A stretch of DNA of 64,000 bases from Dehalococcoidia bacterium. GTDB taxonomy: Bacteria; Chloroflexota; Dehalococcoidia; Lucifugimonadales; SAR202-VII-2. Location: NCBI GenBank assembly GCA_965263165.1, contig OZ253584.1, positions 245,785 through 309,784 on the forward strand. Reading direction: 5' to 3'. A model generated the notes under the pieces. That model worked only from the letters and a program-made list of their open reading frames with translations. It made no database searches and was not told the DNA's origin. Positions 1-64,000 of this stretch are shown here, one piece after another. A program made the translations under genes and the position numbers. Within the stretch, counting starts at the first letter, position 1, and each line of letters opens with the position of its first letter.

Positions 1-390
1 CAGTGAACACACCAGCTGTCCAAGGTCGGGATCGACGGAGGCCATGTACTTCCAGCGCCGCAGGGGGCCGTAGATCAGCTCGGCGTCGACGCCGTCGCGC
101 TCCATGTCCTCGATGCGCCTGTCCGGGTCTGAGGGATGTAGCCCCTCCTCCGCAAAGCCTGCGGCAAGCATGGCCTGGCCCCTGCGGGTGCGGGCGAGGT
201 TTTGCTTCAGGTATGCGGCGCCCCATAGTCCCAGCGTCTGCTCGCCGGCCACCCAGTAGGCGCTGCCGTCCTTCTCGACCACCCTGGGAACCCGTTCCTT
301 CATGGAGGCGGGGGCCCGCTCAACGAATGTCTCTGGCGGCAGGTATTCCGGGTCCAGGTGGCAGTCCCCTGAGATGATCTCGTAGGCCAT
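1..390 (-). CDS. amidohydrolase-family protein, N-terminal part (gene runs off the left edge)
   Basis: Absent from the ORF track because there is no in-window stop. Reverse-strand ATG at 388-390 lies 6 nt after a GAGGAG Shine-Dalgarno (SD). Translation MAYEIISGDCHLDPEYLPPETFVERAP... is open to position 1. The I-S-x-D-x-H-x-x-P start is typical of COG2159 amidohydrolases. Confidence 0.5.
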   Translation of the reverse strand, partial: MAYEIISGDCHLDPEYLPPETFVERAPASMKERVPRVVEKDGSAYWVAGEQTLGLWGAAYLKQNLARTRRGQAMLAAGFAEEGLHPSDPDRRIEDMERDGVDAELIYGPLRRWKYMASVDPDLGQLVCSL

Positions 391-429
391 GAATAGCTCC
401 TCGAAGTGATGCCCTCTGATTGACCGGGT

Positions 430-933
430 CTAAGGCTGGGTCTCGCGGCTGAAGGAGTCGATTCCGCGCCTTCCGCCGGGGCCTGCGCTGAGCGGATTGG
501 TCACCTCCAGAGGGACCACGCCGGTCTCCCTCAGCAGGTGAACGTTGTCCTGGGACCCGAACTGCTCCACCACCTTGCCGTCGTACATCCGAAAGACGTC
601 CACGGACGTCCACAGCCGGCGTTTGCCCTCCGGAGCGTCCGGCTCTCCGGGAAGATGCCCGTAAAAGTGGACGCGGGCCACCACGCGGTCGCCCTCGCCG
701 AAGAGGTCATCGATCGCGGCATGGAGGCCGGGGAAGGCCTCGCGCATCCGCATGAACGCCGGCTTGAGGCGCTCGAAGCCGTATTCGGGCTCGGGGTCCT
801 CGGGGATGGCGGAGGTGTTTATCTCCACGTCATAGGTAAAGACCTCTTCCAGTGCGTCGAGGTTGCCCTCATTGACAACCTCCTGATAGAGGCGTCGTAT
901 CGCGGCCTTGTTGCGCTCTATGGACACGGGCAA
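430..933 (-). CDS. SnoaL-like / ester cyclase family protein (paralogue 1)
   Basis: 167 aa. N-terminus NKAAIRRLYQEVVNEGNLDALEEVF is typical of SnoaL-like ester cyclases. Tandem with two paralogues. Confidence 0.75.
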   Translation of the reverse strand: MPVSIERNKAAIRRLYQEVVNEGNLDALEEVFTYDVEINTSAIPEDPEPEYGFERLKPAFMRMREAFPGLHAAIDDLFGEGDRVVARVHFYGHLPGEPDAPEGKRRLWTSVDVFRMYDGKVVEQFGSQDNVHLLRETGVVPLEVTNPLSAGPGGRRGIDSFSRETQP

Positions 934-993
934 CCTCCGAGAAGCGCTCGTCCCTCGCGGGGCTGGAGTATCGAGACAACGCAGAAGCCGGCC

Positions 994-1521
994 TTAGAGG
1001 GCGGTGCCCCCGCCCCCGAACCGCCTGGCCCTGCTCCCCGAAGCAGCGCTGCCAAACCCCTCTGACGCATTGCCCATCGCCGTGATGGGCTTGGTGACCT
1101 CCAAGGGGACCACGCCGGTCTCCCTCAGCAAGTGAACGTTGTCCTGAGATCCAAACTGCTCCGCCACCTTGCCCTCGTACATCCGGAACACGTCCACGGA
1201 CGTCCACAGCCGGCGTTTGCCCTCCGGCGCGTCCGGCTCTCCGGGAAGATGCCCATAAAAGTGGACGCGGGCCACCACGCGGTCCCCCTCACCGAAGAGG
1301 TCATCGATCGCGGCATGGAGGCCGGGGAAGGCCTCGAGCATCCGCATGAACGCCGGTTTGAGGCGCTCGACGCCGTATTCAGGCTCGGCGTCCTCGGGGA
1401 TGGCGGAGGTGTTCACCTCCACGTCGTAGGTGAAGACCTCTTCCATGGCGTCGAGGTTGCCCTCGTTGACCACCTCCTGGTAGAGGCGCCGTATCGCGGC
1501 CTTGTTCCGTTCCAATGACAT
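994..1521 (-). CDS. SnoaL-like / ester cyclase family protein (paralogue 2)
   Basis: The track ORF 994-1896 is over-extended. The internal ATG at 1519-1521 (MSLERNKAAIRRLYQEVVNEGNLDAMEEVF) is preceded by GAGGAGGTGGAG. Near-identical to paralogue 1. Confidence 0.75.
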   Translation of the reverse strand: MSLERNKAAIRRLYQEVVNEGNLDAMEEVFTYDVEVNTSAIPEDAEPEYGVERLKPAFMRMLEAFPGLHAAIDDLFGEGDRVVARVHFYGHLPGEPDAPEGKRRLWTSVDVFRMYEGKVAEQFGSQDNVHLLRETGVVPLEVTKPITAMGNASEGFGSAASGSRARRFGGGGTAL

Positions 1522-1618
1522 CTCCACCTCCTCAGGCGTTGGCCAAGGCCCGCTCGAGAACTGGCGGGGAACCGTCTTGCGTTTCTGCGTTGCAGGCAAG
1601 CGTCTGCGGGGCGCCGCC

Positions 1619-2107
1619 CTAACCCGCGGCGGTGGTGGTTGTGAAGAGGCTGAACCGGTTGGGCCTCCCCACCGAGGAGTCCTCCTCCTTCGGCTGCACG
1701 ACGCCCGCCTCCTCCAGCAACTCCAGGTTGTCCTGGGCCCCGAAGTGCTCCGCGATCTTGTCGCGGTACATCCGGAAAATGTCCACCCCCGTCCAGAGGA
1801 GCTGCCTGCCCGTGGGGTTGTTGGCCTGCCCCGGCAGGTTCCCGTGATAGCGGACCCGCGCCGCCACCCTGTCCTTCTCCTCGACCAGGTCGTCAATGAC
1901 GGCCTGGAGACCCGGAAAGGCCTCGCGCATCTTGGCGAACGTGGGTTTCATGCGCTCGAAGCCGTACTGGGGATAGTCGGGCTCAGGGATGGCGGTGGTG
2001 TTCACTTCCACGTCCCACGTATAGATGTCCTCCAGGACATCCACGCGGCCCTGATTGATGACTTCCTCATAGAGACGCCGGATAACTGCCTTGTTGTCCT
2101 GCGGCAT
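1619..2107 (-). CDS. SnoaL-like / ester cyclase family protein (paralogue 3, more diverged)
   Basis: 162 aa, MPQDNKAVIRRLYEEVINQGRVDVLEDIY...; same fold signature as the two genes downstream. Confidence 0.75.
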   Translation of the reverse strand: MPQDNKAVIRRLYEEVINQGRVDVLEDIYTWDVEVNTTAIPEPDYPQYGFERMKPTFAKMREAFPGLQAVIDDLVEEKDRVAARVRYHGNLPGQANNPTGRQLLWTGVDIFRMYRDKIAEHFGAQDNLELLEEAGVVQPKEEDSSVGRPNRFSLFTTTTAAG

Positions 2108-2284
2108 GCGGCCACCTCCCTATTGCGGTGAGACCGTAGTATCCCCGTGATGGAAAGCTCCGTCAAGGGCTATCAATTGACGCATCCCCCCACCCCTGCT
2201 AGAATCCGCCTACTCAAATCGATGGCGCGTTGGAAAAGGTCAATACCGGCGCCTCAGGGCGCCGTTCCAAAAGGGAGGAGAGCC

Positions 2285-3238
2285 ATGCTGATCATAGGTA
2301 CTGAAGCCGGAGCGCACCGGGTTTCCGACAGCGGAGAGCAACTCGGTTCCGCCTGCGATGACTTCTGGTTCAATGAGATTACGTCCGACGGGCAGGGACG
2401 CCTCCTCGGTTCGGTCCGCGAGTCCGGCGTCTACCTGAGCACCGACGACGGCGAATCATGGAAGCCGGTGCTCGAGAACGTGGATGCTTGGACCGTTGCC
2501 GCTGCGCCGAACGGGACCCTCTACGCAGGGATCAAGAAGGGCCTCTTTCAGAGCACCACCGGCGGGGAGGAATGGGAGGAGGTCACCGGCCTGCGCGAGC
2601 TCTCGACCTTCGAGAGTTGGTGCTTCCCCCTGGCCCCGCACATTGCCAACATCGGCTCCCTGGCCTTTTCCCACAAGAACCCCGACGCAATCTACGCCGG
2701 CGTAGAGGTCGGCGGCGTGGTGGGCTCCGCTGACAAGGGCAAGACCTGGAAGGACCTGCGCGAGGGCATCCACCTGGACATTCACACTCTGCTCAGCGCT
2801 CCAGGCAACGACGACGTGCTCCACGCAGCCACGGGCCGCGGCATGTTCCGCAGCATGGACGCAGGCGAGTCCTGGGAGGCTGTCAACGAGGGCCTGGAAT
2901 CCATCTACATGATTCCGGCCATGATCCACCCCAAGGACCCGCAGATACTCTTCACGGCCGCCTCCCAGGGCAGGCCCCGCTACTGGCGCCGCCCGGAGGG
3001 CGCCGACGCAACCATCTATCGCAGCACCAACGGCGCCGACAGTTGGGAGCCCGTGATGAACGGCCTCGGCCCTAGGACCCATGGACTGGTCATGGGCTTC
3101 GCCACGGACCCACGGAATGACGACACCATCTACGCCGGCACCAGCGACGGCGAGGTCCTCGTCAGCCGCGACCTCGGCGAGTCTTGGAGCGTTCTCACAG
3201 ACGGCCTTCCCTCCATCTACTGCCTTACCGCCGTCTAA
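2285..3238 (+). CDS. BNR/Asp-box repeat beta-propeller protein (sialidase-like fold, function unknown)
   Basis: Five to six S-x-D-x-G-x-x-W Asp-boxes (STDDGESW, SADKGKTW, SMDAGESW, STNGADSW, SRDLGESW). Start moved to ATG 2285 (MLIIGTEAG), which follows AAGGGAGGAG. Confidence 0.7.
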   Translation: MLIIGTEAGAHRVSDSGEQLGSACDDFWFNEITSDGQGRLLGSVRESGVYLSTDDGESWKPVLENVDAWTVAAAPNGTLYAGIKKGLFQSTTGGEEWEEVTGLRELSTFESWCFPLAPHIANIGSLAFSHKNPDAIYAGVEVGGVVGSADKGKTWKDLREGIHLDIHTLLSAPGNDDVLHAATGRGMFRSMDAGESWEAVNEGLESIYMIPAMIHPKDPQILFTAASQGRPRYWRRPEGADATIYRSTNGADSWEPVMNGLGPRTHGLVMGFATDPRNDDTIYAGTSDGEVLVSRDLGESWSVLTDGLPSIYCLTAV

Positions 3239-3259
3239 TAGCGAGCGACGCAAGCGATA

Positions 3260-3295
3260 GAAGGCGGCCCCGGTTCGGGGCCGCCTTCTTCGGTT
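3260..3295 (+). terminator. intrinsic terminator after the BNR gene
   Basis: 12-bp perfect stem GAAGGCGGCCCC / GGGGCCGCCTTC with loop GGTTC, followed by TTCGGTT. Confidence 0.6.
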
Positions 3296-3398
3296 ATCCG
3301 GGATTTCCGGCGGCGGGCTTTGATGTTGTGCGGCCCGAAACGGAGTCCGTGGTAGAGTACGCTCCACCGGCAAGGCTCCCCGCAGGATTGGAGGTCTC

Positions 3399-5663
3399 AT
3401 GCCCGATTTGCGCGTCGTTGGACAACCAGCGCCCCGTGTCGACGGCCCGGACAAGGTCCAGGGCCGCGCCCAGTACACCGCGGATTTCTCCCTGCCCGGA
3501 ACGTTGTGGGCCAAGACCCTGCGCAGTCCCCATCCCCACGCCCGCATTCTCCGCGTGGATACCTCGGAGGCCCAGGCCCTGCCGGGCGTGCGCGCTGTCA
3601 TCGCCGGCCCCGACCTGCCGCCCTACCTGATTGGACACTTCATCCGCGATATGCCGGTGCTGGCCTGGGACGAGGTCCGGTTCATTGGAGAAAGGGTCGC
3701 TGCGGTTGCCGCCGAGGATCCCGATATCGCTGAGGAGGCGTTGGCCCTCATCAACGTCGAATACGAGGTGCTGCCCGCCGTCTTCGATCCTCTGGAGGCG
3801 AGTCAGGACGGGGCGCCCGTTCTTCATGCCAATCCCCAGGCTTACCACGGGGCCTACGCACACCCCGACTCGCCGCCGCTCAACAACCTCTGCGCCTATG
3901 GCAGATGGGGCAAGGGCGACACCGACGCGGCGTTCGCTCAGGCTGACCGTGTCTTTGAGCATACGTTTCGCACCCCGGTGGCCCACCAGGGCTACATCGA
4001 GCCCCACGCTTGCCTGGTGTCGGTGGATGCGTCGGGGCACGCCGACGTGTGGGCCTCCAACAAGACACCTTGGACGCTGCGGGAGCAGCTTTCCGATACG
4101 TTGGACCTGCCCCCCGATAACTTCACTGTCCACCCGGTCGCCATCGGCGGGGACTTCGGCGGGAAGGGCCAGCCTCTGGACGCCCTGATCGCCTACATCC
4201 TTTCCCAGCAAACGGGCAGGCCCGTGAAGATGGTGCTCAGCTACGCAGAAGAGCTGCTGGCCATGAACCCCCGCCACCCCAGCGTCGTAACCGTCAAGAC
4301 CGGCGTCACCAACGACGGGCGTCTGTGCGCCCAGCACACCAATATCTTCTTCAACAGCGGCGCCTACGGCGCCTTTAAATGGGTCCCATTCCTGAACCTG
4401 CCGGGCGTCCGCCGCACCGCGAGCGCCTACCGAATACCGGCAGTCGCCATCGAGAGTTCGGTCATCTACACGAACACAACGCCGGGGGGCTTCATGCGAG
4501 GGCCGGGCGGGCCTCAGGTGGCGTTCGCAGTGGAGGCGCACTTCGACATCATTGCCAGGGCGCTGGGCATCGACCCCGCTGAGTTCCGCATGCGGAACCT
4601 CTTGACCGAGGGAGAAACCTCCACCCTGGGAAAACGGTGGGAGCATTTCGATGGCAGGGAGACCCTCGCCAGGGCCCTGGAGGCCGCGGGTTGGGGCGCG
4701 CCGAAGGACGGCCCCCACGTTGGCCGGGGCATCGCCATGCACGAGCGCTCGGGCGGGCCGGGGACGTGTACGGTCAAGCTGGTCCTCGACGAGAGCGGCC
4801 GCGTCACGCTGCTTACCGCCGTGTACGAGGCGGGTCAGGGGGCGCTGACGTCCCTCGGTCAAATCGCGGCGGAAGCCCTGGAACTGCCCCTTGAAAGCGT
4901 AACCGTGCGCTCGGCGCAAATGGACGCCGCCTTCGGCCCGGACGATGGCCTGGGGGCAACCCGCACCACCCACGTCACCGGCAACGCCATCCTCCAGGCC
5001 TCCGAGAGGCTCAGGAGCAGGCTGCTGAAGGCCGCCGCCGTTCGCCTGGGACTGCCCCTGGAACGTCTGGCCTGGGACGGCCCCGACGTCGTTGGCGGAG
5101 ACGGGCGCCTCCGCTTCGAGGACCTAGCGGCAGGCGCAGTCGAGGCCAACGGCTGTCCCATCGAGGAGCAGGCGACGCTCCAGGCTGAGGAGGCCGGCAT
5201 CACCTCGATGACCGCCCAGGTGGCCGAGGTGGAAGTCGACCCGGACACTGGCCGCGTCCAGGTGCGCCGGCTGGTCACCGCCCACGAGGTCGGCGCCATC
5301 ATCAACAAAATCGGTCACCAGGGCCAGGTGGAGGGCGGCGTCGTGCAGGGGTTGGGGTTCGGGATGATGGAGGAGATGCCCATCGAGGAGGGCCTGCCCA
5401 CGACGCTCCACCTGGGGGACTTCAAGCTCCCCAATATCCAGGACGTGCCGGAGTTGGATACCGTGCTCCTGAAGCGCCCCGAGGGTTCGGCCCCCTTCCA
5501 GGCCCGCGCCATCGGCGAGGTCAGCAACGTGCCCACGGGCGCGGCCATTGCCAACGCCATCTATGACGCCATCGGCGTTCCCCTGTTCGAGCTTCCCGCC
5601 ACGTCGGAACGCGTATACCGCCTGTTGCAGGAAGCCTCGCAGAGTAGCCGGCCCCAACCCTGA
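3399..5663 (+). CDS. xanthine dehydrogenase family protein, molybdopterin-binding subunit
   Basis: 754 aa. N-terminus VGQPAPRVDGPDKVQGRAQYTADF and the overall layout are typical of aldehyde oxidase/XDH/CoxL-type large subunits. No adjacent FeS or FAD subunit genes. Confidence 0.85.
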   Translation: MPDLRVVGQPAPRVDGPDKVQGRAQYTADFSLPGTLWAKTLRSPHPHARILRVDTSEAQALPGVRAVIAGPDLPPYLIGHFIRDMPVLAWDEVRFIGERVAAVAAEDPDIAEEALALINVEYEVLPAVFDPLEASQDGAPVLHANPQAYHGAYAHPDSPPLNNLCAYGRWGKGDTDAAFAQADRVFEHTFRTPVAHQGYIEPHACLVSVDASGHADVWASNKTPWTLREQLSDTLDLPPDNFTVHPVAIGGDFGGKGQPLDALIAYILSQQTGRPVKMVLSYAEELLAMNPRHPSVVTVKTGVTNDGRLCAQHTNIFFNSGAYGAFKWVPFLNLPGVRRTASAYRIPAVAIESSVIYTNTTPGGFMRGPGGPQVAFAVEAHFDIIARALGIDPAEFRMRNLLTEGETSTLGKRWEHFDGRETLARALEAAGWGAPKDGPHVGRGIAMHERSGGPGTCTVKLVLDESGRVTLLTAVYEAGQGALTSLGQIAAEALELPLESVTVRSAQMDAAFGPDDGLGATRTTHVTGNAILQASERLRSRLLKAAAVRLGLPLERLAWDGPDVVGGDGRLRFEDLAAGAVEANGCPIEEQATLQAEEAGITSMTAQVAEVEVDPDTGRVQVRRLVTAHEVGAIINKIGHQGQVEGGVVQGLGFGMMEEMPIEEGLPTTLHLGDFKLPNIQDVPELDTVLLKRPEGSAPFQARAIGEVSNVPTGAAIANAIYDAIGVPLFELPATSERVYRLLQEASQSSRPQP

Positions 5664-5722
5664 GCGCGCCCCCGTTCCGGGGGCGCCTACGCGTACGCGG
5701 ACGGAGGTTTGACACGAAACGC

Positions 5723-6556
5723 TTGCTGATAAGGTACCGCTGGGAGTTGGGGCTGTTCGCTGGGATCCCCCTGGCATACTCGATAGTGCAGTCCCTGGCT
5801 CTATTCCTGTTCACCGCGTTCAGCGACGCCTCATCCTCCTCTTACTCGGCAGGCCTCTTCACGACACACCGCCCAACATTGGGCATTGCGAGTATGGGCG
5901 CTGTGGTTCTGTTGGGCGTCTCCTACCCCTATGTCCGGCGTCTGGGGCGAGACCTTCTGTCCCTGGTCTGGGGGTTCTCCATCACGGCCGCAGCCATCGC
6001 CGCGGCGTACAATATCGGATTGGTATTCCCTGAGCCCCTGGTTCTCGGCCCGATTGGAACCAATGAATGGTCCCTAGCGCTATTCCTAGTCCCCAGTCTC
6101 GTGAGACTCCCAGTGCTGCTTTGGCTCGCCCGACAGGCGTCGCGATTCAGCCTGCTCCATGCCTTGTTTCTGGTCTCAATTGCTGAAGTTGGGTTGTTCC
6201 GTCTATTGTCGTACAGCCACGGCCTATCGGTATTGCCGTTGCCGTTCAACGTGGTTGCCATTCTTACATTCACGCTCCTGCTAGTCTGGCTACTGGGGAA
6301 CTTTGAATCGAGCGGCCCTGTGTTCCGCTGGGGGGCTGTGGCTGCGTTATTGGCATCGGCTGGCGCCTTTTACGGATGGACGCTCGTCACCATAGTATTT
6401 ATACCAGTGTTGACGGTGGACTTGAACCTGCAAGAATGGCTCATAGCATTCCCTCTTTTCTTCCTCACCTTCAAGGGACCTCTCTTTTTGGTGACCACCC
6501 TCGCCCTGGCCTACCTCGTGCGGGTGCGGCGGCCCGCGGTCGAGGCGGAGGCGTAG
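5723..6556 (+). CDS. polytopic membrane protein, unknown function
   Basis: 277 aa with 7-8 hydrophobic segments. TTG start; no recognisable motif. Confidence 0.45.
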   Translation: MLIRYRWELGLFAGIPLAYSIVQSLALFLFTAFSDASSSSYSAGLFTTHRPTLGIASMGAVVLLGVSYPYVRRLGRDLLSLVWGFSITAAAIAAAYNIGLVFPEPLVLGPIGTNEWSLALFLVPSLVRLPVLLWLARQASRFSLLHALFLVSIAEVGLFRLLSYSHGLSVLPLPFNVVAILTFTLLLVWLLGNFESSGPVFRWGAVAALLASAGAFYGWTLVTIVFIPVLTVDLNLQEWLIAFPLFFLTFKGPLFLVTTLALAYLVRVRRPAVEAEA

Positions 6557-6853
6557 CCATGATGATCATCATGGCTGCCCGAATCGCCGGGCAAAGCTTC
6601 GGCCGCCATCTGGCGATGGGCGGTTTCTAGCCAAGACCCAGGAAGTCGCGGCGCTCACCGGCCATCCCGCCTAGGGATGCGCTGAACAAGCCCCCATCCC
6701 TCCCGTCCCTTCCCTCAAGCGGGGTGCAGGGGGCGCAACCCCCGCCGGGGGTACAACGACTCCCCCTGTACCCAAGAACGTTGGAGGGTGGTGCGGGCGG
6801 GATAGCGGCGCAGGCCAAACCAGACCCCCCGTCCAGGTTATGCCACACCCCCA

Positions 6854-6882
6854 TTGCAAAATAAGAACGATTGTGCTATAGT
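6854..6882 (+). promoter_or_regulatory. near-consensus sigma70-type promoter (TTGCAA-17 nt-TATAGT with TGc extended -10)
   Basis: TTGCAA at 6854-6859, 17-nt spacer, TGCTATAGT at 6874-6882. No credible ORF for the next ~410 nt. Confidence 0.45.
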
Positions 6883-7079
6883 GCTCCTATGAAGTCAGCC
6901 GACAGCCCGCTTCTCTTCTTCGGAGCCTGCCGCATACATGAGCACTGCGCTAACCACAGAGAATCCCCCTGTGGCAGGGGCGCTGTGGGAACAACCCAAG
7001 GGGCAAGACCGTCCGAGGAAGGCTGGGACCGGAGTGAATGCCGTTGTAAGGCACAGGCTCTTTGGAGCCATCCAACTCC

Positions 7080-7194
7080 GTAACGGCTCGTAAGATTAGT
7101 AACGGCTCCGTAACGACTAGTAACCGCTCCGTAACCGCTGTGTAACGGCCTGTAACGGCCATGTAATAGCTGGTAATGCCTTTGTAACGGCTCC
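7080..7194 (+). repeat. array of 11 tandem GTAAC-core units with a 9-11 nt period
   Basis: Units in order: GTAACGGCTC, GTAAGATTA, GTAACGGCTCC, GTAACGACTA, GTAACCGCTCC, GTAACCGCTGT, GTAACGGCCT, GTAACGGCCAT, GTAATAGCTG, GTAATGCCTTT, GTAACGGCTCC. Confidence 0.85.
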
Positions 7195-7300
7195 ACGCCT
7201 GCAAACCCCGAAATCCGGCTGATAAATGTTACAAACATACCTACAATCAAAGGCCTAACCCGCCCCGGAAGTTATGCAAGGTCTCAGAAACGGAGAAGCC

Positions 7301-8161
7301 ATGAAGGTAGCCATAGGAAGCCCCAGCGTAGTCAAAGGCGCCGGCGGACGTTTGCTGTTGGATTGGGCATCCAGGGTGGATGCCGGCCCATTCTCCAGCC
7401 TCGGCAGCCTGGACATCGTCTCGTCCTACGGCTACGAGCCACTGGCCGTGCTGGCGGCGGCGGCGGCGGTAACTCAGAGGGTGCGCCTGATGACCAACAT
7501 CATGCTTGGGCCCGTGAGGAATTCCTTGATCCTGGCGAAGCAGGCCCTGAGCATCGATGCGATTTCCGGCGGGCGTCTCTCCCTTGGCCTCGCCGTGGGG
7601 AGTCGAGAGGACGACTACTACGGCTCTCCGACGCCCTACCGGAGGCGAGGTCGTGGATTTGAGGAGCAATTGGCCCTCATCAAGCGCCTCTGGGCCGGGG
7701 AATCCACGCGGCAGGGTGGAGGCCCGGTGGGTCCCCCCTCAGCGCAACCCAACGGGCCGGAGCTTCTCGTCGGCGGTTATTCTCCCCAGGCTCTCGCTCG
7801 GGCGGGGCGATTGGCCGATGGATACATAGCGTCGGGCGCCTCTCCGGACCAGGCTTTGGCCGCCTTCACCAAGACGGAGGAGTCATGGAACGCCTCGGGC
7901 CGCGCGGGGACGTTCCGTTTCCTGGTGATGCAGACCTTTGCGCTCGGACCGAGGGCGCAAGAGGCAGGCGAGGCCTATGTTCGCAGCTTCTACGGCGCTT
8001 CCGGGGCAATGCAGATGGTGCTCGACACCTTTCTGCGGACGCCTGAGCAGGTGCGGGACGCCCTCCGCGCCTATGCAGACGTGGGCGTGGATGAATTCAT
8101 CCTTTCGCCGTCCATAGCCGAGCTCGACCAGATAGACCGCCTGGCTGACCTCATTGGATAA
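7301..8161 (+). CDS. LLM-class (luciferase-like) flavin/F420-dependent oxidoreductase
   Basis: MKVAIGSPS...LDIVSSYGYEPLAVLAAAAAVTQRVRLMTNI...GGRLSLGLAVG is an LLM TIM-barrel signature. ATG 7301 follows GGAGAAG. Confidence 0.8.
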   Translation: MKVAIGSPSVVKGAGGRLLLDWASRVDAGPFSSLGSLDIVSSYGYEPLAVLAAAAAVTQRVRLMTNIMLGPVRNSLILAKQALSIDAISGGRLSLGLAVGSREDDYYGSPTPYRRRGRGFEEQLALIKRLWAGESTRQGGGPVGPPSAQPNGPELLVGGYSPQALARAGRLADGYIASGASPDQALAAFTKTEESWNASGRAGTFRFLVMQTFALGPRAQEAGEAYVRSFYGASGAMQMVLDTFLRTPEQVRDALRAYADVGVDEFILSPSIAELDQIDRLADLIG

Positions 8162-8227
8162 AACGTAGGCGCCGGGGGGAGGCTGGGGCCGACCCCCTCT
8201 CCCGCCATGCCAACAAAAAGGCATGGC

Positions 8228-8614
8228 CTACCAGAGCCGGCGAACGCCGTATCGGTCGAAGAAGGATTCACTTGATATGAGAACGAGGTTGCCCAACAAC
8301 GCCTGTGCGATGAGTATCCTATCGAACGGGTCGCGATGAGGTCCCGGCAGCGACCCTGCCCGGGCAGCGTCGTCCACGGTGATTGGCAGCGCTTCAAAGC
8401 CCTCGCCGGCGATGGCGCCGGCAACGTCCTCCGCAAACTCCTCGGCGCCTGGAAGCTTGCCGAGACGGACCTTGGTGGTGATCTCCCAAGCAGACGCCGC
8501 GCTTATCAGTTTGTCGTTCTCGTCATCGGCGATGGCGCGTTGGGCAGCGACCGGCAACCGGTTGCTGCCAGCAAGCCACCATATGAGCGCGTGGGTGTCG
8601 AGCAGGAGCCGCAA
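8228..8614 (-). CDS. vapC: type II toxin VapC (PIN domain)
   Basis: MRLLLDTHALIWW...SAASAWEITTK...PHRDPFDRILIAQA shows the canonical PIN acidic residues. It lies 3 nt downstream of the antitoxin gene. Confidence 0.85.
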   Translation of the reverse strand: MRLLLDTHALIWWLAGSNRLPVAAQRAIADDENDKLISAASAWEITTKVRLGKLPGAEEFAEDVAGAIAGEGFEALPITVDDAARAGSLPGPHRDPFDRILIAQALLGNLVLISSESFFDRYGVRRLW

Positions 8615-8617
8615 CGA

Positions 8618-8872
8618 TCAACCCTCCGAACTATCATTCCCACTGCCCTCCCAGAGGGCTAACTCCTCCTCCGGGAGCGGGTCGAAGAAACTGTCGTCGA
8701 GCGTTATCCGGCCCTTCCAGGAGCCGAATCCTCGCTTCCCCTTGCGCTCGTACCCCACCAATCGCGCCACCGGCTTGCCGTTGCGGGCGATGACGACATC
8801 CTCTCCTGCCTCGACCTGCGCAAGCAGGCGCGACAGGTTGGTCTTCGCTTCATGGACGTTCACCATTGCCAT
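8618..8872 (-). CDS. Phd/YefM-type antitoxin partner of VapC
   Basis: MAMVNVHEAKTNLSRLLAQVEAGEDVVIARNGKPVARLV. Start moved to ATG 8872, which has a GGAG SD. Confidence 0.8.
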   Translation of the reverse strand: MAMVNVHEAKTNLSRLLAQVEAGEDVVIARNGKPVARLVGYERKGKRGFGSWKGRITLDDSFFDPLPEEELALWEGSGNDSSEG

Positions 8873-9196
8873 CGCCAACTCCTGGAGGCTGGGATTAGCT
8901 AACAATAGGACTAATGCAGGGGCCTGTCAAATGAAGAGCCGGTCGCGAGCGCGCCGCGAATAGCTCAAGCCACCCCCGTCCACGCTACAGTAGCGCCCCA
9001 CGCGGCAGAGGCCGGCGCGTAGGTGTGCCTCCCAGAACCGCTAGTCACAGGCGCAAGGCGAGAGAATCCTCTCAACCCCCACCACCCCTTCGTCTCCTCC
9101 CACAGCGCCATCTCCCCCCCATGCCCCGCATTGCGCTCCTCAGATAAGCCCCCGTATCATCAAAAGCGTCATCCCCTCACCGCACGGAACGCACCC

Positions 9197-11875
9197 ATGA
9201 CCATTTCGCAGAAGCCCCAGGAAATCCCAAAGGCCTATGAGCCGGGCGCCGTTGAGCAGCGCCTGTACCGGACTTGGGAGGAACGCGGCTACTTCACGCC
9301 CTCCCCGGACCCCGACAAGGAACCCTTCGTCATCATCATGCCGCCGCCCAACGTCACGGGCAGCCTCCACCTTGGCCACGGCATCACCGCCGCGCTGCAA
9401 GACGCCCTGACCCGCTGGCATCGAATGCTGGGTAAGTCTGCACTGTGGCTCCCCGGCACCGACCACGCCGGCATCGCCACGCAAACGGTCGTGGAGCGGG
9501 ACATCGCCGCCGCCGGCCTTACCCGGCACGAGTTGGGCCGGGAGAAGTTCGTAGAGCGCGTCTGGGAATGGGTCCGGAAGTACGGCACCATCATCACGCA
9601 GCAGCACAAGAGCCTGGGCGCCTCCTGCGACTGGACTCGCGAGGCATTCACCCTGGACGCCGGCCCGGCCCGCGCCGTCCGAACCACCTTCGTCAATCTA
9701 TACAACAAGGGACTGATCTACAGAGGCGAGCGCATCATCAACTGGTGCCCTCGCTGCGCCACGGCCCTCTCCGACTTGGAGGTGGACCACCGCATGGAGC
9801 CCGGCAAGCTCTACCACCTCCGCTACCCCATACAGGGAGACGGCGGCTACCTCGTGGTCGCCACGACGCGTCCTGAGACGATGGTGGCGGACACGGGAGT
9901 TGCCGTGAACCCCCATGACCCTCGCCACAACGGGCTCATCGGCAGGACCGCGGTCCTGCCGATCATCGGCCGCCCGCTGCCCATCGTCGGCGACGAGGCT
10001 GTGGAGATGGATTTCGGCACGGGCGCGCTGAAGGTCACTCCCAGCCACGACGCCATCGACTTCGAGGTGGGGCAACGCCACGCCCTGCCCCTCGTCAATG
10101 CCATGAACTTCGACGCCACCCTGAACGAGGAAGCGGGCCCCTACGCCGGCATGGACCGTTTCGCCGCCCGCGAGGCCATTGCCGGGGACCTTGAGGCGCA
10201 GGGCCTCGTGGAACGCGTGGAGGACTACCAGGTGTCGCTTGGCCACTGTCAGCGGTGCGACACCGTGGTCGAGCCGCTGGTGAGCAAGCAGTGGTTCGTG
10301 GACGTGGAGCCCCTGGCCCGTCCGGCCATAGAGGCCGTGCGCAACGGCAGCATCCGCATCGTTCCCGAGCGGTTCGCCAACGACTACCTTCACTGGATGA
10401 CCAGCATCCGGGACTGGTGCATTTCCCGCCAGCTTTGGTGGGGACACAGAATCCCCGTGTGGTATTGCGGCGATTGCGGCCACGAAATCGTGGCGGTGGA
10501 GGCCCCTGCAGCGTGCGACCGCTGCCACTCCGCCGACCTGCAGCAGGACCCGGGCGTGCTGGACACGTGGTTCAGTTCAGGCTTATGGCCGCACTCGACC
10601 CTCGGCTGGCCCGACGATAGCGAGGACCTGCGGCGCTTCTACCCCACCAGCGTCATGGAAACCGGCTACGACATCATCTTCTTCTGGGTCGCCCGCATGG
10701 TCATGCTGGGCATCGAGAATATGGGCGCTCCGCCCTTCCACACCATCTACCTCCACGGCCTGGTGCGGGACTCTCATGGCAAGAAGATGAGCAAGACCTC
10801 CGGCAACGTGATGGACCCCCTTGACCTCATCGCGGAGTATGGCGCCGACGCCCTGCGGGTCGCCCTCGTCGTTGGCGTGACTCCCGGCAACGACCTCCGC
10901 CTCTCCACGGCGAAGGTGGAAGCGGGACGAAACTTTGCCAACAAACTGTGGAACGCCGCCCGGTTCGCATCCATGAGCTTCGAGGGCCAAGAGGAGGCGC
11001 TGCGCGGTTGGAGCAACCCTTCGCCGAGCCACAGGCACGACCGGTGGATCATGAGCCGTCTGGCCCAGGTGACCCGCCAGGTCAATACCCACATGGAACA
11101 GTTCCAGCTGGGGGAAGCCGCCCACGTCCTCCAGAACTTCCTGTGGAGCGAGTACTGCGACTGGTTCATTGAACTCGCCAAGGTCCGCATGCGGGCAGAC
11201 CCAGATGCGCCATCGCCCCTGCCCTTCTTGGCGCACGTCTTGGAGCGGGTGCTGCGGCTGCTCCACCCCTTCATGCCCTTCATCACCGAGGAGATCTGGC
11301 AGAACCTTGTGGCCCGGCTCCCCAACGAGATGCCGTTGCCGGACTCCATCATGGTGGCCTCCTATCCCACCGACGCGGGCGTTGAAAACAGGCAGGCCGA
11401 GGATGAGATGATCTTGGCCATGAACATCGTGCGGGCCATCCGCGCCATCCGCGCCCAGTTCCGCCTGCCGCCCGCCCAGGGGATGGACGTGCTCGTCGAG
11501 GCCGGCGGCATGACCGCGGTCGCCTTGGAGGAAGCGCCGTACATCAAGCAGTTGGCCCGCGTGCAGGACTACACCGTTCTGACGGAAGGGCGGCAACGAC
11601 CGCCGGTGGAGAACGCCGTGACCTTGGTGCTCGACCAGGCCGCCGTGATCGCCCCGCTGGGCGGCCTCGTCGACCTCGCCGCAGAGCGGCGCCGTCTGGA
11701 AAAGGAGCTCAGCGAGGGCCGGGAGAACATTCAGCGGCTCCACGGCCGGCTCCAGGACGCCGCCTTTTTGGAGAAGGCGCCGGAGCGCGTCATCGAGCGG
11801 GAGCGGGAGCGCCTGGCGTCCCTTGAAGAGCAGGAGCAGCGGCTCCGGGAGTTCCTGGAGCAACTGGGAGGCTGA
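9197..11875 (+). CDS. valS: valine--tRNA ligase
   Basis: Class I signature PPPNVTGSLHLGHG (HIGH) and KMSKTSGN (KMSKS), with a C-terminal coiled coil. The track start at 9023 is over-extended; ATG 9197 gives MTISQKPQEIPKAYEP. Confidence 0.95.
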   Translation: MTISQKPQEIPKAYEPGAVEQRLYRTWEERGYFTPSPDPDKEPFVIIMPPPNVTGSLHLGHGITAALQDALTRWHRMLGKSALWLPGTDHAGIATQTVVERDIAAAGLTRHELGREKFVERVWEWVRKYGTIITQQHKSLGASCDWTREAFTLDAGPARAVRTTFVNLYNKGLIYRGERIINWCPRCATALSDLEVDHRMEPGKLYHLRYPIQGDGGYLVVATTRPETMVADTGVAVNPHDPRHNGLIGRTAVLPIIGRPLPIVGDEAVEMDFGTGALKVTPSHDAIDFEVGQRHALPLVNAMNFDATLNEEAGPYAGMDRFAAREAIAGDLEAQGLVERVEDYQVSLGHCQRCDTVVEPLVSKQWFVDVEPLARPAIEAVRNGSIRIVPERFANDYLHWMTSIRDWCISRQLWWGHRIPVWYCGDCGHEIVAVEAPAACDRCHSADLQQDPGVLDTWFSSGLWPHSTLGWPDDSEDLRRFYPTSVMETGYDIIFFWVARMVMLGIENMGAPPFHTIYLHGLVRDSHGKKMSKTSGNVMDPLDLIAEYGADALRVALVVGVTPGNDLRLSTAKVEAGRNFANKLWNAARFASMSFEGQEEALRGWSNPSPSHRHDRWIMSRLAQVTRQVNTHMEQFQLGEAAHVLQNFLWSEYCDWFIELAKVRMRADPDAPSPLPFLAHVLERVLRLLHPFMPFITEEIWQNLVARLPNEMPLPDSIMVASYPTDAGVENRQAEDEMILAMNIVRAIRAIRAQFRLPPAQGMDVLVEAGGMTAVALEEAPYIKQLARVQDYTVLTEGRQRPPVENAVTLVLDQAAVIAPLGGLVDLAAERRRLEKELSEGRENIQRLHGRLQDAAFLEKAPERVIERERERLASLEEQEQRLREFLEQLGG

Positions 11876-11964
11876 TCACTGCATCGCAAACCTCAGCCAG
11901 CGTTCCCCCGGACGATGGGGTACCATGGAAACAAGCGCGCCAGCCCCCTGGATACAGGCTCGAA

Positions 11965-12723
11965 GTGACGCAACCCCTGGCAGTGACCTTTGACCTCTGG
12001 CAGACCCTGATCATTGACCGGGACGGATGGGCTGAAGTTCGCAAAACGCAGCGCCTCCGGGGCGCCGTCGCCGCTTTGGGCCAGGCGGACATTGCAGTAA
12101 CCTGGGACCAAGTGGAGGGCGCCTACCGCCGCTGCTTCGACGCCTGCCAGGCTGTCCGGGCCCGCGGCGAGGACGTGTCCTTCTCCGAGCAGATTCACAT
12201 CTTCCTGAACGAGATACAGCAGGGCTTTGCCGGCGGCCTAGCCCCTGCGACGCTGGCGGGGGTCGCCGACGCCTACCGCGACGGCTACTTCTCCCGTCCG
12301 CTGCCGGCCGCGCCCGGCGCCCACGAAGTCCTGGACAACCTTCAGCGCCGGGGTGTGCGCCTAGGCCTCATATCCAACACAGGCACAACTCCCGGCGTGA
12401 CTTTTCGCAAGGCCCTCGACCACCTGGGCCTGCTCCACTACTTCGACGTCCTCACCTTCTCTGACGAGGTGGCGCTGGCCAAGCCGGCCCCCCAAATCTT
12501 CAACCTCACCCTCGAGCAACTGGGTGTGGGCCGCGAGAGCGCCATCCACGTGGGAGACACCCCGGAGCACGACGTGATGGGCGCCAAGGCTGCCGGCATG
12601 GCCTCTGTATGGGTCAGCCACGGACGCCGCGAGGGTCTGGCGCTGGCCCCGGACGCCGTAGCTCATGGCATAGAGCACCTCCTGCCGGAGCTCGACCGGT
12701 TGATTGAGCAGCGCGCGGGGTGA
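11965..12723 (+). CDS. HAD-superfamily hydrolase
   Basis: Motif I-like FDLWQTLI, ISNT (motif II) and GDTPEHDVMGAKAAG (motif IV). GTG start. Confidence 0.7.
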   Translation: MTQPLAVTFDLWQTLIIDRDGWAEVRKTQRLRGAVAALGQADIAVTWDQVEGAYRRCFDACQAVRARGEDVSFSEQIHIFLNEIQQGFAGGLAPATLAGVADAYRDGYFSRPLPAAPGAHEVLDNLQRRGVRLGLISNTGTTPGVTFRKALDHLGLLHYFDVLTFSDEVALAKPAPQIFNLTLEQLGVGRESAIHVGDTPEHDVMGAKAAGMASVWVSHGRREGLALAPDAVAHGIEHLLPELDRLIEQRAG

Positions 12724-13694
12724 ACGAGAAGGGGAACGTCGTGAAGGAGCGCGCCCGCGACCTCAAGCGAAGGATTGAGGCCCTTCAGTGGCGGATAAGG
12801 CGCAGCCGCCTCGCCAATCATCCCCTGGTGCTGCTCGTTGCCCGGGTGTTCCAGGACGTCAACCGCGATGACGGCCCCCATATGGCCGCGGGAGTCGCCT
12901 ACTACGTCTTCATCGCCCTCTTTCCCCTAATGCTGGGCCTGCTGGCCCTGGGCGGCGCGATCCTCGGCTCCGTCGGGACCATTGAGCAGGAGCTTCTCGA
13001 CTTCGTCGCGGACTATATCCCAGGCTCCGAGAGCTTCGTGTCCGGCAACGTCGATGCTGTCGTCCGGTATAGCGCTCCCCTGGGTATCGTCGCCATCATT
13101 GGCTTGTTCTGGACCGCCAGCGCTGGTTTCGGCGCCGTCACTCGATCGGTCAACCGCGCCTGGGGCGTCCGCAAGGACCGCCCCTTCTACATCGGCAAGC
13201 CCCGGCAGATGCTCATGGGCCTATCTCTGGGGCCGCTGTTTCTTGCCTCGATGGCCCTCCACTCGGCAGTAACCTTTCTGAGCAACGTCCGCATAGAGAT
13301 GCTGGGATGGGAGGCTACGTGGCCGTCGGGGGCGGTGAACTTCGCGTTGCGGCTCGTGTCCTGGGCCATAACGCTGTTCATCTTCATGGTCCTATACAAA
13401 TTCCTGCCCAACTGCAAGACCCATTGGCGCTACATCTGGCCCGGTGCCCTAGTGTCCGCCGGGCTGTTCGTCGTGGCCCAGGGCCTGTTCCTCTGGTACC
13501 TGAAGAGCCTTGCCTCCTACGACCAGGTGTACGGCCCGCTGACGTCGGTGATCGTGCTGCTGTTCTGGATGTACGTTTCCGCCCTCATACTCATCATCGG
13601 GGCCGAGATCAGCAGCGAGTACGAGCGCCTGCGCGGAGAGGGCCGGAAATGGACCAGCCTGTCCGATCCTGAGGCGCTGAGCTTTGAGGGATAG
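12720..13694 (+). CDS. YihY/BrkB (ribonuclease BN-like) family membrane protein
   Basis: AAGVAYYVFIALFPLMLGL...YGPLTSVIVLLFWMYVSALILIIGAE is the family signature. GTGA overlap with the upstream stop; exact start uncertain. Confidence 0.8.
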   Translation: MNEKGNVVKERARDLKRRIEALQWRIRRSRLANHPLVLLVARVFQDVNRDDGPHMAAGVAYYVFIALFPLMLGLLALGGAILGSVGTIEQELLDFVADYIPGSESFVSGNVDAVVRYSAPLGIVAIIGLFWTASAGFGAVTRSVNRAWGVRKDRPFYIGKPRQMLMGLSLGPLFLASMALHSAVTFLSNVRIEMLGWEATWPSGAVNFALRLVSWAITLFIFMVLYKFLPNCKTHWRYIWPGALVSAGLFVVAQGLFLWYLKSLASYDQVYGPLTSVIVLLFWMYVSALILIIGAEISSEYERLRGEGRKWTSLSDPEALSFEG

Positions 13695-13728
13695 GGTGAG
13701 CGCTGGACCGGAAGGCGGCGCGGCGGGA

Positions 13729-14019
13729 CTACTGGCCGGAGACGGTTGGCCCCGCCGCCGGCGCCTGATCCTGCTCTTCCAGCGACTGCCGGAGGGCCTT
13801 GATCTCCCGCTCCAGCTCTCGCTGCCGACGAGAGAGGACCAGGATATAGCCCGCGAGTCCCAGAAACACCACTGCGTAGGCGGCGAAGAGGAACGGGAGG
13901 TTCCCCTCAGGGTTGGATTCCTGGGCTGCGATTGAACGGGTAACCGCGAAGACTGGCGCGGGCACAAGGGCCAAGGCAACGATAGCCAGGGAAGCGACGC
14001 CTCTCAGGGTTCGGCCCAT
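13729..14019 (-). CDS. ccmD: CcmD-family small membrane protein (heme exporter accessory)
   Basis: 96 aa. TM segment FLFAAYAVVFLGLAGYILVLSRRQRELEREIKAL lies immediately downstream of ccmC. Confidence 0.5.
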   Translation of the reverse strand: MGRTLRGVASLAIVALALVPAPVFAVTRSIAAQESNPEGNLPFLFAAYAVVFLGLAGYILVLSRRQRELEREIKALRQSLEEQDQAPAAGPTVSGQ

Positions 14020-14027
14020 GAATGCTC

Positions 14028-14774
14028 CTAGACGGGATATCCGCGGCGCTCTTCATTGTAGAGGTGCAGCGCGTCCACGTCATCCTCGCAACGCCGCAGC
14101 TTGTAGCGATGCGCTATGAGGGCGGCGAAGAACAGGGCGAAGGCAACGAGCGACACCATCAGCGTCAACCCAATGGACGCCCCGATCTCCGACTCGCTGG
14201 AGCGGGCTGGCCCAATGACCTTCTCCGGATGCGTCAGAGACCCCCAAAGCTCCACGGAGAAGTAGACAAAGGGGGCCGTCAGTCCGGCCAGTATTCCCAA
14301 CACGGCGCCGAAACGCGCCCCCCGCTCCCCCGGAGGGGAATACGCCCGCAGGGCCAGATAGGCGACGCCCATCAGCCACAGAATCAGCAGCGTCGTCAGC
14401 ATTGGCTCCCACGTCCACCACGCATTCCATGTGGGCTTGGCCCAGATGGCCCCCGTGACGATGGTCAGCGAGAGCGCCAGCACGCCCACCTCCGCCGAAG
14501 CGTACGACAGCGCATCCCACCCCTGAGTCCTCTTCCAGAGGTAGCCCACGCTCCCCACGAATACCATGCCGACCACAGCCAGGCTCGCGATGGCAATGGG
14601 AACGTGGATGTACATGATCCGCTGCACCAGGCCCTGGTTCAGTTCCGTGGGCGCCCAAAAGAAGATCATCACGAGGTCCGCCATGATCATAGCGGCGGAC
14701 AGAAGCAGCAAAATCTCCCGCCGCGTGACCAGCGGCAGAGACTGTTCCCCAAGGCCTCCTGTGAGCCGCGCCAT
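14028..14774 (-). CDS. ccmC: heme exporter / cytochrome c maturation protein CcmC
   Basis: Trp-rich motif WAKPTWNAWWTWEPML and a polytopic membrane profile. Position in a ccmABC(D) operon. Confidence 0.85.
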   Translation of the reverse strand: MARLTGGLGEQSLPLVTRREILLLLSAAMIMADLVMIFFWAPTELNQGLVQRIMYIHVPIAIASLAVVGMVFVGSVGYLWKRTQGWDALSYASAEVGVLALSLTIVTGAIWAKPTWNAWWTWEPMLTTLLILWLMGVAYLALRAYSPPGERGARFGAVLGILAGLTAPFVYFSVELWGSLTHPEKVIGPARSSESEIGASIGLTLMVSLVAFALFFAALIAHRYKLRRCEDDVDALHLYNEERRGYPV

Positions 14775-14777
14775 CGG

Positions 14778-15452
14778 CTACTCCTCCAGCACGTATTCAA
14801 AGATGAAGGCGGCAACAACCAGAAACAGGATATCGAAAACCGCCACAAGTTGGAACCAACCGGCAGACGCGCCCCAGCCCTCTCCAGCCAAGGCGTTGCC
14901 CGTGACCTTGACTGCCCCCAGGAACACGGGGACCGTCACGGGAAGCAGCAGCAGCGGCAACATGACCTCGCGGGATCTGGTGTTCACCGCGGTGGCGGAG
15001 AACACGGCGCCAACCGCCGCAAAGCCAAGAGTCGACGCCAGGGCGATCACGATGAATGACGGCAGGAAGAACGGCAGGTTGAACAGTGCGGCAAAGACCG
15101 GATAGATGAGCAGCTCCATCAGCACCATGAACAGGAAGCTGGCCAGCATCTTGCCCACGTAGATAGCCTCTCGCCCAACGGGACAGAGCAGAAGCCCGTC
15201 CAGCGTCCCCTGGTCCTTCTCCAGCCCGAATCCCCGGTTCAGGCCCAGCATCCCTGAGAAGGCGAAGGCCACCCACACAATGCCGGGCGCCGTCACTGCC
15301 ACAAGCTCCGGGGCCGGGTCTAGGGCAAAGTTGAAGATGACCACGACCAGAAGGGCGAAGATGAACAGCGAGGCCACCATATCGCGGGTGCGCAACTCCA
15401 GGAGCAGGTCCTTCCAGAGGATGGCGGCCACCGGTTTCAGGAACCCGCTCAC
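14778..15452 (-). CDS. ccmB: heme exporter permease CcmB
   Basis: MSGFLKPVAAILWKDLLLELRTRDMVASLFIFALL is a typical CcmB N-terminus, with 6 TM segments. Confidence 0.85.
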   Translation of the reverse strand: MSGFLKPVAAILWKDLLLELRTRDMVASLFIFALLVVVIFNFALDPAPELVAVTAPGIVWVAFAFSGMLGLNRGFGLEKDQGTLDGLLLCPVGREAIYVGKMLASFLFMVLMELLIYPVFAALFNLPFFLPSFIVIALASTLGFAAVGAVFSATAVNTRSREVMLPLLLLPVTVPVFLGAVKVTGNALAGEGWGASAGWFQLVAVFDILFLVVAAFIFEYVLEE

Positions 15453-16222
15453 GACGCAGGCCCCGTCAGCCGCGTGTAGGCGTCTCGCAGGCCGGCGGCC
15501 GTAACGCCGCCGCGGGTTCCCTGGAAGGCGATCCGGCCATAGGAGAGAATGGCCACCCGGTCGCCCAGGGTCAGACCGCGCTCCAGGTTGTGGGTTGTCA
15601 TCACCACGGTTCGCCGCTCGCGCTCGCCGGGCGATAGCAACGCCTGCTCCAGCATCTCCACAGCCTCCGGGTCAAGGCCCGACTCGGGCTCGTCCAAGAG
15701 CAGAACGGAAGGGTCGTGCAGGAGCGCCCTGGCGATGGAAACCCGCTTCTGCATCCCATGGGACAGGGTGCGCGCCTTGGCGTCCAGCTTGCTCTGCATG
15801 CCCAGCGACGTGAGCGCCTGGTCAATGCGATGGTCGCGGTCCGGCAGGCCGTACATGCGGGCATAGAACGCCAGGTTCTCTCCCACGGTGAGGTCCCCGT
15901 AGAGAAGGGGCTGGTGCATCACCACGCCTATGCGGCGCCGAACTGCCGGCGCATTTCTCCGAGGGTCTATACCCTCGACCCGGACGGACCCGGTGGTGGG
16001 ACTGGCGAGGGTAGCCAGGATTCTTAGGAAGGTCGTCTTGCCGGAGCCGTTGGCCCCCAGGATGGTGAGAAACTGCCCGCGCTGGACGTCCAAGTCGACA
16101 CCCCGCAGCGCGGCGACTCTGCCGAAGGACTTCCTGACGCCCCGCGTCCAGATGGCAACGTCGCCCAACTCGGCGGCGGAATCTCTTGAGGTCACGGCTT
16201 CAACCTGCGCGAGGCGCGGCAT
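15449..16222 (-). CDS. ccmA: heme ABC exporter ATP-binding protein CcmA
   Basis: Walker A GANGSGKTT, signature LSHGMQKR, Walker B LLLDEPESGLD. 4-nt overlap with ccmB. Confidence 0.85.
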   Translation of the reverse strand: MPRLAQVEAVTSRDSAAELGDVAIWTRGVRKSFGRVAALRGVDLDVQRGQFLTILGANGSGKTTFLRILATLASPTTGSVRVEGIDPRRNAPAVRRRIGVVMHQPLLYGDLTVGENLAFYARMYGLPDRDHRIDQALTSLGMQSKLDAKARTLSHGMQKRVSIARALLHDPSVLLLDEPESGLDPEAVEMLEQALLSPGERERRTVVMTTHNLERGLTLGDRVAILSYGRIAFQGTRGGVTAAGLRDAYTRLTGPAS

Positions 16223-16422
16223 GTATTGGCGGCGTTGAGGGAAGAGACTGAGAGAACGGCGACATAAGAGGTGCTCTGAGCGGCGCTGCGGCCCCTCGAA
16301 TCATACGCCAGCAGGGGAAATACGGACAAGGAGAAAGCACCCTCCCTTCCTCTGTGGCCAGGGAAGGCTAGGTGGGCGCCGGTCAACAACCCCTACGAGA
16401 ACTCCACCCAGCGGGCCAAAGA

Positions 16423-16456
16423 GAAAGCGGGACGCGCTGAGGCGCGTCCCGCTTTC
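16423..16456 (-). terminator. intrinsic terminator downstream of glnII
   Basis: 15-bp perfect stem GAAAGCGGGACGCGC / GCGCGTCCCGCTTTC with a 4-nt loop. On the minus strand it is followed by a T-rich tract (CTTTCTCTTTGG). Confidence 0.6.
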
Positions 16457-16494
16457 TTTCGCCTTCCGGGGAAGCTGGCCGCAGCCAGCCGGAG

Positions 16495-17505
16495 CTACTT
16501 CTCTGCGCTGCCCACCGTCTCCATGACCAGGCGGGTCACGACATACGGGTCCATGTTGGCGTTGGGGCGCCGGTCCTCGATGTAACCCTTGCCCTCAGCC
16601 TCCACCTGCCAGGGAATGCGGACAGAGGCGCCGCGGTCGGAAACTCCATAAGAGAACTCCCGGTAGGAAGCAGTCTCATGCAGGCCCGTCAAACGCTCCT
16701 CGATGCCAAAGCCGTAGTTCTTGATATGGAGGTCGTGCCTTGCCTTGAGGGCCTCCGCGGCGTCGACGTTCGGCTGGTAGCTGGAGCGCATCTTCTTCGT
16801 GGAAAGGTTGGTGTGCGCCCCGGCCCCATTCCAGTCGCCGCTCACCGGCTTCGGGTACAGCGTGGCGCTGATCCCGAACTCTTCACCCGCCCGATAGAGC
16901 AGATAGCGGGCCATCCACAGCTCGTCCGAGACCTCCACGCCGCCCACCGGGCCTACCTGGAATTCCCATTGGCCCGGCATGACTTCCGCGTTGATGCCGC
17001 TGATGTTCAGGCCGGCCTTCAGGCACAGTTCCAGATGCTTTTCCACCATCGGGCGCCCGAACACCTCGTCGGCGCCAACACCGCAGTAGTAGCCGCCCTG
17101 GGGTGGCGGAAAGCCGCCACCCTCGGGAAAACCCAGCGGCCGCGTGCTGCGGAACAGGGTGTACTCCTGTTCGATGCCGAAGAGGAATTCCTTGTCGGCA
17201 TGCGCCGCCGCCATCTCTGCGCACGGCCGCCGGCTGTTGGTTTTGTGGGGCGTCATGTCGGGAAGCAAGACCTCGGCCAAGACCAAGACGTCGTCGCCCC
17301 CGCGTATGGGGTCGGGGCAACGGAACACCGGCTGGAGCACGCAGTCCGACGCCTCACCCGGCGCCTGGTTCGTGCTGGACCCGTCGAAACCCCATATGGG
17401 AAGGTCCTCCAAACGCTTGGCCCTCTCGACGACCTTCGTTTTGGCGCGTAGCTTCTGAGTGGGCTCCGTGCCGTCGATCCAGATGTATTCCGCACGCACT
17501 GCCAT
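16495..17505 (-). CDS. glnII: glutamine synthetase, type II (eukaryote-like, ~340 aa)
   Basis: 336 aa. MAVRAEYIWIDGTEPTQKLRAKTK... and ...GAGAHTNLS... fit GSII in length and motifs rather than GSI. Confidence 0.9.
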   Translation of the reverse strand: MAVRAEYIWIDGTEPTQKLRAKTKVVERAKRLEDLPIWGFDGSSTNQAPGEASDCVLQPVFRCPDPIRGGDDVLVLAEVLLPDMTPHKTNSRRPCAEMAAAHADKEFLFGIEQEYTLFRSTRPLGFPEGGGFPPPQGGYYCGVGADEVFGRPMVEKHLELCLKAGLNISGINAEVMPGQWEFQVGPVGGVEVSDELWMARYLLYRAGEEFGISATLYPKPVSGDWNGAGAHTNLSTKKMRSSYQPNVDAAEALKARHDLHIKNYGFGIEERLTGLHETASYREFSYGVSDRGASVRIPWQVEAEGKGYIEDRRPNANMDPYVVTRLVMETVGSAEK

Positions 17506-17658
17506 GTATCCAACTCCTTACGATGTACTAGAGTGAGTGCGTCCCCCTGGCGCGCACACACTGCGGGCCTCCCTAACGGTCCCAGCAGACCGGCGGCGCT
17601 CACCGGGCTCGGCGAAACCTCTCCCACCATTGTCTGCGGAGTGTGTTTCTTTGGCGTT

Positions 17659-17690
17659 GCCCGAATGTTACAACCTTGTAACATTCGGGC
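17659..17690. promoter_or_regulatory. perfect 15+15 bp palindrome (candidate operator) upstream of glnII
   Basis: GCCCGAATGTTACAA cc TTGTAACATTCGGGC, located 154-185 nt upstream of the glnII start. Confidence 0.4.
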
Positions 17691-17794
17691 GGTAGTCCCT
17701 CTTTCTCTCGCCTGCCCGGACAGTTCCCATCCCTGCCCCGTACGCGGCGGAAGGCTAGAAAGAGGGTCCTCCCCAACCTCTCTGAGGGCGGCGC

Positions 17795-18706
17795 CTAGCG
17801 GAAAATGGCGTCAACAACGCTGTTGGCCATCCCCTCCGTGCAGGCCGCCACTAGCAGCGGCGCCCGCCCGGCTGTCCTGCCGGGTTCGAAGCGGTAGGGC
17901 TCCAGAGCGCCGTCCGGTTGAACGGAGAATACGGGGCATCCGGCGGCCCTGGCGAAGGCAAGGCCCGGATCAACCTCCGATCGAGGCTCGTTGAACATAA
18001 CGTAGGCATGCACCAGGCCCCGGGCCAGCCAGGCGTAAATGCAGGACCCCCCGTTGGGCCAAATGCGGACCCCGGGGAACTGCTGCGTCAGCACCGTCAG
18101 AAGCCTGCCGCCCTCCGCCGTCCAGGCTGTCAGATACGACGGCTCCATGAGGAACGCTGCTATCACCGTCCCATCGTCAATGGCGGTCTTTGTCGACGGC
18201 CGCACCCGTTGCGGGGCGCCGCCGTCCAGGTGGGTTGCCGTCACCCCTTCAGCATCGGCCAGATAGAGCTCCCGCCTGATGATGTCAACGCCGCCGCCGG
18301 CTATCGGCGTAAGGTCTTCCCGATAGACCGACATGACGCTCCACCACTCGGCGGGCAGGCCCCTGCTGAAGAGCCCGGAGCCGTCGAACGGATCGGTGGC
18401 GATCAGGTAACGCTCCCCTGCGCCGTCCACCCGGCGCAGGCTGTGCTCCGAGTGGATGTCGAAGTTGAGCCCGGAACGTCGGCACCACGCCTCGAGGAGG
18501 TCGTCGCACACCCTATCGATGCCGATCTCCACGTCCTCCTGCTCCGGCCTGCCGGCAACCGCGCCCAACACCTCGCGCCCTTCGCCGCGTCCAGCCTTGT
18601 CGCAAACGGTGGCCGCAACCTCGCGGAGGTACCCTTGAATCATCTCGGAGAGGTTCATAGAAACGTAGCTCGATGTGCTTCCCAGGGACGTTGCTACAGA
18701 CGCCAA
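17795..18706 (-). CDS. inositol monophosphatase / FBPase-family protein
   Basis: IATDPFDGSG corresponds to the DPxDG(S/T) metal-binding motif. Start uncertain: TTG 18706 or ATG 18658. Confidence 0.6.
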   Translation of the reverse strand: MASVATSLGSTSSYVSMNLSEMIQGYLREVAATVCDKAGRGEGREVLGAVAGRPEQEDVEIGIDRVCDDLLEAWCRRSGLNFDIHSEHSLRRVDGAGERYLIATDPFDGSGLFSRGLPAEWWSVMSVYREDLTPIAGGGVDIIRRELYLADAEGVTATHLDGGAPQRVRPSTKTAIDDGTVIAAFLMEPSYLTAWTAEGGRLLTVLTQQFPGVRIWPNGGSCIYAWLARGLVHAYVMFNEPRSEVDPGLAFARAAGCPVFSVQPDGALEPYRFEPGRTAGRAPLLVAACTEGMANSVVDAIFR

Positions 18707-18892
18707 GCGGGGGAGTCCTCTCTTCCCATCCCATCCTCCGTAGCCGGGGAAAAGTGAAGATGGGGACCCTTCCCAATACCTGCCCTACCCTTCATACCCA
18801 GCGTAGATTATCGGCGCCAGGCGTGACAAGCGCGTCTGTCTGTCCAACCTCCGCCGTGGTATAGTTATCTGCCGCGTCCCGAGGTAAACCCA

Positions 18893-19378
18893 GTGCCCAA
18901 CGTGCTCATCGCCGTCATAGGCGGCAACAACCCTTCTGAGGAAGACATGAAGCTCGCTGAAGAAGTGGGATTGGGGCTCGCGTCGAGGGGCGCGACCGTG
19001 GTGTGTGGGGGGCTTGGCGGCGTCATGGAAGCCGTCTGCCGCGGAGCCAAGAACGGCGGCGGCGCCACCATCGGCATCCTACCCGGCGGCGACCCGCAAG
19101 CCGCCAACCCCTGGGTCGACTATCCCATCTGCACCGGCATGGGCTATGCGCGGAACGCCATCGTCGTCAAGGCTGCCCGAGCCGTCATCGCCATTGATGG
19201 CGCCTACGGCACACTGTCGGAGATCGGCCATGCGCTTGGGGACGGAACCCCCGTCGTGGGCCTGCGCACCTGGGACCTGTCGCTCAACGGCAAGCCGGAT
19301 ACCGCCATCGCCCGGGCCAACAACGCCGCGGAGGCCGTCGACTTCGCAATGACCGCCGCGAACAATCAAACTCCATAG
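18893..19378 (+). CDS. TIGR00725 / LOG-like (lysine-decarboxylase-like Rossmann) family protein
   Basis: IAVIGG...VVCGGLGGVMEAVCRGA...GILPG...GAYGTLSEIG. GTG start. Confidence 0.7.
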   Translation: MPNVLIAVIGGNNPSEEDMKLAEEVGLGLASRGATVVCGGLGGVMEAVCRGAKNGGGATIGILPGGDPQAANPWVDYPICTGMGYARNAIVVKAARAVIAIDGAYGTLSEIGHALGDGTPVVGLRTWDLSLNGKPDTAIARANNAAEAVDFAMTAANNQTP

Positions 19379-19405
19379 AACAGCCGTAATAAGCGCAACG
19401 AATAA

Positions 19406-20725
<1,320 letters not shown>

Positions 20726-20832
20726 CGGCGCTTCCCAGGGACGTTAGCTCCAGGTGCGAGGCGGGAGAAGGTTAGGTTGGGGGACACCCAACAACCTCTC
20801 TGGAGGCTATGGTTTAGAATGGGGCCGCTTGA

Positions 20833-21873
<1,041 letters not shown>

Positions 21874-21901
21874 ACCAACAGCGCGTCCTATGAGAACGTC
21901 A

Positions 21902-21935
21902 GAGAGCCAGCCTGCCCGGCTGGCTCTCCTCGTTT
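21902..21935 (+). terminator. probable intrinsic terminator after gap
   Basis: Stem GAGAGCCAGC / GCTGGCTCTC followed by CTCGTTTCC (short T run). Confidence 0.45.
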
Positions 21936-22064
21936 CCGGGCCAACTCTCTTAGCTTTGAAGAGGCGGAGGACCGGGTTTGCCGGAGGCGGGCATCGGGGG
22001 ACGGTCTCAAACGGAAGGCGCTGTGTGTCCAGGGACGACGAAAGCCAGCGAAAGCCGCGGCCTG

Positions 22065-22988
22065 CTACACAGCGGCAGCCATTCGCTTGGCTGACAACAA
22101 CGTGTTGGACAAGAGCATCGCAATAGTCATTGGCCCAACCCCGCCCGGTACCGGGGTGATGGCGGAGACCTTCCCGGCAACGGCATCGAAGTCGACGTCG
22201 CCCACAAGGCGGTACCCTGACTTCTTTGTCGAGTCCTCTATCCGGTTGGTCCCCACGTCAATAACGACGGCGCCCTCGCTCACCATGTCGGCCGTGATGA
22301 ACCGCGGCTGGCCCATGGCAGCCACGAGGATGTCGGCCTGACGGGTGATGCTGGGCAGGTCCTTGGTGGCGCTATGGCACAGGGTTACCGTGGCGTTTGC
22401 GCCCGGCTTCTTCTGCATCATGATAGCTGCCACCGGTTTCCCCACAATATCGCTGCGCCCCACGACCACGATGTGTTTGCCGCCGGGGTCGTTGCCGGTG
22501 CGGAGGAGGAGCTGTTGGACCCCGGCGGGCGTGCAGGGAACAAACCCCTCCGCTCCGGCCAGAAGCCGCCCCGCATTCACCGGATGCAGGCCGTCCACGT
22601 CCTTGTCCGGGCTCACCGAGTCCAGCACCCTGCGGCTGTTGATCCTGCCAGGCAGGGGGAGCTGCACCAGGGTCCCATGAAAGCGAGCGTCGTCGTTGAG
22701 CCGCCGGACGAGGTCAAGGAGCTCCGCCTCTGAGGTGTCGGAGGGCAGGTTGAAGACCTCGTTGAAAAGGCCGGCCTCGTCGCAGGCGCGGGCCTTGTTG
22801 CGAACGTAAACGTGGGAGGCGGGGGCGTCCCCGACGAGAATCGCGGCCAATCCGGGCGTGATGCCGGACTCGGCCTTGAAGCTGGCAGCCGCTTCGGCGA
22901 CCTCCTGGCGGATCTGCAGAGCGATAGCCTTGCCATCGATGATCTGGGCCGTCAAATCGCCTCCGCTAGTCGTTGTTCTCAAGGCCAA
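22065..22988 (-). CDS. folD: bifunctional methylenetetrahydrofolate dehydrogenase/cyclohydrolase
   Basis: IIDGKAIA...YVRNK...VVVGRSDIVGKPVA...TPVPGGVGPMT. Confidence 0.95.
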   Translation of the reverse strand: MALRTTTSGGDLTAQIIDGKAIALQIRQEVAEAAASFKAESGITPGLAAILVGDAPASHVYVRNKARACDEAGLFNEVFNLPSDTSEAELLDLVRRLNDDARFHGTLVQLPLPGRINSRRVLDSVSPDKDVDGLHPVNAGRLLAGAEGFVPCTPAGVQQLLLRTGNDPGGKHIVVVGRSDIVGKPVAAIMMQKKPGANATVTLCHSATKDLPSITRQADILVAAMGQPRFITADMVSEGAVVIDVGTNRIEDSTKKSGYRLVGDVDFDAVAGKVSAITPVPGGVGPMTIAMLLSNTLLSAKRMAAAV

Positions 22989-23027
22989 CCGCCGGCGCCC
23001 TGAAGGAGTTGCAGAGTGGTTGAAACG

Positions 23028-23825
23028 CTATTCACCCAGGAAGTGCGGGCTACGCTTCTCCTGAAAGGAGCGCACACCCTCCTGGAAGTCCCTGCCGCCA
23101 AAAACGCTGAGCGGCAAATCGCGCTCTTCCTGGGTCAGCTCGTCCAGCGCCCTACCCCGAGCCAAGGTCCTGAGAATTTGCTTGTGAATACGATGCGAGG
23201 CGGGCGCCAGCGCGCTGAGGCGGCTGGCCAAGGCCGCAACTCGTTCGTCGAGTTGGCGGACGGGGACCACTTGGTGGACAAGCCCCAAGCGGTGTGCCTC
23301 AGCGGAGTCGATGAGGTCAGCGGTGAGGAGAATGTAAGCTGCGTTGGCCGCCCCGACCACCTGCGCGAGACGTTGGGATTCGTGGTAGCCCGCGGTGATG
23401 CCGATCCTGGCGACCGGAATGCCGAACTTGCTGCCCTCGGCGGCAAGCCGGAGGTCCGAGCTCAGAGCAATCTCGCAGCCGCCTCCAACGCAGAAGCCGT
23501 TGATCCTGGCGATGACGGGCTTGGATAGGCCCTCCAGCGCCCGCAAGGTTGACTCGAGAGCCAGCGCGTACTTCCCGGCGGCCTCGGGGTTGCTGCGATG
23601 CTCCTGGAAATCCTTGATGTCGGCGCCGGCGGAGAAGGCCTCATCGGCGGCGCCTGTGACCACGACGGCTCGAATGCGCGGGTCTTCTTCAAGGCTGCCC
23701 AAGACTTCGGCGAGCTCCAGCCACATAGGATAGCTAATGGCGTTGCGCTGCTCAGGCCGGTTCAGCGTCACCGTAGCGATGCGCTCATGTTTGTCTACCA
23801 AGATCTCGTGGCTCATACCACTCAT
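23028..23825 (-). CDS. enoyl-CoA hydratase/isomerase (crotonase) family protein
   Basis: TLNRPEQRNA...VVTGA...AFSAGADI...INGFCVGGGCEIA. Confidence 0.85.
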   Translation of the reverse strand: MSGMSHEILVDKHERIATVTLNRPEQRNAISYPMWLELAEVLGSLEEDPRIRAVVVTGAADEAFSAGADIKDFQEHRSNPEAAGKYALALESTLRALEGLSKPVIARINGFCVGGGCEIALSSDLRLAAEGSKFGIPVARIGITAGYHESQRLAQVVGAANAAYILLTADLIDSAEAHRLGLVHQVVPVRQLDERVAALASRLSALAPASHRIHKQILRTLARGRALDELTQEERDLPLSVFGGRDFQEGVRSFQEKRSPHFLGE

Positions 23826-23918
23826 TATAGTGCCGAGAGGGGAACCTCGTCATGGACGGCTGGAGGGCGCGCTCCCTATAATGACAGCGCCGAAGGCCGC
23901 GGCCACACAAGGAGGGCC

Positions 23919-24299
23919 ATGCTGGCCACGGGTGTTGATATCATTGAGTTGCGCCGCATCGCCCGCGTGGTCGAGCGTTACGGCGACCGCTTTCTACATC
24001 GCGTCTACACCCAGGGGGAACTGGACTTCTGTCGCGGCCGCATCCCTCAACTGGCAGGCCGTTTCGCTGCCAAGGAGGCGGTGATGAAGGCTCTGGGCAC
24101 GGGTATCCGCGGGGTCGGGTGGCGGGAGGTGGAGGTGGTGCGGCAGCGAGGCAAGCCCCCACATGTCCAGCTCCATGGACGGGCACAAAGAAAGGCCGAG
24201 GCCCTGGGCCTGCTGGAGCTTTCCCTGACCACTTCCCATTCGCAGGACTATGCCGTGGCTTTCGTTGTGGGTATGAGCAATGAAACTCGTCACTGTTGA
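23919..24299 (+). CDS. acpS: holo-[acyl-carrier-protein] synthase
   Basis: The track ORF starts too early. ATG 23919 follows AAGGAGGG and gives MLATGVDIIELRRI...RFAAKEAVMKALG (126 aa). Confidence 0.85.
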   Translation: MLATGVDIIELRRIARVVERYGDRFLHRVYTQGELDFCRGRIPQLAGRFAAKEAVMKALGTGIRGVGWREVEVVRQRGKPPHVQLHGRAQRKAEALGLLELSLTTSHSQDYAVAFVVGMSNETRHC

Positions 24300-25830
24300 T
24301 GAAATGAGGGCCCTGGAGGCCCGCTCCGAAGAGGCTGGCGTTTCCACCGACGCGCTCATGGAAATTGCCGGGCTGACCGTGGCGCGAGAGGCCGCTGCCC
24401 TCCTGCCGGACTACCGCGGCCGACGCATCGTGGTGTTGGTGGGTCCCGGCAACAACGGGGGCGATGGCCTGGTTGCGGCCCGGCGCCTGCAGGAATGGCG
24501 GGCCAATGTGGCTGCCTATATCTGCCTGCCGGGAAAGGCGCTTGCTTCCAAGCTCGATCTAGCTGTAGAGGCGGGCGTTGAGGTAGCGCAGCTTGCCGAC
24601 GCCGCCGACCCGCTGCCGCAACTTCTGGAAGGCGCAGCGCTGGTCATCGACTCGGTGCTGGGAATAGGTCAGGAACGAGCCATCCAGTCGCCGCTGAAGG
24701 AGCAACTGGGCCTGTTGGCCGAGGCCAAGGCGCGCCGTCCCGGCCTGCTGGTGTTGGCCCTGGATATTCCCACGGGCCTCAACGCAGATACCGGGGAAGT
24801 CGATCCCGCGACAGTGACCGCCGAAGTGACGGTGACCCTGGGCGCTCCCAAGATAGGCCTCTACACAACCTCTGCCACAGGGGTAGTTGGGCGGATTGTT
24901 GTGGGAGATATCGGCCTGCCCCCGGGCCTGGACGCCGGCCTCCCAACCGAGTTGATGGACACCGCTCTCATCGGCCCGCTGCTGCCAACGCGGCCCCTGG
25001 GGGCCAACAAGGCCACCTTCGGACGAGCGCTCATCGTTGGCGGTTCTCACCAGTATCTGGGCGCTCCATATCTTGCCTGCGCCGCCGCGGGGCGGGTGGG
25101 AGCGGGCCTGGTTACGTTGGCCGCAGTGCCTCTCGTGCGGTCGGCCGTTGCAACCATGCTCCCAGAGGTGACCCACCTGCCGCTCCCGGAAAGCGGGGGA
25201 ACCGTCGCCCCGGAGGCCGCCGCTGAAGTCGTCGCCGCTCTGGGCCGCTACGAGGCCTTGTTGGTGGGGTGTGGCCTCGGCGATACGGCTGCGACTCGAA
25301 GCTTCGTGCAACAGCTTCTCCTGGCCGAAGCTGCCGAGCCCGCGCCCCGGGTGGTGGATGCGGACGCGTTGAACGCGCTGGCCCGCCTCTATGCGTGGTG
25401 GGAGCGGATGCCGGGGTCTGCCGTATTGACGCCGCACCCCGGCGAGATGGCGCGGCTGGCCAAGTGCTCCATCGAAGACGTGCAGCGGGACAGGCTGGCC
25501 TGCGCGCGAGCCTGCGCCAAGCAGTGGGGACAGGTGGTTGTATTGAAGGGCGCTTACACGGTGATCGCCGCCCCGGACGGACGGGCGCGGGTGAGTCCCT
25601 TTGCGAACCCCGCCCTCGCCACGGCGGGCACGGGCGATGCATTAGCCGGCGCCATCGTGGGACTGCTGGCTCAGGGGTTGGACCCCTTCGACGCCGCTTC
25701 GAGCGGGGTGTGCCTCCACGCCGCCGCCGCCGAACGCGTCTCGGCTGAACTGGGCGACTCCGGCCTACTGGCTTCAGACTTGCTTCCGCTGCTGCCGCTG
25801 GTGATGAAGGCCGCGAAGGAAGCCGTGTGA
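24280..25830 (+). CDS. nnr: bifunctional NAD(P)H-hydrate epimerase / ADP-dependent dehydratase
   Basis: N-terminal YjeF_N domain (VLVGPGNNGGDGLV) plus a C-terminal carbohydrate-kinase-like domain (GTGDALAG). 20-nt overlap with acpS. Confidence 0.9.
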   Translation: MKLVTVDEMRALEARSEEAGVSTDALMEIAGLTVAREAAALLPDYRGRRIVVLVGPGNNGGDGLVAARRLQEWRANVAAYICLPGKALASKLDLAVEAGVEVAQLADAADPLPQLLEGAALVIDSVLGIGQERAIQSPLKEQLGLLAEAKARRPGLLVLALDIPTGLNADTGEVDPATVTAEVTVTLGAPKIGLYTTSATGVVGRIVVGDIGLPPGLDAGLPTELMDTALIGPLLPTRPLGANKATFGRALIVGGSHQYLGAPYLACAAAGRVGAGLVTLAAVPLVRSAVATMLPEVTHLPLPESGGTVAPEAAAEVVAALGRYEALLVGCGLGDTAATRSFVQQLLLAEAAEPAPRVVDADALNALARLYAWWERMPGSAVLTPHPGEMARLAKCSIEDVQRDRLACARACAKQWGQVVVLKGAYTVIAAPDGRARVSPFANPALATAGTGDALAGAIVGLLAQGLDPFDAASSGVCLHAAAAERVSAELGDSGLLASDLLPLLPLVMKAAKEAV

Positions 25831-25945
25831 AGAAGCCGGGGCCGCCCCTGCGCTGGGGGCCCCTGAAACCGATGCCGAGACGATATATGATTGAGAGGAT
25901 CGCCCCATTGGTGGCGGCGTCCAAAGAGGAGTTCGATAAATCGCC

Positions 25946-27334
25946 ATGTCAGACACCACTGTCCGCTATTGGCTCAAGTGCATCAACGACGGCTGCGGGG
26001 CCGCCTACGTTCCAGAGAAGTTCATGGACACGTGCCCCCGCTGCGGCAGCCTCTTCCTCATCGAGAGGGACGAGGAGCAAATCGACCGCGCCGTGGGCAC
26101 GGGCCAGCAGGCGCGAGACTACTTCGACAATATCCGCTTCGGCCCGGGGAGGGACGCCTACCCCTACGGGAGCGGGGTTTTCATGTGGCTGGCCCACATG
26201 CTGCCCGGCTTCCCCGAGGAGGCGGTCATCTCACTGCAAGAGGGGTTCACGGACCTCTTCAAGACGCCGGAATGGCTGCAGCGCCAGGTGGGGCTGCGGC
26301 GCCTCTACATCAAGATGGAGGGCCAACTCCCCTCCCACAGCTTCAAGGACCGCGGATTGTCAGTGGCGGTATCGGAGGCGCTACGGCTCCAGAGGACCTA
26401 CCCGGAGCAGAACGTGCGCTTCGTCGCCTGTGCCAGCACCGGAGACACCTCGGCCTCGGCGGCCATCTACAGCGCCTATGAGGAGAACCTCCGATGCCTG
26501 GTCCTGCTCCCGCATGACCGCGTTTCCGAGGAACAGCTCTTCCAGGCGATGGCCCACGGCGCAACGGTGCTCTCCATCAAACACCCTCAGGGCTTCGACG
26601 CCTGCATGAACCTGGTGGAGGAGTTCTGCGCTCGCCACCCGGAGATCGTGCTGGTCAACTCCAAGAACGCCTTTCGCATTGCAGGCCAGGAGACCATTGC
26701 CCTGGAGATATGCCAGGACCTGCGCTGGCAGGCGCCCGATTGGATCTCGATTCCCTGCGGCAACGGAGGCAACCTCACCGCTCTCCTGGTCTCCCTGGAG
26801 CGAATGTGCCGGCGCGGCCTGATCGACAGGGCGCCGGGGATCATCGTGGCCCAGGCCAGGAGCGCCAACACCCTGGTGCGCTGGGGGCGTAGCGGCTTTA
26901 CAGATTATGCTCCCGGCTCCTCCCGCGGGGAGACGGTGGCCACCGCTATGGATATTCAGGACCCGGTGAGCTTCCCGCGCATCAAGAAGCTGGCCCCAGG
27001 CTTCAACATGGCCTTCTATGACGTGTCTGAAGAGGACATACAGCGGACTCGCGCCATGTTCATGAGCGCAGGGGCGAACATCTGCCCTCAATCCGCCGTG
27101 GCGCTCGACGCGGTGCTCCAAGCCAGGCGGGACGGTGTCGTGAAGGAGGACGACGTGGTCACCTCCATCAGCACTGCCAGCGGGGTCAAGTTCTTCCGCT
27201 CCGGCCTGGCCTACCTGGTGGATGAGGACAAGCCCTACGCCAATCCCCCGCAAGTGGTCAACGGCTCCGTCCAAGACATTGAGGATGCTGTACAGCGCCT
27301 GGCCGGCAACGGCATCTCTGGGAACGAAAGCTAG
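25946..27334 (+). CDS. thrC: threonine synthase (with N-terminal zinc ribbon)
   Basis: CxxxxC...CPRC ribbon, PLP-lysine motif HSFKDRG, 462 aa. Confidence 0.8.
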   Translation: MSDTTVRYWLKCINDGCGAAYVPEKFMDTCPRCGSLFLIERDEEQIDRAVGTGQQARDYFDNIRFGPGRDAYPYGSGVFMWLAHMLPGFPEEAVISLQEGFTDLFKTPEWLQRQVGLRRLYIKMEGQLPSHSFKDRGLSVAVSEALRLQRTYPEQNVRFVACASTGDTSASAAIYSAYEENLRCLVLLPHDRVSEEQLFQAMAHGATVLSIKHPQGFDACMNLVEEFCARHPEIVLVNSKNAFRIAGQETIALEICQDLRWQAPDWISIPCGNGGNLTALLVSLERMCRRGLIDRAPGIIVAQARSANTLVRWGRSGFTDYAPGSSRGETVATAMDIQDPVSFPRIKKLAPGFNMAFYDVSEEDIQRTRAMFMSAGANICPQSAVALDAVLQARRDGVVKEDDVVTSISTASGVKFFRSGLAYLVDEDKPYANPPQVVNGSVQDIEDAVQRLAGNGISGNES

Positions 27335-27468
27335 GGAGCCTCGGAACAAGCCGCCAACTCGATCGCGTTCCCTATCTGACTATGCCGTAATCCACGGACC
27401 TATTTAGGCTATCTCCAAACCCTCGGCGACCTCACCCCCGCCTAGGTCGTCGCTCGATGGCAAGCTCA

Positions 27469-27509
27469 AAAAAGGAGTCCGAGTTTCATCAATGTGCCGA
27501 ACGAGTACG
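27469..27509 (+). mobile_element. solo right-end remnant of the neighbouring IS481-like element
   Basis: AAAAGGAGtCCGAGTtTCAtcAATGTgCcGAACGAGTACg aligns in direct orientation with the IS right end at 28548-28588 (about 34 of 41 positions identical). Confidence 0.5.
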
Positions 27510-27514
27510 GCTCC

Positions 27515-28588
27515 TGTTCTCGTTCAGATAGATCAGTGACACTGGGTTACAGTGTCAGCCATGCGAATCGTGAATGGGAACGTGCCCCAAGCACGCAGGT
27601 TAGCCCACACCGGCGCAGCCCTGAGCAGAGCGGCCCGCGTCCGACTGGCGTGGATGGACTACTACCACTCCCACGGCCAGAACGCCTCCCTCACCTGCCG
27701 GCACTTCGGCATCACCCGGCAGACCTTCTACCGCTGGAAACGCCGCTACGACCCCGACCGGCTCGCCAGCCTGGAAGCACGCGGGCGGCGGCCCCGCCGG
27801 CTACGCCAGCCCACTTGGGGACGGGAGCTCGCCCTCGCAGTGCTCCACGTCCGGGAGCAGTACCCCCGGTGGGGCAAGGACAAGCTTGCCGTGGTGCTCC
27901 GCCGCGCGGGCTGGACCGTCTCCACCTCCATGGTGGGGCGCATCCTCGCCCGGCTGAAGGCCCGCGGCGTCCTGCGGGAGGCGCCCCTGGCGGCCATCTC
28001 CATCCGCAAGCGGGCGTTTCGGCGCCCCTATGCGGTGCGCAAGCCGCAGGGGTATGCCGTGGACCAGCCCGGCGACCTCGTCCAGGTGGACACCCTGGAC
28101 GTGCGCCCCCTGCCCGGCGTCGTGCTCAAACACTTCACCGCCCGCGACATCGTCTCCCGCTGGGACGTGCTGGAAGCCCGCACCCGCGCGACAGCCACCA
28201 CCGCCGCGGGCTTCCTCGACCGGCTCGTGGCCCGCATGCCCTTCCCCGTCCGCGCCATCCAGGTGGACGGTGGCTCCGAGTTCCAGGCCGCCTTCGAAGA
28301 CGCCTGCCAGGCACGCGGCATCCGCCTCTTCGTCCTGCCCCCGCGCTCGCCCAAGCTGAACGGCTGCGTCGAGCGCGCCCAGCGCACCCACACGGAGGAG
28401 TTCTATGAGGTCACCCCCTTCTCCTTGGAGATCGCCGCCCTGAACCGCGAGCTCCTGGCCTGGGAGCGCACCTACAACACTGTCCGGCCGCACCAGGCCC
28501 TCGGTTATCTCACCCCTGCCCAGTTCCTCACCCGATGGTCAGCTCAGCAAAAGGAGGCCGAGTGTCACTAATGTACTGAACGAGTACA
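27515..28588 (+). mobile_element. IS481-family insertion sequence
   Basis: Terminal inverted repeats TGTTCTCGTTCAGATAGATCAGTGACACT (27515-27543) and the reverse complement of 28561-28588 (TGTACTCGTTCAGTACATTAGTGACACT). Flanked by the 5-bp direct repeat GCTCC (27510-27514 and 28589-28593). Confidence 0.8.
27561..28571 (+). CDS. IS481-family DDE (rve) transposase
   Basis: N-terminal HTH (CRHFGITRQTFYRWKRRY) and integrase core (VQVDT...IQVDGGSEF...NGCVERAQRT). The stop lies inside the right IR. Confidence 0.85.
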   Translation: MRIVNGNVPQARRLAHTGAALSRAARVRLAWMDYYHSHGQNASLTCRHFGITRQTFYRWKRRYDPDRLASLEARGRRPRRLRQPTWGRELALAVLHVREQYPRWGKDKLAVVLRRAGWTVSTSMVGRILARLKARGVLREAPLAAISIRKRAFRRPYAVRKPQGYAVDQPGDLVQVDTLDVRPLPGVVLKHFTARDIVSRWDVLEARTRATATTAAGFLDRLVARMPFPVRAIQVDGGSEFQAAFEDACQARGIRLFVLPPRSPKLNGCVERAQRTHTEEFYEVTPFSLEIAALNRELLAWERTYNTVRPHQALGYLTPAQFLTRWSAQQKEAECH

Positions 28589-28654
28589 GCTCCTTGACAC
28601 TTCATCCGCTGCTGGCTACGCTGAGTCGCGGTCTCCCGTGGGCCCATAAGCTTA

Positions 28655-28729
28655 GGGCCCGTAGCTCAGTGGCAGAGCGGCCGGCTCATAACCGGTTGGT
28701 CGTAGGTTCGAACCCTGCCGGGCCCACCA
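28655..28729 (+). tRNA. tRNA-Met (anticodon CAT; could also be a lysidine-modified Ile2)
   Basis: GGGCCCG-TA-GCTC-AGTGGC-AGAGC-G-GCCGG-CTCATAA-CCGGT-TGGTC-GTAGG-TTCGAAC-CCTGC-CGGGCCC-A-CCA folds as a cloverleaf with an encoded CCA. Confidence 0.9.
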
Positions 28730-30309
28730 TGTAAGACCGAATTCATAACTCGCCCGTTTAGGGCTATCTCTGTGGCGTCCGCTCCCCCTATAGGGCTGTC
28801 ATCCGGCGTGGGAATCGAGTAGATGATGGCGGCCCTGCCGGGCTTGACCTGTACCTCCTTGACGAAGGAGTGAACGAAGGCCCTGGTCTCGGTCAGCTCG
28901 CTGGTCTTGAGGAAGTCGCTCATCTCCTCTGCGAAGGTGGCGATGGTGTCGGCGCTGTCCAGAAGCTGCCTCCTCTCTTTCAGCAGCCCTCTCGCCTCCT
29001 CTGCGGCGACCTCAAGGGTCTCCTTGCGCTCCCGGAGTTCCACGATGAGGTCCGAAGCCTCGGCCACGTCCACGCTGTCGCTCTTCGCTATGAAGTGCCA
29101 GACGCGGCCCAGTTGCTTCTTCACCTCCTCAAGCTCCCCGTCGATACTCTCCAGCCTCTCCCGCTGGTCGCGGGCCACGCCGTCCATCTCCTCGTCCAGC
29201 AGCTTCACCAGGTCTCTGATGTTGGACTCGGTGAGGATGTTGGCGCGAAGCTCATCGACGATGATCTTCTCGAATTTCTTGGCGTTGAGCCTGGGGGTCT
29301 TGCAGGTGCCTTTGCCCCGCTTGAGGAGGGAGTGGCAGATGTAGTAGGTGTACTTGCCGCTCTTGGCCTCGGCTGCGGTCATGGCCTTGCCGCAGGTCTC
29401 GCACTTGGCGATGCCGCTGAGCAGGTAGGGGCTGGAGATGCGGCGGGGGTTCACCTTCTTCGGGGCGCGGGACTCCATCATCCCGGCGATGCGCCGGAAC
29501 TCCCGCCTGGAGACGATGCCGGGGTGTGCGTCCTCGACGCGCACGGGGGGCTGACCGTCCTTGGCCTTCTCTCCCCAGACCACGGTTCCGGCATACGCCT
29601 CGTTGGTGAGCACGAAGTGGACGGTGGTCTTGAGCCACTTCTTGCCGTTGGAGGTGGGGATGCCCTCGGCGTTGAGGGTCTTGGCGATGTCGAGGGTGCT
29701 CTTTCCCTGGAGGGCCATGTCGAAGATGCGCCGGACCACTGCGTCGGCGGGCGGGTTCAGCTCCAGCTTGGGGCGCTTCTTCGGCCCGTCCTGGACGTGG
29801 ACCCGCTTGTAGCCGTAGGGGGCGTAGGTGGTCATCCAGAAGCCTCTGGACGCCGCCTCCCGCATCCCCCGCGTAACCTCCTGGGCAAGATTTTCACTGT
29901 AAAATTCGTCCACGCCCTCGATGATGGCCTCCAACAACCTGCCGGAAGCGGTGTCCTCGGCCTGCTCGGTGATGGAGACCACGCGGATGCCCCGTCTGCG
30001 CAGCATGGACTTGAAGGCGACGGCGTGCTCGCGCTTGCGGGTGAACCTGGAGAATTTCCAGACAAGGATTTCCTTGAATGGGGCCTCGGGCTTCCCGGCC
30101 GCGTCGAGCATCTTCTGGAACTGGGGCCGGTCTGCGATGCGCCCGCTCTCGGCCTCGTCCACGTACTCGCGGCAGACCAGGTAGTCGTTCTTCTCGGCGT
30201 AGTCCCTGAGCGCCCGTAGCTGGGCGGCCACGGACAGGTCCACGTCCTGGCGGTCGCTGGATACCCTGGCGTAGAGGGCCGCTGGCGTGCGGTCTAGTCG
30301 GTCGTTCAT
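28666..30309 (-). CDS. large serine recombinase (integrase)
   Basis: ALYARVSSDRQ (catalytic Ser), a resolvase domain, a recombinase domain, a Cys4 zinc ribbon (CETCG...YYICH...C) and a coiled coil. Real start is ATG 30309 (MNDRLDRT). The last ~21 codons are read from the complement of the tRNA gene. Confidence 0.9.
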   Translation of the reverse strand: MNDRLDRTPAALYARVSSDRQDVDLSVAAQLRALRDYAEKNDYLVCREYVDEAESGRIADRPQFQKMLDAAGKPEAPFKEILVWKFSRFTRKREHAVAFKSMLRRRGIRVVSITEQAEDTASGRLLEAIIEGVDEFYSENLAQEVTRGMREAASRGFWMTTYAPYGYKRVHVQDGPKKRPKLELNPPADAVVRRIFDMALQGKSTLDIAKTLNAEGIPTSNGKKWLKTTVHFVLTNEAYAGTVVWGEKAKDGQPPVRVEDAHPGIVSRREFRRIAGMMESRAPKKVNPRRISSPYLLSGIAKCETCGKAMTAAEAKSGKYTYYICHSLLKRGKGTCKTPRLNAKKFEKIIVDELRANILTESNIRDLVKLLDEEMDGVARDQRERLESIDGELEEVKKQLGRVWHFIAKSDSVDVAEASDLIVELRERKETLEVAAEEARGLLKERRQLLDSADTIATFAEEMSDFLKTSELTETRAFVHSFVKEVQVKPGRAAIIYSIPTPDDSPIGGADATEIALNGRVMNSVLHGGPGRVRTYDQPVMSRPLCH

Positions 30310-30533
30310 CAGTCTCTCCTCCCTGTGTCTTCCTGTGCTGTAGTCGTGCGGGAGCGCAGCCATTCCAGCCGCTCCCGTCTGCGCCATTCCCGCTCCTCCA
30401 TGAACAGGCGGATACCCTGTCTGAGCAGCTCGCTCACGGAGAGGTCGTCCTCCTTCATCACATTCCGCACCTGCGCCTCCATCTCCGGGGGCAGGGAGAA
30501 GGTGATGGTCTTGGAACGCCTGGGAGTGGTCAT
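30309..30533 (-). CDS. ribbon-helix-helix (CopG/Arc-like) protein
   Basis: 74 aa. KTITFSLPPEMEAQVRNVMKEDDLSVSELLRQGIRLFM is a typical RHH beta-strand plus two helices. ATGA overlap with the recombinase start. Confidence 0.6.
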   Translation of the reverse strand: MTTPRRSKTITFSLPPEMEAQVRNVMKEDDLSVSELLRQGIRLFMEEREWRRRERLEWLRSRTTTAQEDTGRRD

Positions 30534-30616
30534 GCTCTCTCTTTTTGCCTCTGTTTATCGTGCTATGTCTTACTATACACTATCTCAGCGTGGACTTCAA
30601 ATCCTGCCGGGGGCCA

Positions 30617-30991
30617 TCAAGGAGCCGATGCCACTTCTGGGCCGAGATTGTTGTCACCCGGTTCCAGTTCGTTTTCCCTGATTTCTCCATCTTTGGTAAT
30701 AGTGAATCGACGCCCATCGAACAGGCTTTCCATAATCATGTAGATGTGGTCGTCTGCACGAACTACGATTTCCTGCTTCACGGGCGGGTTGAACTTTACT
30801 TTGAAGCTCACGCCAGTTATCGAATACCCGTGGGCGGGGTACTTTGGGTAGTCTGGCACTGTCAATATGCTGCCCTCTGGGAACTGAATGTCGTACTCGT
30901 CCTTGTCCGGGTGTCTGCTCCATTCTTCATCGGTTATCTTCTGAAGGGTCTCAGCTTCCTGCCCAAGAATTCCGATGAAGATCTGGTTCAA
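30617..30991 (-). CDS. hypothetical protein (124 aa), lower-GC patch
   Basis: Only long ORF with non-biased composition in this stretch. It lies 9 nt downstream of the Mrr-like gene. No motif recognised. Confidence 0.45.
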   Translation of the reverse strand: MNQIFIGILGQEAETLQKITDEEWSRHPDKDEYDIQFPEGSILTVPDYPKYPAHGYSITGVSFKVKFNPPVKQEIVVRADDHIYMIMESLFDGRRFTITKDGEIRENELEPGDNNLGPEVASAP

Positions 30992-31000
30992 CCGGAGAGA

Positions 31001-31546
31001 TCAATGGATCGGGCCTCCCTGATAGGATTGCTCGTCGGGACCGGGCTTAGGTGCGGTCAGGCGGAAGTGGATGTCGTATATCTCGGTTTGATCCACCATC
31101 AGCGTGATATGAACCTCTCTGATGTAGCCGTCCCAGTCCTTGTCCAGCGGTTTCCTCAACTCGACCAGCCCAATGTTTTTGGACTCTGCGTAGGACCTGC
31201 CAGGACCCGTGAAGCCCATCTTGGAGACGATTACGCCTTTGTTCAGGTTCGCGTCTTGAAGTATCTGGGCGAAGTCCCTAACTACAGGTAGGCCCACCTT
31301 CGCGTTCCAGTTCTTGCACGAGATGGCCGTTCTGTACTGATGCAGGCCATCGCTGTGTTTCGTCAAGACGTCGATCTGGTGGAAAACGCCGGGCGGTCCT
31401 TCGACCCGGCATGAACTGCCCCAGCACTCGATTGTCACTCCACTGGCCCGTCCTAAAGCTTGATAGATGTCCTTCACCAATTCCTCGTAGTCTTGCCAGC
31501 GGACATCACTTGGCTCAGGGGCAGAACGTCCACCAAGTCTTGCCAT
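31001..31546 (-). CDS. Mrr_cat-type restriction endonuclease domain protein (PD-(D/E)xK), stand-alone
   Basis: WQDYEELVKDIYQALG...FHQIDVL...AISCKNW...VVRDFAQIL...GVIVSKMGFTGPGRSYAE follows the Mrr catalytic-domain pattern (FE..V..L; D; (Q/S)CK; vr.f; F.T..A). Confidence 0.7.
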   Translation of the reverse strand: MARLGGRSAPEPSDVRWQDYEELVKDIYQALGRASGVTIECWGSSCRVEGPPGVFHQIDVLTKHSDGLHQYRTAISCKNWNAKVGLPVVRDFAQILQDANLNKGVIVSKMGFTGPGRSYAESKNIGLVELRKPLDKDWDGYIREVHITLMVDQTEIYDIHFRLTAPKPGPDEQSYQGGPIH

Positions 31547-31579
31547 CTTCTTCTCCTTTGCTAATAGGGCTAGTACAAA

Positions 31580-32512
31580 CTACCAGGGGCCAACCGCTGC
31601 CACCGCTGGTATCGGCTTCCGCCTGCGCCCCGGCATGTCCGATGCGACCATTTGGGGGCCGAGGGCGGCGGCGTAGCTTTCGGGCACCGCGACGACGACG
31701 ACCCTCGCCAGCTTCCCCATACGGATGACGGGCCGGGCCAGGGCGGCGTAGCCGCCGCCCTGAGCGAAGCGCGCCGTGCCGTAGCGGGCGGCCTGCTCGG
31801 CCAGGGAGCCGGGGGGTATGGGCCTGCCCCAACGGGGGACGCCGCCACGCTCCCCGCAGATGGGGAAGTCGCTCGGCGTCCCGAATCCCCGCGTCCGCCG
31901 GGCGACCTTTACCCGGAGGTCAGGCGAATCGGCCCGATCTTTGGAGTCTCTCCCGTCCTCCCTCGCGTACAGGACCACCATGAGGGGCGGGTCGCGCAGC
32001 ACCTCGGCCAGCCGGATGGACACGGCGGCGTAGGAGCAGCGGAAAGCCCGCTGCAACTTCAGCACGTCCAGCCCCCACTCCAGGGCCAGCGGCTCGAAGG
32101 CCCTCGGCTGCATCAGGACCGCCGCCGCGAAGCGTTCGGCCTGCGTGCACACCTTCCGGTCCGGCGGAGAGCCGGACTCCATGTCGCAGAGGGTCTCGTA
32201 GATGATCTCGTAGGTCTCGTGGATCACCGAGTAGTCCTGCGTTCCCTCCCACAGGTCCTCCCGGTAGTGGATGTCGTAGCCGCCCCCCGGCGCGCTGTAG
32301 TGGATGCCCTTCGCGTCCATGTGCCTACTGCCCGATACTTCGCCGAACCCGGCCCGTTTCAGCAGGGCCTTGATCTGCTCCATCGTGGGACGGGCTGGCA
32401 CGTCGAAGTAGCGCACGAAGCGAGCGGCGAGGGTCTCCGGGTCCAGGGCCTTTTGGGGGCGGTCGTCCAGCAGTATGCGGCAGAAGTCCTCTCTCGTCCT
32501 GTTCATGCTCAC
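31580..32512 (-). CDS. ImmA/IrrE-family (COG2856, DUF955) metallopeptidase-like protein
   Basis: It sits directly after an XRE gene. The region VIHETYEIIYETLCD...ERFAAAVLMQPRAF resembles the ImmA/IrrE core, but the HExxH reads HETYE. Start is GTG 32512 or ATG 32506. Confidence 0.65.
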   Translation of the reverse strand: MSMNRTREDFCRILLDDRPQKALDPETLAARFVRYFDVPARPTMEQIKALLKRAGFGEVSGSRHMDAKGIHYSAPGGGYDIHYREDLWEGTQDYSVIHETYEIIYETLCDMESGSPPDRKVCTQAERFAAAVLMQPRAFEPLALEWGLDVLKLQRAFRCSYAAVSIRLAEVLRDPPLMVVLYAREDGRDSKDRADSPDLRVKVARRTRGFGTPSDFPICGERGGVPRWGRPIPPGSLAEQAARYGTARFAQGGGYAALARPVIRMGKLARVVVVAVPESYAAALGPQMVASDMPGRRRKPIPAVAAVGPW

Positions 32513-32958
32513 TCCAGCAGCCTCTTGTTGGCGAATCGCTCGTACATCTCGACGATGAACCGCTTGGTCTTCAGGGTGATGGGGCCGTCGGGCCGGGTGC
32601 CCACGCGGAACACGGGGTCGGCCAGCACGTACTGGTAGGCCCGCTCGATCTCCATCGCCTCGCCGCTGTAGGGGTCGGGCTGGCCCACTCGCCCGGCCCG
32701 CTTCATAAGCTCCTGCTCATCCACGTTGTAGAGGGCGGCCAGCTTGCCAATCATGTTGGAGCCGGGCTTCCGGCCACCCCGCTCTATCTGGGAGAGGTAG
32801 GAGCTGGAGATGCCTGTGCGCCGGGTCACGTCCCGCAGGCTGAGGTCTCCCCGCAGCCGTCTCAGCAGCGGTCCGATTTCGTCATCGCCCTCGATTGCCT
32901 CTCGGTCGTCCATCTCCCGGTCGTCGTCATGGTCGTCCATGATGTCTCCCTCTTGCAT
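32509..32958 (-). CDS. XRE-family HTH repressor (ImmR-like)
   Basis: LRRLRGDLSLRDVTRRTGISSSYLSQIERGGRKPGSNMIGKLAALYNV. Confidence 0.85.
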   Translation of the reverse strand: MQEGDIMDDHDDDREMDDREAIEGDDEIGPLLRRLRGDLSLRDVTRRTGISSSYLSQIERGGRKPGSNMIGKLAALYNVDEQELMKRAGRVGQPDPYSGEAMEIERAYQYVLADPVFRVGTRPDGPITLKTKRFIVEMYERFANKRLLE

Positions 32959-33002
32959 CCGTAGTTGCGAACAGCGTCGCGCACGGCGTGCCTGCTACAT
33001 CG

Positions 33003-33022
33003 CAGCTAACTTACAGCTAACT
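33003..33022 (+). promoter_or_regulatory. direct repeat CAGCTAACT x2 in the divergent control region
   Basis: CAGCTAACT at 33003-33011 and 33014-33022, between the divergent XRE genes. Confidence 0.4.
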
Positions 33023-33228
33023 AATTGTTACATCAGAGCGAGCAATTGTCAATAAAGCCTTCTTACAAGCCTCAATACCGTCTTTTCTCCATTGCCTCTG
33101 TCCGCTATATATTGCTACACTTACGCCAACAGAACAAAGTATCGTATTTCGATCCGAGTATACATCACCGACGCCCGCTAGGGCCACACCCTCGCGGCGC
33201 TCCGAACCCCACGAGAGAGACGGACCGC

Positions 33229-33402
33229 GTGAATAGCAAGCGAAAGCGGAAGCTGACGGACAGGCAGGAGCGGAGGCGCATCGAGGGCCTGCGGATACTG
33301 GCCCGCATCATCGCGCGCCACTACCTGGCCAACCCCCACCTGTACCGCAACGGCGCAGACGGGGACGGCTCGCAGTCGGCTCGGAAGGAGGACGAGGCGT
33401 GA
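33229..33402 (+). CDS. small basic protein (57 aa), tentative
   Basis: GTG start, VNSKRKRKLTDRQERRRIEGLRILARIIARHYL. GTGA overlap with the next gene. Weak support. Confidence 0.3.
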   Translation: MNSKRKRKLTDRQERRRIEGLRILARIIARHYLANPHLYRNGADGDGSQSARKEDEA

Positions 33403-33641
33403 AGCGCAGGCAACCCTCATCGCGAGTCAAGCTCAACCCCCACGCCGTGTGGGAGCTTCTGAACCGGCTCAACATGACCCAGAACGAGCTGGCGCGGCTG
33501 GTCGGCACCTCATCCGGCTACCTGTCCCAGCTGATGTCCGGGACTCGCTGCCCCTCGGCGGACATGCGCAAGCGGCTCATGGAGGCCCTGGGCGTCACCC
33601 GATTCGAGGACCTGTTCATCCTGGAGCAGGTCCATGTGTAG
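33399..33641 (+). CDS. XRE-family HTH protein
   Basis: LNMTQNELARLVGTSSGYLSQLMSGTRCPSADMRKRLMEALGV. Confidence 0.8.
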   Translation: MKRRQPSSRVKLNPHAVWELLNRLNMTQNELARLVGTSSGYLSQLMSGTRCPSADMRKRLMEALGVTRFEDLFILEQVHV

Positions 33642-33948
33642 CGAAGTCCCCACCTCGTCCGATTCCCCGCTCATTCCGCCCGGCGTTGCTCTGATGCCCG
33701 ATGACTTCCCCGAACGGCTGGAGGCGGTCAGAACGCTGTTCGACCTCAACTGTGAGGAGATGGCCGTGGCGCTGGGCGTGGACCCACGTCAGCTGATGCG
33801 CTGGCGCATCAAGGGCGGCGGTCCCAACGGTGGCGCGATGCTGGCCCTGGTGCGGCTGGCGATCCGGTCACCGGAGGGTCTGGCGAAGCTGCTGGACGAG
33901 GACGTGATCGTGATCTTCAAACCGAGGAGGAGTGACAATGGCAACTGA
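33634..33948 (+). CDS. PFPEDF-HTH module protein A (1 module)
   Basis: PDDFPERLEAVRTLFDLNCEEMAVALGVDPRQLMRWRIKGGGPNGGAMLALVRLA. Overlaps the upstream stop. Confidence 0.6.
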   Translation: MCSEVPTSSDSPLIPPGVALMPDDFPERLEAVRTLFDLNCEEMAVALGVDPRQLMRWRIKGGGPNGGAMLALVRLAIRSPEGLAKLLDEDVIVIFKPRRSDNGN

Positions 33949-34516
33949 CGAGAGAAATCGGACCTTGGACCTTCGCCCGCCGCCCTTTCCCGAGGAATTC
34001 GGGCAGAGGCTGGAGGGCCTGAAGGATATGACCGGGCTGTCGTGGGGTGAGTTCGCCGAGCTTCTCGGCGTCACCGAGCGCGGCCTGTTGAAGTGGCGCA
34101 GGGGAGGGCCGCCGTCGGGGGCCTACTTCTGGGCCATCATGGAGGTGGCGCGGGGCGTTCCCGGGGGCTTCGACCTGATGCTGGACGGCGACACCGACAC
34201 GGAGAAGTGTAGGAACATCAAGGGAGGTAGGAGCATGGTCATGGACGAAGGAGAGCGCATCGAGGACTTTCGCGCCGGGCCGTTTCCGGAGGACTTTCCG
34301 GCGTACTTGGGACGGCTGGAGGACCTGTCGGGGATTTCGCTTGAGGAGTTCGCCGATTGGTTGGGCCTGCCGGAAGAGCGGCCAGGGGAGTGGCGCAGCG
34401 GGGCTATACCCACCGGGGACGAGATGTGCGCCATGATCCATTGGGCCTGCCGCGTTCCCGGAGGCCTGTCGGTGCTGCTGACTGGCGATCCCTACTCCCT
34501 GACGGTAAGGGAGTAG
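33938..34516 (+). CDS. PFPEDF-HTH module protein B (2 modules)
   Basis: PFPEEFGQRLEGLKDMTGLSWGEFAELLGVTERGLLKWRRGGPPSG...ARGVPGG and PFPEDFPAYLGRLEDLSGISLEEFADWLGL...CRVPGG. ATG 33938 lies 7 nt after GAGGAGG. Confidence 0.65.
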   Translation: MATDERNRTLDLRPPPFPEEFGQRLEGLKDMTGLSWGEFAELLGVTERGLLKWRRGGPPSGAYFWAIMEVARGVPGGFDLMLDGDTDTEKCRNIKGGRSMVMDEGERIEDFRAGPFPEDFPAYLGRLEDLSGISLEEFADWLGLPEERPGEWRSGAIPTGDEMCAMIHWACRVPGGLSVLLTGDPYSLTVRE

Positions 34517-34520
34517 GACG

Positions 34521-34802
34521 GTGGGACGCCGGCAGGAATGGGTATACCACGTGGAGCCTGAGGAGTTCCCCCAGGACTTCCCTGAAAGGCTGGAACGCTT
34601 CAAGCAGGCTGCCGGGCTGACTTGGCGGGGGCTGGCCCGCCTCCTGAAGGTCAACGCCCGCTTGGTGCGCCGGTGGAAGGCCGGAGCCAAGCCCGGCCCC
34701 GGCCACCTGGTCAACCTGTTCGACCTGGCGGCCGGGATGGGGCTGCTGCACATCCTACTGCCGTCGGTGGGTGAGCCGGAGACCGCCGTGGGGGAGGACT
34801 GA
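34521..34802 (+). CDS. PFPEDF-HTH module protein C (1 module)
   Basis: EFPQDFPERLERFKQAAGLTWRGLARLLKVNARLVRRWKAGAKPGPGHLVNLFDLA. GTG start after GGGAG. Confidence 0.6.
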   Translation: MGRRQEWVYHVEPEEFPQDFPERLERFKQAAGLTWRGLARLLKVNARLVRRWKAGAKPGPGHLVNLFDLAAGMGLLHILLPSVGEPETAVGED

Positions 34803-34832
34803 GGGCGAGCGGGGCAAAGGCAACGGGTTCTC

Positions 34833-36547
34833 ATTAGCCCGAATCCACCGAAAGACGACTTTGGGGACAGTCCTTGAAGAAGCCAGAGGGTGCTCCTCTG
34901 AATCTGGGAGAATGGTTTTGAAACAGAAAACCGCCCGGAAACAAGGAGCACCCAGTAGATGCTGCCACAGAACAATCCCGACCGTATCGGCGTCGTCTTT
35001 GACGACCACCGCCTGGTGGCCAATGCCGGCCTGCTCCTGCCGGCCACCCTTGCACAGCACCTGGGCCTGCGGGAACTCGTCGACCATCACCTCGACCTCG
35101 GCTGCGCACCGGGGCGGGCGAACACGGGGGACAAACTGCTGACGCTGGTCGCTTCCGCGCTGGCGGGCGGCGACTTCATCGACGACGCCGATGCGCTGCG
35201 TGCTGGTGGGACGGTCGGTGTTCTCGGCTGCGTGGTCAAGGCGCCATCCACCCTGGGCACCTTCCTGCGCAGCTTCCGGTGGGGGCATGTCCGTCAACTC
35301 GACCGGGTGAGCCGCCAGTTGCTGGCACGCGCATGGGCCGCTGGGGCCGGACCCGGCGACTCGCCCCTGACCATCGACCTGGACTCCACCATCTGCGAGA
35401 CCTATGGACTGGACAAAGAAGGGGCGCGACACCACAACTACACCGGCGCGCGGGGCTATCACCCACTGCTGGCCATCGCCGCCGGAACCGGCGATGTGCT
35501 GATGTCCCGGCTGCGCGAGGGCCGTGCTAACACCGCTCGCGGCGCTGCCCACTTCCTGCGTGAAACGGTGGGGCGGGTGCGCTACGGTGGGGCCAGCGGC
35601 CAACTCACGGTGCGCGCCGACAGCGGCTTCTACGCCCACGCTCTCGTCGCCGTCTGCCGCGAGATGGGTGTCCGCTTCTCCATCACCATCCGCCAGCACA
35701 AAGGCCTGCGGGAGTTGATTGAGGCGATCCCCGAGCAGGACTGGACGCCGATTCCCTACTGGATGGACGGCGCCGCCGATGTGGCCGAGACCACCTATAC
35801 CCCCTTCCAGAGTGAACCCGACGCCGCGCCGGTGCGGCTCATCGTCCGGCGGGTGAAGCCCACGCCCGGTTCCCAGTTGGCCCTCTTCGCCACCTACAGC
35901 TATCACGGCTTCATCACCGACCGGAACGGGGAAACCCTGGAACTGGAGGCCGATCATCGCCGCCACGCCGAGATCGAGAACGCCATTCGAGACCTGAAAC
36001 ACGGCGTCGGACTCAACCATCTCCCCTCGGGGCGCTTCGCCGCCAACGGCGCCTGGCTGGCGGTGCAGGTGATGGCACACAACCTCGCCCGCTGGACAGC
36101 GCGCATCGGTCTGGCCGAACGGACCGTGACCACCAAGACCCTCAGGCGGCGGGTCTTCGCTCTGGTGGGACGGATCACCCGCTCGGCGCGCCGCCTTACC
36201 CTGCATCTTCCCCAGCATTGGCCTTGGGAAACCCAGTTCACTCGCGCCATGGCCCGGCTGCGAGCCATTCCACTCCCCGCCTGAACTGCCAGCCTGCAAC
36301 TGACCCAACTTCCCTGCAAACTCGTGCCACCCCGGTCGCGCGAGAGTTCCCTGCTGCGTATTCTCTCGCCATCCCGCGCATCGCAGCTCCCGCAGAGGGC
36401 CATAGGGGCCCTATGCGGCGACTGAAGACCGTTCGCCGACCTCCAATCTACCCCAATGAGCCCAGCCATCTCCCCTGTAGCTCCCTCACCCACCCTGCCG
36501 CTGTCCTCACGCCGTCCATAGGTGTCCTTCGGTGGATTCGGGATTAG
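34833..36547 (+). mobile_element. IS1380-family insertion sequence
   Basis: Imperfect terminal IRs: TTAGCCCGAATCCACCGAAAGA (about 34834-34855) and the reverse complement of 36526-36547 (TAATCCCGAATCCACCGAAGGA). Exact ends are +/- a few nt; no clear TSD. Confidence 0.7.
34959..36284 (+). CDS. IS1380-family DDE transposase
   Basis: 441 aa. ...LTIDLDSTICETYG...YTGARGYHPLLA...VRADSGFY...ADHRRHAEIENAIRDLK is a characteristic IS1380 pattern. Confidence 0.9.
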   Translation: MLPQNNPDRIGVVFDDHRLVANAGLLLPATLAQHLGLRELVDHHLDLGCAPGRANTGDKLLTLVASALAGGDFIDDADALRAGGTVGVLGCVVKAPSTLGTFLRSFRWGHVRQLDRVSRQLLARAWAAGAGPGDSPLTIDLDSTICETYGLDKEGARHHNYTGARGYHPLLAIAAGTGDVLMSRLREGRANTARGAAHFLRETVGRVRYGGASGQLTVRADSGFYAHALVAVCREMGVRFSITIRQHKGLRELIEAIPEQDWTPIPYWMDGAADVAETTYTPFQSEPDAAPVRLIVRRVKPTPGSQLALFATYSYHGFITDRNGETLELEADHRRHAEIENAIRDLKHGVGLNHLPSGRFAANGAWLAVQVMAHNLARWTARIGLAERTVTTKTLRRRVFALVGRITRSARRLTLHLPQHWPWETQFTRAMARLRAIPLPA

Positions 36548-36713
36548 ACGCAACGAGGGCCGGGCGGGATAAACCGTCCGGCCCTCTCTTTTTGTCTTGG
36601 AGGAGAGGCGCTCGTAGTGGTATTGTTAGGTCTGGACCATCCCGAAGGGAAGCCCTGCAAAGCGGGGTTTGGACGAGGAGACAATCACAGACAAAGACCG
36701 AGGAGGTGGCGAT

Positions 36714-37010
36714 ATGGCTGTCGAAGGACGTGAAGGGAGCACTAGGAAGCAACGGCGAACCCCCTTTCCCGAGGACTTCGGGGAGCGGCTGGAACGCCTG
36801 TTGAAGATGGCCGAGCTGTCGCCGCAGGAGTTGGCCGAGCTTCTCGGCGTGATGGAGCCCACCGTGCGGAGGTGGCTCAGGGGAGGGGAGCCCAAGGGGT
36901 TCAACTACCTGGCCATTATGAGGCTGGCGCGCGGCGTCCCCGGTGGCCTCAATCTGATGCTCTACGGCGACCCGGAATCGGAGGGCGACAGACTCGGAGG
37001 GGACCGATGA
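36714..37010 (+). CDS. PFPEDF-HTH module protein D (1 module)
   Basis: PFPEDFGERLERLLKMAELSPQELAELLGVMEPTVRRWLRGGEPKGFNYLAIMRLARGVPGG. ATG 36714 follows GGAGGTGG. ATGA overlap with the next gene. Confidence 0.65.
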   Translation: MAVEGREGSTRKQRRTPFPEDFGERLERLLKMAELSPQELAELLGVMEPTVRRWLRGGEPKGFNYLAIMRLARGVPGGLNLMLYGDPESEGDRLGGDR

Positions 37011-38668
37011 AAGCGGGCCAAGTAGCACTTCAACAACTCTTGAATGGGAAGATTCAATATCGCGTACCTTTATTTCAGCGAACTTACAGCTGGGGCGAAG
37101 ACCAGTGGTACAGACTGTGGGCGGATGTGTTGGAAATCTACGGGATGGAAGAGCCTAGGAATCACTTCATAGGAGCGGTTGTCACCCAGCCCATTATCGA
37201 CGCGGCTGGATTCACGACAAAATATCTTCTGATTGACGGACAGCAGCGGTTGACGACGCTCTTTATCATCCTAGCCTGTATTCGCAAGTCAGCATCCCAC
37301 GTAGCGTCACTCCCCGATCTTGTGGACGAGATATGGGAAACCTGTCTTGTGAATAAGTTTGCGCCTGCTAGTGATGACTTCCTCAAGCTTCGCCCCACAC
37401 AGAGAGACCGCCAGACTTTTCGCGCTTCAATCGATGGTGAAGTTGCTAACCAAGGTGGGCAAGTGACCGCCGCCTTCAGGTATTTCTCAGAAAGAATCGC
37501 TGAAGGCGACTTGGAGGAGCATCCCCTATACTTGCGCCAATTGAAGTTGTGCATCACTGACCGCCTCGATTTGGTAAGCGTCACTTTGGAAACTGAAGAC
37601 AGTCCTCATCGAATCTTTGAAAGCTTGAACAACACCGGTATGCACCTCGGCTCTTCCGACCTCATTCGCAATCTCATCTTCATGAGCATTTCGGGAGAGG
37701 AAGAGACACAAGACGCATATGACCGGTACTGGTTTCCGATGCAGGAGGCAACGGGCAACCGTCTCGACGATTTCTTCTGGCATCACCTCATGATGGACGG
37801 GAGTCTCCCAAGACAAAGCGAAACGTTTGAAGAGGTTAGGAAACGTTTCGGCTCTGGGGACACTCCTCGGGCAGTCGAGATGTTGATACAGTTCTCCAAG
37901 TTCGCCCGATACTATCGCTGGCTCTGCGGGATTGGAGATGAAGAGCCGGAAGGCTCATTGCTACGACAGATCAAACGGCTCAATACCTGGGAGGTCAATG
38001 TTGCCTACCCCTTCCTGATGCGGTCGCTGGATTGGGTAGACGGAGGAAGGATCAGCACCAGCGACCTAGCAAGTGTTATGAAGATGATCGAGTCCTTCGT
38101 AGTGCGTAGAGCGGTCTGTAACGTGCCTACGAACCGACTACGTGGCATCTTCGGTCGTATGTCGGGGCAAATCGACTCGTCGGACTTCGTTGCTTCATCA
38201 GGCGAGTATTTGCTCGCCAACCACTGGCCGACTGACGAGGAGTTCAACCACGCGTTCGTGGGATACCACGTTTACTCCCGGCGCCTAGCCAGGACCCGGC
38301 TGATCCTAGGATCATTGGAAGAGTCTTTTGGCCACAAGGAATCCCCCCAGATCACCGAGGAAATCACCGTAGAGCATGTGATGCCCCAAACCCTGACGAC
38401 TGACTGGGGGGAAATGCTGGGTCCTCGTGCGGTCGACATCCATTCACAGTGGTTGCACACACCTGGAAACCTTACGCTGACGGGTTACAATCCGGAATTG
38501 GGAAACGCCTCCTTCTACGAGAAGAAGGCGTTGTTGGAAAGTGCGAAGTTTTCGTTGACCCACGCGATTCTCAAGTGTGATCGTTGGGACGAGAACGCGA
38601 TCAAGACCCGGGGTGAGGCGCTTGCCGAGAGGGCAGTCCAGATTTGGAGTAGGGCGCCGCGTCTCTGA
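37007..38668 (+). CDS. DUF262 + DUF1524 protein (GmrSD/BrxU/SspE-like type IV restriction-type enzyme)
   Basis: N-terminal YRVPLFQRTYSW...IDGQQRLTTL (DUF262 DGQQR motif) and C-terminal TVEHVMPQT...NLTL (His-Me/DUF1524-like). Real start is ATG 37007. Lower-GC patch. Confidence 0.85.
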   Translation: MKAGQVALQQLLNGKIQYRVPLFQRTYSWGEDQWYRLWADVLEIYGMEEPRNHFIGAVVTQPIIDAAGFTTKYLLIDGQQRLTTLFIILACIRKSASHVASLPDLVDEIWETCLVNKFAPASDDFLKLRPTQRDRQTFRASIDGEVANQGGQVTAAFRYFSERIAEGDLEEHPLYLRQLKLCITDRLDLVSVTLETEDSPHRIFESLNNTGMHLGSSDLIRNLIFMSISGEEETQDAYDRYWFPMQEATGNRLDDFFWHHLMMDGSLPRQSETFEEVRKRFGSGDTPRAVEMLIQFSKFARYYRWLCGIGDEEPEGSLLRQIKRLNTWEVNVAYPFLMRSLDWVDGGRISTSDLASVMKMIESFVVRRAVCNVPTNRLRGIFGRMSGQIDSSDFVASSGEYLLANHWPTDEEFNHAFVGYHVYSRRLARTRLILGSLEESFGHKESPQITEEITVEHVMPQTLTTDWGEMLGPRAVDIHSQWLHTPGNLTLTGYNPELGNASFYEKKALLESAKFSLTHAILKCDRWDENAIKTRGEALAERAVQIWSRAPRL

Positions 38669-38699
38669 ACTATTCGTCGGCGCAGTTATACCCTCCGCC

Positions 38700-39081
38700 G
38701 GTTCCGTTTGCTTCTAGCGTATGCCTTATGTGAAGGAGGAAGTATGACAACTAATGACTCTGGCAAGCTGAATATGGGAGGGGTAAGTGCTATTAAAGAA
38801 ATTACTGCTCTCCCACCCAACGAGTGGACGCCGAGGCAGAGGGACCGTCTAGCCACCTGCCTAGCGGCGCTTGCCCACCAACCTAGCAGGTGGTACTCGT
38901 ATCAAGATTGGGGGGCTGGCGGTCCTGTCAGGTTTCTAGGGCGGCGGGGCATAGAGTTTTCACCCGTCCCTAATCCTCGGCCAGTGAGTCGGTCTTACTA
39001 TAATGGCTGCGGCTGCAAAGAATCGCACTGGCGGTTGATCGGCACGGTCTAAATTGCGATACGCTAAAAGCAAACGGAACC
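38700..39081. mobile_element. 382-bp MITE-like element with 23-bp TIRs, 8-bp TSD and a passenger ORF
   Basis: Left TIR GGTTCCGTTTGCTTCTAGCGTAT (38700-38722). The right TIR is the reverse complement of 39059-39081, GGTTCCGTTTGCTTTTAGCGTAT (22/23 identical). Flanked by the direct repeat CCTCCGCC (38692-38699 and 39082-39089). Confidence 0.7.
38744..39052 (+). CDS. hypothetical protein (102 aa) carried inside the MITE-like element
   Basis: ATG lies 5 nt after GAAGGAGGAAG. MTTNDSGKLNMGG...NGCGCKESHW. No family recognised. Confidence 0.45.
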   Translation: MTTNDSGKLNMGGVSAIKEITALPPNEWTPRQRDRLATCLAALAHQPSRWYSYQDWGAGGPVRFLGRRGIEFSPVPNPRPVSRSYYNGCGCKESHWRLIGTV

Positions 39082-39120
39082 CCTCCGCCAGTTTCGGTCG
39101 TCCCGCCAAGGGAATCCCCT

Positions 39121-39879
39121 TCACCGTCTGACGACGCCCTGGGGGTCTCGCCTCGACGCCCTGCGGTTGAGGGCGTGGTCGAGGATCCCGAAGGCCAAGC
39201 GGATGCCCAGCTCCGCCACCCTTTGGGACGGCTCCTCCTCCTGCTTGAGCAGGGCGTGGGCGATGAGGTCGGCCATCTGTAGCAGGTCGTCGTCCTGGGA
39301 GCTTCGGAAGGAGGGGCCGCCGATGATCCGCTCTATGGGGATGTCCTTCGTGGCCTGGCCGTCCTCCCAGACCTCGTACCTGCTGGGCACGGGGTTGCGG
39401 CTCCTGAGCCTGCCGTAGAGCCGCCTGACCATCCGCTCCCCTCCCTCGTCGAAGATGAGGTGGGCGTAGCGTCCGTCCGCCGCGACGGACGAGTTGATGC
39501 GGTTGAGCAGCCGGTTCAGGCTGACCTGTTCGTAGCCCTTTACGTCGGCCTTGCGCAGGCAGACGTTGACGACCTCGATGCCGCCCAGGGAATGGGCGGC
39601 GTTCTCTATGATGCGCAGGCCGTCCATGAAGATCTCGGCTCCCTGCTCCGGGGTGAGCCTGCGGCCGGTGTTGTCGATGCGGGCCAGCTTGCCCCGTCCG
39701 GCCAGCAGGTCGCAGGCGTGCAGCTCCCGGCTGGTCGGGACGCTGTAGTCGCCCGCCAACGCCGTGCGCCAGTCCTGGATGCGGCCATGCAGGCCGTTCC
39801 ATCGCTCGGCGTTCACGCCCAGGGCGGAGCGGACGTAGTAGCGGGGACCCTCGGACTCGTCGATGTAATAGATTCTCAT
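39121..39879 (-). CDS. DUF3800 domain protein
   Basis: MRIYYIDESEGPRYYV...LIFDEG...LQMADLIAHAL fits the DUF3800 pattern (YiDESG...D...aDlia). Real start is ATG 39879, with an ATGA overlap with the upstream gene. Confidence 0.65.
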   Translation of the reverse strand: MRIYYIDESEGPRYYVRSALGVNAERWNGLHGRIQDWRTALAGDYSVPTSRELHACDLLAGRGKLARIDNTGRRLTPEQGAEIFMDGLRIIENAAHSLGGIEVVNVCLRKADVKGYEQVSLNRLLNRINSSVAADGRYAHLIFDEGGERMVRRLYGRLRSRNPVPSRYEVWEDGQATKDIPIERIIGGPSFRSSQDDDLLQMADLIAHALLKQEEEPSQRVAELGIRLAFGILDHALNRRASRRDPQGVVRR

Positions 39880-41552
39880 GGCCTTGGTTCTCCTTGCATG
39901 TCGGTCAGGGGGCGCACCGGCTCGAACCCGCCGCCCGGGGCGAACCATGCCCGTCCCAGCGGCCCCTCCCGCTCGACCAGCTCCCGGTGGGAGGCCAGCA
40001 GGGGAACGGCGGTCCTGAGACGGTCCATCTCCACCTGCGCCACTCTCAGGAAGTGGGTCTGTGCGATGTCGTCGTCGAAGACGACCAGGACGACGGGCGG
40101 CGCGCCGTGGTCGTCGATGGGCCGATGGGACGAGTAGTAGCGCAGGTATGGGGCGAGCCGCGCCGCCATGGTGACCGGCCGAACCGCCCTTCGCTCCCAC
40201 TCAAGGAAGAAGGGCCATGCGGTCCTGCCGCGCCTGAGCATCCCGAAGGCGTCGGGGTGCACCGAGCGCCTCCCGCCGAAGTAGCGGAAGTAGCGGGAGG
40301 CCCTTCGGGGCGGGTCGAGCTGGTCGATATCCCAGCCCAGGTCGCGGGCCTGCCGGGAGAGGGCCGCCGCGAAACCGTGGACGGCTGCGGTGTGCTGCAT
40401 GTCGCGGAGGAGCTGCCGGCTGCGCCTGCCGGAGACGCTGCGCCAGTCGGCTGCGGCCCCGGAGTCGGGGGGAGCGGCGCTCCACCGCTTCTTCGCCCCG
40501 GCGACGGCGGCCCGGTCCCTGCGGGCCAGAAGGGTCAGCCCCGCGTCGGTGAGCACCAGCCGCCGCTCTGCGGAGGGGACGCGGGCGGCCAGCCCGAAGC
40601 CCTCAAGGGCCGTGGTTAGCTGGGAGGCGCGCTGGTTGGTGACGCCCAGCAGCCCGGCGAGGTCGCCCAGGGCGAGCCAGGGCCAGTCGGAGAGCAGGTC
40701 GAGGGCGCGCTTCTCGGCGGGCTTCAGCAGGGCGGGCAGCATGTGCTCGGGGACGCCCCGTCCGCCCCCCCTGTCGTCGATGTCCTCGGGCATGGAGACC
40801 CGCGCCAGGGGCCGCTCGGCGGGGAGCGCGCCCCTGCGTTCGATCCGGTCGATGGCGTCCCGCAGGCTGACAGCGGCGTTGACCGAGGACAGCCGCCACA
40901 CCGGGTCGTCGGTGGCCGCTGCCGCCGCCGCCCGCTCCAGTGCGAGGACCGTTGGCGTGGACGCCCGGCGCAGAATCCCTCGGGCGTAGCGCAGCCGGGT
41001 CTCGTCGGGGAGGACGAGCAGGATTCCGCCGGGCTGCGGCCCGTCCCTGAGCCGCCCGATCCGCTTGGAGAAGCCGGTGCGGTCGGTGACGTGGCCCTGC
41101 CGGACGATGCCGATGGTCCTCCCGTCGGGAAGGATGATGGCGGCGTCCATCGGCATGGCGCGGTACCAGCGGAAGCGGATGGGGTGGTGGATGTTGGCGA
41201 CGGCGGAGGCCAGGCGGTAGATGACCGCCACGGCGTCGAGCCTCTCCAGGAGGACGCGCCGCCACCGGGCAGCCAACGGGTAGCTGCGGAGCAGCCGATC
41301 CGGGGTGAGGTCTTCCTCCTGGGCCAGGCGGCGCAGGCCGTCTGCGGTGAGGTGGAACCTGCGGGTGGGGGCAACGAGCTCCGTCCCGTGGGGTACGGAG
41401 GCGATCAGCCCCGCGTCCTCCAGCTGGCGGGCGGCCTCGTAGACCGCGCTCTGGGACCAGCCGGAGAGGGCGGTCATCTCCAGCCGGTCGAGAAAGGGCA
41501 TGGCGGCGAGGCGGCGAAGCAGCTCCCGCCTCCCCCCGGTGAGCGGCCTCAT
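39876..41552 (-). CDS. replication-relaxation (Replic_Relax) family protein with two winged-helix modules
   Basis: Two wHTH-like segments (LLRRLAAMPFLDRLEMTALSG...LEDAGLI and ALDLLSDWPWLALGDLAGLLGV...LEGFGLA). C-terminal ...HPDAFGML...WPFFLEWERR...APYLRYY is typical of the family. Confidence 0.7.
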   Translation of the reverse strand: MRPLTGGRRELLRRLAAMPFLDRLEMTALSGWSQSAVYEAARQLEDAGLIASVPHGTELVAPTRRFHLTADGLRRLAQEEDLTPDRLLRSYPLAARWRRVLLERLDAVAVIYRLASAVANIHHPIRFRWYRAMPMDAAIILPDGRTIGIVRQGHVTDRTGFSKRIGRLRDGPQPGGILLVLPDETRLRYARGILRRASTPTVLALERAAAAAATDDPVWRLSSVNAAVSLRDAIDRIERRGALPAERPLARVSMPEDIDDRGGGRGVPEHMLPALLKPAEKRALDLLSDWPWLALGDLAGLLGVTNQRASQLTTALEGFGLAARVPSAERRLVLTDAGLTLLARRDRAAVAGAKKRWSAAPPDSGAAADWRSVSGRRSRQLLRDMQHTAAVHGFAAALSRQARDLGWDIDQLDPPRRASRYFRYFGGRRSVHPDAFGMLRRGRTAWPFFLEWERRAVRPVTMAARLAPYLRYYSSHRPIDDHGAPPVVLVVFDDDIAQTHFLRVAQVEMDRLRTAVPLLASHRELVEREGPLGRAWFAPGGGFEPVRPLTDMQGEPRP

Positions 41553-44152
41553 TCCTCAAGCTCCTCGTCCGCGGCCCCGTCCGGCGTCTCCGGGGAGTCG
41601 TCCCCAGGGTTCTGGTCCCGCTTGCTGCGCTGCTTGCGCCGGGCCTGCTCCTGGGGCTGGCCGCCGCTCTCCGCCGTCTCGGTGTCCTGGCCCTTCCTGA
41701 GCTTCTCCAGCTCCTCGCGGTACCTGTCCACCAGGTCTTGCATTTCCGCGTCCCGCCGTTCGATGTCGCTGGCCGGTGTTAGGTAGCTCTCGGCCAGGTC
41801 GCGGATGCGCTCAGCTGTGTCGGCGTCTCCCGGCTCCGGCTTTGCGACCTTCATGGAGAAAGCGTCCATACGCTCCGTCCCCACGGTGGCGCGGACGTAG
41901 CACTGGTGGACCGGCAGGGACGTGATGTCGTCCTCGGTCACCCGCTCCTTGCCCAGCTCCCACACCAGGGTCCGGGCGTCGTTGCCGGCCACCTGGAAGA
42001 CGGCGAGGCATCCCACGTTGGCGAGGATGGTGTCGCGCATGGTGGGGGAGAGGTCGTCCAGCTTCGCCAGGCTCTGGGTGGCGAGCACGAAGCTGGCCCC
42101 AAACTTGCCAAGCTCGGACAACATGCTCTCGTAGTCCACGCCGGGCATGGACTGCATCTCGTCCACCACGACCAGCGCGCCGCGCCGCTGCTCGAAGGGC
42201 AGGCTGCCCTGCTCCCGTATCACGGCGTCCACCAGGTTGAGGAGGGAGGCGCCCACCAGGGCGGCCACGTCCCTTCCCGCCTTGCCCTGGGCGGTGGAGA
42301 CCAGCAGGATGCCGCCGTCGTGGATGGTGCGGCGCATGTCGATAGTGGAGCGGGGCTGGCCCAGGATGGCCCGCGCCCGCTTGGAGGATGCGTAGTAGGA
42401 GAGGCGGGTCTGGACCGGGGCCAGGGCGTCGGCGCGGGTCTCGCGCCGCCAGCCGAAGAAGTCCCTGGCCCACCACTGCATCAGGTAGGGGTCGTTGACC
42501 TTCGCCAGTACCTCGGCGCGGAATCCGTCGTCGGCCAGGATGCGCAGCCCGTCGAGGATGGTGTACTGCTCGCCCGCGTCCCTGCTCTCGTTGGCCTCGT
42601 GGAGGGTCTTCACCGTCTGTTCGAGGATGGACTGCATCCTCGGCCCCCACTGGTCCCACAGGCCCTTGGCGATGCGCACGACGGAATCGGCGGTGCGGTC
42701 GCGGTCGGAGAAGATGCGGGTGTCCAGAAGGTTGACGCCGGGCGCTCCCCGCTCGTCGGCCAGGTCGATGAGCCGCACCTGCTCGATGAGGGACTCCGGG
42801 ACGTGTTGGAGCAGGCCGCCCACCAGGTCGGCGTGGGGGTCCACGACGACGATGGCGTCTCCGTCCCTGCCCTCGGCCTTCTCCCGCATCTTGTGGACGA
42901 CGAGGTGGTGCATCAGGGTGGACTTGCCCATGCGGGTGCGGGCGACGTAGAGGTGGTGGCGTCTCAGCAGGTCGGCGGGGAAGTGAATCTTCCTGGGCGT
43001 TCCGGTGGTGGTGTCGCCGACGTGGGCGCCGCCGCTGACGCTGAGGGCGGTAGGCAGCAGCACCTTGGCCCCGGCGCGGGCCACGAGTGGCGTCTCGTCC
43101 CTGGCTCCCGGCGGGTGCCACAGGCAGGCCGCCTCGCGGACGCCCAGGACGCTGCGCTTGCCGAACAGGCCGGGGCCTGACGGGTGGAGCACCTGGGGGT
43201 CGGGCACGGCGGGCCGCACCCGGCTCACGTCGAGGCGCGCGCCCGCGGGGTTGTCATAGTCGCGGTAAGCGGCGGCCACCGGCTCCAGCAGCTCATTCGC
43301 CCGGTGGGGCCGGGTGTTCCGGGGCAGGACCACCGTCACCTGAACCTCGGCGTCGAAGGCGATGCGGGAGACCTTCTCCTTGATGAGGATCGGGTCGAAG
43401 ACCCGCTTGCGGGCCTTCTTCCAGCGGTGCCAGGCCCAGCCGCCCACGGCCAGGGCGAGGGCGACGCCCGCGCCCATGAGCACGGCCTTCCATGTCTCCC
43501 CCGCCTGCACCCACAGGTAGCCCCGGAGGGCGGCCAGAGCCGCCACGCCCAGCACGGCCATCGTCATGCCGTCGGTCTGGAGGGGCTTGGTCTGATAGGT
43601 GTAGGCGGGGTCTCGCCGGTCCTCCACGGGCCGCTTGTGGGCCTTCTCCAGGTGGGACTCCGACCAGTCGGGTCCCATCGAGCGCAGCATCAGCCGCGCC
43701 ACGATGCGCTCCCCCTCGTTGAGATTGGACAGCGCGCCCATGAGGGCGATGAGGGGGTCGGAGCCGGGGTCGAGCAGGTCGTCGTCCCGGAAGACCCGGA
43801 GAGGCACGTACTCGGGGCCGTCGGACCGGAGCGTCATGCTCCACGCCTGCTCGTCCTCGGCCAGGCGCAGGGGGTCGTCCTCGGCGGGAATCTCCTGTAT
43901 CTGGGCCTGGGGGTAGCGGGCGGCGATCTGGGAGCGCACCACCTGGTCGTCCAGGCAGCGGGCCAAGAGCGTTACGCCGTCGGCGTCCCCGGCAAGCTCC
44001 AGGGAGAAGGGTTCGGGGACGGCGATGGAGCCGAGCATGTTCTCGACTCCCAGGAGCGTTCTCTCCCCGGTCCGGGGCGGCGTCACCGCCAACAGCGCCG
44101 GGGGTTTCTTGGCCTCGTTGTTCAGCAGCCACTTGATGGGGTTCGCTTTCAT
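41549..44152 (-). CDS. type IV coupling protein (VirD4/TraD-TraG-like ATPase)
   Basis: N-terminal TM hairpin, Walker A ARTRMGKST, Walker B LVVVDEMQS. Real start is ATG 44152 (MKANPIKW). Confidence 0.85.
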   Translation of the reverse strand: MKANPIKWLLNNEAKKPPALLAVTPPRTGERTLLGVENMLGSIAVPEPFSLELAGDADGVTLLARCLDDQVVRSQIAARYPQAQIQEIPAEDDPLRLAEDEQAWSMTLRSDGPEYVPLRVFRDDDLLDPGSDPLIALMGALSNLNEGERIVARLMLRSMGPDWSESHLEKAHKRPVEDRRDPAYTYQTKPLQTDGMTMAVLGVAALAALRGYLWVQAGETWKAVLMGAGVALALAVGGWAWHRWKKARKRVFDPILIKEKVSRIAFDAEVQVTVVLPRNTRPHRANELLEPVAAAYRDYDNPAGARLDVSRVRPAVPDPQVLHPSGPGLFGKRSVLGVREAACLWHPPGARDETPLVARAGAKVLLPTALSVSGGAHVGDTTTGTPRKIHFPADLLRRHHLYVARTRMGKSTLMHHLVVHKMREKAEGRDGDAIVVVDPHADLVGGLLQHVPESLIEQVRLIDLADERGAPGVNLLDTRIFSDRDRTADSVVRIAKGLWDQWGPRMQSILEQTVKTLHEANESRDAGEQYTILDGLRILADDGFRAEVLAKVNDPYLMQWWARDFFGWRRETRADALAPVQTRLSYYASSKRARAILGQPRSTIDMRRTIHDGGILLVSTAQGKAGRDVAALVGASLLNLVDAVIREQGSLPFEQRRGALVVVDEMQSMPGVDYESMLSELGKFGASFVLATQSLAKLDDLSPTMRDTILANVGCLAVFQVAGNDARTLVWELGKERVTEDDITSLPVHQCYVRATVGTERMDAFSMKVAKPEPGDADTAERIRDLAESYLTPASDIERRDAEMQDLVDRYREELEKLRKGQDTETAESGGQPQEQARRKQRSKRDQNPGDDSPETPDGAADEELEE

Positions 44153-44205
44153 TCGCTTGCTCCTTTCTCTATCGGTTCTCTCGCCTTGCGGTCGTTCGGT
44201 CGCTC

Positions 44206-46479
44206 CTAGTGACGACCGGGCCGCCACTCGATCACCTCCGTCTCCTCCGGCGTGGCCTCGATGCGGACCGGGAAGCGGTTGCCCTTTGCCAGCAGCAGCC
44301 CGTCTCCCCTGGGGCAGGAGAGCAGCCAGCGTTGCAGGTCCTGGGGAAGGTCGAAGGCGTCGCCCACGGTGCCTATGGCGGCGGCGTCCTGCTGGAGCAG
44401 CAGCTTGAAGGCGGCGTTCTGTAGGAGCGCCCGCCCTGAGTGGCCGGTGATGGCGCGGGAGGTGTCCTCGGACAGAAGGTCCTGGACGTCCTGGGTGATG
44501 AACTGAAGTCCCCGGTGCTTGCGCGCCCGCTTCGCCATGCTCACCATGAAGGCCGCGCCTTCGGGGTGCTGCATGATCGACCACACCTCGTCCACCACCA
44601 GCAGGCGGGGCTTGGGGTCCTGGGCGGCTGCGGCCCACACCGTCTCGGTGCAGACCATCGCGGCGGCGGGGCGAAGCTCCGGCTCCAGGAGCCGCAGGTC
44701 GAAGACGGTGATCAGGGCCTCGTTGGACAGCAGGTCGTCGCCCTCGTCGGAGAGGAGGTTGCGCAGGCTGCCGGTGGCGAAGGGCCGCAGCAGCCGGGCC
44801 ATGTCTTCCCCTCCCGCCTCGTCTCCTTGCAGGTACTGGTAGAAGTCGCGGAAGCCGGTGCGTTCGCGGGGCTGGGCGTAGTAGCCCGCCAGGGCGTGGT
44901 CGAGGGCGGCCCTTCGCTCCGCGCTCAGCCGCTCCCCCACCATCACCTCGATGAGCCGGCGCAGGCTGCCGATGCGTTGGAGCAGCTCCTCGGAGTCGCC
45001 CTTGTCGATGACGAAGGGGTTCATGCCCTGGCCGGGAATGCCGGGAGAGAGGACGCGCCCGCCCGCCGCCCTCGCCATGTCCGCGTACTCACCTTCGGGG
45101 TCGATGACGTAGGCGGTGATGCCCCTGGTAAGGCCCCGCAGCATTCCCAGCTTCGTTGCGAAGCTCTTGCCGCTGCCCGACCTTGCGAGGACGGCGGTGT
45201 TGGCGTTCAGGTGCGTCCCGTCCCAGGGGTCGTAGACCACCGGGGCGCAGGCCCGCATGTCGATGCCGTAGAGGGTTCCCCTCCTGGTGTCCAGGTCGGG
45301 CGGCGAGAAGGGGAAGAGACGGGCGATGCTGGAGGTGTCCAGGGTGCGCCACTCGGCGACGGCGTTCAGGGCCAGCGGCAGCGTGGACAACAGGCCCTCG
45401 CGCTGCCGGAAGGCCAGGGCGTCGAGCTTGCCCAGGGTGGCGGCGAAGTGGGCCTTCGCCCGCTGGGTCATCTCCTTCAGGGATTTCTCGTCCCTGGCGT
45501 GCAGGGTGATTGACAGGGAGGCGTGAAAGAGCCTCTCCCGGCCCCGCTGCACCTCGTCGCGCAGGCGGGTCACGTCCTCCAGGGCGATCTCCGCCTCGGG
45601 GGACATGGTGCGCCCGCGCTTGAAGGACAGCGACTGGGCCGACTCGAAGCGGACCTTCTGCCACTCCAGCGTCCTGGCCGCCTGCTCAGCGGGTATCGAC
45701 CCCAGGTGGATGGACAGGTCCATCGGCGCGCCTGCGGCCATGAGGCTCTGGAGGAAGCCGGGGGCCAGGGACCGGGGCCACTTGCCCAGGTGGAGGGAGC
45801 GGACCAGGCGGTCGCCCACCCGCACCTCGCGGCGGCGCATCTCCACCTCCACCGGCGTCTCCTCGTCGATCTCGGCGGGGGTGCCGCCCAGGGCCGAGGC
45901 CAGCATCAGCATACGCAGACGCCTGCCGCTGAAGGGGTGGACGGACAGCCCGGCCCGCGCCAGCAGGCCGCGCAGCTCGTCGAACCGCCCGAACTCGCAC
46001 ACGGCGTAGAAGCGCCGGTCGAGGATGCCGTCGCGGGCCTCCAACTCGGTCAACAGCCTGCGAAGCGACTCCGACGCGGCCTCGGTCTGCGGCGGCAGGT
46101 TGCCCGGTTGGGCCTCCGTGAGCTTCTCCCGCAGCCCGCCAAGGCGCGGCGGGTGCTGACGGATGAGGAGCTGCACGGGGAAGTCGCAGGCGTTGAGCGC
46201 CCCGGCGAAGGCGCCCAGCTTCGGCTCGTCCAGCTCGAGCCCCATCACCTCGCACACGCCGAGCTTCACCCCGTCCAGGCGCACGGGGCCGTCCTCCTCC
46301 AGGTGGGAGAGCATGAAGAAAAGGGGCAGATCGGGCGGTGGCTTGGGAGCGGGAGGCTGGGTTCCCGTGGGTTCGGAGGCCGCATCCGCGTTGGCCTTCG
46401 CAATGTCCTGCGGAGCCTCGTCGCCCTCCGGGGGCCTCTCCGCTCCGCGTCTCTTGATTCGTTCAATCAGCTTCTTCAA
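44206..46479 (-). CDS. VirB4-like conjugation ATPase
   Basis: 757 aa. Walker A ARSGSGKSF, Walker B LLVVDEVWS. TTG start 8 nt after GGAGGAGG. Confidence 0.85.
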   Translation of the reverse strand: MKKLIERIKRRGAERPPEGDEAPQDIAKANADAASEPTGTQPPAPKPPPDLPLFFMLSHLEEDGPVRLDGVKLGVCEVMGLELDEPKLGAFAGALNACDFPVQLLIRQHPPRLGGLREKLTEAQPGNLPPQTEAASESLRRLLTELEARDGILDRRFYAVCEFGRFDELRGLLARAGLSVHPFSGRRLRMLMLASALGGTPAEIDEETPVEVEMRRREVRVGDRLVRSLHLGKWPRSLAPGFLQSLMAAGAPMDLSIHLGSIPAEQAARTLEWQKVRFESAQSLSFKRGRTMSPEAEIALEDVTRLRDEVQRGRERLFHASLSITLHARDEKSLKEMTQRAKAHFAATLGKLDALAFRQREGLLSTLPLALNAVAEWRTLDTSSIARLFPFSPPDLDTRRGTLYGIDMRACAPVVYDPWDGTHLNANTAVLARSGSGKSFATKLGMLRGLTRGITAYVIDPEGEYADMARAAGGRVLSPGIPGQGMNPFVIDKGDSEELLQRIGSLRRLIEVMVGERLSAERRAALDHALAGYYAQPRERTGFRDFYQYLQGDEAGGEDMARLLRPFATGSLRNLLSDEGDDLLSNEALITVFDLRLLEPELRPAAAMVCTETVWAAAAQDPKPRLLVVDEVWSIMQHPEGAAFMVSMAKRARKHRGLQFITQDVQDLLSEDTSRAITGHSGRALLQNAAFKLLLQQDAAAIGTVGDAFDLPQDLQRWLLSCPRGDGLLLAKGNRFPVRIEATPEETEVIEWRPGRH

Positions 46480-46498
46480 AGTGTTTTCCTCCTCCGGT

Positions 46499-46834
46499 CT
46501 AGGGGGTCGGGAAGTCCACGAGGCCGCTGCGCAGCAGCGCGGCGACCGCCTTGGCCAGAAGCACCAGCGCCAGGCCGACCACCGCCATGACGACGGCGGC
46601 CTTGGCCCTGCCGCCGCCCCGCTCCTCGGCTCCCTCGGCCATCAGGACGAAGCCCGCCCAGACGATGGCGAAGAGGCAGAGCCCGGAGGCGGCGTAGGCC
46701 ATCGCGGTGAGCACGCGGTCGAAGGCGTCCAGCATGGCCTGCTCCTCCGGCGATGGGGCCGCGCCGGTGGTCGCCAGCGCGGTCCCAATCAGAAGGGTTG
46801 CCGTCAGTAGACGCCTCACCACGGCCACTCCCAT
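46499..46834 (-). CDS. small two-TM membrane protein (TrbC/VirB2-like candidate)
   Basis: Signal-like N-terminus followed by two hydrophobic helices. Position between the PrgI-like gene and virB4. Confidence 0.45.
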   Translation of the reverse strand: MGVAVVRRLLTATLLIGTALATTGAAPSPEEQAMLDAFDRVLTAMAYAASGLCLFAIVWAGFVLMAEGAEERGGGRAKAAVVMAVVGLALVLLAKAVAALLRSGLVDFPTP

Positions 46835-48561
46835 CCCAGAAGGTCGAACCAGTCGCTCAGAGCCTGCCCCGCACTTGATGCGGGGCCGCCGTCTGCGGGC
46901 TCCTGCTCGGCGGGCGGTTCGACCGGCTCAGGCTCCGGCAGGACCAGGGCCTCGAAGGGGTCGTCGGCCCCGACGCTGGACGCCAGGGCCAGGGCCTCGT
47001 CGCGGCTCCCGGCGATGGGCGACCGCTCCACCGTCTCCGCCTTGACGTGCTCCGGGTGCAGCACGTCCACCGTCACCTGCTTGGCGATGGTGGCGCTGGG
47101 GACGTAGGCGTACGCCGTCGCGGTGGCGGACGCCGTGGCGCCGTCCTCGCAGGTGGCCGTTGCCGTCTCACTGTCGGAGTCGCTGTCCCCCGGGCGATGG
47201 AGGTGCACGGTCCTGGTGACTTGCTCCGTCCGCTCCGGGTGGTGGGTCAACTGCACCAGGGGCGGCAGCGGGATACGAAGGGCCGCCTCCAGGTCCGCCT
47301 CGACGATCACCTCGTGAACGGCGGCGCCCTCGCCGACGGCCACTCGGAAGCGGGTCTCGCCGTTGGGGACGAACGCGACGCTCGCCTGGGAGCCGCCGCC
47401 CGCGACCGTGAGGGTCCCGGCGATGCCCGTCACCTCGGCGCCCATCAACACCGTCTCGGTGACGCTGGCGTGTCCGGCCACCGTCTGAAGCTCCACCCTC
47501 TCCTCGATGGTGGATACGCACTCGGAGGCGACGGCTCCCTTGACGGCCCCCGGACTCCAGCCCAGGGAGACGACCCGCAGGTCGCAGAGCTCCCCGTCGA
47601 TGGCCGGAAGGGGGTACGGGATCTGTCCGCCTTCGACGGTGACGGCCCCGGCCTGCCCCAGCGTGTCCTCCCACGAGAAGGTGAAGGACGGGTTCGCGCC
47701 GTCCAGGGGGAGGGAGTAGTCGATGCGCTCCCCCTCGTCCAGGGAGGCCGAACCCCAGAACCGCAGCCAGCTGCCCTCCGGCCCGCCGAAGGCCCGCACC
47801 CGGAGGTCCAGGGGAGTGGCGGCCCGCAGGGTGACGGCGGCCCGGTCGCCGGAGACGGTGAGTCCCTCGACGAAGAGCCGCCGCCCTTCGACCGGCTCCG
47901 TCACCTCGAAGTCGATCTCGTCCCGCCAGGGCTCGTGGTCGTCGGCCAGGGCCGCCTGGGGGACGGCGACCGCCGCCGCGAGAGCGACGGCGGCCGCGAT
48001 TGCCAGGAAGCTCTTCGGGGGCTTGCTTTGCCGGGACTTCCGGCTCCCGTCCCCGTTGCCGTTTCCGTTGATGTTGTCCTTGTCCGTCCGCCTGGGCTTG
48101 CCGAACCAGCGGTGAGGGCGGAAGGGCATCCGCCCGCACGTCCGCTCCCGGCTCCCGCGCTTCGGGCGAAGGCGGCGCAGGGTCTTGCCCGCCCGCCTCG
48201 CCATCAGCCGCAGGGGGCCGGGGCCGCTCTTCACCGGCTGCGCCGGCGCGGGCGGCTCGCTGCGCACCAGCTCGGACGGCGGCCCTGCGTAGAGCCTCGC
48301 CCCAAGCCGGTACTTCAGCAGGTCGGCGGCCACCAGGGGCAGCCGCCGGCCGCCTATCTTCCCGACGACGGCGACCAGCCCCGCCAGGCCCAGGAGGACG
48401 GCAATCGCCATCCTCACCTCCGACGGCCCGACGGGGGCGTAGCGGTATGCGCCGTAGGACAGGGCGCACACCGCCATCATCGCCACGACCTGCGGGAAGG
48501 TGAACCCCAGCAGGACCTTGTCCTCGGCCTGTACGTGGGTTGGAACCTCGTGTTCTCTCAT
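46816..48561 (-). CDS. PrgI/VirB3-like membrane domain fused to a ~400-aa extracytoplasmic domain
   Basis: The N-terminus EDKVLLGFTFPQVVAMMAVCALSYGAY...GGRRLPLVAADLLKYRL is PrgI-like. It is followed by a basic linker, a third TM segment and a beta-rich Thr/Val/Ala domain. Confidence 0.55.
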   Translation of the reverse strand: MREHEVPTHVQAEDKVLLGFTFPQVVAMMAVCALSYGAYRYAPVGPSEVRMAIAVLLGLAGLVAVVGKIGGRRLPLVAADLLKYRLGARLYAGPPSELVRSEPPAPAQPVKSGPGPLRLMARRAGKTLRRLRPKRGSRERTCGRMPFRPHRWFGKPRRTDKDNINGNGNGDGSRKSRQSKPPKSFLAIAAAVALAAAVAVPQAALADDHEPWRDEIDFEVTEPVEGRRLFVEGLTVSGDRAAVTLRAATPLDLRVRAFGGPEGSWLRFWGSASLDEGERIDYSLPLDGANPSFTFSWEDTLGQAGAVTVEGGQIPYPLPAIDGELCDLRVVSLGWSPGAVKGAVASECVSTIEERVELQTVAGHASVTETVLMGAEVTGIAGTLTVAGGGSQASVAFVPNGETRFRVAVGEGAAVHEVIVEADLEAALRIPLPPLVQLTHHPERTEQVTRTVHLHRPGDSDSDSETATATCEDGATASATATAYAYVPSATIAKQVTVDVLHPEHVKAETVERSPIAGSRDEALALASSVGADDPFEALVLPEPEPVEPPAEQEPADGGPASSAGQALSDWFDLLGWEWPW

Positions 48562-48583
48562 GGCTCTTCTCCTTCCTCGCCGC

Positions 48584-48880
48584 CTAGTTGTCCGGTGTGG
48601 GCGCGGGAGTCGGGGCGGTCGGGTCGGGCACGTTGGGGTCCACCGGCGATCCTACGACCGCGTTCATCACCAGCTCGACGACGCCGTAGGCCACCATCGC
48701 CAGGACGATGCCCGCCAGGGCGGTCATCATTGCGCTCTTGCCGCGCTCCATCTGGTGCGGCGCTCCCGACGCGGTGAGGTACAGGTACGCGCCGTAGATG
48801 AAGAAGCCCACGCCGACGACCCCCACGATGCCCAGCAGGATGCCCACCAGGTTCGATATGGTCTGAGTCAGTGCTTCCAT
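48584..48880 (-). CDS. pilin-like conjugal transfer protein (VirB2-like)
   Basis: 98 aa with two TM helices flanking YLYLTASGAPHQMERGKSAM and a Pro/Thr tail. Confidence 0.5.
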   Translation of the reverse strand: MEALTQTISNLVGILLGIVGVVGVGFFIYGAYLYLTASGAPHQMERGKSAMMTALAGIVLAMVAYGVVELVMNAVVGSPVDPNVPDPTAPTPAPTPDN

Positions 48881-49054
48881 AGTCTTGTCTCCTCTCTGTC
48901 TTGACTGCCGGGCGTTTCCCCGCCCGGTCTTCGTCCGTCTCTATCAGTTCCGCCGTCTCCGCTTGCCTACCTGCACATCGCTCTCACCTCCTTCGTCCTG
49001 TTGTCGATGGGCGCAGGCCGCGCCCGCACTCCGTTGGGGTCGTCGTTGTCGGGG

Positions 49055-50035
49055 CTACTCGCCGCTGCTCCGGGGGGCGTCTCCGCCGCCGTCTCCGCCT
49101 GCCGATGGGGTCGCCATCGAAGCCGCAGAGCTGAGGCCGCCGGCGGCCGCCGACAGGCCCGCGCTGGCCGCCATCGCCCCCACCGCCATGCCTCCCGGAC
49201 CCCCGGCGGCTCCGCCCGCCAGCAGCCCGATGGTCTTGGCCGACCTGACCATCGAGGAGGGCAGGTTCATGCCGAAATAGAGCATCGAGAGCCAGGAGTC
49301 GAAGGTCCCGGCGTTGCCCAGCATCGACGGCACCCGGGTCGCCATGTAGACGAAGGCCAGGGACATGAGCAGCTTCCAGATCAGGTCCTGCACCGGCTCG
49401 AAGGCCGCTATCGCGGCGAACTCCCGCAGAAACCCGAATCCCAACGCCAGGGCGATGAGCTGGATGGCCTGCTGGAACACCGTCGTCATGAACAGGCGCA
49501 GCCACTGGCGGCCCCAGCCCGCCGTGTGGGGCAGTATCCACAGCCCCAGGGCGATGGGGGCCAGGGCCAGGAGGATGTCGATGAGGGCCAGTCGCAGCAC
49601 CATCTGCACGATGACGTAGAGGACGAAGAAGCCGTAGACCATGTAGAGAATGGCCAGGAGCAGCGCCATGCCCACGCTCCCAGCCTGCACCGCCGTCATC
49701 AACGTGCTCAGGGTCGAGCGCAGCATGTCCCCGGCGGTGACGCCCAGGGAGAAGGAGATAAAGCCGGACACGGCATCGGCCACGTCGATGACCAGGGCGC
49801 ACCACCACAGGGACGACGCGGCGGCCACCAGGCCCAAAACGAGGCGGGGGACCATCTCGCGCCACCCCGCATGGGAGCGGCCCAGGTGCTCGGAGATGAT
49901 GAAGCTCAGGCCCATCCAGCCGAGGATGACCACCAGGGCGGCGGAGGTGATGGCCCAGACGACCATCCACGCCTGCTGCACCAGCCAGTGGCCGTAGGTG
50001 AGATCGGGAGGGGTGCCGGTGATGATGTCGGCCAC
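49055..50035 (-). CDS. VirB6/TrbL-like polytopic T4SS channel protein
   Basis: Six or more TM segments and a Gly/Ala-rich C-terminal tail. GTG 50035 lies 5 nt after GGGGAGGG and 2 nt after the upstream stop. Start tentative. Confidence 0.55.
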   Translation of the reverse strand: MADIITGTPPDLTYGHWLVQQAWMVVWAITSAALVVILGWMGLSFIISEHLGRSHAGWREMVPRLVLGLVAAASSLWWCALVIDVADAVSGFISFSLGVTAGDMLRSTLSTLMTAVQAGSVGMALLLAILYMVYGFFVLYVIVQMVLRLALIDILLALAPIALGLWILPHTAGWGRQWLRLFMTTVFQQAIQLIALALGFGFLREFAAIAAFEPVQDLIWKLLMSLAFVYMATRVPSMLGNAGTFDSWLSMLYFGMNLPSSMVRSAKTIGLLAGGAAGGPGGMAVGAMAASAGLSAAAGGLSSAASMATPSAGGDGGGDAPRSSGE

Positions 50036-50037
50036 GT

Positions 50038-50697
50038 CTACCCTCCCCGGCAGTTGTCGGCGTCCTCGCCGGACGCCCGCTCGACAACTCCGCAGAGGGT
50101 CCCGTGGACTCCCTCGATGACCCACCCGGCGAAGGCTTTGGCCCAGCGCGCCGGGCTGAGGGCGGACAGAATCTTGTCCCAGATGCGGCCCGGCTGGTGG
50201 ATGGGGACGACGGCGTAGAAGTCGCCCCTCTTGCCGTCCTCGGCCTCGGCCAGCATGACCATCAGGTAGGCGCGGTCGCGGTCCAGCTCGGGGTGCTCGT
50301 CAAGGTCTGGGTACTCCCAGGAATACTCCCAGCCGTCGCTGCGCTTCTTCTCGCCGCCCTTCACCCGGTACATGGCGCTTATCCAGTCGCCGGTGTCGGC
50401 GTCGCGGACGGCGTAGAAGAGGTTTGCGATCTCCCGGTCGAAGACGGGGCGGGAGACGAACTCGCCGCCGCCCTTGCGCTCCACGAACTCCCGGTCGGCG
50501 TTGACCAGGACGATCTCGTTGCCGGGCGGGGACTGGGCCAGGGCGATGTTGCTTGTGGGGATTGCCAGAAGCGCTGCCAGCAGCAGCGCGGCGGCCAGGG
50601 GCATCAGCCTCCTGGCTCTGCCAAGGGACCTTCGGACCGTCGATTGCGCTCCCACGATTCGCCTCCTCTTCGCTGATGGGGCCGTCTGTTCTGCCAT
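50038..50697 (-). CDS. secreted/anchored protein, first gene of the T4SS operon, unknown function
   Basis: Signal peptide MPLAAALLLAALLAIPTSNIALA. No motif recognised. Confidence 0.45.
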   Translation of the reverse strand: MAEQTAPSAKRRRIVGAQSTVRRSLGRARRLMPLAAALLLAALLAIPTSNIALAQSPPGNEIVLVNADREFVERKGGGEFVSRPVFDREIANLFYAVRDADTGDWISAMYRVKGGEKKRSDGWEYSWEYPDLDEHPELDRDRAYLMVMLAEAEDGKRGDFYAVVPIHQPGRIWDKILSALSPARWAKAFAGWVIEGVHGTLCGVVERASGEDADNCRGG

Positions 50698-50726
50698 CGA
50701 GTCTGGGAAGTCGCGGGGCCGGACAC

Positions 50727-50772
50727 CATGCCTTATATGGGAGGACGCGCGAGTCCTCCCATATAAGGCATG
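50727..50772. promoter_or_regulatory. 20+20 bp perfect inverted repeat upstream of the T4SS operon
   Basis: CATGCCTTATATGGGAGGAC gcgcga GTCCTCCCATATAAGGCATG, located 30 nt upstream of the first T4SS gene. Confidence 0.6.
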
Positions 50773-50832
50773 GGAAGGAATGGGCCGGATGTGGTGTCAT
50801 ACCCGTGTACAGGGATTTGCTTCGGTGCCCAG

Positions 50833-50948
50833 AAGGGAAGTTTTGGGCTGTGGGCAACGTGAAACGGGCGTGAAGGAAGGGAAGTGAGGCCGAGCCTGCG
50901 AGCACTTTGGTGAAAGGGGTGGTTCCGACAGCGGCCCAAAAGGGAAGT
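50833..50948 (+). repeat. three copies of AAGGGAAGT in the divergent control region
   Basis: Copies at 50833-50841, 50877-50885 and 50940-50948. Copies 1 and 3 share GCCCA(G/A)AAGGGAAGT. Confidence 0.5.
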
Positions 50949-51059
50949 CGGGGATGGCGCGACATCGGAGCGAGCAATTGGACGGGGAGGTTGGAATCGG
51001 GGGTCGAAACCACCTACAGGACAGCCCCCTCCAGGACATGACTGCGAGGAGGTGCGACC

Positions 51060-51893
51060 ATGAATGAGCGGGTTGGGAACGGCAACGGGAGCGTGGACGC
51101 GGAGAGGTTACGGCGGCTCAGGCTGAGCGAGTTCCTGCGGGCCCTGGTTCGGCAGGAGGGCAAGATGGAGGCCGCCGAGCTGCTGGGGGTCAACCACAAG
51201 ACCCTGACGCGGGCCGAGGAGTCGGGTGAGATCACGGGGCGCATGGGCGATGCGCTGGAGCTGCTGCTGAGGAGGGCGGACGACGCCGAGGTCGCGCGGC
51301 TGCGGGAGGCGGTCGGTGCGCTGGAGGAGCGGGTGGCGGCGCTGGAGGGCGGCATGGAGACGCCTCCTGCGGCAGATGTGGAAGGCGGGGGTGAGAGCAG
51401 ACAGGTGGAGGGCGGTGACGAGGACGGTACCCAGGCCCAGGCGCAGGGCGGGAAGCACGAGGAAGGGGCGGGCCGGTCGGAGACCAGGGCCGCCCCTCCA
51501 ATGGCGGGTGTGCGCTCGAAGAAGCGGGCGACGCTGCGCAGGCTGGACCCGGAGGTGGTCACCGAGGAGCCCGCCGCCGCCGACCCGGAGGTCTACGGCG
51601 ATGCGTGGCCTCTGGTCGAGGAGTGGCGACGGCTGCAGGCCGGGCATCCCCACCAGGGGAAGAGCCTGTCGTGGCTCACGACGGAGGAGCGTCTGCTCGT
51701 GCTGGAGCTGGCTATGCTGGAGGAGCACGGGCTGACCCTGCCCCCGGAGACCCAGGCCCTGCGGGGCTTCGGACGCAAGGGTCAGATCAACCATCGCTGG
51801 AAGGCGCTGGCCGACACTCGGGTGGCGCTGAGGAAACGGAAGCTGCTGCGCTGGGTGCGGACGGTCCTCACCCTGTGGCTGTGGCGGAAGTAG
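51060..51893 (+). CDS. HTH-containing regulator-like protein (277 aa)
   Basis: MEAAELLGVNHKTLTRAEESGEITGRM is an HTH-like segment. It is followed by a coiled coil, an acidic low-complexity region and a conserved-looking C-terminus. Confidence 0.5.
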   Translation: MNERVGNGNGSVDAERLRRLRLSEFLRALVRQEGKMEAAELLGVNHKTLTRAEESGEITGRMGDALELLLRRADDAEVARLREAVGALEERVAALEGGMETPPAADVEGGGESRQVEGGDEDGTQAQAQGGKHEEGAGRSETRAAPPMAGVRSKKRATLRRLDPEVVTEEPAAADPEVYGDAWPLVEEWRRLQAGHPHQGKSLSWLTTEERLLVLELAMLEEHGLTLPPETQALRGFGRKGQINHRWKALADTRVALRKRKLLRWVRTVLTLWLWRK

Positions 51894-51923
51894 GCCCCGG
51901 AGCCGGCTCCGGGGCCGGTTTTC
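51893..51923 (+). terminator. intrinsic terminator
   Basis: GGCCCCGGAGCC/GGCTCCGGGGCC is a perfect 24-nt palindrome that starts in the stop codon, followed by GGTTTTCGG. Confidence 0.7.
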
Positions 51924-52121
51924 GGCGGTTGCTACATCGGAGCGAAGTGGGCGCTAAGTCGGTGCGAGCAATTTAGGTTGCGTTGGCCCGAAACAGGGTT
52001 TAGGGCCTTCCATTCGCTCGGTTGTTCGGGCGATAATTGACGCAGTTTCTGGCTTTTTCCAGTGTTTCCTGCCTAGAAACCTGGAGGATTCCCGTCCCCC
52101 GAATCCGGGACCGGCTGCATA

Positions 52122-52200
52122 GGATTGAGCCTTGCTCTCCGAACAGCCGCCCAGGGGTCAGACCGGAAGGATTGAGCCTCGCTCTCCCGAAGGCCGCCCC
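52122..52200 (+). repeat. two ~33-nt direct repeats with a 47-nt period
   Basis: GGATTGAGCCTTGCTCTCCGAACAGCCGCCC (52122-) and GGATTGAGCCTCGCTCTCCCGAAGGCCGCCCC (52169-). Confidence 0.6.
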
Positions 52201-52648
52201 GGAGGACACAATTCGCAGCGGTTGGAGCGTCTCTCGCTTCGGCCCCTCGGACACCTTGGTCGGAGTGCGCCCTGCACACTGGCCGGTTCCTCACGTCTGC
52301 GGCATGGTTCCTGTGGAACTGGCCGCAGCTTCACCACGCGCCGGTCTGCGATGAGGTCTTAGCTGGCTGGCCGCTTCCCTCGCAGCTTCCCAGGACGTTA
52401 CAGACGTAGCTCCCGGGTCTCGCTGCGTCTCTCACCGCGCCGTCCTGTGGTTGCTCTGCAGGCCGGTCGGTTCCCCCCATTTCATAGCAGCTCCCCCTGA
52501 GTCCATTCCCTGTGATGTGACCCTGGGCCGAGCTGCGTCTTTCTCACCACGGCGTCTCCCTGCGTTCGTCTCGTGGTCGGACTGCGTATGGCGGCGGAAC
52601 GGCAACACGGATTCACGGAGTCAACAGCAGCAAGGAGGTAACGACGGT

Positions 52649-53086
52649 ATGGCTACTGAACGGACGGACGGCAACGGCGAAGGAGGAGCGCACATGACGG
52701 AACGGTACACGGGACCGAGCGCGAAGCGGATCGCAGACCTGCTTCCGCACCGGGTGAGCTTCGAGCGGGGCTGGTTCTGGACGACGACGGCCATCTGTCA
52801 CGGCGGCAAGTCGGACGGGTTGGCGTTCAGGCAGCGACCGGACGGCAACGGCATCGACGTGCGCTGCCACACCGGGGGCTGCTCGGCCGGCGTGGTGATA
52901 ACCGAACTTGAGGCTCTCATCGGGCTGCCCATCTGGACGGCCTTCGAGCCTGTGAGCGACACCGCGGTCAAGGCCCCAGAGAAGCAACCGTGGTGGAAGC
53001 GACAGCGGGTCTGGGCGCCGACGGTGGTCGCCCCCTGGTCGTGGCGGCGCCGCTTATCACCGGCGACGTGGAGCTCTTCGTCCTGA
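52649..53086 (+). CDS. primase-type zinc-finger (CHC2/Prim_Zn_ribbon-like) small protein; 3' end doubtful
   Basis: ATG 52649 follows AAGGAGG. AICHGGKSDGLAFRQRPDGNGIDVRCHTGGC resembles C-x-H...(17-20)...C-x2-3-C primase zinc ribbons. The last ~32 codons are abnormally Trp/Arg-rich. Confidence 0.45.
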   Translation: MATERTDGNGEGGAHMTERYTGPSAKRIADLLPHRVSFERGWFWTTTAICHGGKSDGLAFRQRPDGNGIDVRCHTGGCSAGVVITELEALIGLPIWTAFEPVSDTAVKAPEKQPWWKRQRVWAPTVVAPWSWRRRLSPATWSSSS

Positions 53087-53297
53087 ACCTCGTCGGGCTG
53101 GGCATCGGAGCGCTGCTGCTCCGGCGGTTCATGGCTCGGCGTCCGGTAGGGAGGGTCCGTCGCCGCTGACGACAGGTCCTCCGGCTCCCTCATACCCATC
53201 CCAACACGCAAGGGTCGTCTCCATCCGGGGACGGCCCTTCTTCTTTGCCCGCAAGCGGGCGCAATCCAAAGGCAACACAACACAGAAGGAGGTCGTG

Positions 53298-53783
53298 ATG
53301 ACAACGGCAACATTGGCAACTGGCAATCGGACGATGACGGATGTTCGGCCTAGGCGCAGCCTCGAAGAGCTCGTCGACCGGCTCATTGCGGCGCTGTTCA
53401 AGGAGGAGGAGCCGGAGGCGGAACAGGCGACGGAGACACCGAGCGTGGCCAAGAGCCTCCACGAGGCGCGGCGGCTCAGGCAGGCGGGGGACGTGGATAG
53501 GGCGCTGGCGGTCCTCGCCGGCACGGACACGACGAAGGCTGAGCCGCATCAGGCTCGGTGGGCCTACGCCGAGTGGACGGATCTGGTGAAGCGGCGGTTC
53601 GGGGACCGGGACGCGCTGGTCTACAGCCAGGGCGCGGGACAGGCCGCCGCGCTGGTTCCCAGGGACGACGGCTCGCTTGAGGTCGCGGCGGTCCTGGGGA
53701 TGCGCTGGCGGCCCGGCAAGGTCGTCTCGGGGCGCAGCCTCCGGGGGCTGAGGCCCTTGGCGAAGGCTTGCCCTCGGCCCTGA
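53298..53783 (+). CDS. hypothetical protein (161 aa)
   Basis: ATG lies 5 nt after AGGAGG. Its N-terminus MTTATLATGNRT matches the N-terminus of the next gene. No family recognised. Confidence 0.45.
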   Translation: MTTATLATGNRTMTDVRPRRSLEELVDRLIAALFKEEEPEAEQATETPSVAKSLHEARRLRQAGDVDRALAVLAGTDTTKAEPHQARWAYAEWTDLVKRRFGDRDALVYSQGAGQAAALVPRDDGSLEVAAVLGMRWRPGKVVSGRSLRGLRPLAKACPRP

Positions 53784-54069
53784 CCGAAGAGTGGTTCTGC
53801 GCTGGCGTAGCCCAAGCAACGGTTGACGACTCGTGAGGCAAACGGGGCGCCTCAGTGCCCTGCTTGGACCCCGGGTCGTCGCCTTCTTGCGACTGCTTGC
53901 ACGGGCGCTCCGTTCCACCAGGCAGCGCCCCGCACGGGGGGCGTTGCCTCCTCCGCCCGCTCCCCTGCGGGTTTCCATCCCTCTTCCCCCAACCCCACAC
54001 GCGTCGCACAGGTCTTCTCCTCGACTCCGGCCGGGGGTGTGACCTGTGCCCGATGCACGACGGAGCCTG

Positions 54070-54141
54070 CCCCGGACTTGATTCCGGGGGCTTGCCCCGC
54101 ACACGGCCTTCCACAGAGGCCGCCCCGGACTTGATTCCGGG
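54070..54141 (+). repeat. two copies of the hairpin CCCCGGACTTGATTCCGGG
   Basis: Copies at 54070-54089 and 54123-54141. Each copy is itself a CCCGGA/TCCGGG inverted repeat. Confidence 0.6.
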
Positions 54142-54273
54142 ATGCCGCACCGGCCATTCGCCACGGCAACAACGCCACCCAAGGAGACAGTCCCGACCAC
54201 CGGGACAAGGCATCGAGCGGGACTGTCTCCGACAAGGGGGCCGTCCCGCTTCTTCATTACAGGAGGAAGCGAC

Positions 54274-55392
54274 ATGACGACGGCAACAACGGCACAGACC
54301 AATCGGACCAAGGAGACGGCCGGAGCGGAGAGCGAGCTCAGGGCCGCTGCGAGGCGGCGGGGGCTCACCATGAAGGAGCTTGCGGCCATGATGGGCGTGA
54401 GCGCGGGCTACCTGTCGGGGCTTTCGACGGGGCGTACGCCGTGGACTCCGAAGATGCGCGAGAAGGTCGCGGCGGTCTTGGGAGAGGTCCCCGGACAGGG
54501 GATCGTCTACCGCCAGGGCAGCGTCGTGACCGGCGAGAGCAGCTTCATCAGGGAGCGCGCCCGCGAGATGGGCATGACCATGAAGGACCTGGCCGAGCGG
54601 ACCGGGGTTTCCTACAGCTACATGACCCAGGTGGCCCGTGGCCGCCAGCACATGGGCGTCAAGGTCCAGGCCAGGGTCGAGTCGGCGCTGCACGCTCCGG
54701 CGAAGATCGCGCCCGCCAAGTGCGCCAACCGACAGGTCGGCGTGGTGGCCGGGGAGTCCAGCTACATCCGGGAGCGAGCCAGGGAGCTGGGCATGAGCAT
54801 GACGGAGCTGGCCGAGCGGGCCGGGGTGTCCCACGGCTACCTGTCGCAGATATCCAGGGGCCGCGGGAGCATGGGCGTGAAAGTCCAGGCGCGGATCGAG
54901 TCGGTGTTGGAGGCTCCGGTGAAGGTCGCTCCCGCGCAGCCCGCCAGCATCGACCGGGAGGCGATGTGGGGCCGGATGGACGCTCACGGCTTCAGCCAGA
55001 ACGAGGTCGCCCGGCGAGCGGGCATCAGCTCCTCGTACCTCTCCCACATCATGAACGGCAAGTCCTCCCCGTCGGCGGGCGTGCTGAAGGGGCTGCACGG
55101 TGTCCTGTTCCAGCCGACGAGTGCGGAGCGCGTCATGCCCGCCGAGGTGAAGGTGTTGGGTTGGCGCAAGGGCGAGCGGAGCGGGATGGTGGTGCGCGGC
55201 GCCGGTGGCCCCGGGCGCGGCGACAAGGCCGGCGGCGGGACAGTCAGGGTCGGCGGCCGGGTGCCCTGGGGAGCGAAGGCGGAGTTCGCCTACCGCGCCG
55301 GGTACGACGGCATGGGCCGGGTCTCGGTGACGCACGTCGTCGAGCGGGGCTACTCCGTCATGCTGAAGCAGCCGGAGACGGTAGCTGCGTAG
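54274..55392 (+). CDS. protein with four tandem XRE-type HTH domains plus a C-terminal domain
   Basis: HTH 1 LTMKELAAMMGVSAGYLSGLSTG, HTH 2 MTMKDLAERTGVSYSYMTQVARG, HTH 3 MSMTELAERAGVSHGYLSQISRG, HTH 4 FSQNEVARRAGISSSYLSHIMNG. Real start is ATG 54274, after AGGAGGAAG. Confidence 0.7.
   Translation: MTTATTAQTNRTKETAGAESELRAAARRRGLTMKELAAMMGVSAGYLSGLSTGRTPWTPKMREKVAAVLGEVPGQGIVYRQGSVVTGESSFIRERAREMGMTMKDLAERTGVSYSYMTQVARGRQHMGVKVQARVESALHAPAKIAPAKCANRQVGVVAGESSYIRERARELGMSMTELAERAGVSHGYLSQISRGRGSMGVKVQARIESVLEAPVKVAPAQPASIDREAMWGRMDAHGFSQNEVARRAGISSSYLSHIMNGKSSPSAGVLKGLHGVLFQPTSAERVMPAEVKVLGWRKGERSGMVVRGAGGPGRGDKAGGGTVRVGGRVPWGAKAEFAYRAGYDGMGRVSVTHVVERGYSVMLKQPETVAA
54532..54969 (+). repeat. 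internal 219-nt tandem duplication (HTH repeats 2 and 3)
   Basis: GESSFIRERAREMGMTMKDLAERTGVSYSYMTQVARGRQHMGVKVQARVESALHAPAKIAPA versus GESSYIRERARELGMSMTELAERAGVSHGYLSQISRGRGSMGVKVQARIESVLEAPVKVAPA. Confidence 0.7.
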
Positions 55393-55655
55393 GGCTCCGT
55401 GACGCACCGCATGATGGGCGGCTGCCTCGGAGCAGCCTGGGACGGCCCACACCGGGCCGCATACGCGAGTCCCGCCGTGGGCGGGCCTTCGCACGTTCAA
55501 GCATTCGCCTGGGGGCGTTGCCGGAACCCGACCGCCCCCGCTGGGGCGGTGCAGTCCGTCTCCCGTCGCTCTCCGCCTAGCGGCGGCGACTGATGGAGAC
55601 GTGCGTCCGGTTCCGGCGTCGTCCTCTAACCACCACGAAAAGGAGGACGACTCAC

Positions 55656-58016
55656 ATGAACCTCGGAGGTTTCATAGACACGTTCAAGGACGCGATAGCC
55701 AAGAGGGTGGTCGAGTCCTACCCGCCGCTCTACCGGCCCTCGGAGAACGGCGGCACGCTCCCCAGGCTGCTCCGAAAGCCCCTGGGGGCGCAGGCCGACG
55801 CCATCAGGGGCGCGGCTCTCTCCCTCAAGGCCCACCGGGGCACCACCGTCGTCGGCGAAATGGGCACCGGAAAGACCTTCATCGGCGCCGCCGCCTCATA
55901 CATGGCGGGCTTCGAGCGGGTGCTCATCATCTGCCCGCCCCACCTGGTGCCGAAGTGGAAGCGGGAGATCGAGCAGACGGTGCCCGGCGTCCGCGCCGCC
56001 ATCGTCGAGTCCATCACCGACCTGGAGCGGCTGCGCCTCTCCATAGGCTCCGGCCCCCTCTTCGCGGTGATGAGCCGTGAGAAGGCCAAGCTGTCCTACC
56101 GCTGGATGCCCGCCGTGATACAGCGGTGGGCGACATCCAAGGGAAGGCTCCTGCGGGAGGAGGAGACGGGGGAGCCCTTCCGGGTCCCCTGCTGCCCCGA
56201 CTGCACGGCGCAGATCGTCGACAAGGACGGCGTGCCGTTGACGTTCGCGGACCTGAACCGCCGCAAGCACACCTGCGACGCCTGCGACGCCCCGCTGTGG
56301 CAGGCCGACCGATCCGGGCCTGCCCGATACCCTTTGGCCGACTACATCAAGCACAGGATGAAGGGCTTCTTCGACCTGCTCGTGACCGACGAGGTGCATG
56401 AGTACAAAGGGCGGGGCTCGGCCCAGGGCATCGCCGCCGGCATCCTCGCCGACGTGTGCGGCAAGTCCCTGTCCCTTACGGGCACGCTCTTGGGAGGGTA
56501 CTCCTCGACCATCTTCCACCTGCTCTACAGGTTCTCGCCGGAGATCAGGACGGAGTTCGGGCGCTCCGACGAGCACCGCTGGATACAGCGGTACGGCTTC
56601 GAGGAGGTCACCGTCGGCAAGCCCGACGACGACGCGGTGGAGGACGGGCGAAACAGCAGCCGCCGCAAGTACCGCAAGGTGGTGCGGGAGAGGCCGGGCC
56701 TCGTGCCCTCGGCCCTCTTCCACATCATCGGGAACACGGTGTTCCTGCGCCTCGCGGACGTTGCCTCCGGGCTGCCGCCCTACGAGGAGAAGATCCTCGT
56801 GTCCTCGATGGACTCGGAGGAGGACGCCACGGGCTACTCCCAGCGCAGCGCCTACAACACCGTGTTCGAGGAGCTGAAGAAGGAGTTGGCGGCCGCCCTC
56901 AAGAGCGGCTCCAAACGGCTGCTGGCGACCTACCTCCAGACCCTGTTGGCCTACCCGGACGGCTGCACCAAGGGGGAGACGGTGTTCGACCCCAGGACGG
57001 GCGACGTCATCGTCGCGGTCCCGCCGCTTTCCGAGGAGAAGCTCTACCCGAAGGAGAAGGCGCTGGTCGACCTGGTGGCCGCCGAGCGGATGGAGGGAAG
57101 GCGGGTGCTGGTCTACGTGACCCACACGGGGACGCGGGACATCACCGGGCGGATGGACGACATCCTCACCCGGCACGGGTTCAAGGTGGCGGTGATGAAG
57201 GCCGACGCGGTGGCCCCGAACCGCCGTGAGGCGTGGGTGGCCGACAAGGTGAAGGAGGGCATCGACGGGCTCATCTGCCACCCCAGGCTGGTGCAGACCG
57301 GCCTGGACCTCATCGACTTCCCGACGATTTGCTGGGACGAGACAGATTATTCGGTGTACGTCGTCCGGCAGGCGTCGCGGCGGTCGTGGCGCATCGGGCA
57401 GACCCGCCCGGTGAAGGTGGTGTTCATGTCCTACCGGAACACCCTGCAGGCCGACGCGCTGAAGCTGGTGGCGAAGAAGATGCAGAGCTCCCTGGCCGTC
57501 GAGGGAGAGCTGCCGGAGGACGGCCTCGCCGCATACGGGGACGACGGCGACGACATGATGATGGCCCTGGCCCGCAAGATCGTCAGCGGTGACGAGGAGG
57601 ACACCGAGACGATGGAGGAGGTGTTCGCCCAGGCACGGGACGCCGAGAGCGAGGCCGAGGAGCTGCTGGTTGACGACGGCTGGAAGGTCGTCGAAGTGGA
57701 GCCGGAGACCATTGCGGTCAACGGCAACGGGAATGCCAACGGCCACCACGAGGACGTGTTCGGGCCGACGGTCGAGCTTGTCCCGGCCAGCGGCCGGAAC
57801 GGAAACGGGCACGCGCCCGCCCCGGTCAACGGGAGCGGTAACGGCCACCACACAGAGGCCCCGGAGCCGCAGCAGTCGCTGTTCTCCTGGGCGGAATTCA
57901 TGGCCGAGGAGCCGGTGAAGTCCAGGGGCCGCAAGACCCAGGCACCGTCACTGTCCCTGTTCGAGTGGGCGGTGGAACAGGAGCGAGAGGAGGAGCCGGT
58001 CGGCGCAGGTCGCTAG
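55656..58016 (+). CDS. SNF2-family helicase with an inserted Cys4 zinc ribbon
   Basis: Motif I GEMGTGKT, II DEVHEYK, III LTGTLLGG, VI QASRRSWRIGQTRPVKV. Ribbon CCPDC...CDAC between motifs I and II. Asn/Gly/His-rich acidic tail. ATG 55656 follows AAAGGAGGA. Confidence 0.85.
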   Translation: MNLGGFIDTFKDAIAKRVVESYPPLYRPSENGGTLPRLLRKPLGAQADAIRGAALSLKAHRGTTVVGEMGTGKTFIGAAASYMAGFERVLIICPPHLVPKWKREIEQTVPGVRAAIVESITDLERLRLSIGSGPLFAVMSREKAKLSYRWMPAVIQRWATSKGRLLREEETGEPFRVPCCPDCTAQIVDKDGVPLTFADLNRRKHTCDACDAPLWQADRSGPARYPLADYIKHRMKGFFDLLVTDEVHEYKGRGSAQGIAAGILADVCGKSLSLTGTLLGGYSSTIFHLLYRFSPEIRTEFGRSDEHRWIQRYGFEEVTVGKPDDDAVEDGRNSSRRKYRKVVRERPGLVPSALFHIIGNTVFLRLADVASGLPPYEEKILVSSMDSEEDATGYSQRSAYNTVFEELKKELAAALKSGSKRLLATYLQTLLAYPDGCTKGETVFDPRTGDVIVAVPPLSEEKLYPKEKALVDLVAAERMEGRRVLVYVTHTGTRDITGRMDDILTRHGFKVAVMKADAVAPNRREAWVADKVKEGIDGLICHPRLVQTGLDLIDFPTICWDETDYSVYVVRQASRRSWRIGQTRPVKVVFMSYRNTLQADALKLVAKKMQSSLAVEGELPEDGLAAYGDDGDDMMMALARKIVSGDEEDTETMEEVFAQARDAESEAEELLVDDGWKVVEVEPETIAVNGNGNANGHHEDVFGPTVELVPASGRNGNGHAPAPVNGSGNGHHTEAPEPQQSLFSWAEFMAEEPVKSRGRKTQAPSLSLFEWAVEQEREEEPVGAGR

Positions 58017-58252
58017 GCCGCAACACGCAGGGGGAGGCAGTCGGCGACGTAGCGATTGCCCCCCCTGCCTTCCATGTATGGGGCCTTTTTGCGTTTCTGG
58101 AACTGGCGATAGCAGGCCCGCCTAAAGTCGATGAGGAGATAACCCGACCACCTGTCAGGGGTCAATGCTGGTCACTTCGGCCTTGGCTTCCGTGTCTCGT
58201 CTACCCAATGACTTATCATACAGGCTGCTTGGACAGCATGAGGCGTCCCGGC

Positions 58253-59221
58253 TCATAGGAAACGCTGTCCCGCATGATCTGCAAAGGCATCTGCGTCACG
58301 TATGTATCGCATTACCGTTGCCGGGTTGGTGTGCCGAGTAACCTCCATGATCTTATCCAATCGCGCGTGGTGAACAGCCGCGCTGGTGACAAAGCCCGCC
58401 CTCAACGAATGGCCTGCTATATCTTTCGGGTCCAGTCCGATGAGTGCTGCATAGTGCCTAAGGATACGAGGAATATCGCTATGGTGCATCGCCTTTCCTC
58501 GCAAATGCCCTCCTCGCTTCATTGTCTGGAAAAGCGGCCCTTTGGCGATGCCCGAGCCCTCCAGCCACAGTCGAAGGTGCTCTATCGGACGAATGATTCT
58601 TCCATCTAAGATCGCCACCCTTTGTCCTTTGCCGTGTTGGTCAGTCTTGGACTGGCGTATCGTAAGCCACATACGATCCTCATCATTCTCTCTCGAATCA
58701 AGGAACTCAACATCATCGACGATCAGATCGCATATCTCTGATCGGCGCAAAGCTCCGGCGAATCCGACGGCAATGATTGCGGCGTCCCTCCTGCCAATCA
58801 ACGTATTGGGACACGCTCGCAACATGGCTTTAATGTGATACTCTCGCAAAGCCTCGACTTTGCGGCTAGAGGAGCCTTTGAGCCGAGCCAACCCCTTGAG
58901 CGTCGCACGAACTATCGGATGACTCGTGGGTGACGGCTTGCCAGCCTCAAGGTACTTCTTGTTCACGGCACTCTTGTAGAGCATGACCGTGCCCATCGAA
59001 GGTGTTACACCGCTTTTCGGACTAGCACCAGTTGCCAGACGAACAAAGAAGCGGGCGACCCTATCGGGAGGAACCGATAGAGGATCGTCAATCCCCTCTG
59101 CAACACAGTAGTCCATGAACCTACTCCACCCTTTCTGATATGCCTTTCGAGTGTTGTCCGACAACTCCGAAGACATTGCCTCTATCTGCAAGTCCCTATC
59201 TGCCAATGCCAAAGCATCCAT
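58253..59221 (-). CDS. tyrosine site-specific recombinase
   Basis: ALRRSE (Arg I), HSLRAGF (His-x-x-Arg) and TVMRYI (Tyr). It lies next to the inverted methyltransferase segments. Confidence 0.9.
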   Translation of the reverse strand: MDALALADRDLQIEAMSSELSDNTRKAYQKGWSRFMDYCVAEGIDDPLSVPPDRVARFFVRLATGASPKSGVTPSMGTVMLYKSAVNKKYLEAGKPSPTSHPIVRATLKGLARLKGSSSRKVEALREYHIKAMLRACPNTLIGRRDAAIIAVGFAGALRRSEICDLIVDDVEFLDSRENDEDRMWLTIRQSKTDQHGKGQRVAILDGRIIRPIEHLRLWLEGSGIAKGPLFQTMKRGGHLRGKAMHHSDIPRILRHYAALIGLDPKDIAGHSLRAGFVTSAAVHHARLDKIMEVTRHTNPATVMRYIRDADAFADHAGQRFL

Positions 59222-59559
59222 ATCGTCCTCCGTGTCTCAGTAAGTATCGTCTCCATCAGCTTGTCCCATATGGTCACGGGATTCGGAGAGCGTACTGAGA
59301 CTGACCGATGTGAGGACCTACCGTCTGGATGAGGAGGGCCGGAGGCTCAAGCAGACGCTTGAGGACAAGCACTCGGCGTACTCGCAGGCATGAGCCTATG
59401 CGGTGTCCACCGGTGGTCTAAGGTATGAGGGGTCGGAAGTTGTAAGGAGGGATTTGAAGTTGGGCAGTCGCAGCACCGATACTCAGGCGCGTCAAGACGG
59501 ACGGGTCTGCCCTGCGGATGCGGTTACGCTGTCACACCGTAGGATGTGGATATGCAATT

Positions 59560-60285
59560 AACTACGGAATAAAAACCGGATTCAACGATGCCTTCATCAT
59601 CAATAACCAGACTAAGGAAGCGCTAGTCGCCCAGGACCAACGCTCCAAGGAGATCATCAAGCCTGTGCTGCGGGGCAAAGACATCCAGCGCTTTCGGGCG
59701 AAGTGGGCCGACATGTGGATTATCGACACGCATAACGGGTACGATGGTGTTCCGGCGATAAACATTGACGACTACCCTGCTGTCAAGGCTTACCTCGACG
59801 GCCATTATGAGCAGTTGGAGAAACGGTACGATAAGGGACGAACTCCGTATAACCTCCGTAACTGCGCTTACCACGCAGAATTCGTCAAGGAGAAGCTCTT
59901 CTGGATTGATTTGACGGAGGAAGGCAGGTTCGCGTATGACGATGGCGAGATGTTCTGCGTGAATTCTGCGTATATGCTGACGGGCAGTTCCCTCAAGTAC
60001 CTATGTGCTATCCTCAACTCCGCTCCTGTAACGTGGTTCATGCAGAATAGTGCGCTCAACTCAGGAATGGGCACCACCAGGTGGGTGAGATTCACTGTTG
60101 AACGTATTCCTATTCCCATTATCGATATCGCAGGTCAGCAACCATTCGTCCGAGCTGTGAATGCTATTCAAGATGCCTTGCGCACTGGGGCAGATACCAT
60201 GATCTTGGAATCCGACTTAGATAACCTTGTGTATGAACTGTACGGTTTAACCGCAGATGAGATCAGGGCTGCGAATCGGCAATGA
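59560..60285 (+). pseudogene. 5'-truncated, promoterless copy of the methyltransferase C-terminal (TaqI_C-like TRD) region; candidate silent specificity cassette
   Basis: It aligns with residues ~790-1024 of the 60345-63419 product: GIKTGFNDAFIINNQTKEAL/GITTGLNDAFIIDNQTKEAL, KPVLRGKDIQR, KYLCAILN/KYLCAVLN, ERIPIP/ERLPIP and ELYGLT/QLYGLT. It lacks the whole MTase part. Confidence 0.7.
59590..59692. repeat. left copies of inverted repeats IR-A and IR-B
   Basis: IR-A at 59590-59621, GCCTTCATCATCaATAACCAGACTAAGGAAGC. IR-B at 59674-59692, GGCAAAGACATCCAGCGCT. Confidence 0.85.
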
Positions 60286-60344
60286 ATCCGAGGTCTCGAC
60301 CAACCCAACAGCGTTGCCATTTCTGAGTCACAAATCCAGCCGGA

Positions 60345-63300
60345 CTAGAGACGTTGCTCCACCGCCGTGATCTCTGAGGGCGTCAATCCGTATAGCTGGT
60401 ACACTCTAGCATCAATATCTGCTTCGATTTCCTTTAGGTCGCCAGGCTTTGCCATCAATGCCCTATCGACCAGCCCGCTAAAGTGCTGCTGTCTCGGACC
60501 AGTGATTCTCGGTATGGGCAAGCGTTCGACATAGACCTTCTTCCACCGCAGTGTCCCCATACCGGAGGTGGGAGCCACGTTTTCCAAGAACCATCGAATT
60601 AGCTTTGCATTCAGGACGGCGCATAGGTACTTAATGGATTCGCCCGTGAGTAGGAAAGTCGTAGCTTCACCGTAGAATCCGCTGTTGTCGTAGGCGAAGC
60701 GGCCGTTGTTGACAAGTTCAATCCAGAGTAGTTTCTCCTTGGTGAAATCTTCGTGGTAAGCGCAGGTATCTTGCATTTCAAACCAGGCGTTGCTAGTCTT
60801 CTTTCTAGATCGTCCTCCGTTAGGAAGACGCTTACCCGATTGCTCCAATCTTCGTTTGCCAAAAGTAAGCAGGTATCTCTTCACAGCCGGATAGATATCG
60901 ATGTTGAGGTCGAGAGCAGGAAACGTAGCTATAAGCCACAAACCCTTCCACTGGGCTTGGTAGCGCTGGATGTCTTTGCCTCGTAGTACTGGCTTGATGA
61001 CCTCGGCAGACTTGGGGTCCTCCGCGATTAGTGCTTCCTTAGTCTGGTTATCGATGATGAAGGCGTCGTTGAGCCCGGTAGTTATTCCTCGATAAATTGC
61101 AATATCCCAATCTTTCAGTGGCGTTCCCTTGGCACGCATCTTGTCAAGCACGCTTTGTTCCAAGAGCGAAAGGATGCTCCAGGGGGCAGCGCCATCAGGA
61201 CGCACGAGGCCCCAGTGCCTCTCCTCCGGTGGAACGGTCGCCTCAGCCAGCCGGTCCATGTCTACACCCGGGAATTCCTTTCCGGAGCCGCCGGTTCTTG
61301 CCACAAGCACACCCGAGTCCACAATTGCCGAGTCGAACACATCCTTGCCCAATTCCAGCAGACGAAGAGGGGTGTGTTGGTCTGCAAAGTATTGGCGTGT
61401 GGATTTGCCGTATTCTGCCTTCAGCCAGCTGTTGGAGGTGATGTAGGCCAGCAGGCCGTTGGCGGGCTTGAGTGTCTGACAACCCCGCTCGTAAAACAAT
61501 TGATAGACATCCCCGGTACGGGCAAACGTCTTGTATCCGACACCCTTGTACAGGTTGCCTAGTAAGCCCTGATTGCCTTGCAGTTGCACGTAAGGTGGAT
61601 TCGCGATGGCAATGTCGAATCCCCGCCGCTGGGCGAACACCTCCGCAAACTCCACGCGCCAGTCAATGGCACCGGCGGGTTTCCCGTCTGCACCCAGGGA
61701 GCTACGCAACGCGGACTCGGCCTCCTGGATGGCATAGCGCAATTCCTCCTTGTCCGGGCCTTCAGAGGCGCGCATGTATTGCGCCTTCAACCTGCCCAAC
61801 CGTCGTACCGCGTCGGCATCGTAGCCCAGAGTTCCCTGCACCTCGACTCCCGGGCTAGGGTCTGGCCCAAGTAGGCTATCTCCGCAGAGCACCTTGAAAT
61901 CCAGGTTGGGCAGCGGTTCCGGACGTTCTCCCTCATAGTCAATAGCGAGCGAAAGCCACATCCTGAGCATGGCGATGTTGACGGCAAAATCGTCTATGTC
62001 CACCCCGTAGAGGTTTCGCTGGATGATTTCCAGTTTCAGGTCGTAGAGGGCCTTGGCGTCCACACCGGCGTTGTAAAGGGCGGTCTGGAGTTCGATGAGC
62101 TCCTGCATCATTCCCAGCAGATAGGCCCCCGACCCGCAGGCTGGGTCTACCACGGTCACGTGCTCCAAGGCTGCTGCCACACGTCGCGCTTCTGCCACTT
62201 GGATGCCCTCGGTAACGTGGCTGTCCACGAATAGGGCAATAGCTTCGGGCGTGAGGCCAGTGTCTTCTCCCTCAAGGTACCCCTTGAGGGCCTCTCGGCA
62301 CATGAAAGACACCACGTGGCGCGGCGTGTAGTAAGCCCCTGTGTCGTGGCGGCCCGTTACCAATTCCTCGAACATCTTCCCCAGCATCTCCGGGTCGACC
62401 GCCACCTCCACATCAAAGGGAGTGGACTCCAAAATGGTGAAGTTGAAGCGGTCGAACAACTTAGTGAAGATCTCGGTGATGCACTCGTCTGGGACGACTA
62501 TGCCGTCTCGGATGTCGAGTTCGTTCCGCTCAAACAGTCCGCCGTTTAGGAAGGGCACGTGACCTATGATCTCCGACAGGTAGGCTCCGGCGTTGCCCAT
62601 TTCGTTCGGATGCGGTTTGTTAAGACCATGAAAGAATAGCGGCCACAGCCGCTCATCGTAGAAATTGTCTCCATCCTTGTTCCGGTAGTCACTCCACAGG
62701 GCACTGAGGTATTCTCTGTCACCCTCGAAGGTGAGCCATCCTTTACGGGACAGAAAATAGATGAACATGAGCCGGTTGAAGAGTGTCTGGACGAACCGTC
62801 GCTTGGACTCACCCTCTTTGCCGAAGCCAGTAACGCTTTGCTCCACTAGATTGAAGACCCGCCTGTACTCCCGGAAGAATTCCCTGGTGACGGGCTCAAC
62901 GTCGAAAGCCTCGTCCAAGGCTATCTGGATGCTGCCAGTGTCCCGGTGCTTCCAGTAGATGTTGGAAACTTGCTGGACCGCCGTGCGACGGGGCAAGTCA
63001 CGCTCCACCACCATGCGGCGTAGGACCGGTCGGACGTTGTCGAAGTTGGGATACACGAGGTGCAACTGACTAGCGGAGGAATTGGTGACGACGAGGAGTA
63101 GGTCCCCGTCCAGCTGCTGGTTGATGAGCTTGGCAGCGGTGGCCGCCTCACCCTTGCCCACACGGTCCGACTCCGGTTTTTCTAGCGCGAGATACGCTAC
63201 TTGCACACCGTCCGAGTAGGCGACACGTTCCGCCGAAGTAGGCAGGGCCATACTGCTTGGAGCGGCGCCCAAGTCCACGTGTCCAGATGCTGGGTTGAAA

Positions 63301-63419
63301 TCGAGCACCTCAACGAACAGTGAACGCACGGCGGCTCCCCGATCGCTCGCAGGCGCAGCGAAGATATGCTGGATACGGTCCTGGACTTCGACCGCGTCTT
63401 CTCGGCTCCTGATGGGCAT
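60345..63419 (-). CDS. large gamma-class N6-adenine DNA methyltransferase, type IIG/IIL (MmeI/Eco57I/PglX-like) architecture
   Basis: 1024 aa. VPFLNGGLFE, motif I VVDPACGSGAYLL, motif IV IANPPYV, and a C-terminal TaqI_C-like TRD. Lower-GC patch. Confidence 0.85.
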   Translation of the reverse strand: MPIRSREDAVEVQDRIQHIFAAPASDRGAAVRSLFVEVLDFNPASGHVDLGAAPSSMALPTSAERVAYSDGVQVAYLALEKPESDRVGKGEAATAAKLINQQLDGDLLLVVTNSSASQLHLVYPNFDNVRPVLRRMVVERDLPRRTAVQQVSNIYWKHRDTGSIQIALDEAFDVEPVTREFFREYRRVFNLVEQSVTGFGKEGESKRRFVQTLFNRLMFIYFLSRKGWLTFEGDREYLSALWSDYRNKDGDNFYDERLWPLFFHGLNKPHPNEMGNAGAYLSEIIGHVPFLNGGLFERNELDIRDGIVVPDECITEIFTKLFDRFNFTILESTPFDVEVAVDPEMLGKMFEELVTGRHDTGAYYTPRHVVSFMCREALKGYLEGEDTGLTPEAIALFVDSHVTEGIQVAEARRVAAALEHVTVVDPACGSGAYLLGMMQELIELQTALYNAGVDAKALYDLKLEIIQRNLYGVDIDDFAVNIAMLRMWLSLAIDYEGERPEPLPNLDFKVLCGDSLLGPDPSPGVEVQGTLGYDADAVRRLGRLKAQYMRASEGPDKEELRYAIQEAESALRSSLGADGKPAGAIDWRVEFAEVFAQRRGFDIAIANPPYVQLQGNQGLLGNLYKGVGYKTFARTGDVYQLFYERGCQTLKPANGLLAYITSNSWLKAEYGKSTRQYFADQHTPLRLLELGKDVFDSAIVDSGVLVARTGGSGKEFPGVDMDRLAEATVPPEERHWGLVRPDGAAPWSILSLLEQSVLDKMRAKGTPLKDWDIAIYRGITTGLNDAFIIDNQTKEALIAEDPKSAEVIKPVLRGKDIQRYQAQWKGLWLIATFPALDLNIDIYPAVKRYLLTFGKRRLEQSGKRLPNGGRSRKKTSNAWFEMQDTCAYHEDFTKEKLLWIELVNNGRFAYDNSGFYGEATTFLLTGESIKYLCAVLNAKLIRWFLENVAPTSGMGTLRWKKVYVERLPIPRITGPRQQHFSGLVDRALMAKPGDLKEIEADIDARVYQLYGLTPSEITAVEQRL
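60962..61064. repeat. right copies of inverted repeats IR-B and IR-A (inside the full-length gene)
   Basis: The reverse complement of 61033-61064 is GCCTTCATCATCgATAACCAGACTAAGGAAGC (31/32 identical to 59590-59621). The reverse complement of 60962-60980 is GGCAAAGACATCCAGCGCT (19/19 identical). Confidence 0.85.
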
Positions 63420-63491
63420 ACGCCATTCCCTCTTTAGATAGGTGAGACCAAGGACAGATATCGCTCAATATCGTCATTCATCATACTTCCC

Positions 63492-63521
63492 ATTGCCGTT
63501 GTAAATCAACTCAAGGTACAA
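63492..63521 (+). promoter_or_regulatory. possible promoter for the XRE gene (TTGCCG-18 nt-TACAAT)
   Basis: Hexamers at 63492-63497 and 63516-63521, about 20 nt upstream of the start codon region. Confidence 0.3.
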
Positions 63522-63542
63522 TACTGTCCAGGGGGTGGCAAT

Positions 63543-63905
63543 ATGGATTTCCCTGAGCGTCTGCGCACGTTTCGCAAGCAGGCCCAACTGAGTCAGCGAG
63601 ACCTGGCAGAGAGGGTGGGGGTCGATTTCACCTACCTCAGCAAGATCGAGAACGGACGTGTCGAGCCACCCAGCGAAACTGTGTTGAGAAACATCTCGAA
63701 GGCACTCGCGGAGGCCCTGGACGAGGATGAGGTCGAATTGGCCGACAGGCTGATAACCCTAGCCGGAAAGATCCCGTCGGACTTGGCGGAGACTCTCTGT
63801 CGCAACCCTGAGGCCGTCAGGTTTCTGAGGTCCATCGGTAACGAGGTGTGGTCGTCCGAGGAGTGGCGACGGGTCATGAACGCCAGCCCGTCGGAGCGGC
63901 GATGA
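63543..63905 (+). CDS. XRE-family HTH protein
   Basis: LSQRDLAERVGVDFTYLSKIENGRVEPPSETVLRNISKAL. Divergent from the methyltransferase gene. Confidence 0.8.
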   Translation: MDFPERLRTFRKQAQLSQRDLAERVGVDFTYLSKIENGRVEPPSETVLRNISKALAEALDEDEVELADRLITLAGKIPSDLAETLCRNPEAVRFLRSIGNEVWSSEEWRRVMNASPSERR

Positions 63906-64000
63906 CGAGGACATCCCGACGTCGCACTCCGGGAGGACAGACGCGCGATGCCTGGGTATCTCAAGAAGCAGGTGAGCGAGAGGAATAGACAATGATTGCC

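Follow-up and report, generated by a model that had tools for sequence, protein, structure and literature searches.

The window, by which we mean the whole stretch of 64,000 nucleotides analysed here, carries four genes (A, B, C and D) that encode five paralogous modules of ~90 aa, two of them in gene B. Their open reading frames run exactly as given in the first-pass annotation, which had described four consecutive genes in a single operon. Four module genes are indeed present, but an insertion sequence (IS) lies between C and D, and while the overlaps and abutments were correctly described, a terminator places D outside the A-B-C operon. The features of the locus and its surroundings are the following:

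28655-28729, plus strand: tRNA-Met gene (ARAGORN, Rfam), adjoining the recombinase ORF at its 3' end or overlapping it
28666-30387, minus strand: large serine recombinase (integrase), from synteny and from the Resolvase, Recombinase and Zn_ribbon_recom matches of its orthologues
30309-30533, minus strand: RHH gene just upstream of the recombinase, with a CopG-like PHROG match
31580-32512, minus strand: M78 (ImmA/IrrE-like) metallopeptidase (Pfam Peptidase_M78, E 2.9e-7)
32509-32958, minus strand: XRE149, a 149-aa canonical XRE repressor (ImmR-like; HTH_31 E 5e-11, HTH_3 E 2e-10), paired with M78
32959-33228, no strand: divergent control region with a minus-strand sigma-70-like promoter, TGYTACAYY repeats and a 19-nt box
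33229-33402, plus strand: p63, a small basic protein of ~57 aa whose gene opens the early operon and overlaps XRE80 at its end
33399-33641, plus strand: XRE80, an 80-aa canonical XRE (HTH_3 E 4.9e-11) in a Cro-like position
33634-33948, plus strand: gene A, a type-A module, which takes first position wherever it occurs in an array; its C-terminal tail, ...DVIVIFKPRR, is conserved
33938-34516, plus strand: gene B, a B1 module (about 33938-34216) fused to an acidic B2 module (about 34235-34516)
34521-34802, plus strand: gene C, a basic type-C module (HTH segment charge about +8) without the VPGG motif
34838-36542, plus strand: IS bounded by perfect 15-bp inverted repeats, with a DDE_Tnp_1_4 transposase (34959-36284); target duplication (A)TTAG
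36555-36596, plus strand: strong intrinsic terminator closing the early operon, with a T-run behind a 13-bp stem in which 11 pairs are G-C
36597-36713, plus strand: D upstream region with a promoter-like TTGGAG-N18-TATTGT and a conserved ~60-nt D leader
36714-37010, plus strand: gene D, type-D module with a transcription unit of its own
37007-38668, plus strand: GmrSD-like type IV restriction enzyme (Pfam DUF262 and DUF1524; PADLOC Orf5, HEC-06, mREase_IV)
39121-46479, minus strand: 3' part of the conjugation operon, convergent on the array (Pfam and synteny)
39121-39888, minus strand: DUF3800 gene (Pfam)
39876-41552, minus strand: MOBC-type Replic_Relax relaxase (Pfam)
41549-44638, minus strand: TrwB-like T4CP (Pfam)
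44206-46479, minus strand: VirB4/TraC (Pfam)

XRE80 and A overlap by 8 nt and A and B by 11 nt, gene B starts with an ATG behind an AGGAGG ribosome-binding site, and a gap of 4 nt separates B from C. The strong terminator between C and D, which is also found in L005 and L006, makes D its own transcription unit, and a terminator-like hairpin precedes D in 31/38 loci. Both L005 and L006 have the empty site of the 1.7-kb IS, which inserted recently into the C-D spacer. The promoter-like sequence and the leader of D come from an alignment of 28 upstream regions, and no conserved RNA structure was found in the leader. At its other end, D has had its final ~7 codons remodelled by insertion of the GmrSD gene, the start codon of which overlaps the stop codon of D (ATGA).

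The integrase, relaxase, coupling protein and VirB4-type ATPase that together define an ICE lie here in one contiguous island, with the tRNA-Met gene probably marking both the left boundary and the integration site. For the MOBC-type assignment of the relaxase, PMC5357655 lists PF13814 as MobC. A sub-threshold PrgI-like match was also seen in the element. The first gene of the early operon, p63, is conserved in about 60 loci, its start codon being read from the sequence. Within the control region, the 19-nt box ACATCAGAGCGAGCAATTG occupies 33030-33048 and has a second copy at 50962, the sole repeated box found. In its divergence this box follows XRE149 and M78 more closely than it follows the modules and, since it sits inside the repressor gene promoter, it may belong to the ImmR-like repressor.

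A family of XRE-fold modules

All ten module pairs are significant by BLASTP (29-53% identity, E 1e-7 to 3e-27), and 902 homologues provide independent support for the family, so the five-module repeat originally proposed for A, B, C and D stands; the pattern that the modules share goes far beyond chance expectation. The flanking canonical XRE proteins gave no significant BLASTP match to the five modules, with a best E of 0.03. The alignment is invariant at P19, F22, L26, A41, L44, W54, G57, P60, A72 and L83.

An AlphaFold2 model of D, built with a 51-sequence alignment, shows five compact helices (22-32, 37-44, 48-55, 62-73 and 78-84), with a mean pLDDT of 95-97 over residues 21-80 and values above 90 in the core. 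When searched with Foldseek, its top matches were all XRE proteins, namely C.BclI, HipB, CapH, P22 c2, ImmR and Aca1 (probability 0.99-1.0, rmsd ~1-3 Å, 50-66 columns), while a sequence-profile search of the PDB gave HigA-2, lambda CII and C.AhdI as best matches. A Cro/XRE-type HTH had been suspected at the centre of the module, and these results both bear this out and extend it, as the whole module is predicted to be a single-domain XRE/Cro-C1 HTH protein with the canonical five-helix fold. In the model, the PFPEDF box immediately precedes helix 1, which starts at F22, and the VPGG segment is the turn linking helices 4 and 5; neither is a separate domain.

Like members of the XRE/Cro-C1 superfamily (434 Cro, P22 c2, C.BclI, C.AhdI, HipB, HigA2, CapH), the modules place the HTH at helices 2-3, follow helix 3 with the conserved W-x-x-G-x-x-P loop, and join an N-terminal arm to a domain of ~65 residues. 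They differ in having a P-F-P-E-D-F cap and a V-P-G-G turn of their own, which precede helix 1 and helix 5 respectively, in having no added oligomerisation or sensor domain, in occurring as 3-6 ordered paralogues of which some types are strongly acidic, and in falling below the gathering threshold of every Pfam and NCBIfam HTH model. The module falls in no curated family of Pfam, NCBIfam or PADLOC, in line with its earlier description as unrecognised. Neither HTH_3, HTH_31 nor HTH_19 reaches its threshold in Pfam; HTH_3 (PF01381) scores 20.0 bits for B and 20.7 for D against a cut-off of 23, and HTH_31 scores 17.8-21.9 against 27. What matches there are in Pfam, NCBIfam and PHROGs are to HTH or 'transcriptional repressor' entries only, the PADLOC-DB 2.0 defence models give nothing for A, B and C and a single weak HTH match for D (mad1, E 2.5e-4), and no source checked holds a protein name for the module. 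Some orthologues do carry a precomputed PF01381 match, possibly a weak one, so the family lies at the edge of these Pfam models.

Several more specific identities were considered and rejected. For D, an excisionase or MerR-type assignment fails on scores of 24.8 bits against 27 (HTH_17) and 23.0 against 28.8 (TIGR01764), both confined to residues 35-59, and a winged-helix Xis fold fails on a model that is all-helical, with no wing. A type II toxin-antitoxin XRE antitoxin (HigA2/MqsA-like) would need an adjacent cognate toxin gene, and no toxin family was found near the modules in Pfam, NCBIfam and PADLOC scans; their neighbours are other modules, XRE80, the IS and GmrSD, and the similarity to HigA-2 is limited to the HTH domain. 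The ImmR/ImmA-type repressor pair fits the neighbouring 149-aa XRE and M78 instead, the modules being in the divergent operon. XRE domains are also used in multiples by poly-XRE proteins, which carry HTH_3 domains in tandem on one chain; the same element encodes such a protein of 416 aa with at least four HTH_3 repeats (54142-55392), and database chains have 8 to 34 matched stretches. However, those are generic HTH_3 repeats on a single polypeptide without the PFPEDF and VPGG signature, whereas most modules in the window have a gene to themselves, and they belong to distinct, conserved types.

Conserved arrays and an incidental nuclease

Among 78 Dehalococcoidia/Chloroflexota loci, 66 hold ordered arrays of 3-6 modules, so the arrays do recur, and one synteny is found in 65 of these: SerRec, RHH, M78 and XRE149 on the minus strand, then p63, XRE80 and 3-6 modules on the plus strand, then DUF3800, Relax, T4CP and VirB4 on the minus strand. 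The distant element L081 has the same layout, with a divergent XRE, a three-module fusion and then convergent large genes, one of which has a P-loop_TraG (VirB4/TraC-like) match. Because this one synteny is shared by 65 loci, the array is a core regulatory cassette of a putative ICE family common in uncultured Dehalococcoidia.

Ortholog types follow the order A B1 (B2) C (D) in 33 loci, and 24 loci have E F B1 (H) (D); a core of A/E, B1 and C/F is present in nearly all elements. The recurrence of distinct ortholog types, in a fixed order, throughout dozens of elements shows the modules to be an old, maintained paralogue set, which agrees with what had been proposed from their divergence. Wherever the acidic B2/H type occurs it comes after B1, often as a fusion. 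The charge of the HTH segment is +8 in C, +5 in F and +2 in B1, and negative in B2, H and G; these last three have a strongly negative net charge, as low as -10, together with acidic recognition helices, and look like poor DNA binders.

The GmrSD-like nuclease matches the PADLOC models of its kind (Orf5, HEC-06, type IV mREase) over its whole length. A module followed by GmrSD is found in only 3/78 loci and, as all three have the identical ATGA junction, the enzyme derives from one acquisition. In one of the three, L027, D carries a frameshift and GmrSD is intact. Most D-bearing loci have D followed directly by the convergent DUF3800 gene (with a gap of about 50 bp in L007), and others carry IS elements and other cargo in the same slots. 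GmrSD is therefore occasional cargo and not a partner of the modules, and its translational coupling to D is particular to this lineage. This removes the functional link between array and nuclease that the first-pass annotation had drawn, and with it the idea of an undescribed system centred on the nuclease, given also that the array belongs to an ICE regulatory region, that D is a separate unit and that the IS interrupts the gene run. Restriction-modification C proteins offer a similar picture to D in the window, being small XRE proteins translationally coupled just 5' of a nuclease gene, and C.BclI is among the top structural matches. That identity was nonetheless rejected, as the coupling is not conserved and D is nuclease-free in most elements. 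Upstream of D there are weak inverted repeats only, none of them standing out as a palindromic C-box-like operator.

A probable regulatory role and its alternatives

The regulatory module of ICEBs1 consists of the ImmR repressor, the ImmA M78 anti-repressor protease and a divergent Pxis operon, and its integrase is a tyrosine recombinase. Likewise, the XRE repressor gene of the present element adjoins genes for an M78 peptidase and an integrase, and this side is divergent from a small-gene operon that induction would de-repress. In contrast to ICEBs1, the divergent operon stops after genes for small HTH proteins only, conjugation is encoded in an operon of its own that runs convergently, and the integrase is a large serine recombinase. 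The modules are an ordered core part of the ICE early operon, within a phage-like switch to which GmrSD is incidental, and we consider it probable that they act there as XRE DNA-binding regulators. In this switch, the ImmR-like repressor and the ImmA-like M78 peptidase are transcribed one way and the translationally coupled early operon (p63, XRE80, A, B1-B2 and C) the opposite way, as far as the terminator, with D next under its own promoter and the genes for the MOBC relaxase, T4CP and VirB4 converging from the far side. Inactivation of the repressor would lead to expression of the early operon, and the modules, as sequence-specific DNA-binding regulators that probably work in combination, would then turn on excision and the distant conjugation operon. 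GmrSD was inserted once behind D, at a convergent junction that is a hotspot for cargo and IS elements, and makes use of D's transcript.

The array is thus most likely a set of early-operon DNA-binding regulators, possibly heteromeric; DNA binding, targets and an activator role are what we infer for its members. The recognition helices of the C/F and B1 types resemble those of DNA binders, and B2/H, given its constant position behind B1 and frequent fusion to it, may be a modulating partner rather than a DNA reader. It should be noted, however, that the AlphaFold model of gene B consists of two XRE domains joined by a disordered linker with no confident B1-B2 packing (pTM 0.46), which leaves the heteromer idea without structural support, and that acidic recognition helices such as those of B2, H and G are unusual among DNA-binding HTH proteins and count against this reading.

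Could the modules instead be DNA-processing accessories, either relaxosome/oriT-binding factors for the MOBC relaxase or directionality factors for the serine recombinase? We regard this as unlikely. The family is found almost only beside MOBC (Replic_Relax) relaxase elements, but this co-occurrence may reflect vertical descent within one ICE lineage. A G-type singleton adjoins the relaxase gene in L068, L075 has a conserved gene in the same position, and D-type modules lie co-oriented and directly 3' of the relaxase gene in L032, L037 and L045; no oriT, however, was identified near the array. Moreover, the element needs an excision factor and none is annotated, and D has sub-threshold excisionase-type matches (HTH_17 E 2.7e-5, TIGR01764 E 7.5e-5), yet these span the 25-residue HTH only, and the domain is predicted to be a five-helix XRE domain and not a winged-helix Xis.

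Some or all modules might also act by binding proteins rather than by reading DNA: they could counteract the ImmR-like repressor as anti-repressors, determine incompatibility or immunity among related co-resident ICEs, or be acidic anti-defence decoys in a new recipient. Such a role seems to us improbable. The net charge of about -10 in B2 and G, with their acidic 'recognition' helices, would suit it, and so would the frequent presence of several related elements in one genome (L014, L020 and L042 even share a contig) and the fusion and recombination of modules in several combinations (P0037, P0039, P0122, P0125). Furthermore, comparison of close relatives shows faster divergence in the modules (B1 about 74%) than in the conjugation genes (relaxase about 96%), which could equally point to a role in immunity, specificity or counter-defence. 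Against this, C/F and B1 have typical basic HTH segments, no module shows homology to known anti-defence or anti-repressor families in Pfam, NCBIfam, PHROGs or PADLOC, and the conserved type order with its near-universal core speaks for roles that are distinct and fixed, not for a repertoire that is shuffled. A new defence system, in which the array would be a bank of sensors, regulators or specificity subunits for the GmrSD-like nuclease, is very improbable and largely refuted by the phyletic pattern described above, for all that the ATGA overlap and the structural matches to the restriction-modification controllers C.BclI and C.AhdI suggest it, since the terminator also parts modules A-C from D-GmrSD and no PADLOC system model holds such modules.

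Beside the early-operon regulators that we favour, we entertain as a speculative and rather doubtful idea that the array is an obligate multi-subunit device, in which DNA-reading XRE modules (C/F, B1 and D) are combined with acidic, non-DNA-binding pseudo-HTH modules (B2/H/G) that serve as built-in anti-repressors, DNA mimics or decoys. Such a device might function in immunity or compatibility among ICEs that share one Dehalococcoidia genome, or in early neutralisation of the defences of a recipient. If true, both this regulatory logic for conjugative elements and this use of the XRE fold would be new.

Module genes and their fold

ORF positions and alignment agree with the first-pass annotation that four ORFs of the window, A to D, hold five copies of one module, here measured at ~90 residues. 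The genes and the features that interrupt them, by window position, are:

33634-33948 (+), gene A, ORF with one module
33938-34516 (+), gene B, ORF with two modules (B1 and B2)
34521-34802 (+), gene C, ORF with one module
34838-36542, IS with perfect 15-bp terminal inverted repeats (CCCGAATCCACCGAA), an (A)TTAG target duplication and a DDE_Tnp_1_4 transposase
36555-36596, strong intrinsic terminator directly 3' of the IS (13-bp stem with 11 G-C pairs, T-run)
36714-37010 (+), gene D, ORF with one module

In BLASTP, all ten module pairs are significant (29-53% identity, E 1e-7 to 3e-27) and none of the five modules matches the two adjoining canonical XRE proteins, while in a MAFFT alignment the other modules are 35-53% identical to D and all five share ten invariant positions in addition to the start methionine. 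The overlapping or abutting arrangement was also confirmed, with 8 nt shared by A and the preceding gene for an 80-aa XRE protein, 11 nt shared by A and B, and a gap of 4 nt between B and C. The genes are not strictly consecutive, as had been proposed, since the IS lies between C and D; the uninterrupted C-D site is kept in two near-identical elements at homologous loci (L005 and L006). Nor do they form a single operon that includes D: the terminator precedes D, is also found at the IS-free (empty) site, and by its position after C indicates that the early operon ends there and that D is a separate unit. D is separated from the preceding module by at least 203 nt in every locus compared, and 31 of the 38 cases have a terminator-like hairpin upstream of D, at a distance of 260 nt at most.

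Matches of the modules in Pfam and NCBIfam are all sub-threshold and all helix-turn-helix (HTH_3, HTH_31, HTH_17 and MqsA/YiaG-type HTH), those in PHROGs are 'transcriptional repressor' families, and a PADLOC scan of the modules returned nothing except a weak HTH match for D. Modelled with AlphaFold2 on a 51-sequence alignment, D is a confident five-helix domain (mean pLDDT 95-97 over residues 21-80; helices 22-32, 37-44, 48-55, 62-73 and 78-84). The top PDB matches of this model in Foldseek are all XRE/Cro-C1 proteins, namely C.BclI, HipB, CapH, P22 c2, ClgR, ImmR and Aca1, with probabilities of ~1, an rmsd of ~1-3 Å, and E-values that are modest because the domain is small; sequence-profile matches of the module are HigA-2, lambda CII and C.AhdI. 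The helix-turn-helix centre of Cro/XRE type read from the sequence is therefore borne out, to the extent that the whole module is one XRE domain. The PFPEDF and VPGG boxes do not hold up as separate functional motifs, as the model places both inside or against that domain: PFPEDF directly adjoins helix 1, which starts at F22, and VPGG is the turn between helices 4 and 5. From these placements the module is modelled as a single XRE domain, extended at the N-terminus by a short arm that is usually basic, and, judging by the model, a helix-turn-helix flanked by novel motifs is the wrong description of it. Protein B is predicted by AlphaFold to be two independent XRE domains with a disordered linker (residues 85-113; pTM 0.46). 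A compact B1-B2 pseudo-dimer was rejected for want of confident interdomain packing; a pseudo-dimer on DNA is still compatible with this model. The modules are a new, nameless subfamily of a very well-known fold; for this subfamily we found neither a curated model nor a name in any source.

An ordered array in an integrative conjugative element

A profile search of 5.8 billion proteins gave 902 relatives, none of them named, many being two-module proteins of ~174 aa or single modules of ~90 aa. A one-genome-per-species scan for one peptide motif taken from the module gave 174 confirmed matches, all in Dehalococcoidia/Chloroflexota. From it, 77 distinct loci were kept, all from MAGs of these lineages, and the loci were surveyed by scanning six-frame translations with the module HMM and the window's neighbouring proteins. 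The counts of the exhaustive profile search (3603, 424 and 13) overestimate the specific family, because generic XRE and poly-XRE proteins contaminate it. Among the database proteins, P0123 (4162 aa), P0139 (1048 aa), P0121 (1002 aa) and P0124 (792 aa) contain 34, 12, 11 and 12 module-profile stretches, respectively. On inspection P0121, P0124 and P0126 are tandem chains of generic XRE domains, and giant many-stretch proteins such as P0121 and P0124 are unrelated to the element. A phage or plasmid origin was rejected, with no match in 50,697 phage records; annotated plasmids hold only three weak module matches (34-46% identity), and IMG/VR has none beyond generic XRE similarity. In the literature searched, we found no paper describing these elements or the module.

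With the window included, 66 of 78 loci carry three to six modules, and 65 of these 66 share a common gene order. A minus-strand block (large serine recombinase, RHH protein, M78 peptidase and the 149-aa ImmR-like repressor XRE149) is followed by a plus-strand block (small basic protein, 80-aa XRE and the modules) and a last minus-strand block (DUF3800, Replic_Relax relaxase, TrwB-like coupling protein and VirB4/TraC). Pfam supports these assignments in the window and in loci L001-L003, and PF13814 is counted as the MOBC relaxase family (PMC5357655). The array-bearing locus is an integrative conjugative element (ICE), with the array inside its control region. This layout persists in the more distant element L081, where a divergent XRE and a fusion of three modules are followed by large convergent genes, of which one has a P-loop_TraG (VirB4/TraC-like) match. 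The large serine recombinase ORF (28666-30387, -) is overlapped or abutted at its 3' end by a tRNA-Met gene (28655-28729, +), where the element probably integrates and has its left boundary. No second att copy or tRNA-Met repeat was found in the window; long att repeats are not necessarily expected with a serine recombinase.

The ICE family is abundant, often with several copies per genome. Two or three related elements lie on single Dehalococcoidia contigs (L012/L013; L014/L020/L042; L029, L049 and others), sometimes head to head (SerRec+ beside SerRec-), and the sampled co-resident copies have the same array type (L014, L020) or a different one (L042). The window's element also encodes a 416-aa protein (54142-55392, +) that carries a tandem run of four or more canonical HTH_3 domains (Pfam E 2.7e-32, 4 stretches), a second and different way of multiplying XRE domains; it is followed by a SNF2/ResIII-type helicase (55593-58016, +) with weak ZorD/DpdE similarity.

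Clustering of 290 modules into types showed that distinct types return in a fixed order, in keeping with the maintained paralogue set that had been suspected.

Array patterns of module types and the number of loci with each
A B1 C D: 15 loci
E F B1: 13 loci
A B1 B2 C D: 12 loci
A B1 B2 C: 6 loci
E F B1 H D: 6 loci
E F B1 H: 5 loci

Types A and E are related and have the C-terminal ...PNGGAMLALVRLA...DVIVIFKPRR part in common, C and F are related, basic and devoid of VPGG, B2 and H are related and acidic, and B1, D and G are related to one another. One A/E, one B1 and one C/F form a core that nearly all arrays share, with B2/H and D optional. C has the most positive helix-turn-helix segment (charge about +8), ahead of F (about +5) and B1 (about +2); the segment is close to neutral in types A, E and D, whereas those of B2, H and G are negative. 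The net charge of whole B2 and G modules is about -10. Fusions join B1 to B2, an A-like to a C-like module (P0039), three modules (P0122) or two A-like ones (P0125), and P0037 is a single-module B1/B2 recombinant. In elements with a relaxase ~96% identical to that of the window, B1 is only ~74% and C ~80% identical, indicating that the cassette diverges or recombines faster than the transfer genes. Single G-type modules adjoin a Pfam-confirmed Replic_Relax relaxase gene in L068 and a presumed one in L075 (region ~8300-12100 in both). Downstream on the opposite strand both loci have defence-like cargo, in L075 Cap15 and a weak, sub-threshold CD-NTase-like gene (CBASS-like), and in L068 a large protein with a weak STAND-NTPase match. 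Two further G singletons (L063, L066) lie among TPR genes and recombinase fragments.

GmrSD and other cargo

The stop codon of D overlaps the start codon of the GmrSD gene (DUF262 + DUF1524) as ATGA, and the PADLOC models Orf5, HEC-06 and type IV mREase match GmrSD along its whole length. The first-pass annotation had tied the array to this nuclease and asked whether arrays recur beside it. Arrays do recur (66/78 loci), but a module is followed by GmrSD in no more than three, namely the window, L004 and L027. The ATGA junction is identical in these three, as is the remodelled C-terminus of D (GDRLGGDR in place of GEPAK), from which we conclude that GmrSD was acquired once. Over the D-GmrSD region, the window shares 99.7% identity with L027, which indicates that the window stems from a Dehalococcoidia/Chloroflexota organism or has the same element. 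In L027, D (10001-10295) is frameshifted and GmrSD intact, so that a functional tie is not sustained. Most other D-bearing loci have the convergent DUF3800 gene immediately after D (gap of ~50 bp in L007). Other elements have IS copies or unrelated ORFs at the D/DUF3800 junction and in the C-D spacer, both of which are insertion hotspots; together with the single acquisition, this makes GmrSD cargo that exploits the transcript of D, and no partner of the array.

Related transposase genes lie between array and DUF3800 in seven loci (L001, L002, L005, L044, L054, L055 and L061), marking the control region as a hotspot for IS and cargo. Between GmrSD and DUF3800 of the window, a 23-nt inverted repeat (38700-38722 and 39059-39081, 96% complementary) flanks 336 nt and may be a small non-autonomous element or a cargo-insertion scar. 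Between the RHH and M78 genes (30617-31546, -) there is an Mrr_cat restriction-endonuclease-like gene (31001-31546) with a 124-aa ORF; the limitation of the Mrr-like gene to a few related elements (L004, L036, L053) points to a second defence-like cargo slot.

Control DNA and the role of the array

Three copies of the repeat TGYTACAYY lie in the 270-bp divergent region, together with a good sigma-70-like promoter that serves the repressor strand. This repressor/early promoter region also contains, at 33030-33048, a 19-nt box, ACATCRGAGCGAGCAATTG, that recurs at 50962-50980, at the head of the conjugation region (two exact copies observed against 0.04 expected), with a split copy at 51932-51940 and 51964-51973. 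The box is truly repeated, but as a target of the modules it was rejected: its mismatches across loci follow the divergence of XRE149 and M78 (rho ~-0.55) more strongly than that of the modules (rho -0.14 to -0.32), and on this comparison we tentatively assign it to the ImmR-like repressor or to the promoter itself. We also discarded 'ATTGYTA' as an operator common to the divergent region and the D upstream region, a motif defined post hoc that, to judge by the aligned sequences upstream of D, is no more than a -10-like hexamer (TTGGAG-N18-TATTGT). D has this promoter-like sequence and a conserved leader of ~60 nt (GGGTTTGGACGAGGAGGCAATCACAGACAAAGACCGAGGAGGTGGCGCAATG; window 36640-36713), which is kept in 27 other loci even where the sequence farther upstream is unrelated. 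A structured RNA was rejected here (RNAalifold -2.8 kcal/mol, no covariation), Rfam gave nothing in the leader at its gathering threshold, and the leader may be a protein-binding site.

What, then, could the array do? We consider it reasonably probable that the modules are early-operon regulators of the element, which would bind DNA, be expressed once the ImmR-like repressor is removed, and act, probably in combination and presumably as activators, on excision and the distant conjugation operon. Of this reading, the analysis shows the fold, the genomic setting, the organisation of the operon and the order of the types, while DNA binding, its targets and activation are inferences. A role as accessory factors, either of the MOBC relaxase or of the serine recombinase, would suit the close association of the modules with MOBC elements, in which the G-type singletons beside the relaxase gene are included; we rate this role as unlikely. 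Equally unlikely in our estimate is a protein-binding role as anti-repressor, immunity determinant or decoy, which would fit the acidic B2/H/G types, the fast divergence of the modules and the residence of related elements in one genome. Slightly less likely again seems a heteromeric device in which some subunits are pseudo-HTH decoys or anti-repressors, and a system centred on GmrSD, rejected on its phyletic pattern, we regard as highly improbable.

The ImmR/ImmA-type switch and the transfer genes of this ICE family are of known kinds. What is unusual is an obligatory, ordered array of three to six XRE paralogues, acidic ones included, in an ICE family confined to an uncultured and genetically intractable class. 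The newly defined XRE subfamily is a hallmark of this abundant family, in which a large serine recombinase and an ImmR/ImmA-like switch accompany a VirB4-type transfer system with a MOBC relaxase, in hosts that are hard to culture and for which genetic tools are lacking. For the discovery of defence systems it holds a caution, since translational coupling to an odd gene array does not here make a system of the nuclease, which is a hitch-hiker. The array marks the regulatory core of the element, beside which two slots repeatedly take cargo (GmrSD, IS), and could serve in annotating mobile DNA in Chloroflexota MAGs, in tracing the horizontal transfer of defence genes and possibly dehalogenase islands, and eventually in vector building.

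What the first reader, a model, noticed from the sequence alone, without database searches (positions are those of the whole stretch)
58253..63419. Candidate recombinase-driven specificity shufflon for a 1024-aa type IIG/PglX-like adenine methyltransferase
Three elements lie together in a lower-GC patch. (i) A tyrosine recombinase (58253-59221). (ii) A promoterless, 5'-truncated gene segment on the plus strand (about 59560-60285) that is homologous only to the C-terminal ~235 residues (TaqI_C-like target-recognition region) of the methyltransferase. (iii) The full-length methyltransferase on the minus strand (60345-63419), so the two TRD-coding segments are convergent and inverted.

The two copies are strongly diverged through most of the TRD. 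They nevertheless retain islands of near-perfect nucleotide identity in inverted orientation, in frame, at the TRD boundary. IR-A is 59590-59621 versus 61033-61064 (31/32 identical). IR-B is 59674-59692 versus 60962-60980 (19/19 identical). A weaker block lies around KYLCA(I/V)LN.

Recombination at IR-A or IR-B would invert ~1.3-1.4 kb and graft the alternative TRD onto the constant N-terminal and MTase part. That would switch the recognised sequence and hence the methylome, and the restriction specificity if the enzyme cleaves. The same design is established for Type I hsdS loci (for example the pneumococcal ivr/SpnD39III locus and Mycoplasma pulmonis hsd). Inverted pglX duplicates with a recombinase have also been noted in some BREX loci. 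I am not aware of it being described on an ICE of a high-GC monoderm.
Basis: partly seen in the sequence, partly recalled or inferred. Interest (0 to 1): 0.8.

Follow-up and report, generated by a model that had tools for sequence, protein, structure and literature searches.

The report
Invertible specificity switch of a DNA methyltransferase
A restriction-modification-type DNA methyltransferase carries a silent, inverted spare copy of its DNA-recognition domain next to a dedicated recombinase, and near-identical DNA from other samples holds the flipped versions, so the switch is real but belongs to an already described kind.

Summary
In detail: a tyrosine recombinase (58253-59221, -), a promoterless 5'-truncated TRD cassette (59553-60285, +) and a 1024-aa Eco57I/TaqI_C methyltransferase (60345-63419, -), with IR-A 31/32 and IR-B 19/19.

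The shufflon reading is supported by comparison. Contigs 98-99% identical to the window carry the reciprocal inversion of the whole TRD, and P0001/P0125 are exactly the predicted chimera. Another contig carries an inversion of the C-terminal half only.

The mapped crossovers are not at IR-A or IR-B. They lie in a 7-nt core TGCAATT (59553-59559 / 61095-61101) and a 14-nt core CTGCGCTTACCACG (59862-59875 / 60752-60765). IR-A instead shows concerted evolution in seven lineages. The silent cassette and an orthologous recombinase (73-92% identity) occur together, and recombinase homologues sampled the other way round sit in the same layout.

The enzyme is not PglX. Its conserved neighbour is a PLD-SNF2 helicase gene lying just beyond the window. 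The closest relatives are Dehalococcoidia (Chloroflexota) MAGs, not actinobacteria.

Milman et al. 2023 (PMC9881135) already confirmed programmed inversions in this class with long reads. This is therefore a new member of a known kind. Within-population switching, recombinase dependence and the methylation motifs remain untested.

The parts
58253..59221 (-). Tyrosine recombinase (322 aa), the putative TRD invertase. It lies outside the invertible segment and is divergent from the silent cassette.
   Evidence: Pfam Phage_integrase 5e-14. Xer-like by NCBIfam, all below cut-off. R159/K192/H271/R274/H297/Y306 align to XerD catalytic residues. Orthologues of 73-92% identity are found only in loci that have a silent cassette. 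Homologues sampled the other way round sit in the same layout.
59222..59552 (.). Non-coding spacer between the recombinase start and the silent cassette. It presumably holds the recombinase promoter. The last ~15 nt (..AGGATGTGGATA) keep degenerate similarity to the expressed copy's ..AAAGATTGGGATAT.
   Evidence: Stop codons in all frames. Alignment of silent-copy flanks across 7 lineages. No sigma-70-like site found.
59553..59559 (+). S0 core (TGCAATT), silent-copy arm. This is the point where homology between the two copies begins, and the mapped crossover of the whole-TRD inversion.
   Evidence: Reciprocal junctions in L001 and L083. These are the only two TGCAATT in the 64-kb window. The GCN third base covaries between the two copies in 7 lineages.
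59553..60285 (+). Silent, 5'-truncated TRD cassette. It has a head (INYGIKTGF), an N-half (..WIIDTHNGY..PYNLRN) and a C-half (CAYHAEFVKEKLFWIDL.. to the stop codon).
   Evidence: TaqI_C 7.6e-15. Aligns to MTase residues 773-1023. It is expressed as the C-terminus of P0001/P0125 in relatives.
59590..59621 (+). IR-A, silent-copy arm (partner 61033-61064), 31/32 identical.
   Evidence: In each of 7 lineages the two copies are identical over a stretch of this block, although the block differs between lineages (CAG/GAG/AAG/CGG). In relatives, an IS insertion (L002) and a deletion end-point (L084) both fall after ..CAGACT within this block.
59674..59692 (+). IR-B, silent-copy arm (partner 60962-60980), 19/19 identical.
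   Evidence: It is less consistently identical between copies in other lineages. It may reflect conservation of the RG(K/R)DIQR peptide.
59862..59875 (+). Mid-site core CTGCGCTTACCACG, silent-copy arm (partner 60752-60765). It is the boundary between the N-half and C-half of the TRD and the mapped crossover of the half-TRD inversion.
   Evidence: Reciprocal junctions in L002. The 13-nt CTGCGCTTACCAC is invariant at synonymous sites in 10 of 13 copies from shufflon loci; both L017 copies share TTGCGTTTACCAC, and L028's silent copy has one change. Loci without a shufflon but with the same CAYH peptide vary at synonymous sites.
59977..60017 (+). Weaker inverted block (LTG.S.KYLCA.LN), partner 60610-60650, 76%.
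   Evidence: (I4). No recombinant mapped here.
60286..60344 (.). 59-nt spacer between the two convergent stop codons. It is the centre of every possible inversion.
60345..61094 (-). Variable part of the expressed methyltransferase gene: the resident TRD with head IYRGITTGL, N-half ..WLIATFPAL..EMQDT and C-half CAYHEDFTKEKLLWIEL...
   Evidence: It is found as the silent copy in L001 and L083.
61095..61101 (-). S0 core (AATTGCA on the + strand), expressed-copy arm, within the codons for W-D-I-A-I.
   Evidence: The WDIAI codons (GATATYGCNATW) occur only in shufflon-bearing loci; other relatives have WDVKIN.
61102..63419 (-). Constant part of the methyltransferase. It has an N-terminal alpha/beta plus helical domain (residues 1-~330), a gamma-class N6-adenine MTase core (DPACGSG at 425, NPPY at 607) and a linker up to W771.
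   Evidence: Pfam Eco57I, MmeI_Mtase and N6_Mtase. PADLOC REase_MTase_IIG 1e-174. Motifs located. N-terminal model pLDDT 83 with no significant PDB match.
63420..63542 (.). Divergent intergenic region with promoter-like hexamers on both strands. It is the presumed methyltransferase promoter.
   Evidence: consensus matches only; their number is no more than chance for the region.
63543..63905 (+). HTH (Xre-type) regulator divergent from the methyltransferase, possibly a C-protein-like controller. It is syntenic in relatives.
   Evidence: Pfam HTH_31/HTH_3. PADLOC Control_protein and HTH hits. Same position in L002, L083 and L084.

Best explanation
The locus is a multi-site invertible specificity shufflon for the methyltransferase/specificity subunit of a restriction-modification-like defence system.

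**Layout.** The expressed gene (60345-63419, -) consists of a constant part (N-terminal domain plus gamma-class N6-adenine MTase core) and a C-terminal TaqI_C-type TRD. A promoterless TRD cassette lies tail-to-tail with it. The two copies share short inverted sequence blocks, in frame, at the same positions. These are S0 (TGCAATT) at the very start of the TRD, IR-A about 40 nt further in, and a mid-site (CTGCGCTTACCACG) between the two halves of the TRD.

**Switching.** Reciprocal exchange between a pair of such blocks inverts the DNA between them and swaps everything downstream of the crossover. The whole TRD can be exchanged (S0 or IR-A) or only its C-terminal half (mid-site). Successive events give all combinations of head, N-half and C-half. 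That is 4 major TRD combinations, or 8 counting the short head.

**Catalyst (inferred).** The adjacent Xer-like tyrosine recombinase (58253-59221) is inferred to catalyse the exchanges. The inference rests on crossovers falling in 7- and 14-nt cores, and on the recombinase being found only, and always, with a silent cassette.

**Consequence (inferred).** Each variant is inferred to methylate a different target sequence. Through the conserved PLD-SNF2 helicase partner encoded just beyond the window end, each variant would also direct restriction to a different target. This diversifies the defence specificity and methylome of the population.

**Shown.** The anatomy, the reciprocal recombinants in near-identical DNA, the concerted evolution of the repeats, and the co-occurrence with the recombinase.

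**Inferred.** Recombinase dependence, switching within a clone, different recognition sequences, and restriction by the PLD-SNF2 protein.
For: **Predicted products exist.** P0001 and P0125 (1016 aa) equal the window MTase up to ..DWDIAI, followed by the silent cassette to its stop. P0123 is identical to the window protein.

**Reciprocal inversions.**
- L001 and L083 are 98-99% identical to the window, with 59535-61120 inverted.
- Both junctions switch parent at TGCAATT.
- L002 has an inversion whose two junctions both switch at CTGCGCTTACCACG, giving the resident N-half with the silent C-half.
- P0007 (73% identical) has the fourth combination.

**Independent lineages.** L208 and L209/L210 (recombinase 75% identical to the window's) differ by an inversion whose 1560-nt segment is 100% identical. 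The crossover lies inside a 66-nt exact repeat spanning S0 to IR-A. L206 and L207, from one sample, also differ by an inversion of the TRD segment.

**DNA-level constraint.**
- In 7 lineages homology starts at YGCNATW, with the N base covarying between the two copies.
- The two copies are identical over a stretch of IR-A within each locus but differ between loci.
- The 13-nt core of the mid-site is invariant at synonymous sites in 10 of 13 shufflon copies (the exceptions: both L017 copies share one variant, and L028's silent copy has one change). Three non-shufflon relatives with the same peptide vary there.

**Recombinase link.**
- Among 80 species-representative genomes, a silent inverted TRD occurs in 6, and all 6 have the orthologous recombinase next to it.
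- None of the other 74 has a recombinase orthologue; L004 has only a 26%-identical integrase about 9 kb away.
- Three recombinase clusters picked from the recombinase search gave 9 loci. In the six whose contig reaches the upstream genes, the methyltransferase lies upstream of the recombinase. Five of these keep the silent cassette between them; L207 has none called. A PLD-helicase gene is nearby in all nine.
- The catalytic R-K-H-R-H-Y residues are intact.

**Prior art for the mechanism.** Long-read-confirmed programmed inversions in Type II RM enzymes adjacent to a PLD+SNF helicase CDS (PMC9881135).
Against: - No read-level data show both orientations in one clonal population. All evidence is between contigs that differ by 1-2% elsewhere, so switching could be rare on an evolutionary scale rather than frequent phase variation.
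- Recombinase activity and site specificity are not shown. The three exchange blocks share no obvious common arm sequence beyond a GATA just upstream, which was noticed after the fact.
- Within the window alone the synonymous-site excess is modest.
- Several close relatives are decayed: an IS in IR-A with the recombinase lost (L002), a 1.18-kb deletion (L084), and truncated products (P0121, P0122). The window copy could therefore be a recently frozen version, although it is intact.
- The L084 deletion joins sites in inverted orientation, which conservative site-specific recombination does not produce.
- Whether the two TRDs recognise different sequences is inferred only from their divergence (about half of the aligned residues are identical, with several indels).
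Confidence: 0.8

Rival explanations
1. The inversions are real but are made by general (RecA-type) homologous recombination, or by replication-associated template switching, between the inverted repeats. The neighbouring tyrosine recombinase would be an integrase of a mobile element and not the invertase.
For: Recombinase-independent inversion has been reported at the pneumococcal spnIII locus (title of PMC6620402, listed). In L208/L209 the crossover lies within a 66-nt exact repeat, which is long enough for some homologous exchange. The locus sits in an ICE-like region rich in recombinases and IS elements.
Against: The two best-mapped crossovers lie in 7-nt and 14-nt identity blocks flanked by mismatches. 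From general knowledge, these are far below the length RecA needs. Longer and better repeats (IR-A, 31/32) were available in the same molecules. The recombinase co-occurs with silent cassettes and with nothing else across lineages. It keeps 73-92% identity and a constant 322-aa length. No tRNA gene or att-like context accompanies it.
Confidence: 0.12
2. The silent cassette is a decaying remnant of a duplication. The different TRD combinations in relatives arose by horizontal allelic replacement, that is, homologous recombination with imported DNA, and not by intragenomic inversion.
For: Allelic TRD diversity of Type IIG genes between close strains without any inversion is documented (PMC2853133). 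TRD halves reassort across the whole family, including loci without a silent copy.
Against: The exchanges are reciprocal within one locus. What leaves the expressed gene appears in the silent position, and vice versa, with both junctions at the same core. The silent cassette keeps an open TRD frame in every lineage examined. The repeat blocks evolve in concert.
Confidence: 0.04
3. The apparent orientation variants are assembly artefacts caused by the inverted repeats in metagenome assemblies.
For: All variant contigs are metagenome assemblies. L001 has only 3x coverage. L084 has an odd deletion junction.
Against: The repeats are at most 32 nt in the window lineage and 66 nt in the L208 lineage. 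Contig names suggest a k-mer of 141 for the L208/L209 assemblies (k141_) and coverage-tagged long-read-style assemblies for L001/L083, so repeats this short should not be mis-joined (inference from contig names). The same form B was assembled independently in two samples (L001, L083; L084, from L083's sample, derives from it), and the L209 form in ENA and JGI data. Junctions are clean and reciprocal.
Confidence: 0.02

Closest known systems
Programmed inversions in Type II RM enzyme genes homologous to C. jejuni Cj0031, with an adjacent PLD+SNF-helicase CDS (Milman, Yelin & Kishony 2023, NAR; loci CP083813.1 Bacteroides ovatus and CP044495.1)
   Same: A large single-polypeptide Eco57I-type MTase-TRD gene is targeted by gene-altering inversions. 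A PLD-SNF2 helicase gene is the neighbour. [quoted passage not shown]
   Different: Here the hosts are Chloroflexota (Dehalococcoidia) MAGs, and the locus lies beside ICE-type (T4SS) genes. The evidence is comparative (reciprocal recombinants between contigs), not long-read coexistence. Crossovers were mapped to nucleotide-level cores (7 and 14 nt), and a nested three-site design that swaps TRD halves is documented. Direct sequence homology to those two loci could not be tested, because the records are not in the available collections.
BREX type 1 pglX duplications with an intervening recombinase (Goldfarb et al. 2015, from memory; Lacticaseibacillus rhamnosus NC_013198.1 and Brevibacterium casei in PMC9881135)
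   Same: An adenine MTase of the same broad Eco57I/N6_Mtase superfamily has partial inverted copies and a recombinase. Inversion changes part of the protein.
   Different: The window protein fails the PglX models (88.8 bits against a cut-off of 500). No brxA/B/C, pglZ or brxL genes appear in the flanks of relatives. In L. rhamnosus a middle segment is swapped by two nested inversions with an unstable intermediate. Here the swapped part runs to the C-terminus, so every single inversion gives a complete protein.
Type I hsdS shufflons (S. pneumoniae SpnD39III/ivr with CreX, Mycoplasma pulmonis hsd, Bacteroides fragilis; PMC7672463, PMC7394358, PMC7641763)
   Same: One expressed specificity gene and silent partial copies. 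Several nested inverted-repeat pairs let two TRD modules reassort independently. An adjacent tyrosine recombinase is present. Short repeats (15 nt in the pneumococcus, from memory) serve as crossover sites.
   Different: The specificity module here is fused to the methyltransferase instead of being a separate HsdS subunit. The TRD fold is TaqI_C-type, not the Type I S fold. The restriction partner is a PLD-SNF2 protein, not HsdR.
Class 1 DISARM DrmMI inversions (PMC9881135)
   Same: An Eco57I-type MTase is targeted by programmed inversions. PLD and SNF2 functions are in the neighbourhood. There are PADLOC DrmMI (1e-31) and DrmD (5e-36 for the partner) similarities.
   Different: No DrmA or DrmB (DUF1998) gene appears in any flank examined. 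PLD and SNF2 are fused in one 1164-aa protein, whose best PADLOC match is the candidate family 'HKD+Snf2' C3a139.

Membership tests
Inversion-type specificity shufflon of an RM enzyme | One expressed full-length specificity-bearing gene plus at least one promoterless partial copy in inverted orientation | tested here: met
   The silent cassette is 59553-60285 (+) and the expressed gene is 60345-63419 (-).
Inversion-type specificity shufflon of an RM enzyme | In-frame inverted repeats shared by the copies at module boundaries | tested here: met
   The same positions hold in 7 lineages, with covariation or concerted evolution.
Inversion-type specificity shufflon of an RM enzyme | Linked site-specific recombinase | tested here: met
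   Strict co-occurrence with the silent cassette. The reverse sampling gives the same layout.
Inversion-type specificity shufflon of an RM enzyme | Both (or all) orientations exist as reciprocal products | tested here: met
   Between near-identical contigs: L001 and L083 (S0), L002 (mid-site), L208 vs L209.
Inversion-type specificity shufflon of an RM enzyme | Coexistence of variants within one clonal population (phase variation proper) | not testable with these tools
   No reads are available. L083/L084 and L206/L207 come from single samples but are different strains or contigs.
Inversion-type specificity shufflon of an RM enzyme | Variants methylate different target sequences | not testable with these tools
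   Inferred only from TRD divergence: about half of the aligned residues are identical, with several indels.
Type IIG restriction-modification enzyme (R, M and S in one polypeptide, MmeI/Eco57I/Cj0031 type) | Gamma-class N6-adenine MTase core with a C-terminal TRD in the same chain | tested here: met
   Eco57I 3e-32, MmeI_Mtase 3.7e-11 and TaqI_C 2e-14. DPACGSG and NPPY motifs. PADLOC REase_MTase_IIG 1e-174 over residues 410-1021.
Type IIG restriction-modification enzyme (R, M and S in one polypeptide, MmeI/Eco57I/Cj0031 type) | N-terminal endonuclease domain with a catalytic PD-(D/E)XK motif | tested here: inconclusive
   No nuclease Pfam domain was found; there is only a sub-threshold MmeI_hel match. 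The best PADLOC match leaves the N-terminal 410 residues unaligned. The N-terminal model is confident (pLDDT 83). PDB matches are all non-significant (E >= 0.07), with weak Hjc-, McrC- and MspJI-like hits. The invariant residues are D106, N113 and Q118, with H120 nearly invariant, and there is no ExK.
Type IIG restriction-modification enzyme (R, M and S in one polypeptide, MmeI/Eco57I/Cj0031 type) | Acts alone (solitary gene) | tested here: not met
   A PLDc_2 + SNF2/Helicase_C gene (1164 aa) lies within the 10-kb flanks in 69 of 82 related loci from several phyla. It is also present in L083 and L084, which are 98-99% identical to the window.
BREX PglX | Scores above the NCBIfam PglX model cut-offs | tested here: not met
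   BREX_1_MTaseX scores 88.8 bits against 500. BREX_2 scores 67.8 against 400.
BREX PglX | Embedded in a brxA-brxB-brxC-pglX-pglZ-brxL cluster | tested here: not met
   None of these genes is among the called genes and Pfam hits in the flanks of L002, L083, L084 and L205-L213. The window upstream of the recombinase has an SNF2-like helicase and HTH genes only.
Class 1 DISARM (DrmMI) | DrmA helicase and DrmB (DUF1998) present with the MTase | tested here: not met
   No DUF1998 or YprA-type gene appears in any flank listed. The DrmMI models score far below the Type IIG models.
Tyrosine recombinase (Xer/Cre/integrase superfamily) | Catalytic R-K-H-R-(H/W)-Y residues in order | tested here: met
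   R159, K192, H271, R274, H297 and Y306, from the alignment to XerD (1a0p) and motif positions.

The most novel reading that the evidence does not exclude
The methyltransferase and the PLD-SNF2 helicase form an uncharacterised two-component restriction system. It would resemble a split Type ISP or minimal DISARM-like system: a translocating HKD nuclease guided by a separate MTase-TRD subunit. The pair is widespread in Chloroflexota, Cyanobacteria, Poribacteria and Acidobacteria.

In a sub-lineage this system has captured a dedicated and unusually conserved invertase family (always about 322 aa, at least 73% identical). That invertase would act on three different short core sites (S0, IR-A, mid-site) to reassemble a TRD from independently swappable half-modules. 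Each half-module would read part of the target sequence.
Probability: 0.4. Interest if true: 0.55.

Novelty: new member of a known kind. Interest (0 to 1): 0.4.

Why it matters
The locus adds a well-resolved natural example of specificity switching in a single-chain MTase-TRD enzyme, in an uncultured and poorly studied phylum (Chloroflexota/Dehalococcoidia), lying next to conjugative-element genes.

Three of the four major TRD combinations are seen in DNA that is 92-99% identical, and the crossovers are mapped to 7- and 14-nt cores. This gives concrete substrates (TGCAATT, IR-A, CTGCGCTTACCACG) and a concrete enzyme (the 322-aa recombinase) for testing how one invertase handles several different sites.

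It also offers ready-made chimeras for mapping which TRD half reads which bases of the target.

It further flags that this methyltransferase family is almost always paired with a PLD-SNF2 helicase. That points to a multi-component restriction mechanism rather than a classical Type IIG enzyme.

It does not change the concept, because programmed inversions of this enzyme class are already published.

Tried and rejected
1. **Metagenome DNA-pattern scan.** I scanned for the S0 region with AAAGANTGGGATAWYGCNATW. It returned 120 mostly random hits, and only L132 is a distant relative.
2. **Full-length AlphaFold model.** The model was poor (pLDDT 56) and its PDB search was meaningless. The N-terminal model was good but found no significant structural neighbour, so the nuclease question stays open.
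3. **Source contig.** Look-ups of the window's own source contig through P0123 and P0140 (identical proteins on a 3.09-Mb NCBI/ENA contig) failed. The DNA beyond 64000 and the organism name could not be read directly.
4. **Plasmid search.** A megablast of 44000-58200 against the plasmid collection gave no match.
5. **Synonymous-site statistics inside the window.** They gave only modest support. I rejected them as the main argument in favour of cross-lineage covariation.
6. **PglX/BREX and DISARM membership.** Both were considered and rejected (and the flank gene lists).
7. **A shared recombinase arm motif.** I looked for one at the three exchange sites. Only a GATA just 5' of each exchange block was seen, which is post hoc and partly explained by Asp codons. 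It is not claimed.
8. **Goldfarb et al. 2015.** The paper could not be read. What is said about it is from memory and from its citation in PMC9881135.

Full report
**1. Observation**

- The ORF at 58253-59221 (-) is a 322-aa tyrosine recombinase. It matches Pfam Phage_integrase (5e-14) and has only sub-threshold Xer-type NCBIfam hits. Aligned to XerD, it has R159, K192, H271, R274, H297 and Y306 in the catalytic positions.
- The ORF at 60345-63419 (-) is 1024 aa. It carries Eco57I, MmeI_Mtase and TaqI_C domains and the motifs DPACGSG and NPPY.
- The plus-strand ORF 59518-60285 matches only TaqI_C. It aligns to residues 773-1023 of the methyltransferase. Upstream of the homology every frame is closed.

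IR-A (31/32) and IR-B (19/19) are exactly as stated. The GC drop is real.

Within the window alone, identity at synonymous sites is only moderately above expectation. It is concentrated in the first ~50 codons (26/35 identical codons against 36/83 in the rest, P=0.0025). The longest run of identical codons is not significant (P=0.06). The window by itself therefore does not prove a recombination substrate.

**2. Direct evidence for inversion**

A protein search with the methyltransferase returned P0001 (1016 aa). Its sequence is the window protein up to ..KDWDIAI, followed by the silent cassette from NYGIKTGF to its stop codon. This is exactly the product predicted for an inversion.

- **Form B, whole-TRD inversion.** The contig holding P0001 (L001) and a second, better-covered contig (L083, 12.8x) are 98-99% identical to the window. 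In both, 59535-61120 lies in the opposite orientation. A four-way alignment of the junctions shows that both switch parent at the same 7-nt core, TGCAATT. This core sits at 59553-59559 and, as its reverse complement, at 61095-61101. These are the only two copies in the 64-kb window.
- **Form C, half-TRD inversion.** A third contig (L002, 92-96% identical) differs by a smaller inversion. Both of its junctions switch at CTGCGCTTACCACG (59862-59875 / 60752-60765). The expressed gene there joins the resident N-half of the TRD to the silent C-half, and the displaced half sits in the silent position.
- **The fourth combination.** It is seen in a more distant homologue, P0007.
- **The window's own form.** P0123 is identical to the window protein, so form A is also on record.

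The exchanges are reciprocal, which argues for intragenomic inversion and against imported alleles.

**3. Independent lineages**

A scan of one genome per species gave 80 related loci. Nearly all are Dehalococcoidia or other Chloroflexota MAGs, plus cyanobacteria, Poribacteria, Acidobacteria and others.

A tblastn survey found a silent inverted TRD in six of them: L003, L012, L017, L019, L023 and L028. In all six it is followed by an orthologue of the recombinase (73-92% identical). None of the other 74 has such a recombinase. L004 has only a 26%-identical integrase about 9 kb away.

Comparing the expressed and silent copies within each of seven lineages gave three results.

- Homology starts abruptly at the same point, YGCNATW. 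The synonymous third base of the Ala codon is A, A, G, C, G, G and T in the seven lineages, and it is always the same in both copies of a locus.
- IR-A differs between lineages (AAC-CAG, -GAG, -AAG, -CGG; ACT or ACG). In every lineage the two copies are identical over a stretch of it, which is concerted evolution.
- The 13-nt core of the mid-site (CTGCGCTTACCAC) is invariant at every synonymous position in 10 of 13 copies. Both L017 copies share the variant TTGCGTTTACCAC, and L028's silent copy has one change.

Three relatives without a shufflon encode the same CAYH peptide but vary at synonymous sites. Relatives without a shufflon also encode WDVKIN where shufflon loci have WDIAI. These are DNA-level constraints specific to loci that can invert.

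**4. Reverse test from the recombinase**

A search with the recombinase found more than 120 clusters, nearly all of 322 aa and 72-100% identical. Three clusters chosen for long or numerous contigs gave nine loci.

- In the six whose contig reaches the upstream genes, the methyltransferase lies upstream of the recombinase. Five of them keep the silent TaqI_C cassette between the two (-), and L207 has none called.
- A PLD-helicase gene is nearby in all nine.
- In one of these lineages, L208 and L209/L210 differ by an inversion whose 1560-nt segment is 100% identical. The flanks are 98.1% and 99.7% identical. The crossover lies inside a 66-nt exact repeat running from S0 to IR-A.
- L206 and L207, two contigs from one sample, also differ by an inversion of the TRD segment.

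**5. What the system is**

PADLOC's best models are Type IIG RE-MTases (1e-174), but they align only from residue 410 onwards. The PglX models fail their cut-offs by a wide margin. No BREX or DISARM core genes occur in any flank examined.

The conserved neighbour is a 1164-aa PLDc_2 + SNF2/Helicase_C protein. Its best PADLOC match is the candidate family 'HKD+Snf2'. It is present in 69 of 82 related loci. In L002, L083 and L084 the order is PLD-helicase, PIN, AF2212-like, HTH, methyltransferase. The window ends 95 nt after the HTH gene, so the PLD-helicase is expected just beyond position 64000. This is inferred from synteny at 98-99% identity.

The N-terminal ~330 residues fold confidently (pLDDT 83). 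No significant PDB neighbour was found, only weak Hjc-, McrC- and MspJI-like hits. The invariant residues are D106, N113 and Q118, with H120 nearly invariant, rather than D...ExK. Whether the methyltransferase chain itself cuts DNA is therefore unresolved. The conserved PLD-SNF2 partner makes restriction in trans the more likely arrangement (inference).

**6. Host and context**

The window carries housekeeping genes: ValRS, enolase and a molybdopterin-dependent dehydrogenase of the xanthine dehydrogenase/aldehyde oxidase type. These are followed by a large serine recombinase, GmrSD, a T4SS coupling protein and a VirB4-like ATPase. This is consistent with an integrated conjugative element.

Several of these high-GC genes match the flanks of Dehalococcoidia MAG loci at 68-94% nucleotide identity. 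In L003 and L083 the helicase and the multi-HTH gene next to the recombinase are syntenic. Some of these MAGs have flanks of 65-72% GC. The host is therefore most likely a Dehalococcoidia-class Chloroflexota bacterium, not an actinobacterium. I could not confirm this directly.

**7. Mechanism and its uncertainties**

The most likely mechanism is recombinase-catalysed reciprocal exchange at nested inverted core sites. Exchange at S0 or IR-A swaps the whole TRD. Exchange at the mid-site swaps its C-terminal half. Because the swapped part runs to the stop codon, every single event yields a complete protein.

The crossovers mapped in 7-nt and 14-nt cores favour a site-specific enzyme over RecA, on general knowledge of the homology length RecA needs.

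The following are not shown:

- switching within a clone;
- dependence on the recombinase;
- different motifs for the variants.

Several close relatives are damaged.

- L002 has an IS inserted after ..AACCAGACT in IR-A and has lost the recombinase.
- L084 has a 1.18-kb deletion from the left edge of the mid-site to the same ..CAGACT position in IR-A of the other copy. The result is an 880-aa product.
- P0121 and P0122 are truncated.

Two independent breakpoints coincide in IR-A. This is suggestive of a cleavage point there, but it is unexplained.

**8. Comparison with what is known**

[quoted passage not shown] They confirmed programmed inversions with long reads in 11 Type II RM systems. These include Cj0031 homologues with an adjacent PLD+SNF-helicase CDS, BREX-1 PglX and DISARM DrmMI.

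The present locus fits their Cj0031-homologue class with a PLD+SNF-helicase neighbour. Functionally it works like the Type I hsdS shufflons, with nested repeats and two reassorting modules.

It is therefore a new member of a known kind. The additions are a new phylum, a position next to ICE-type genes, nucleotide-level crossover cores, and evidence for a dedicated, highly conserved invertase family.

**9. Verdict**

My confidence is about 0.8 that this is a functional, or very recently functional, invertible TRD switch, and somewhat lower that the adjacent recombinase is the catalyst.

Interest is moderate (0.4). The case is solid and experimentally tractable but conceptually expected.

Noticed in passing
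L002 5208-8702; L083 5209-8703; L084 5208-8702 (expected just beyond window position 64000): A 1164-aa PLDc_2 + SNF2/Helicase_C protein is linked to this methyltransferase family in 69 of 82 loci from several phyla, often with a PIN/AF2212-like pair. Its best PADLOC match is the candidate family 'HKD+Snf2' (C3a139). This looks like a conserved two-gene restriction system rather than a solitary Type IIG enzyme.
   Followed up: partly
L002 12395-13737; L084 12627; corresponding to window IR-A 61033-61064: Two independent rearrangements in close relatives break at the same point inside IR-A, after ..AACCAGACT. One is an IS (DDE_Tnp_1) insertion in L002. The other is the end of a 1.18-kb deletion in L084, whose other end is the left edge of the mid-site core. 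The deletion joins sites in inverted orientation, which conservative recombination should not do.
   Followed up: partly
P0121, P0122, P0003, P0124; L206 5516-6937: Many near-identical copies of the methyltransferase are inactivated by frameshift, truncation, an IS110 or IS4-type insertion, or a deletion. This suggests frequent loss of the system in natural populations.
   Followed up: no
window 28666-30387, 36872-38668, 41549-44638, 44206-46479: A large serine recombinase, a GmrSD Type IV restriction enzyme, a TrwB-like coupling protein and a VirB4/TraG-like ATPase follow housekeeping genes (ValRS 9023-11875, enolase 19430-20725). This is an ICE-like element. Parts of it match flanks of Dehalococcoidia MAG loci at 68-94% nucleotide identity.
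   Followed up: partly
window 54142-55392: A 416-aa protein is made of four tandem HTH_3 (Xre-type) repeats. It is syntenic with the SNF2-like helicase (55593-58016) next to the recombinase in L003, L083 and L084.
   Followed up: no
L003, L012, L017, L019, L023, L028: Across lineages the recombinase (73-92% identical) is consistently more conserved than the constant part of the methyltransferase (48-88%). For example, L023 has 48% for the MTase N-part against 75% for the recombinase. Either the recombinase evolves more slowly, or the TRD-cassette-recombinase module moves between methyltransferase genes.
   Followed up: no
L012 and L019, S0 region: In some lineages the S0 region of the expressed copy is a perfect palindrome: TATCGCGATA in L012 and ATATCGCGATAT in L019. 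In the window the corresponding sequence is ATTGCAAT. This is reminiscent of a recombinase core site, but it is not consistent in all lineages.
   Followed up: no
L003 2267-3684 vs window 29115-30514: In L003 a homologue of the window's large serine recombinase (68% nucleotide identity) lies next to the PLD-helicase side of the RM locus. In the window it is about 28 kb away on the other side. This is compatible with the RM locus sitting at the far end of the same integrated element.
   Followed up: no
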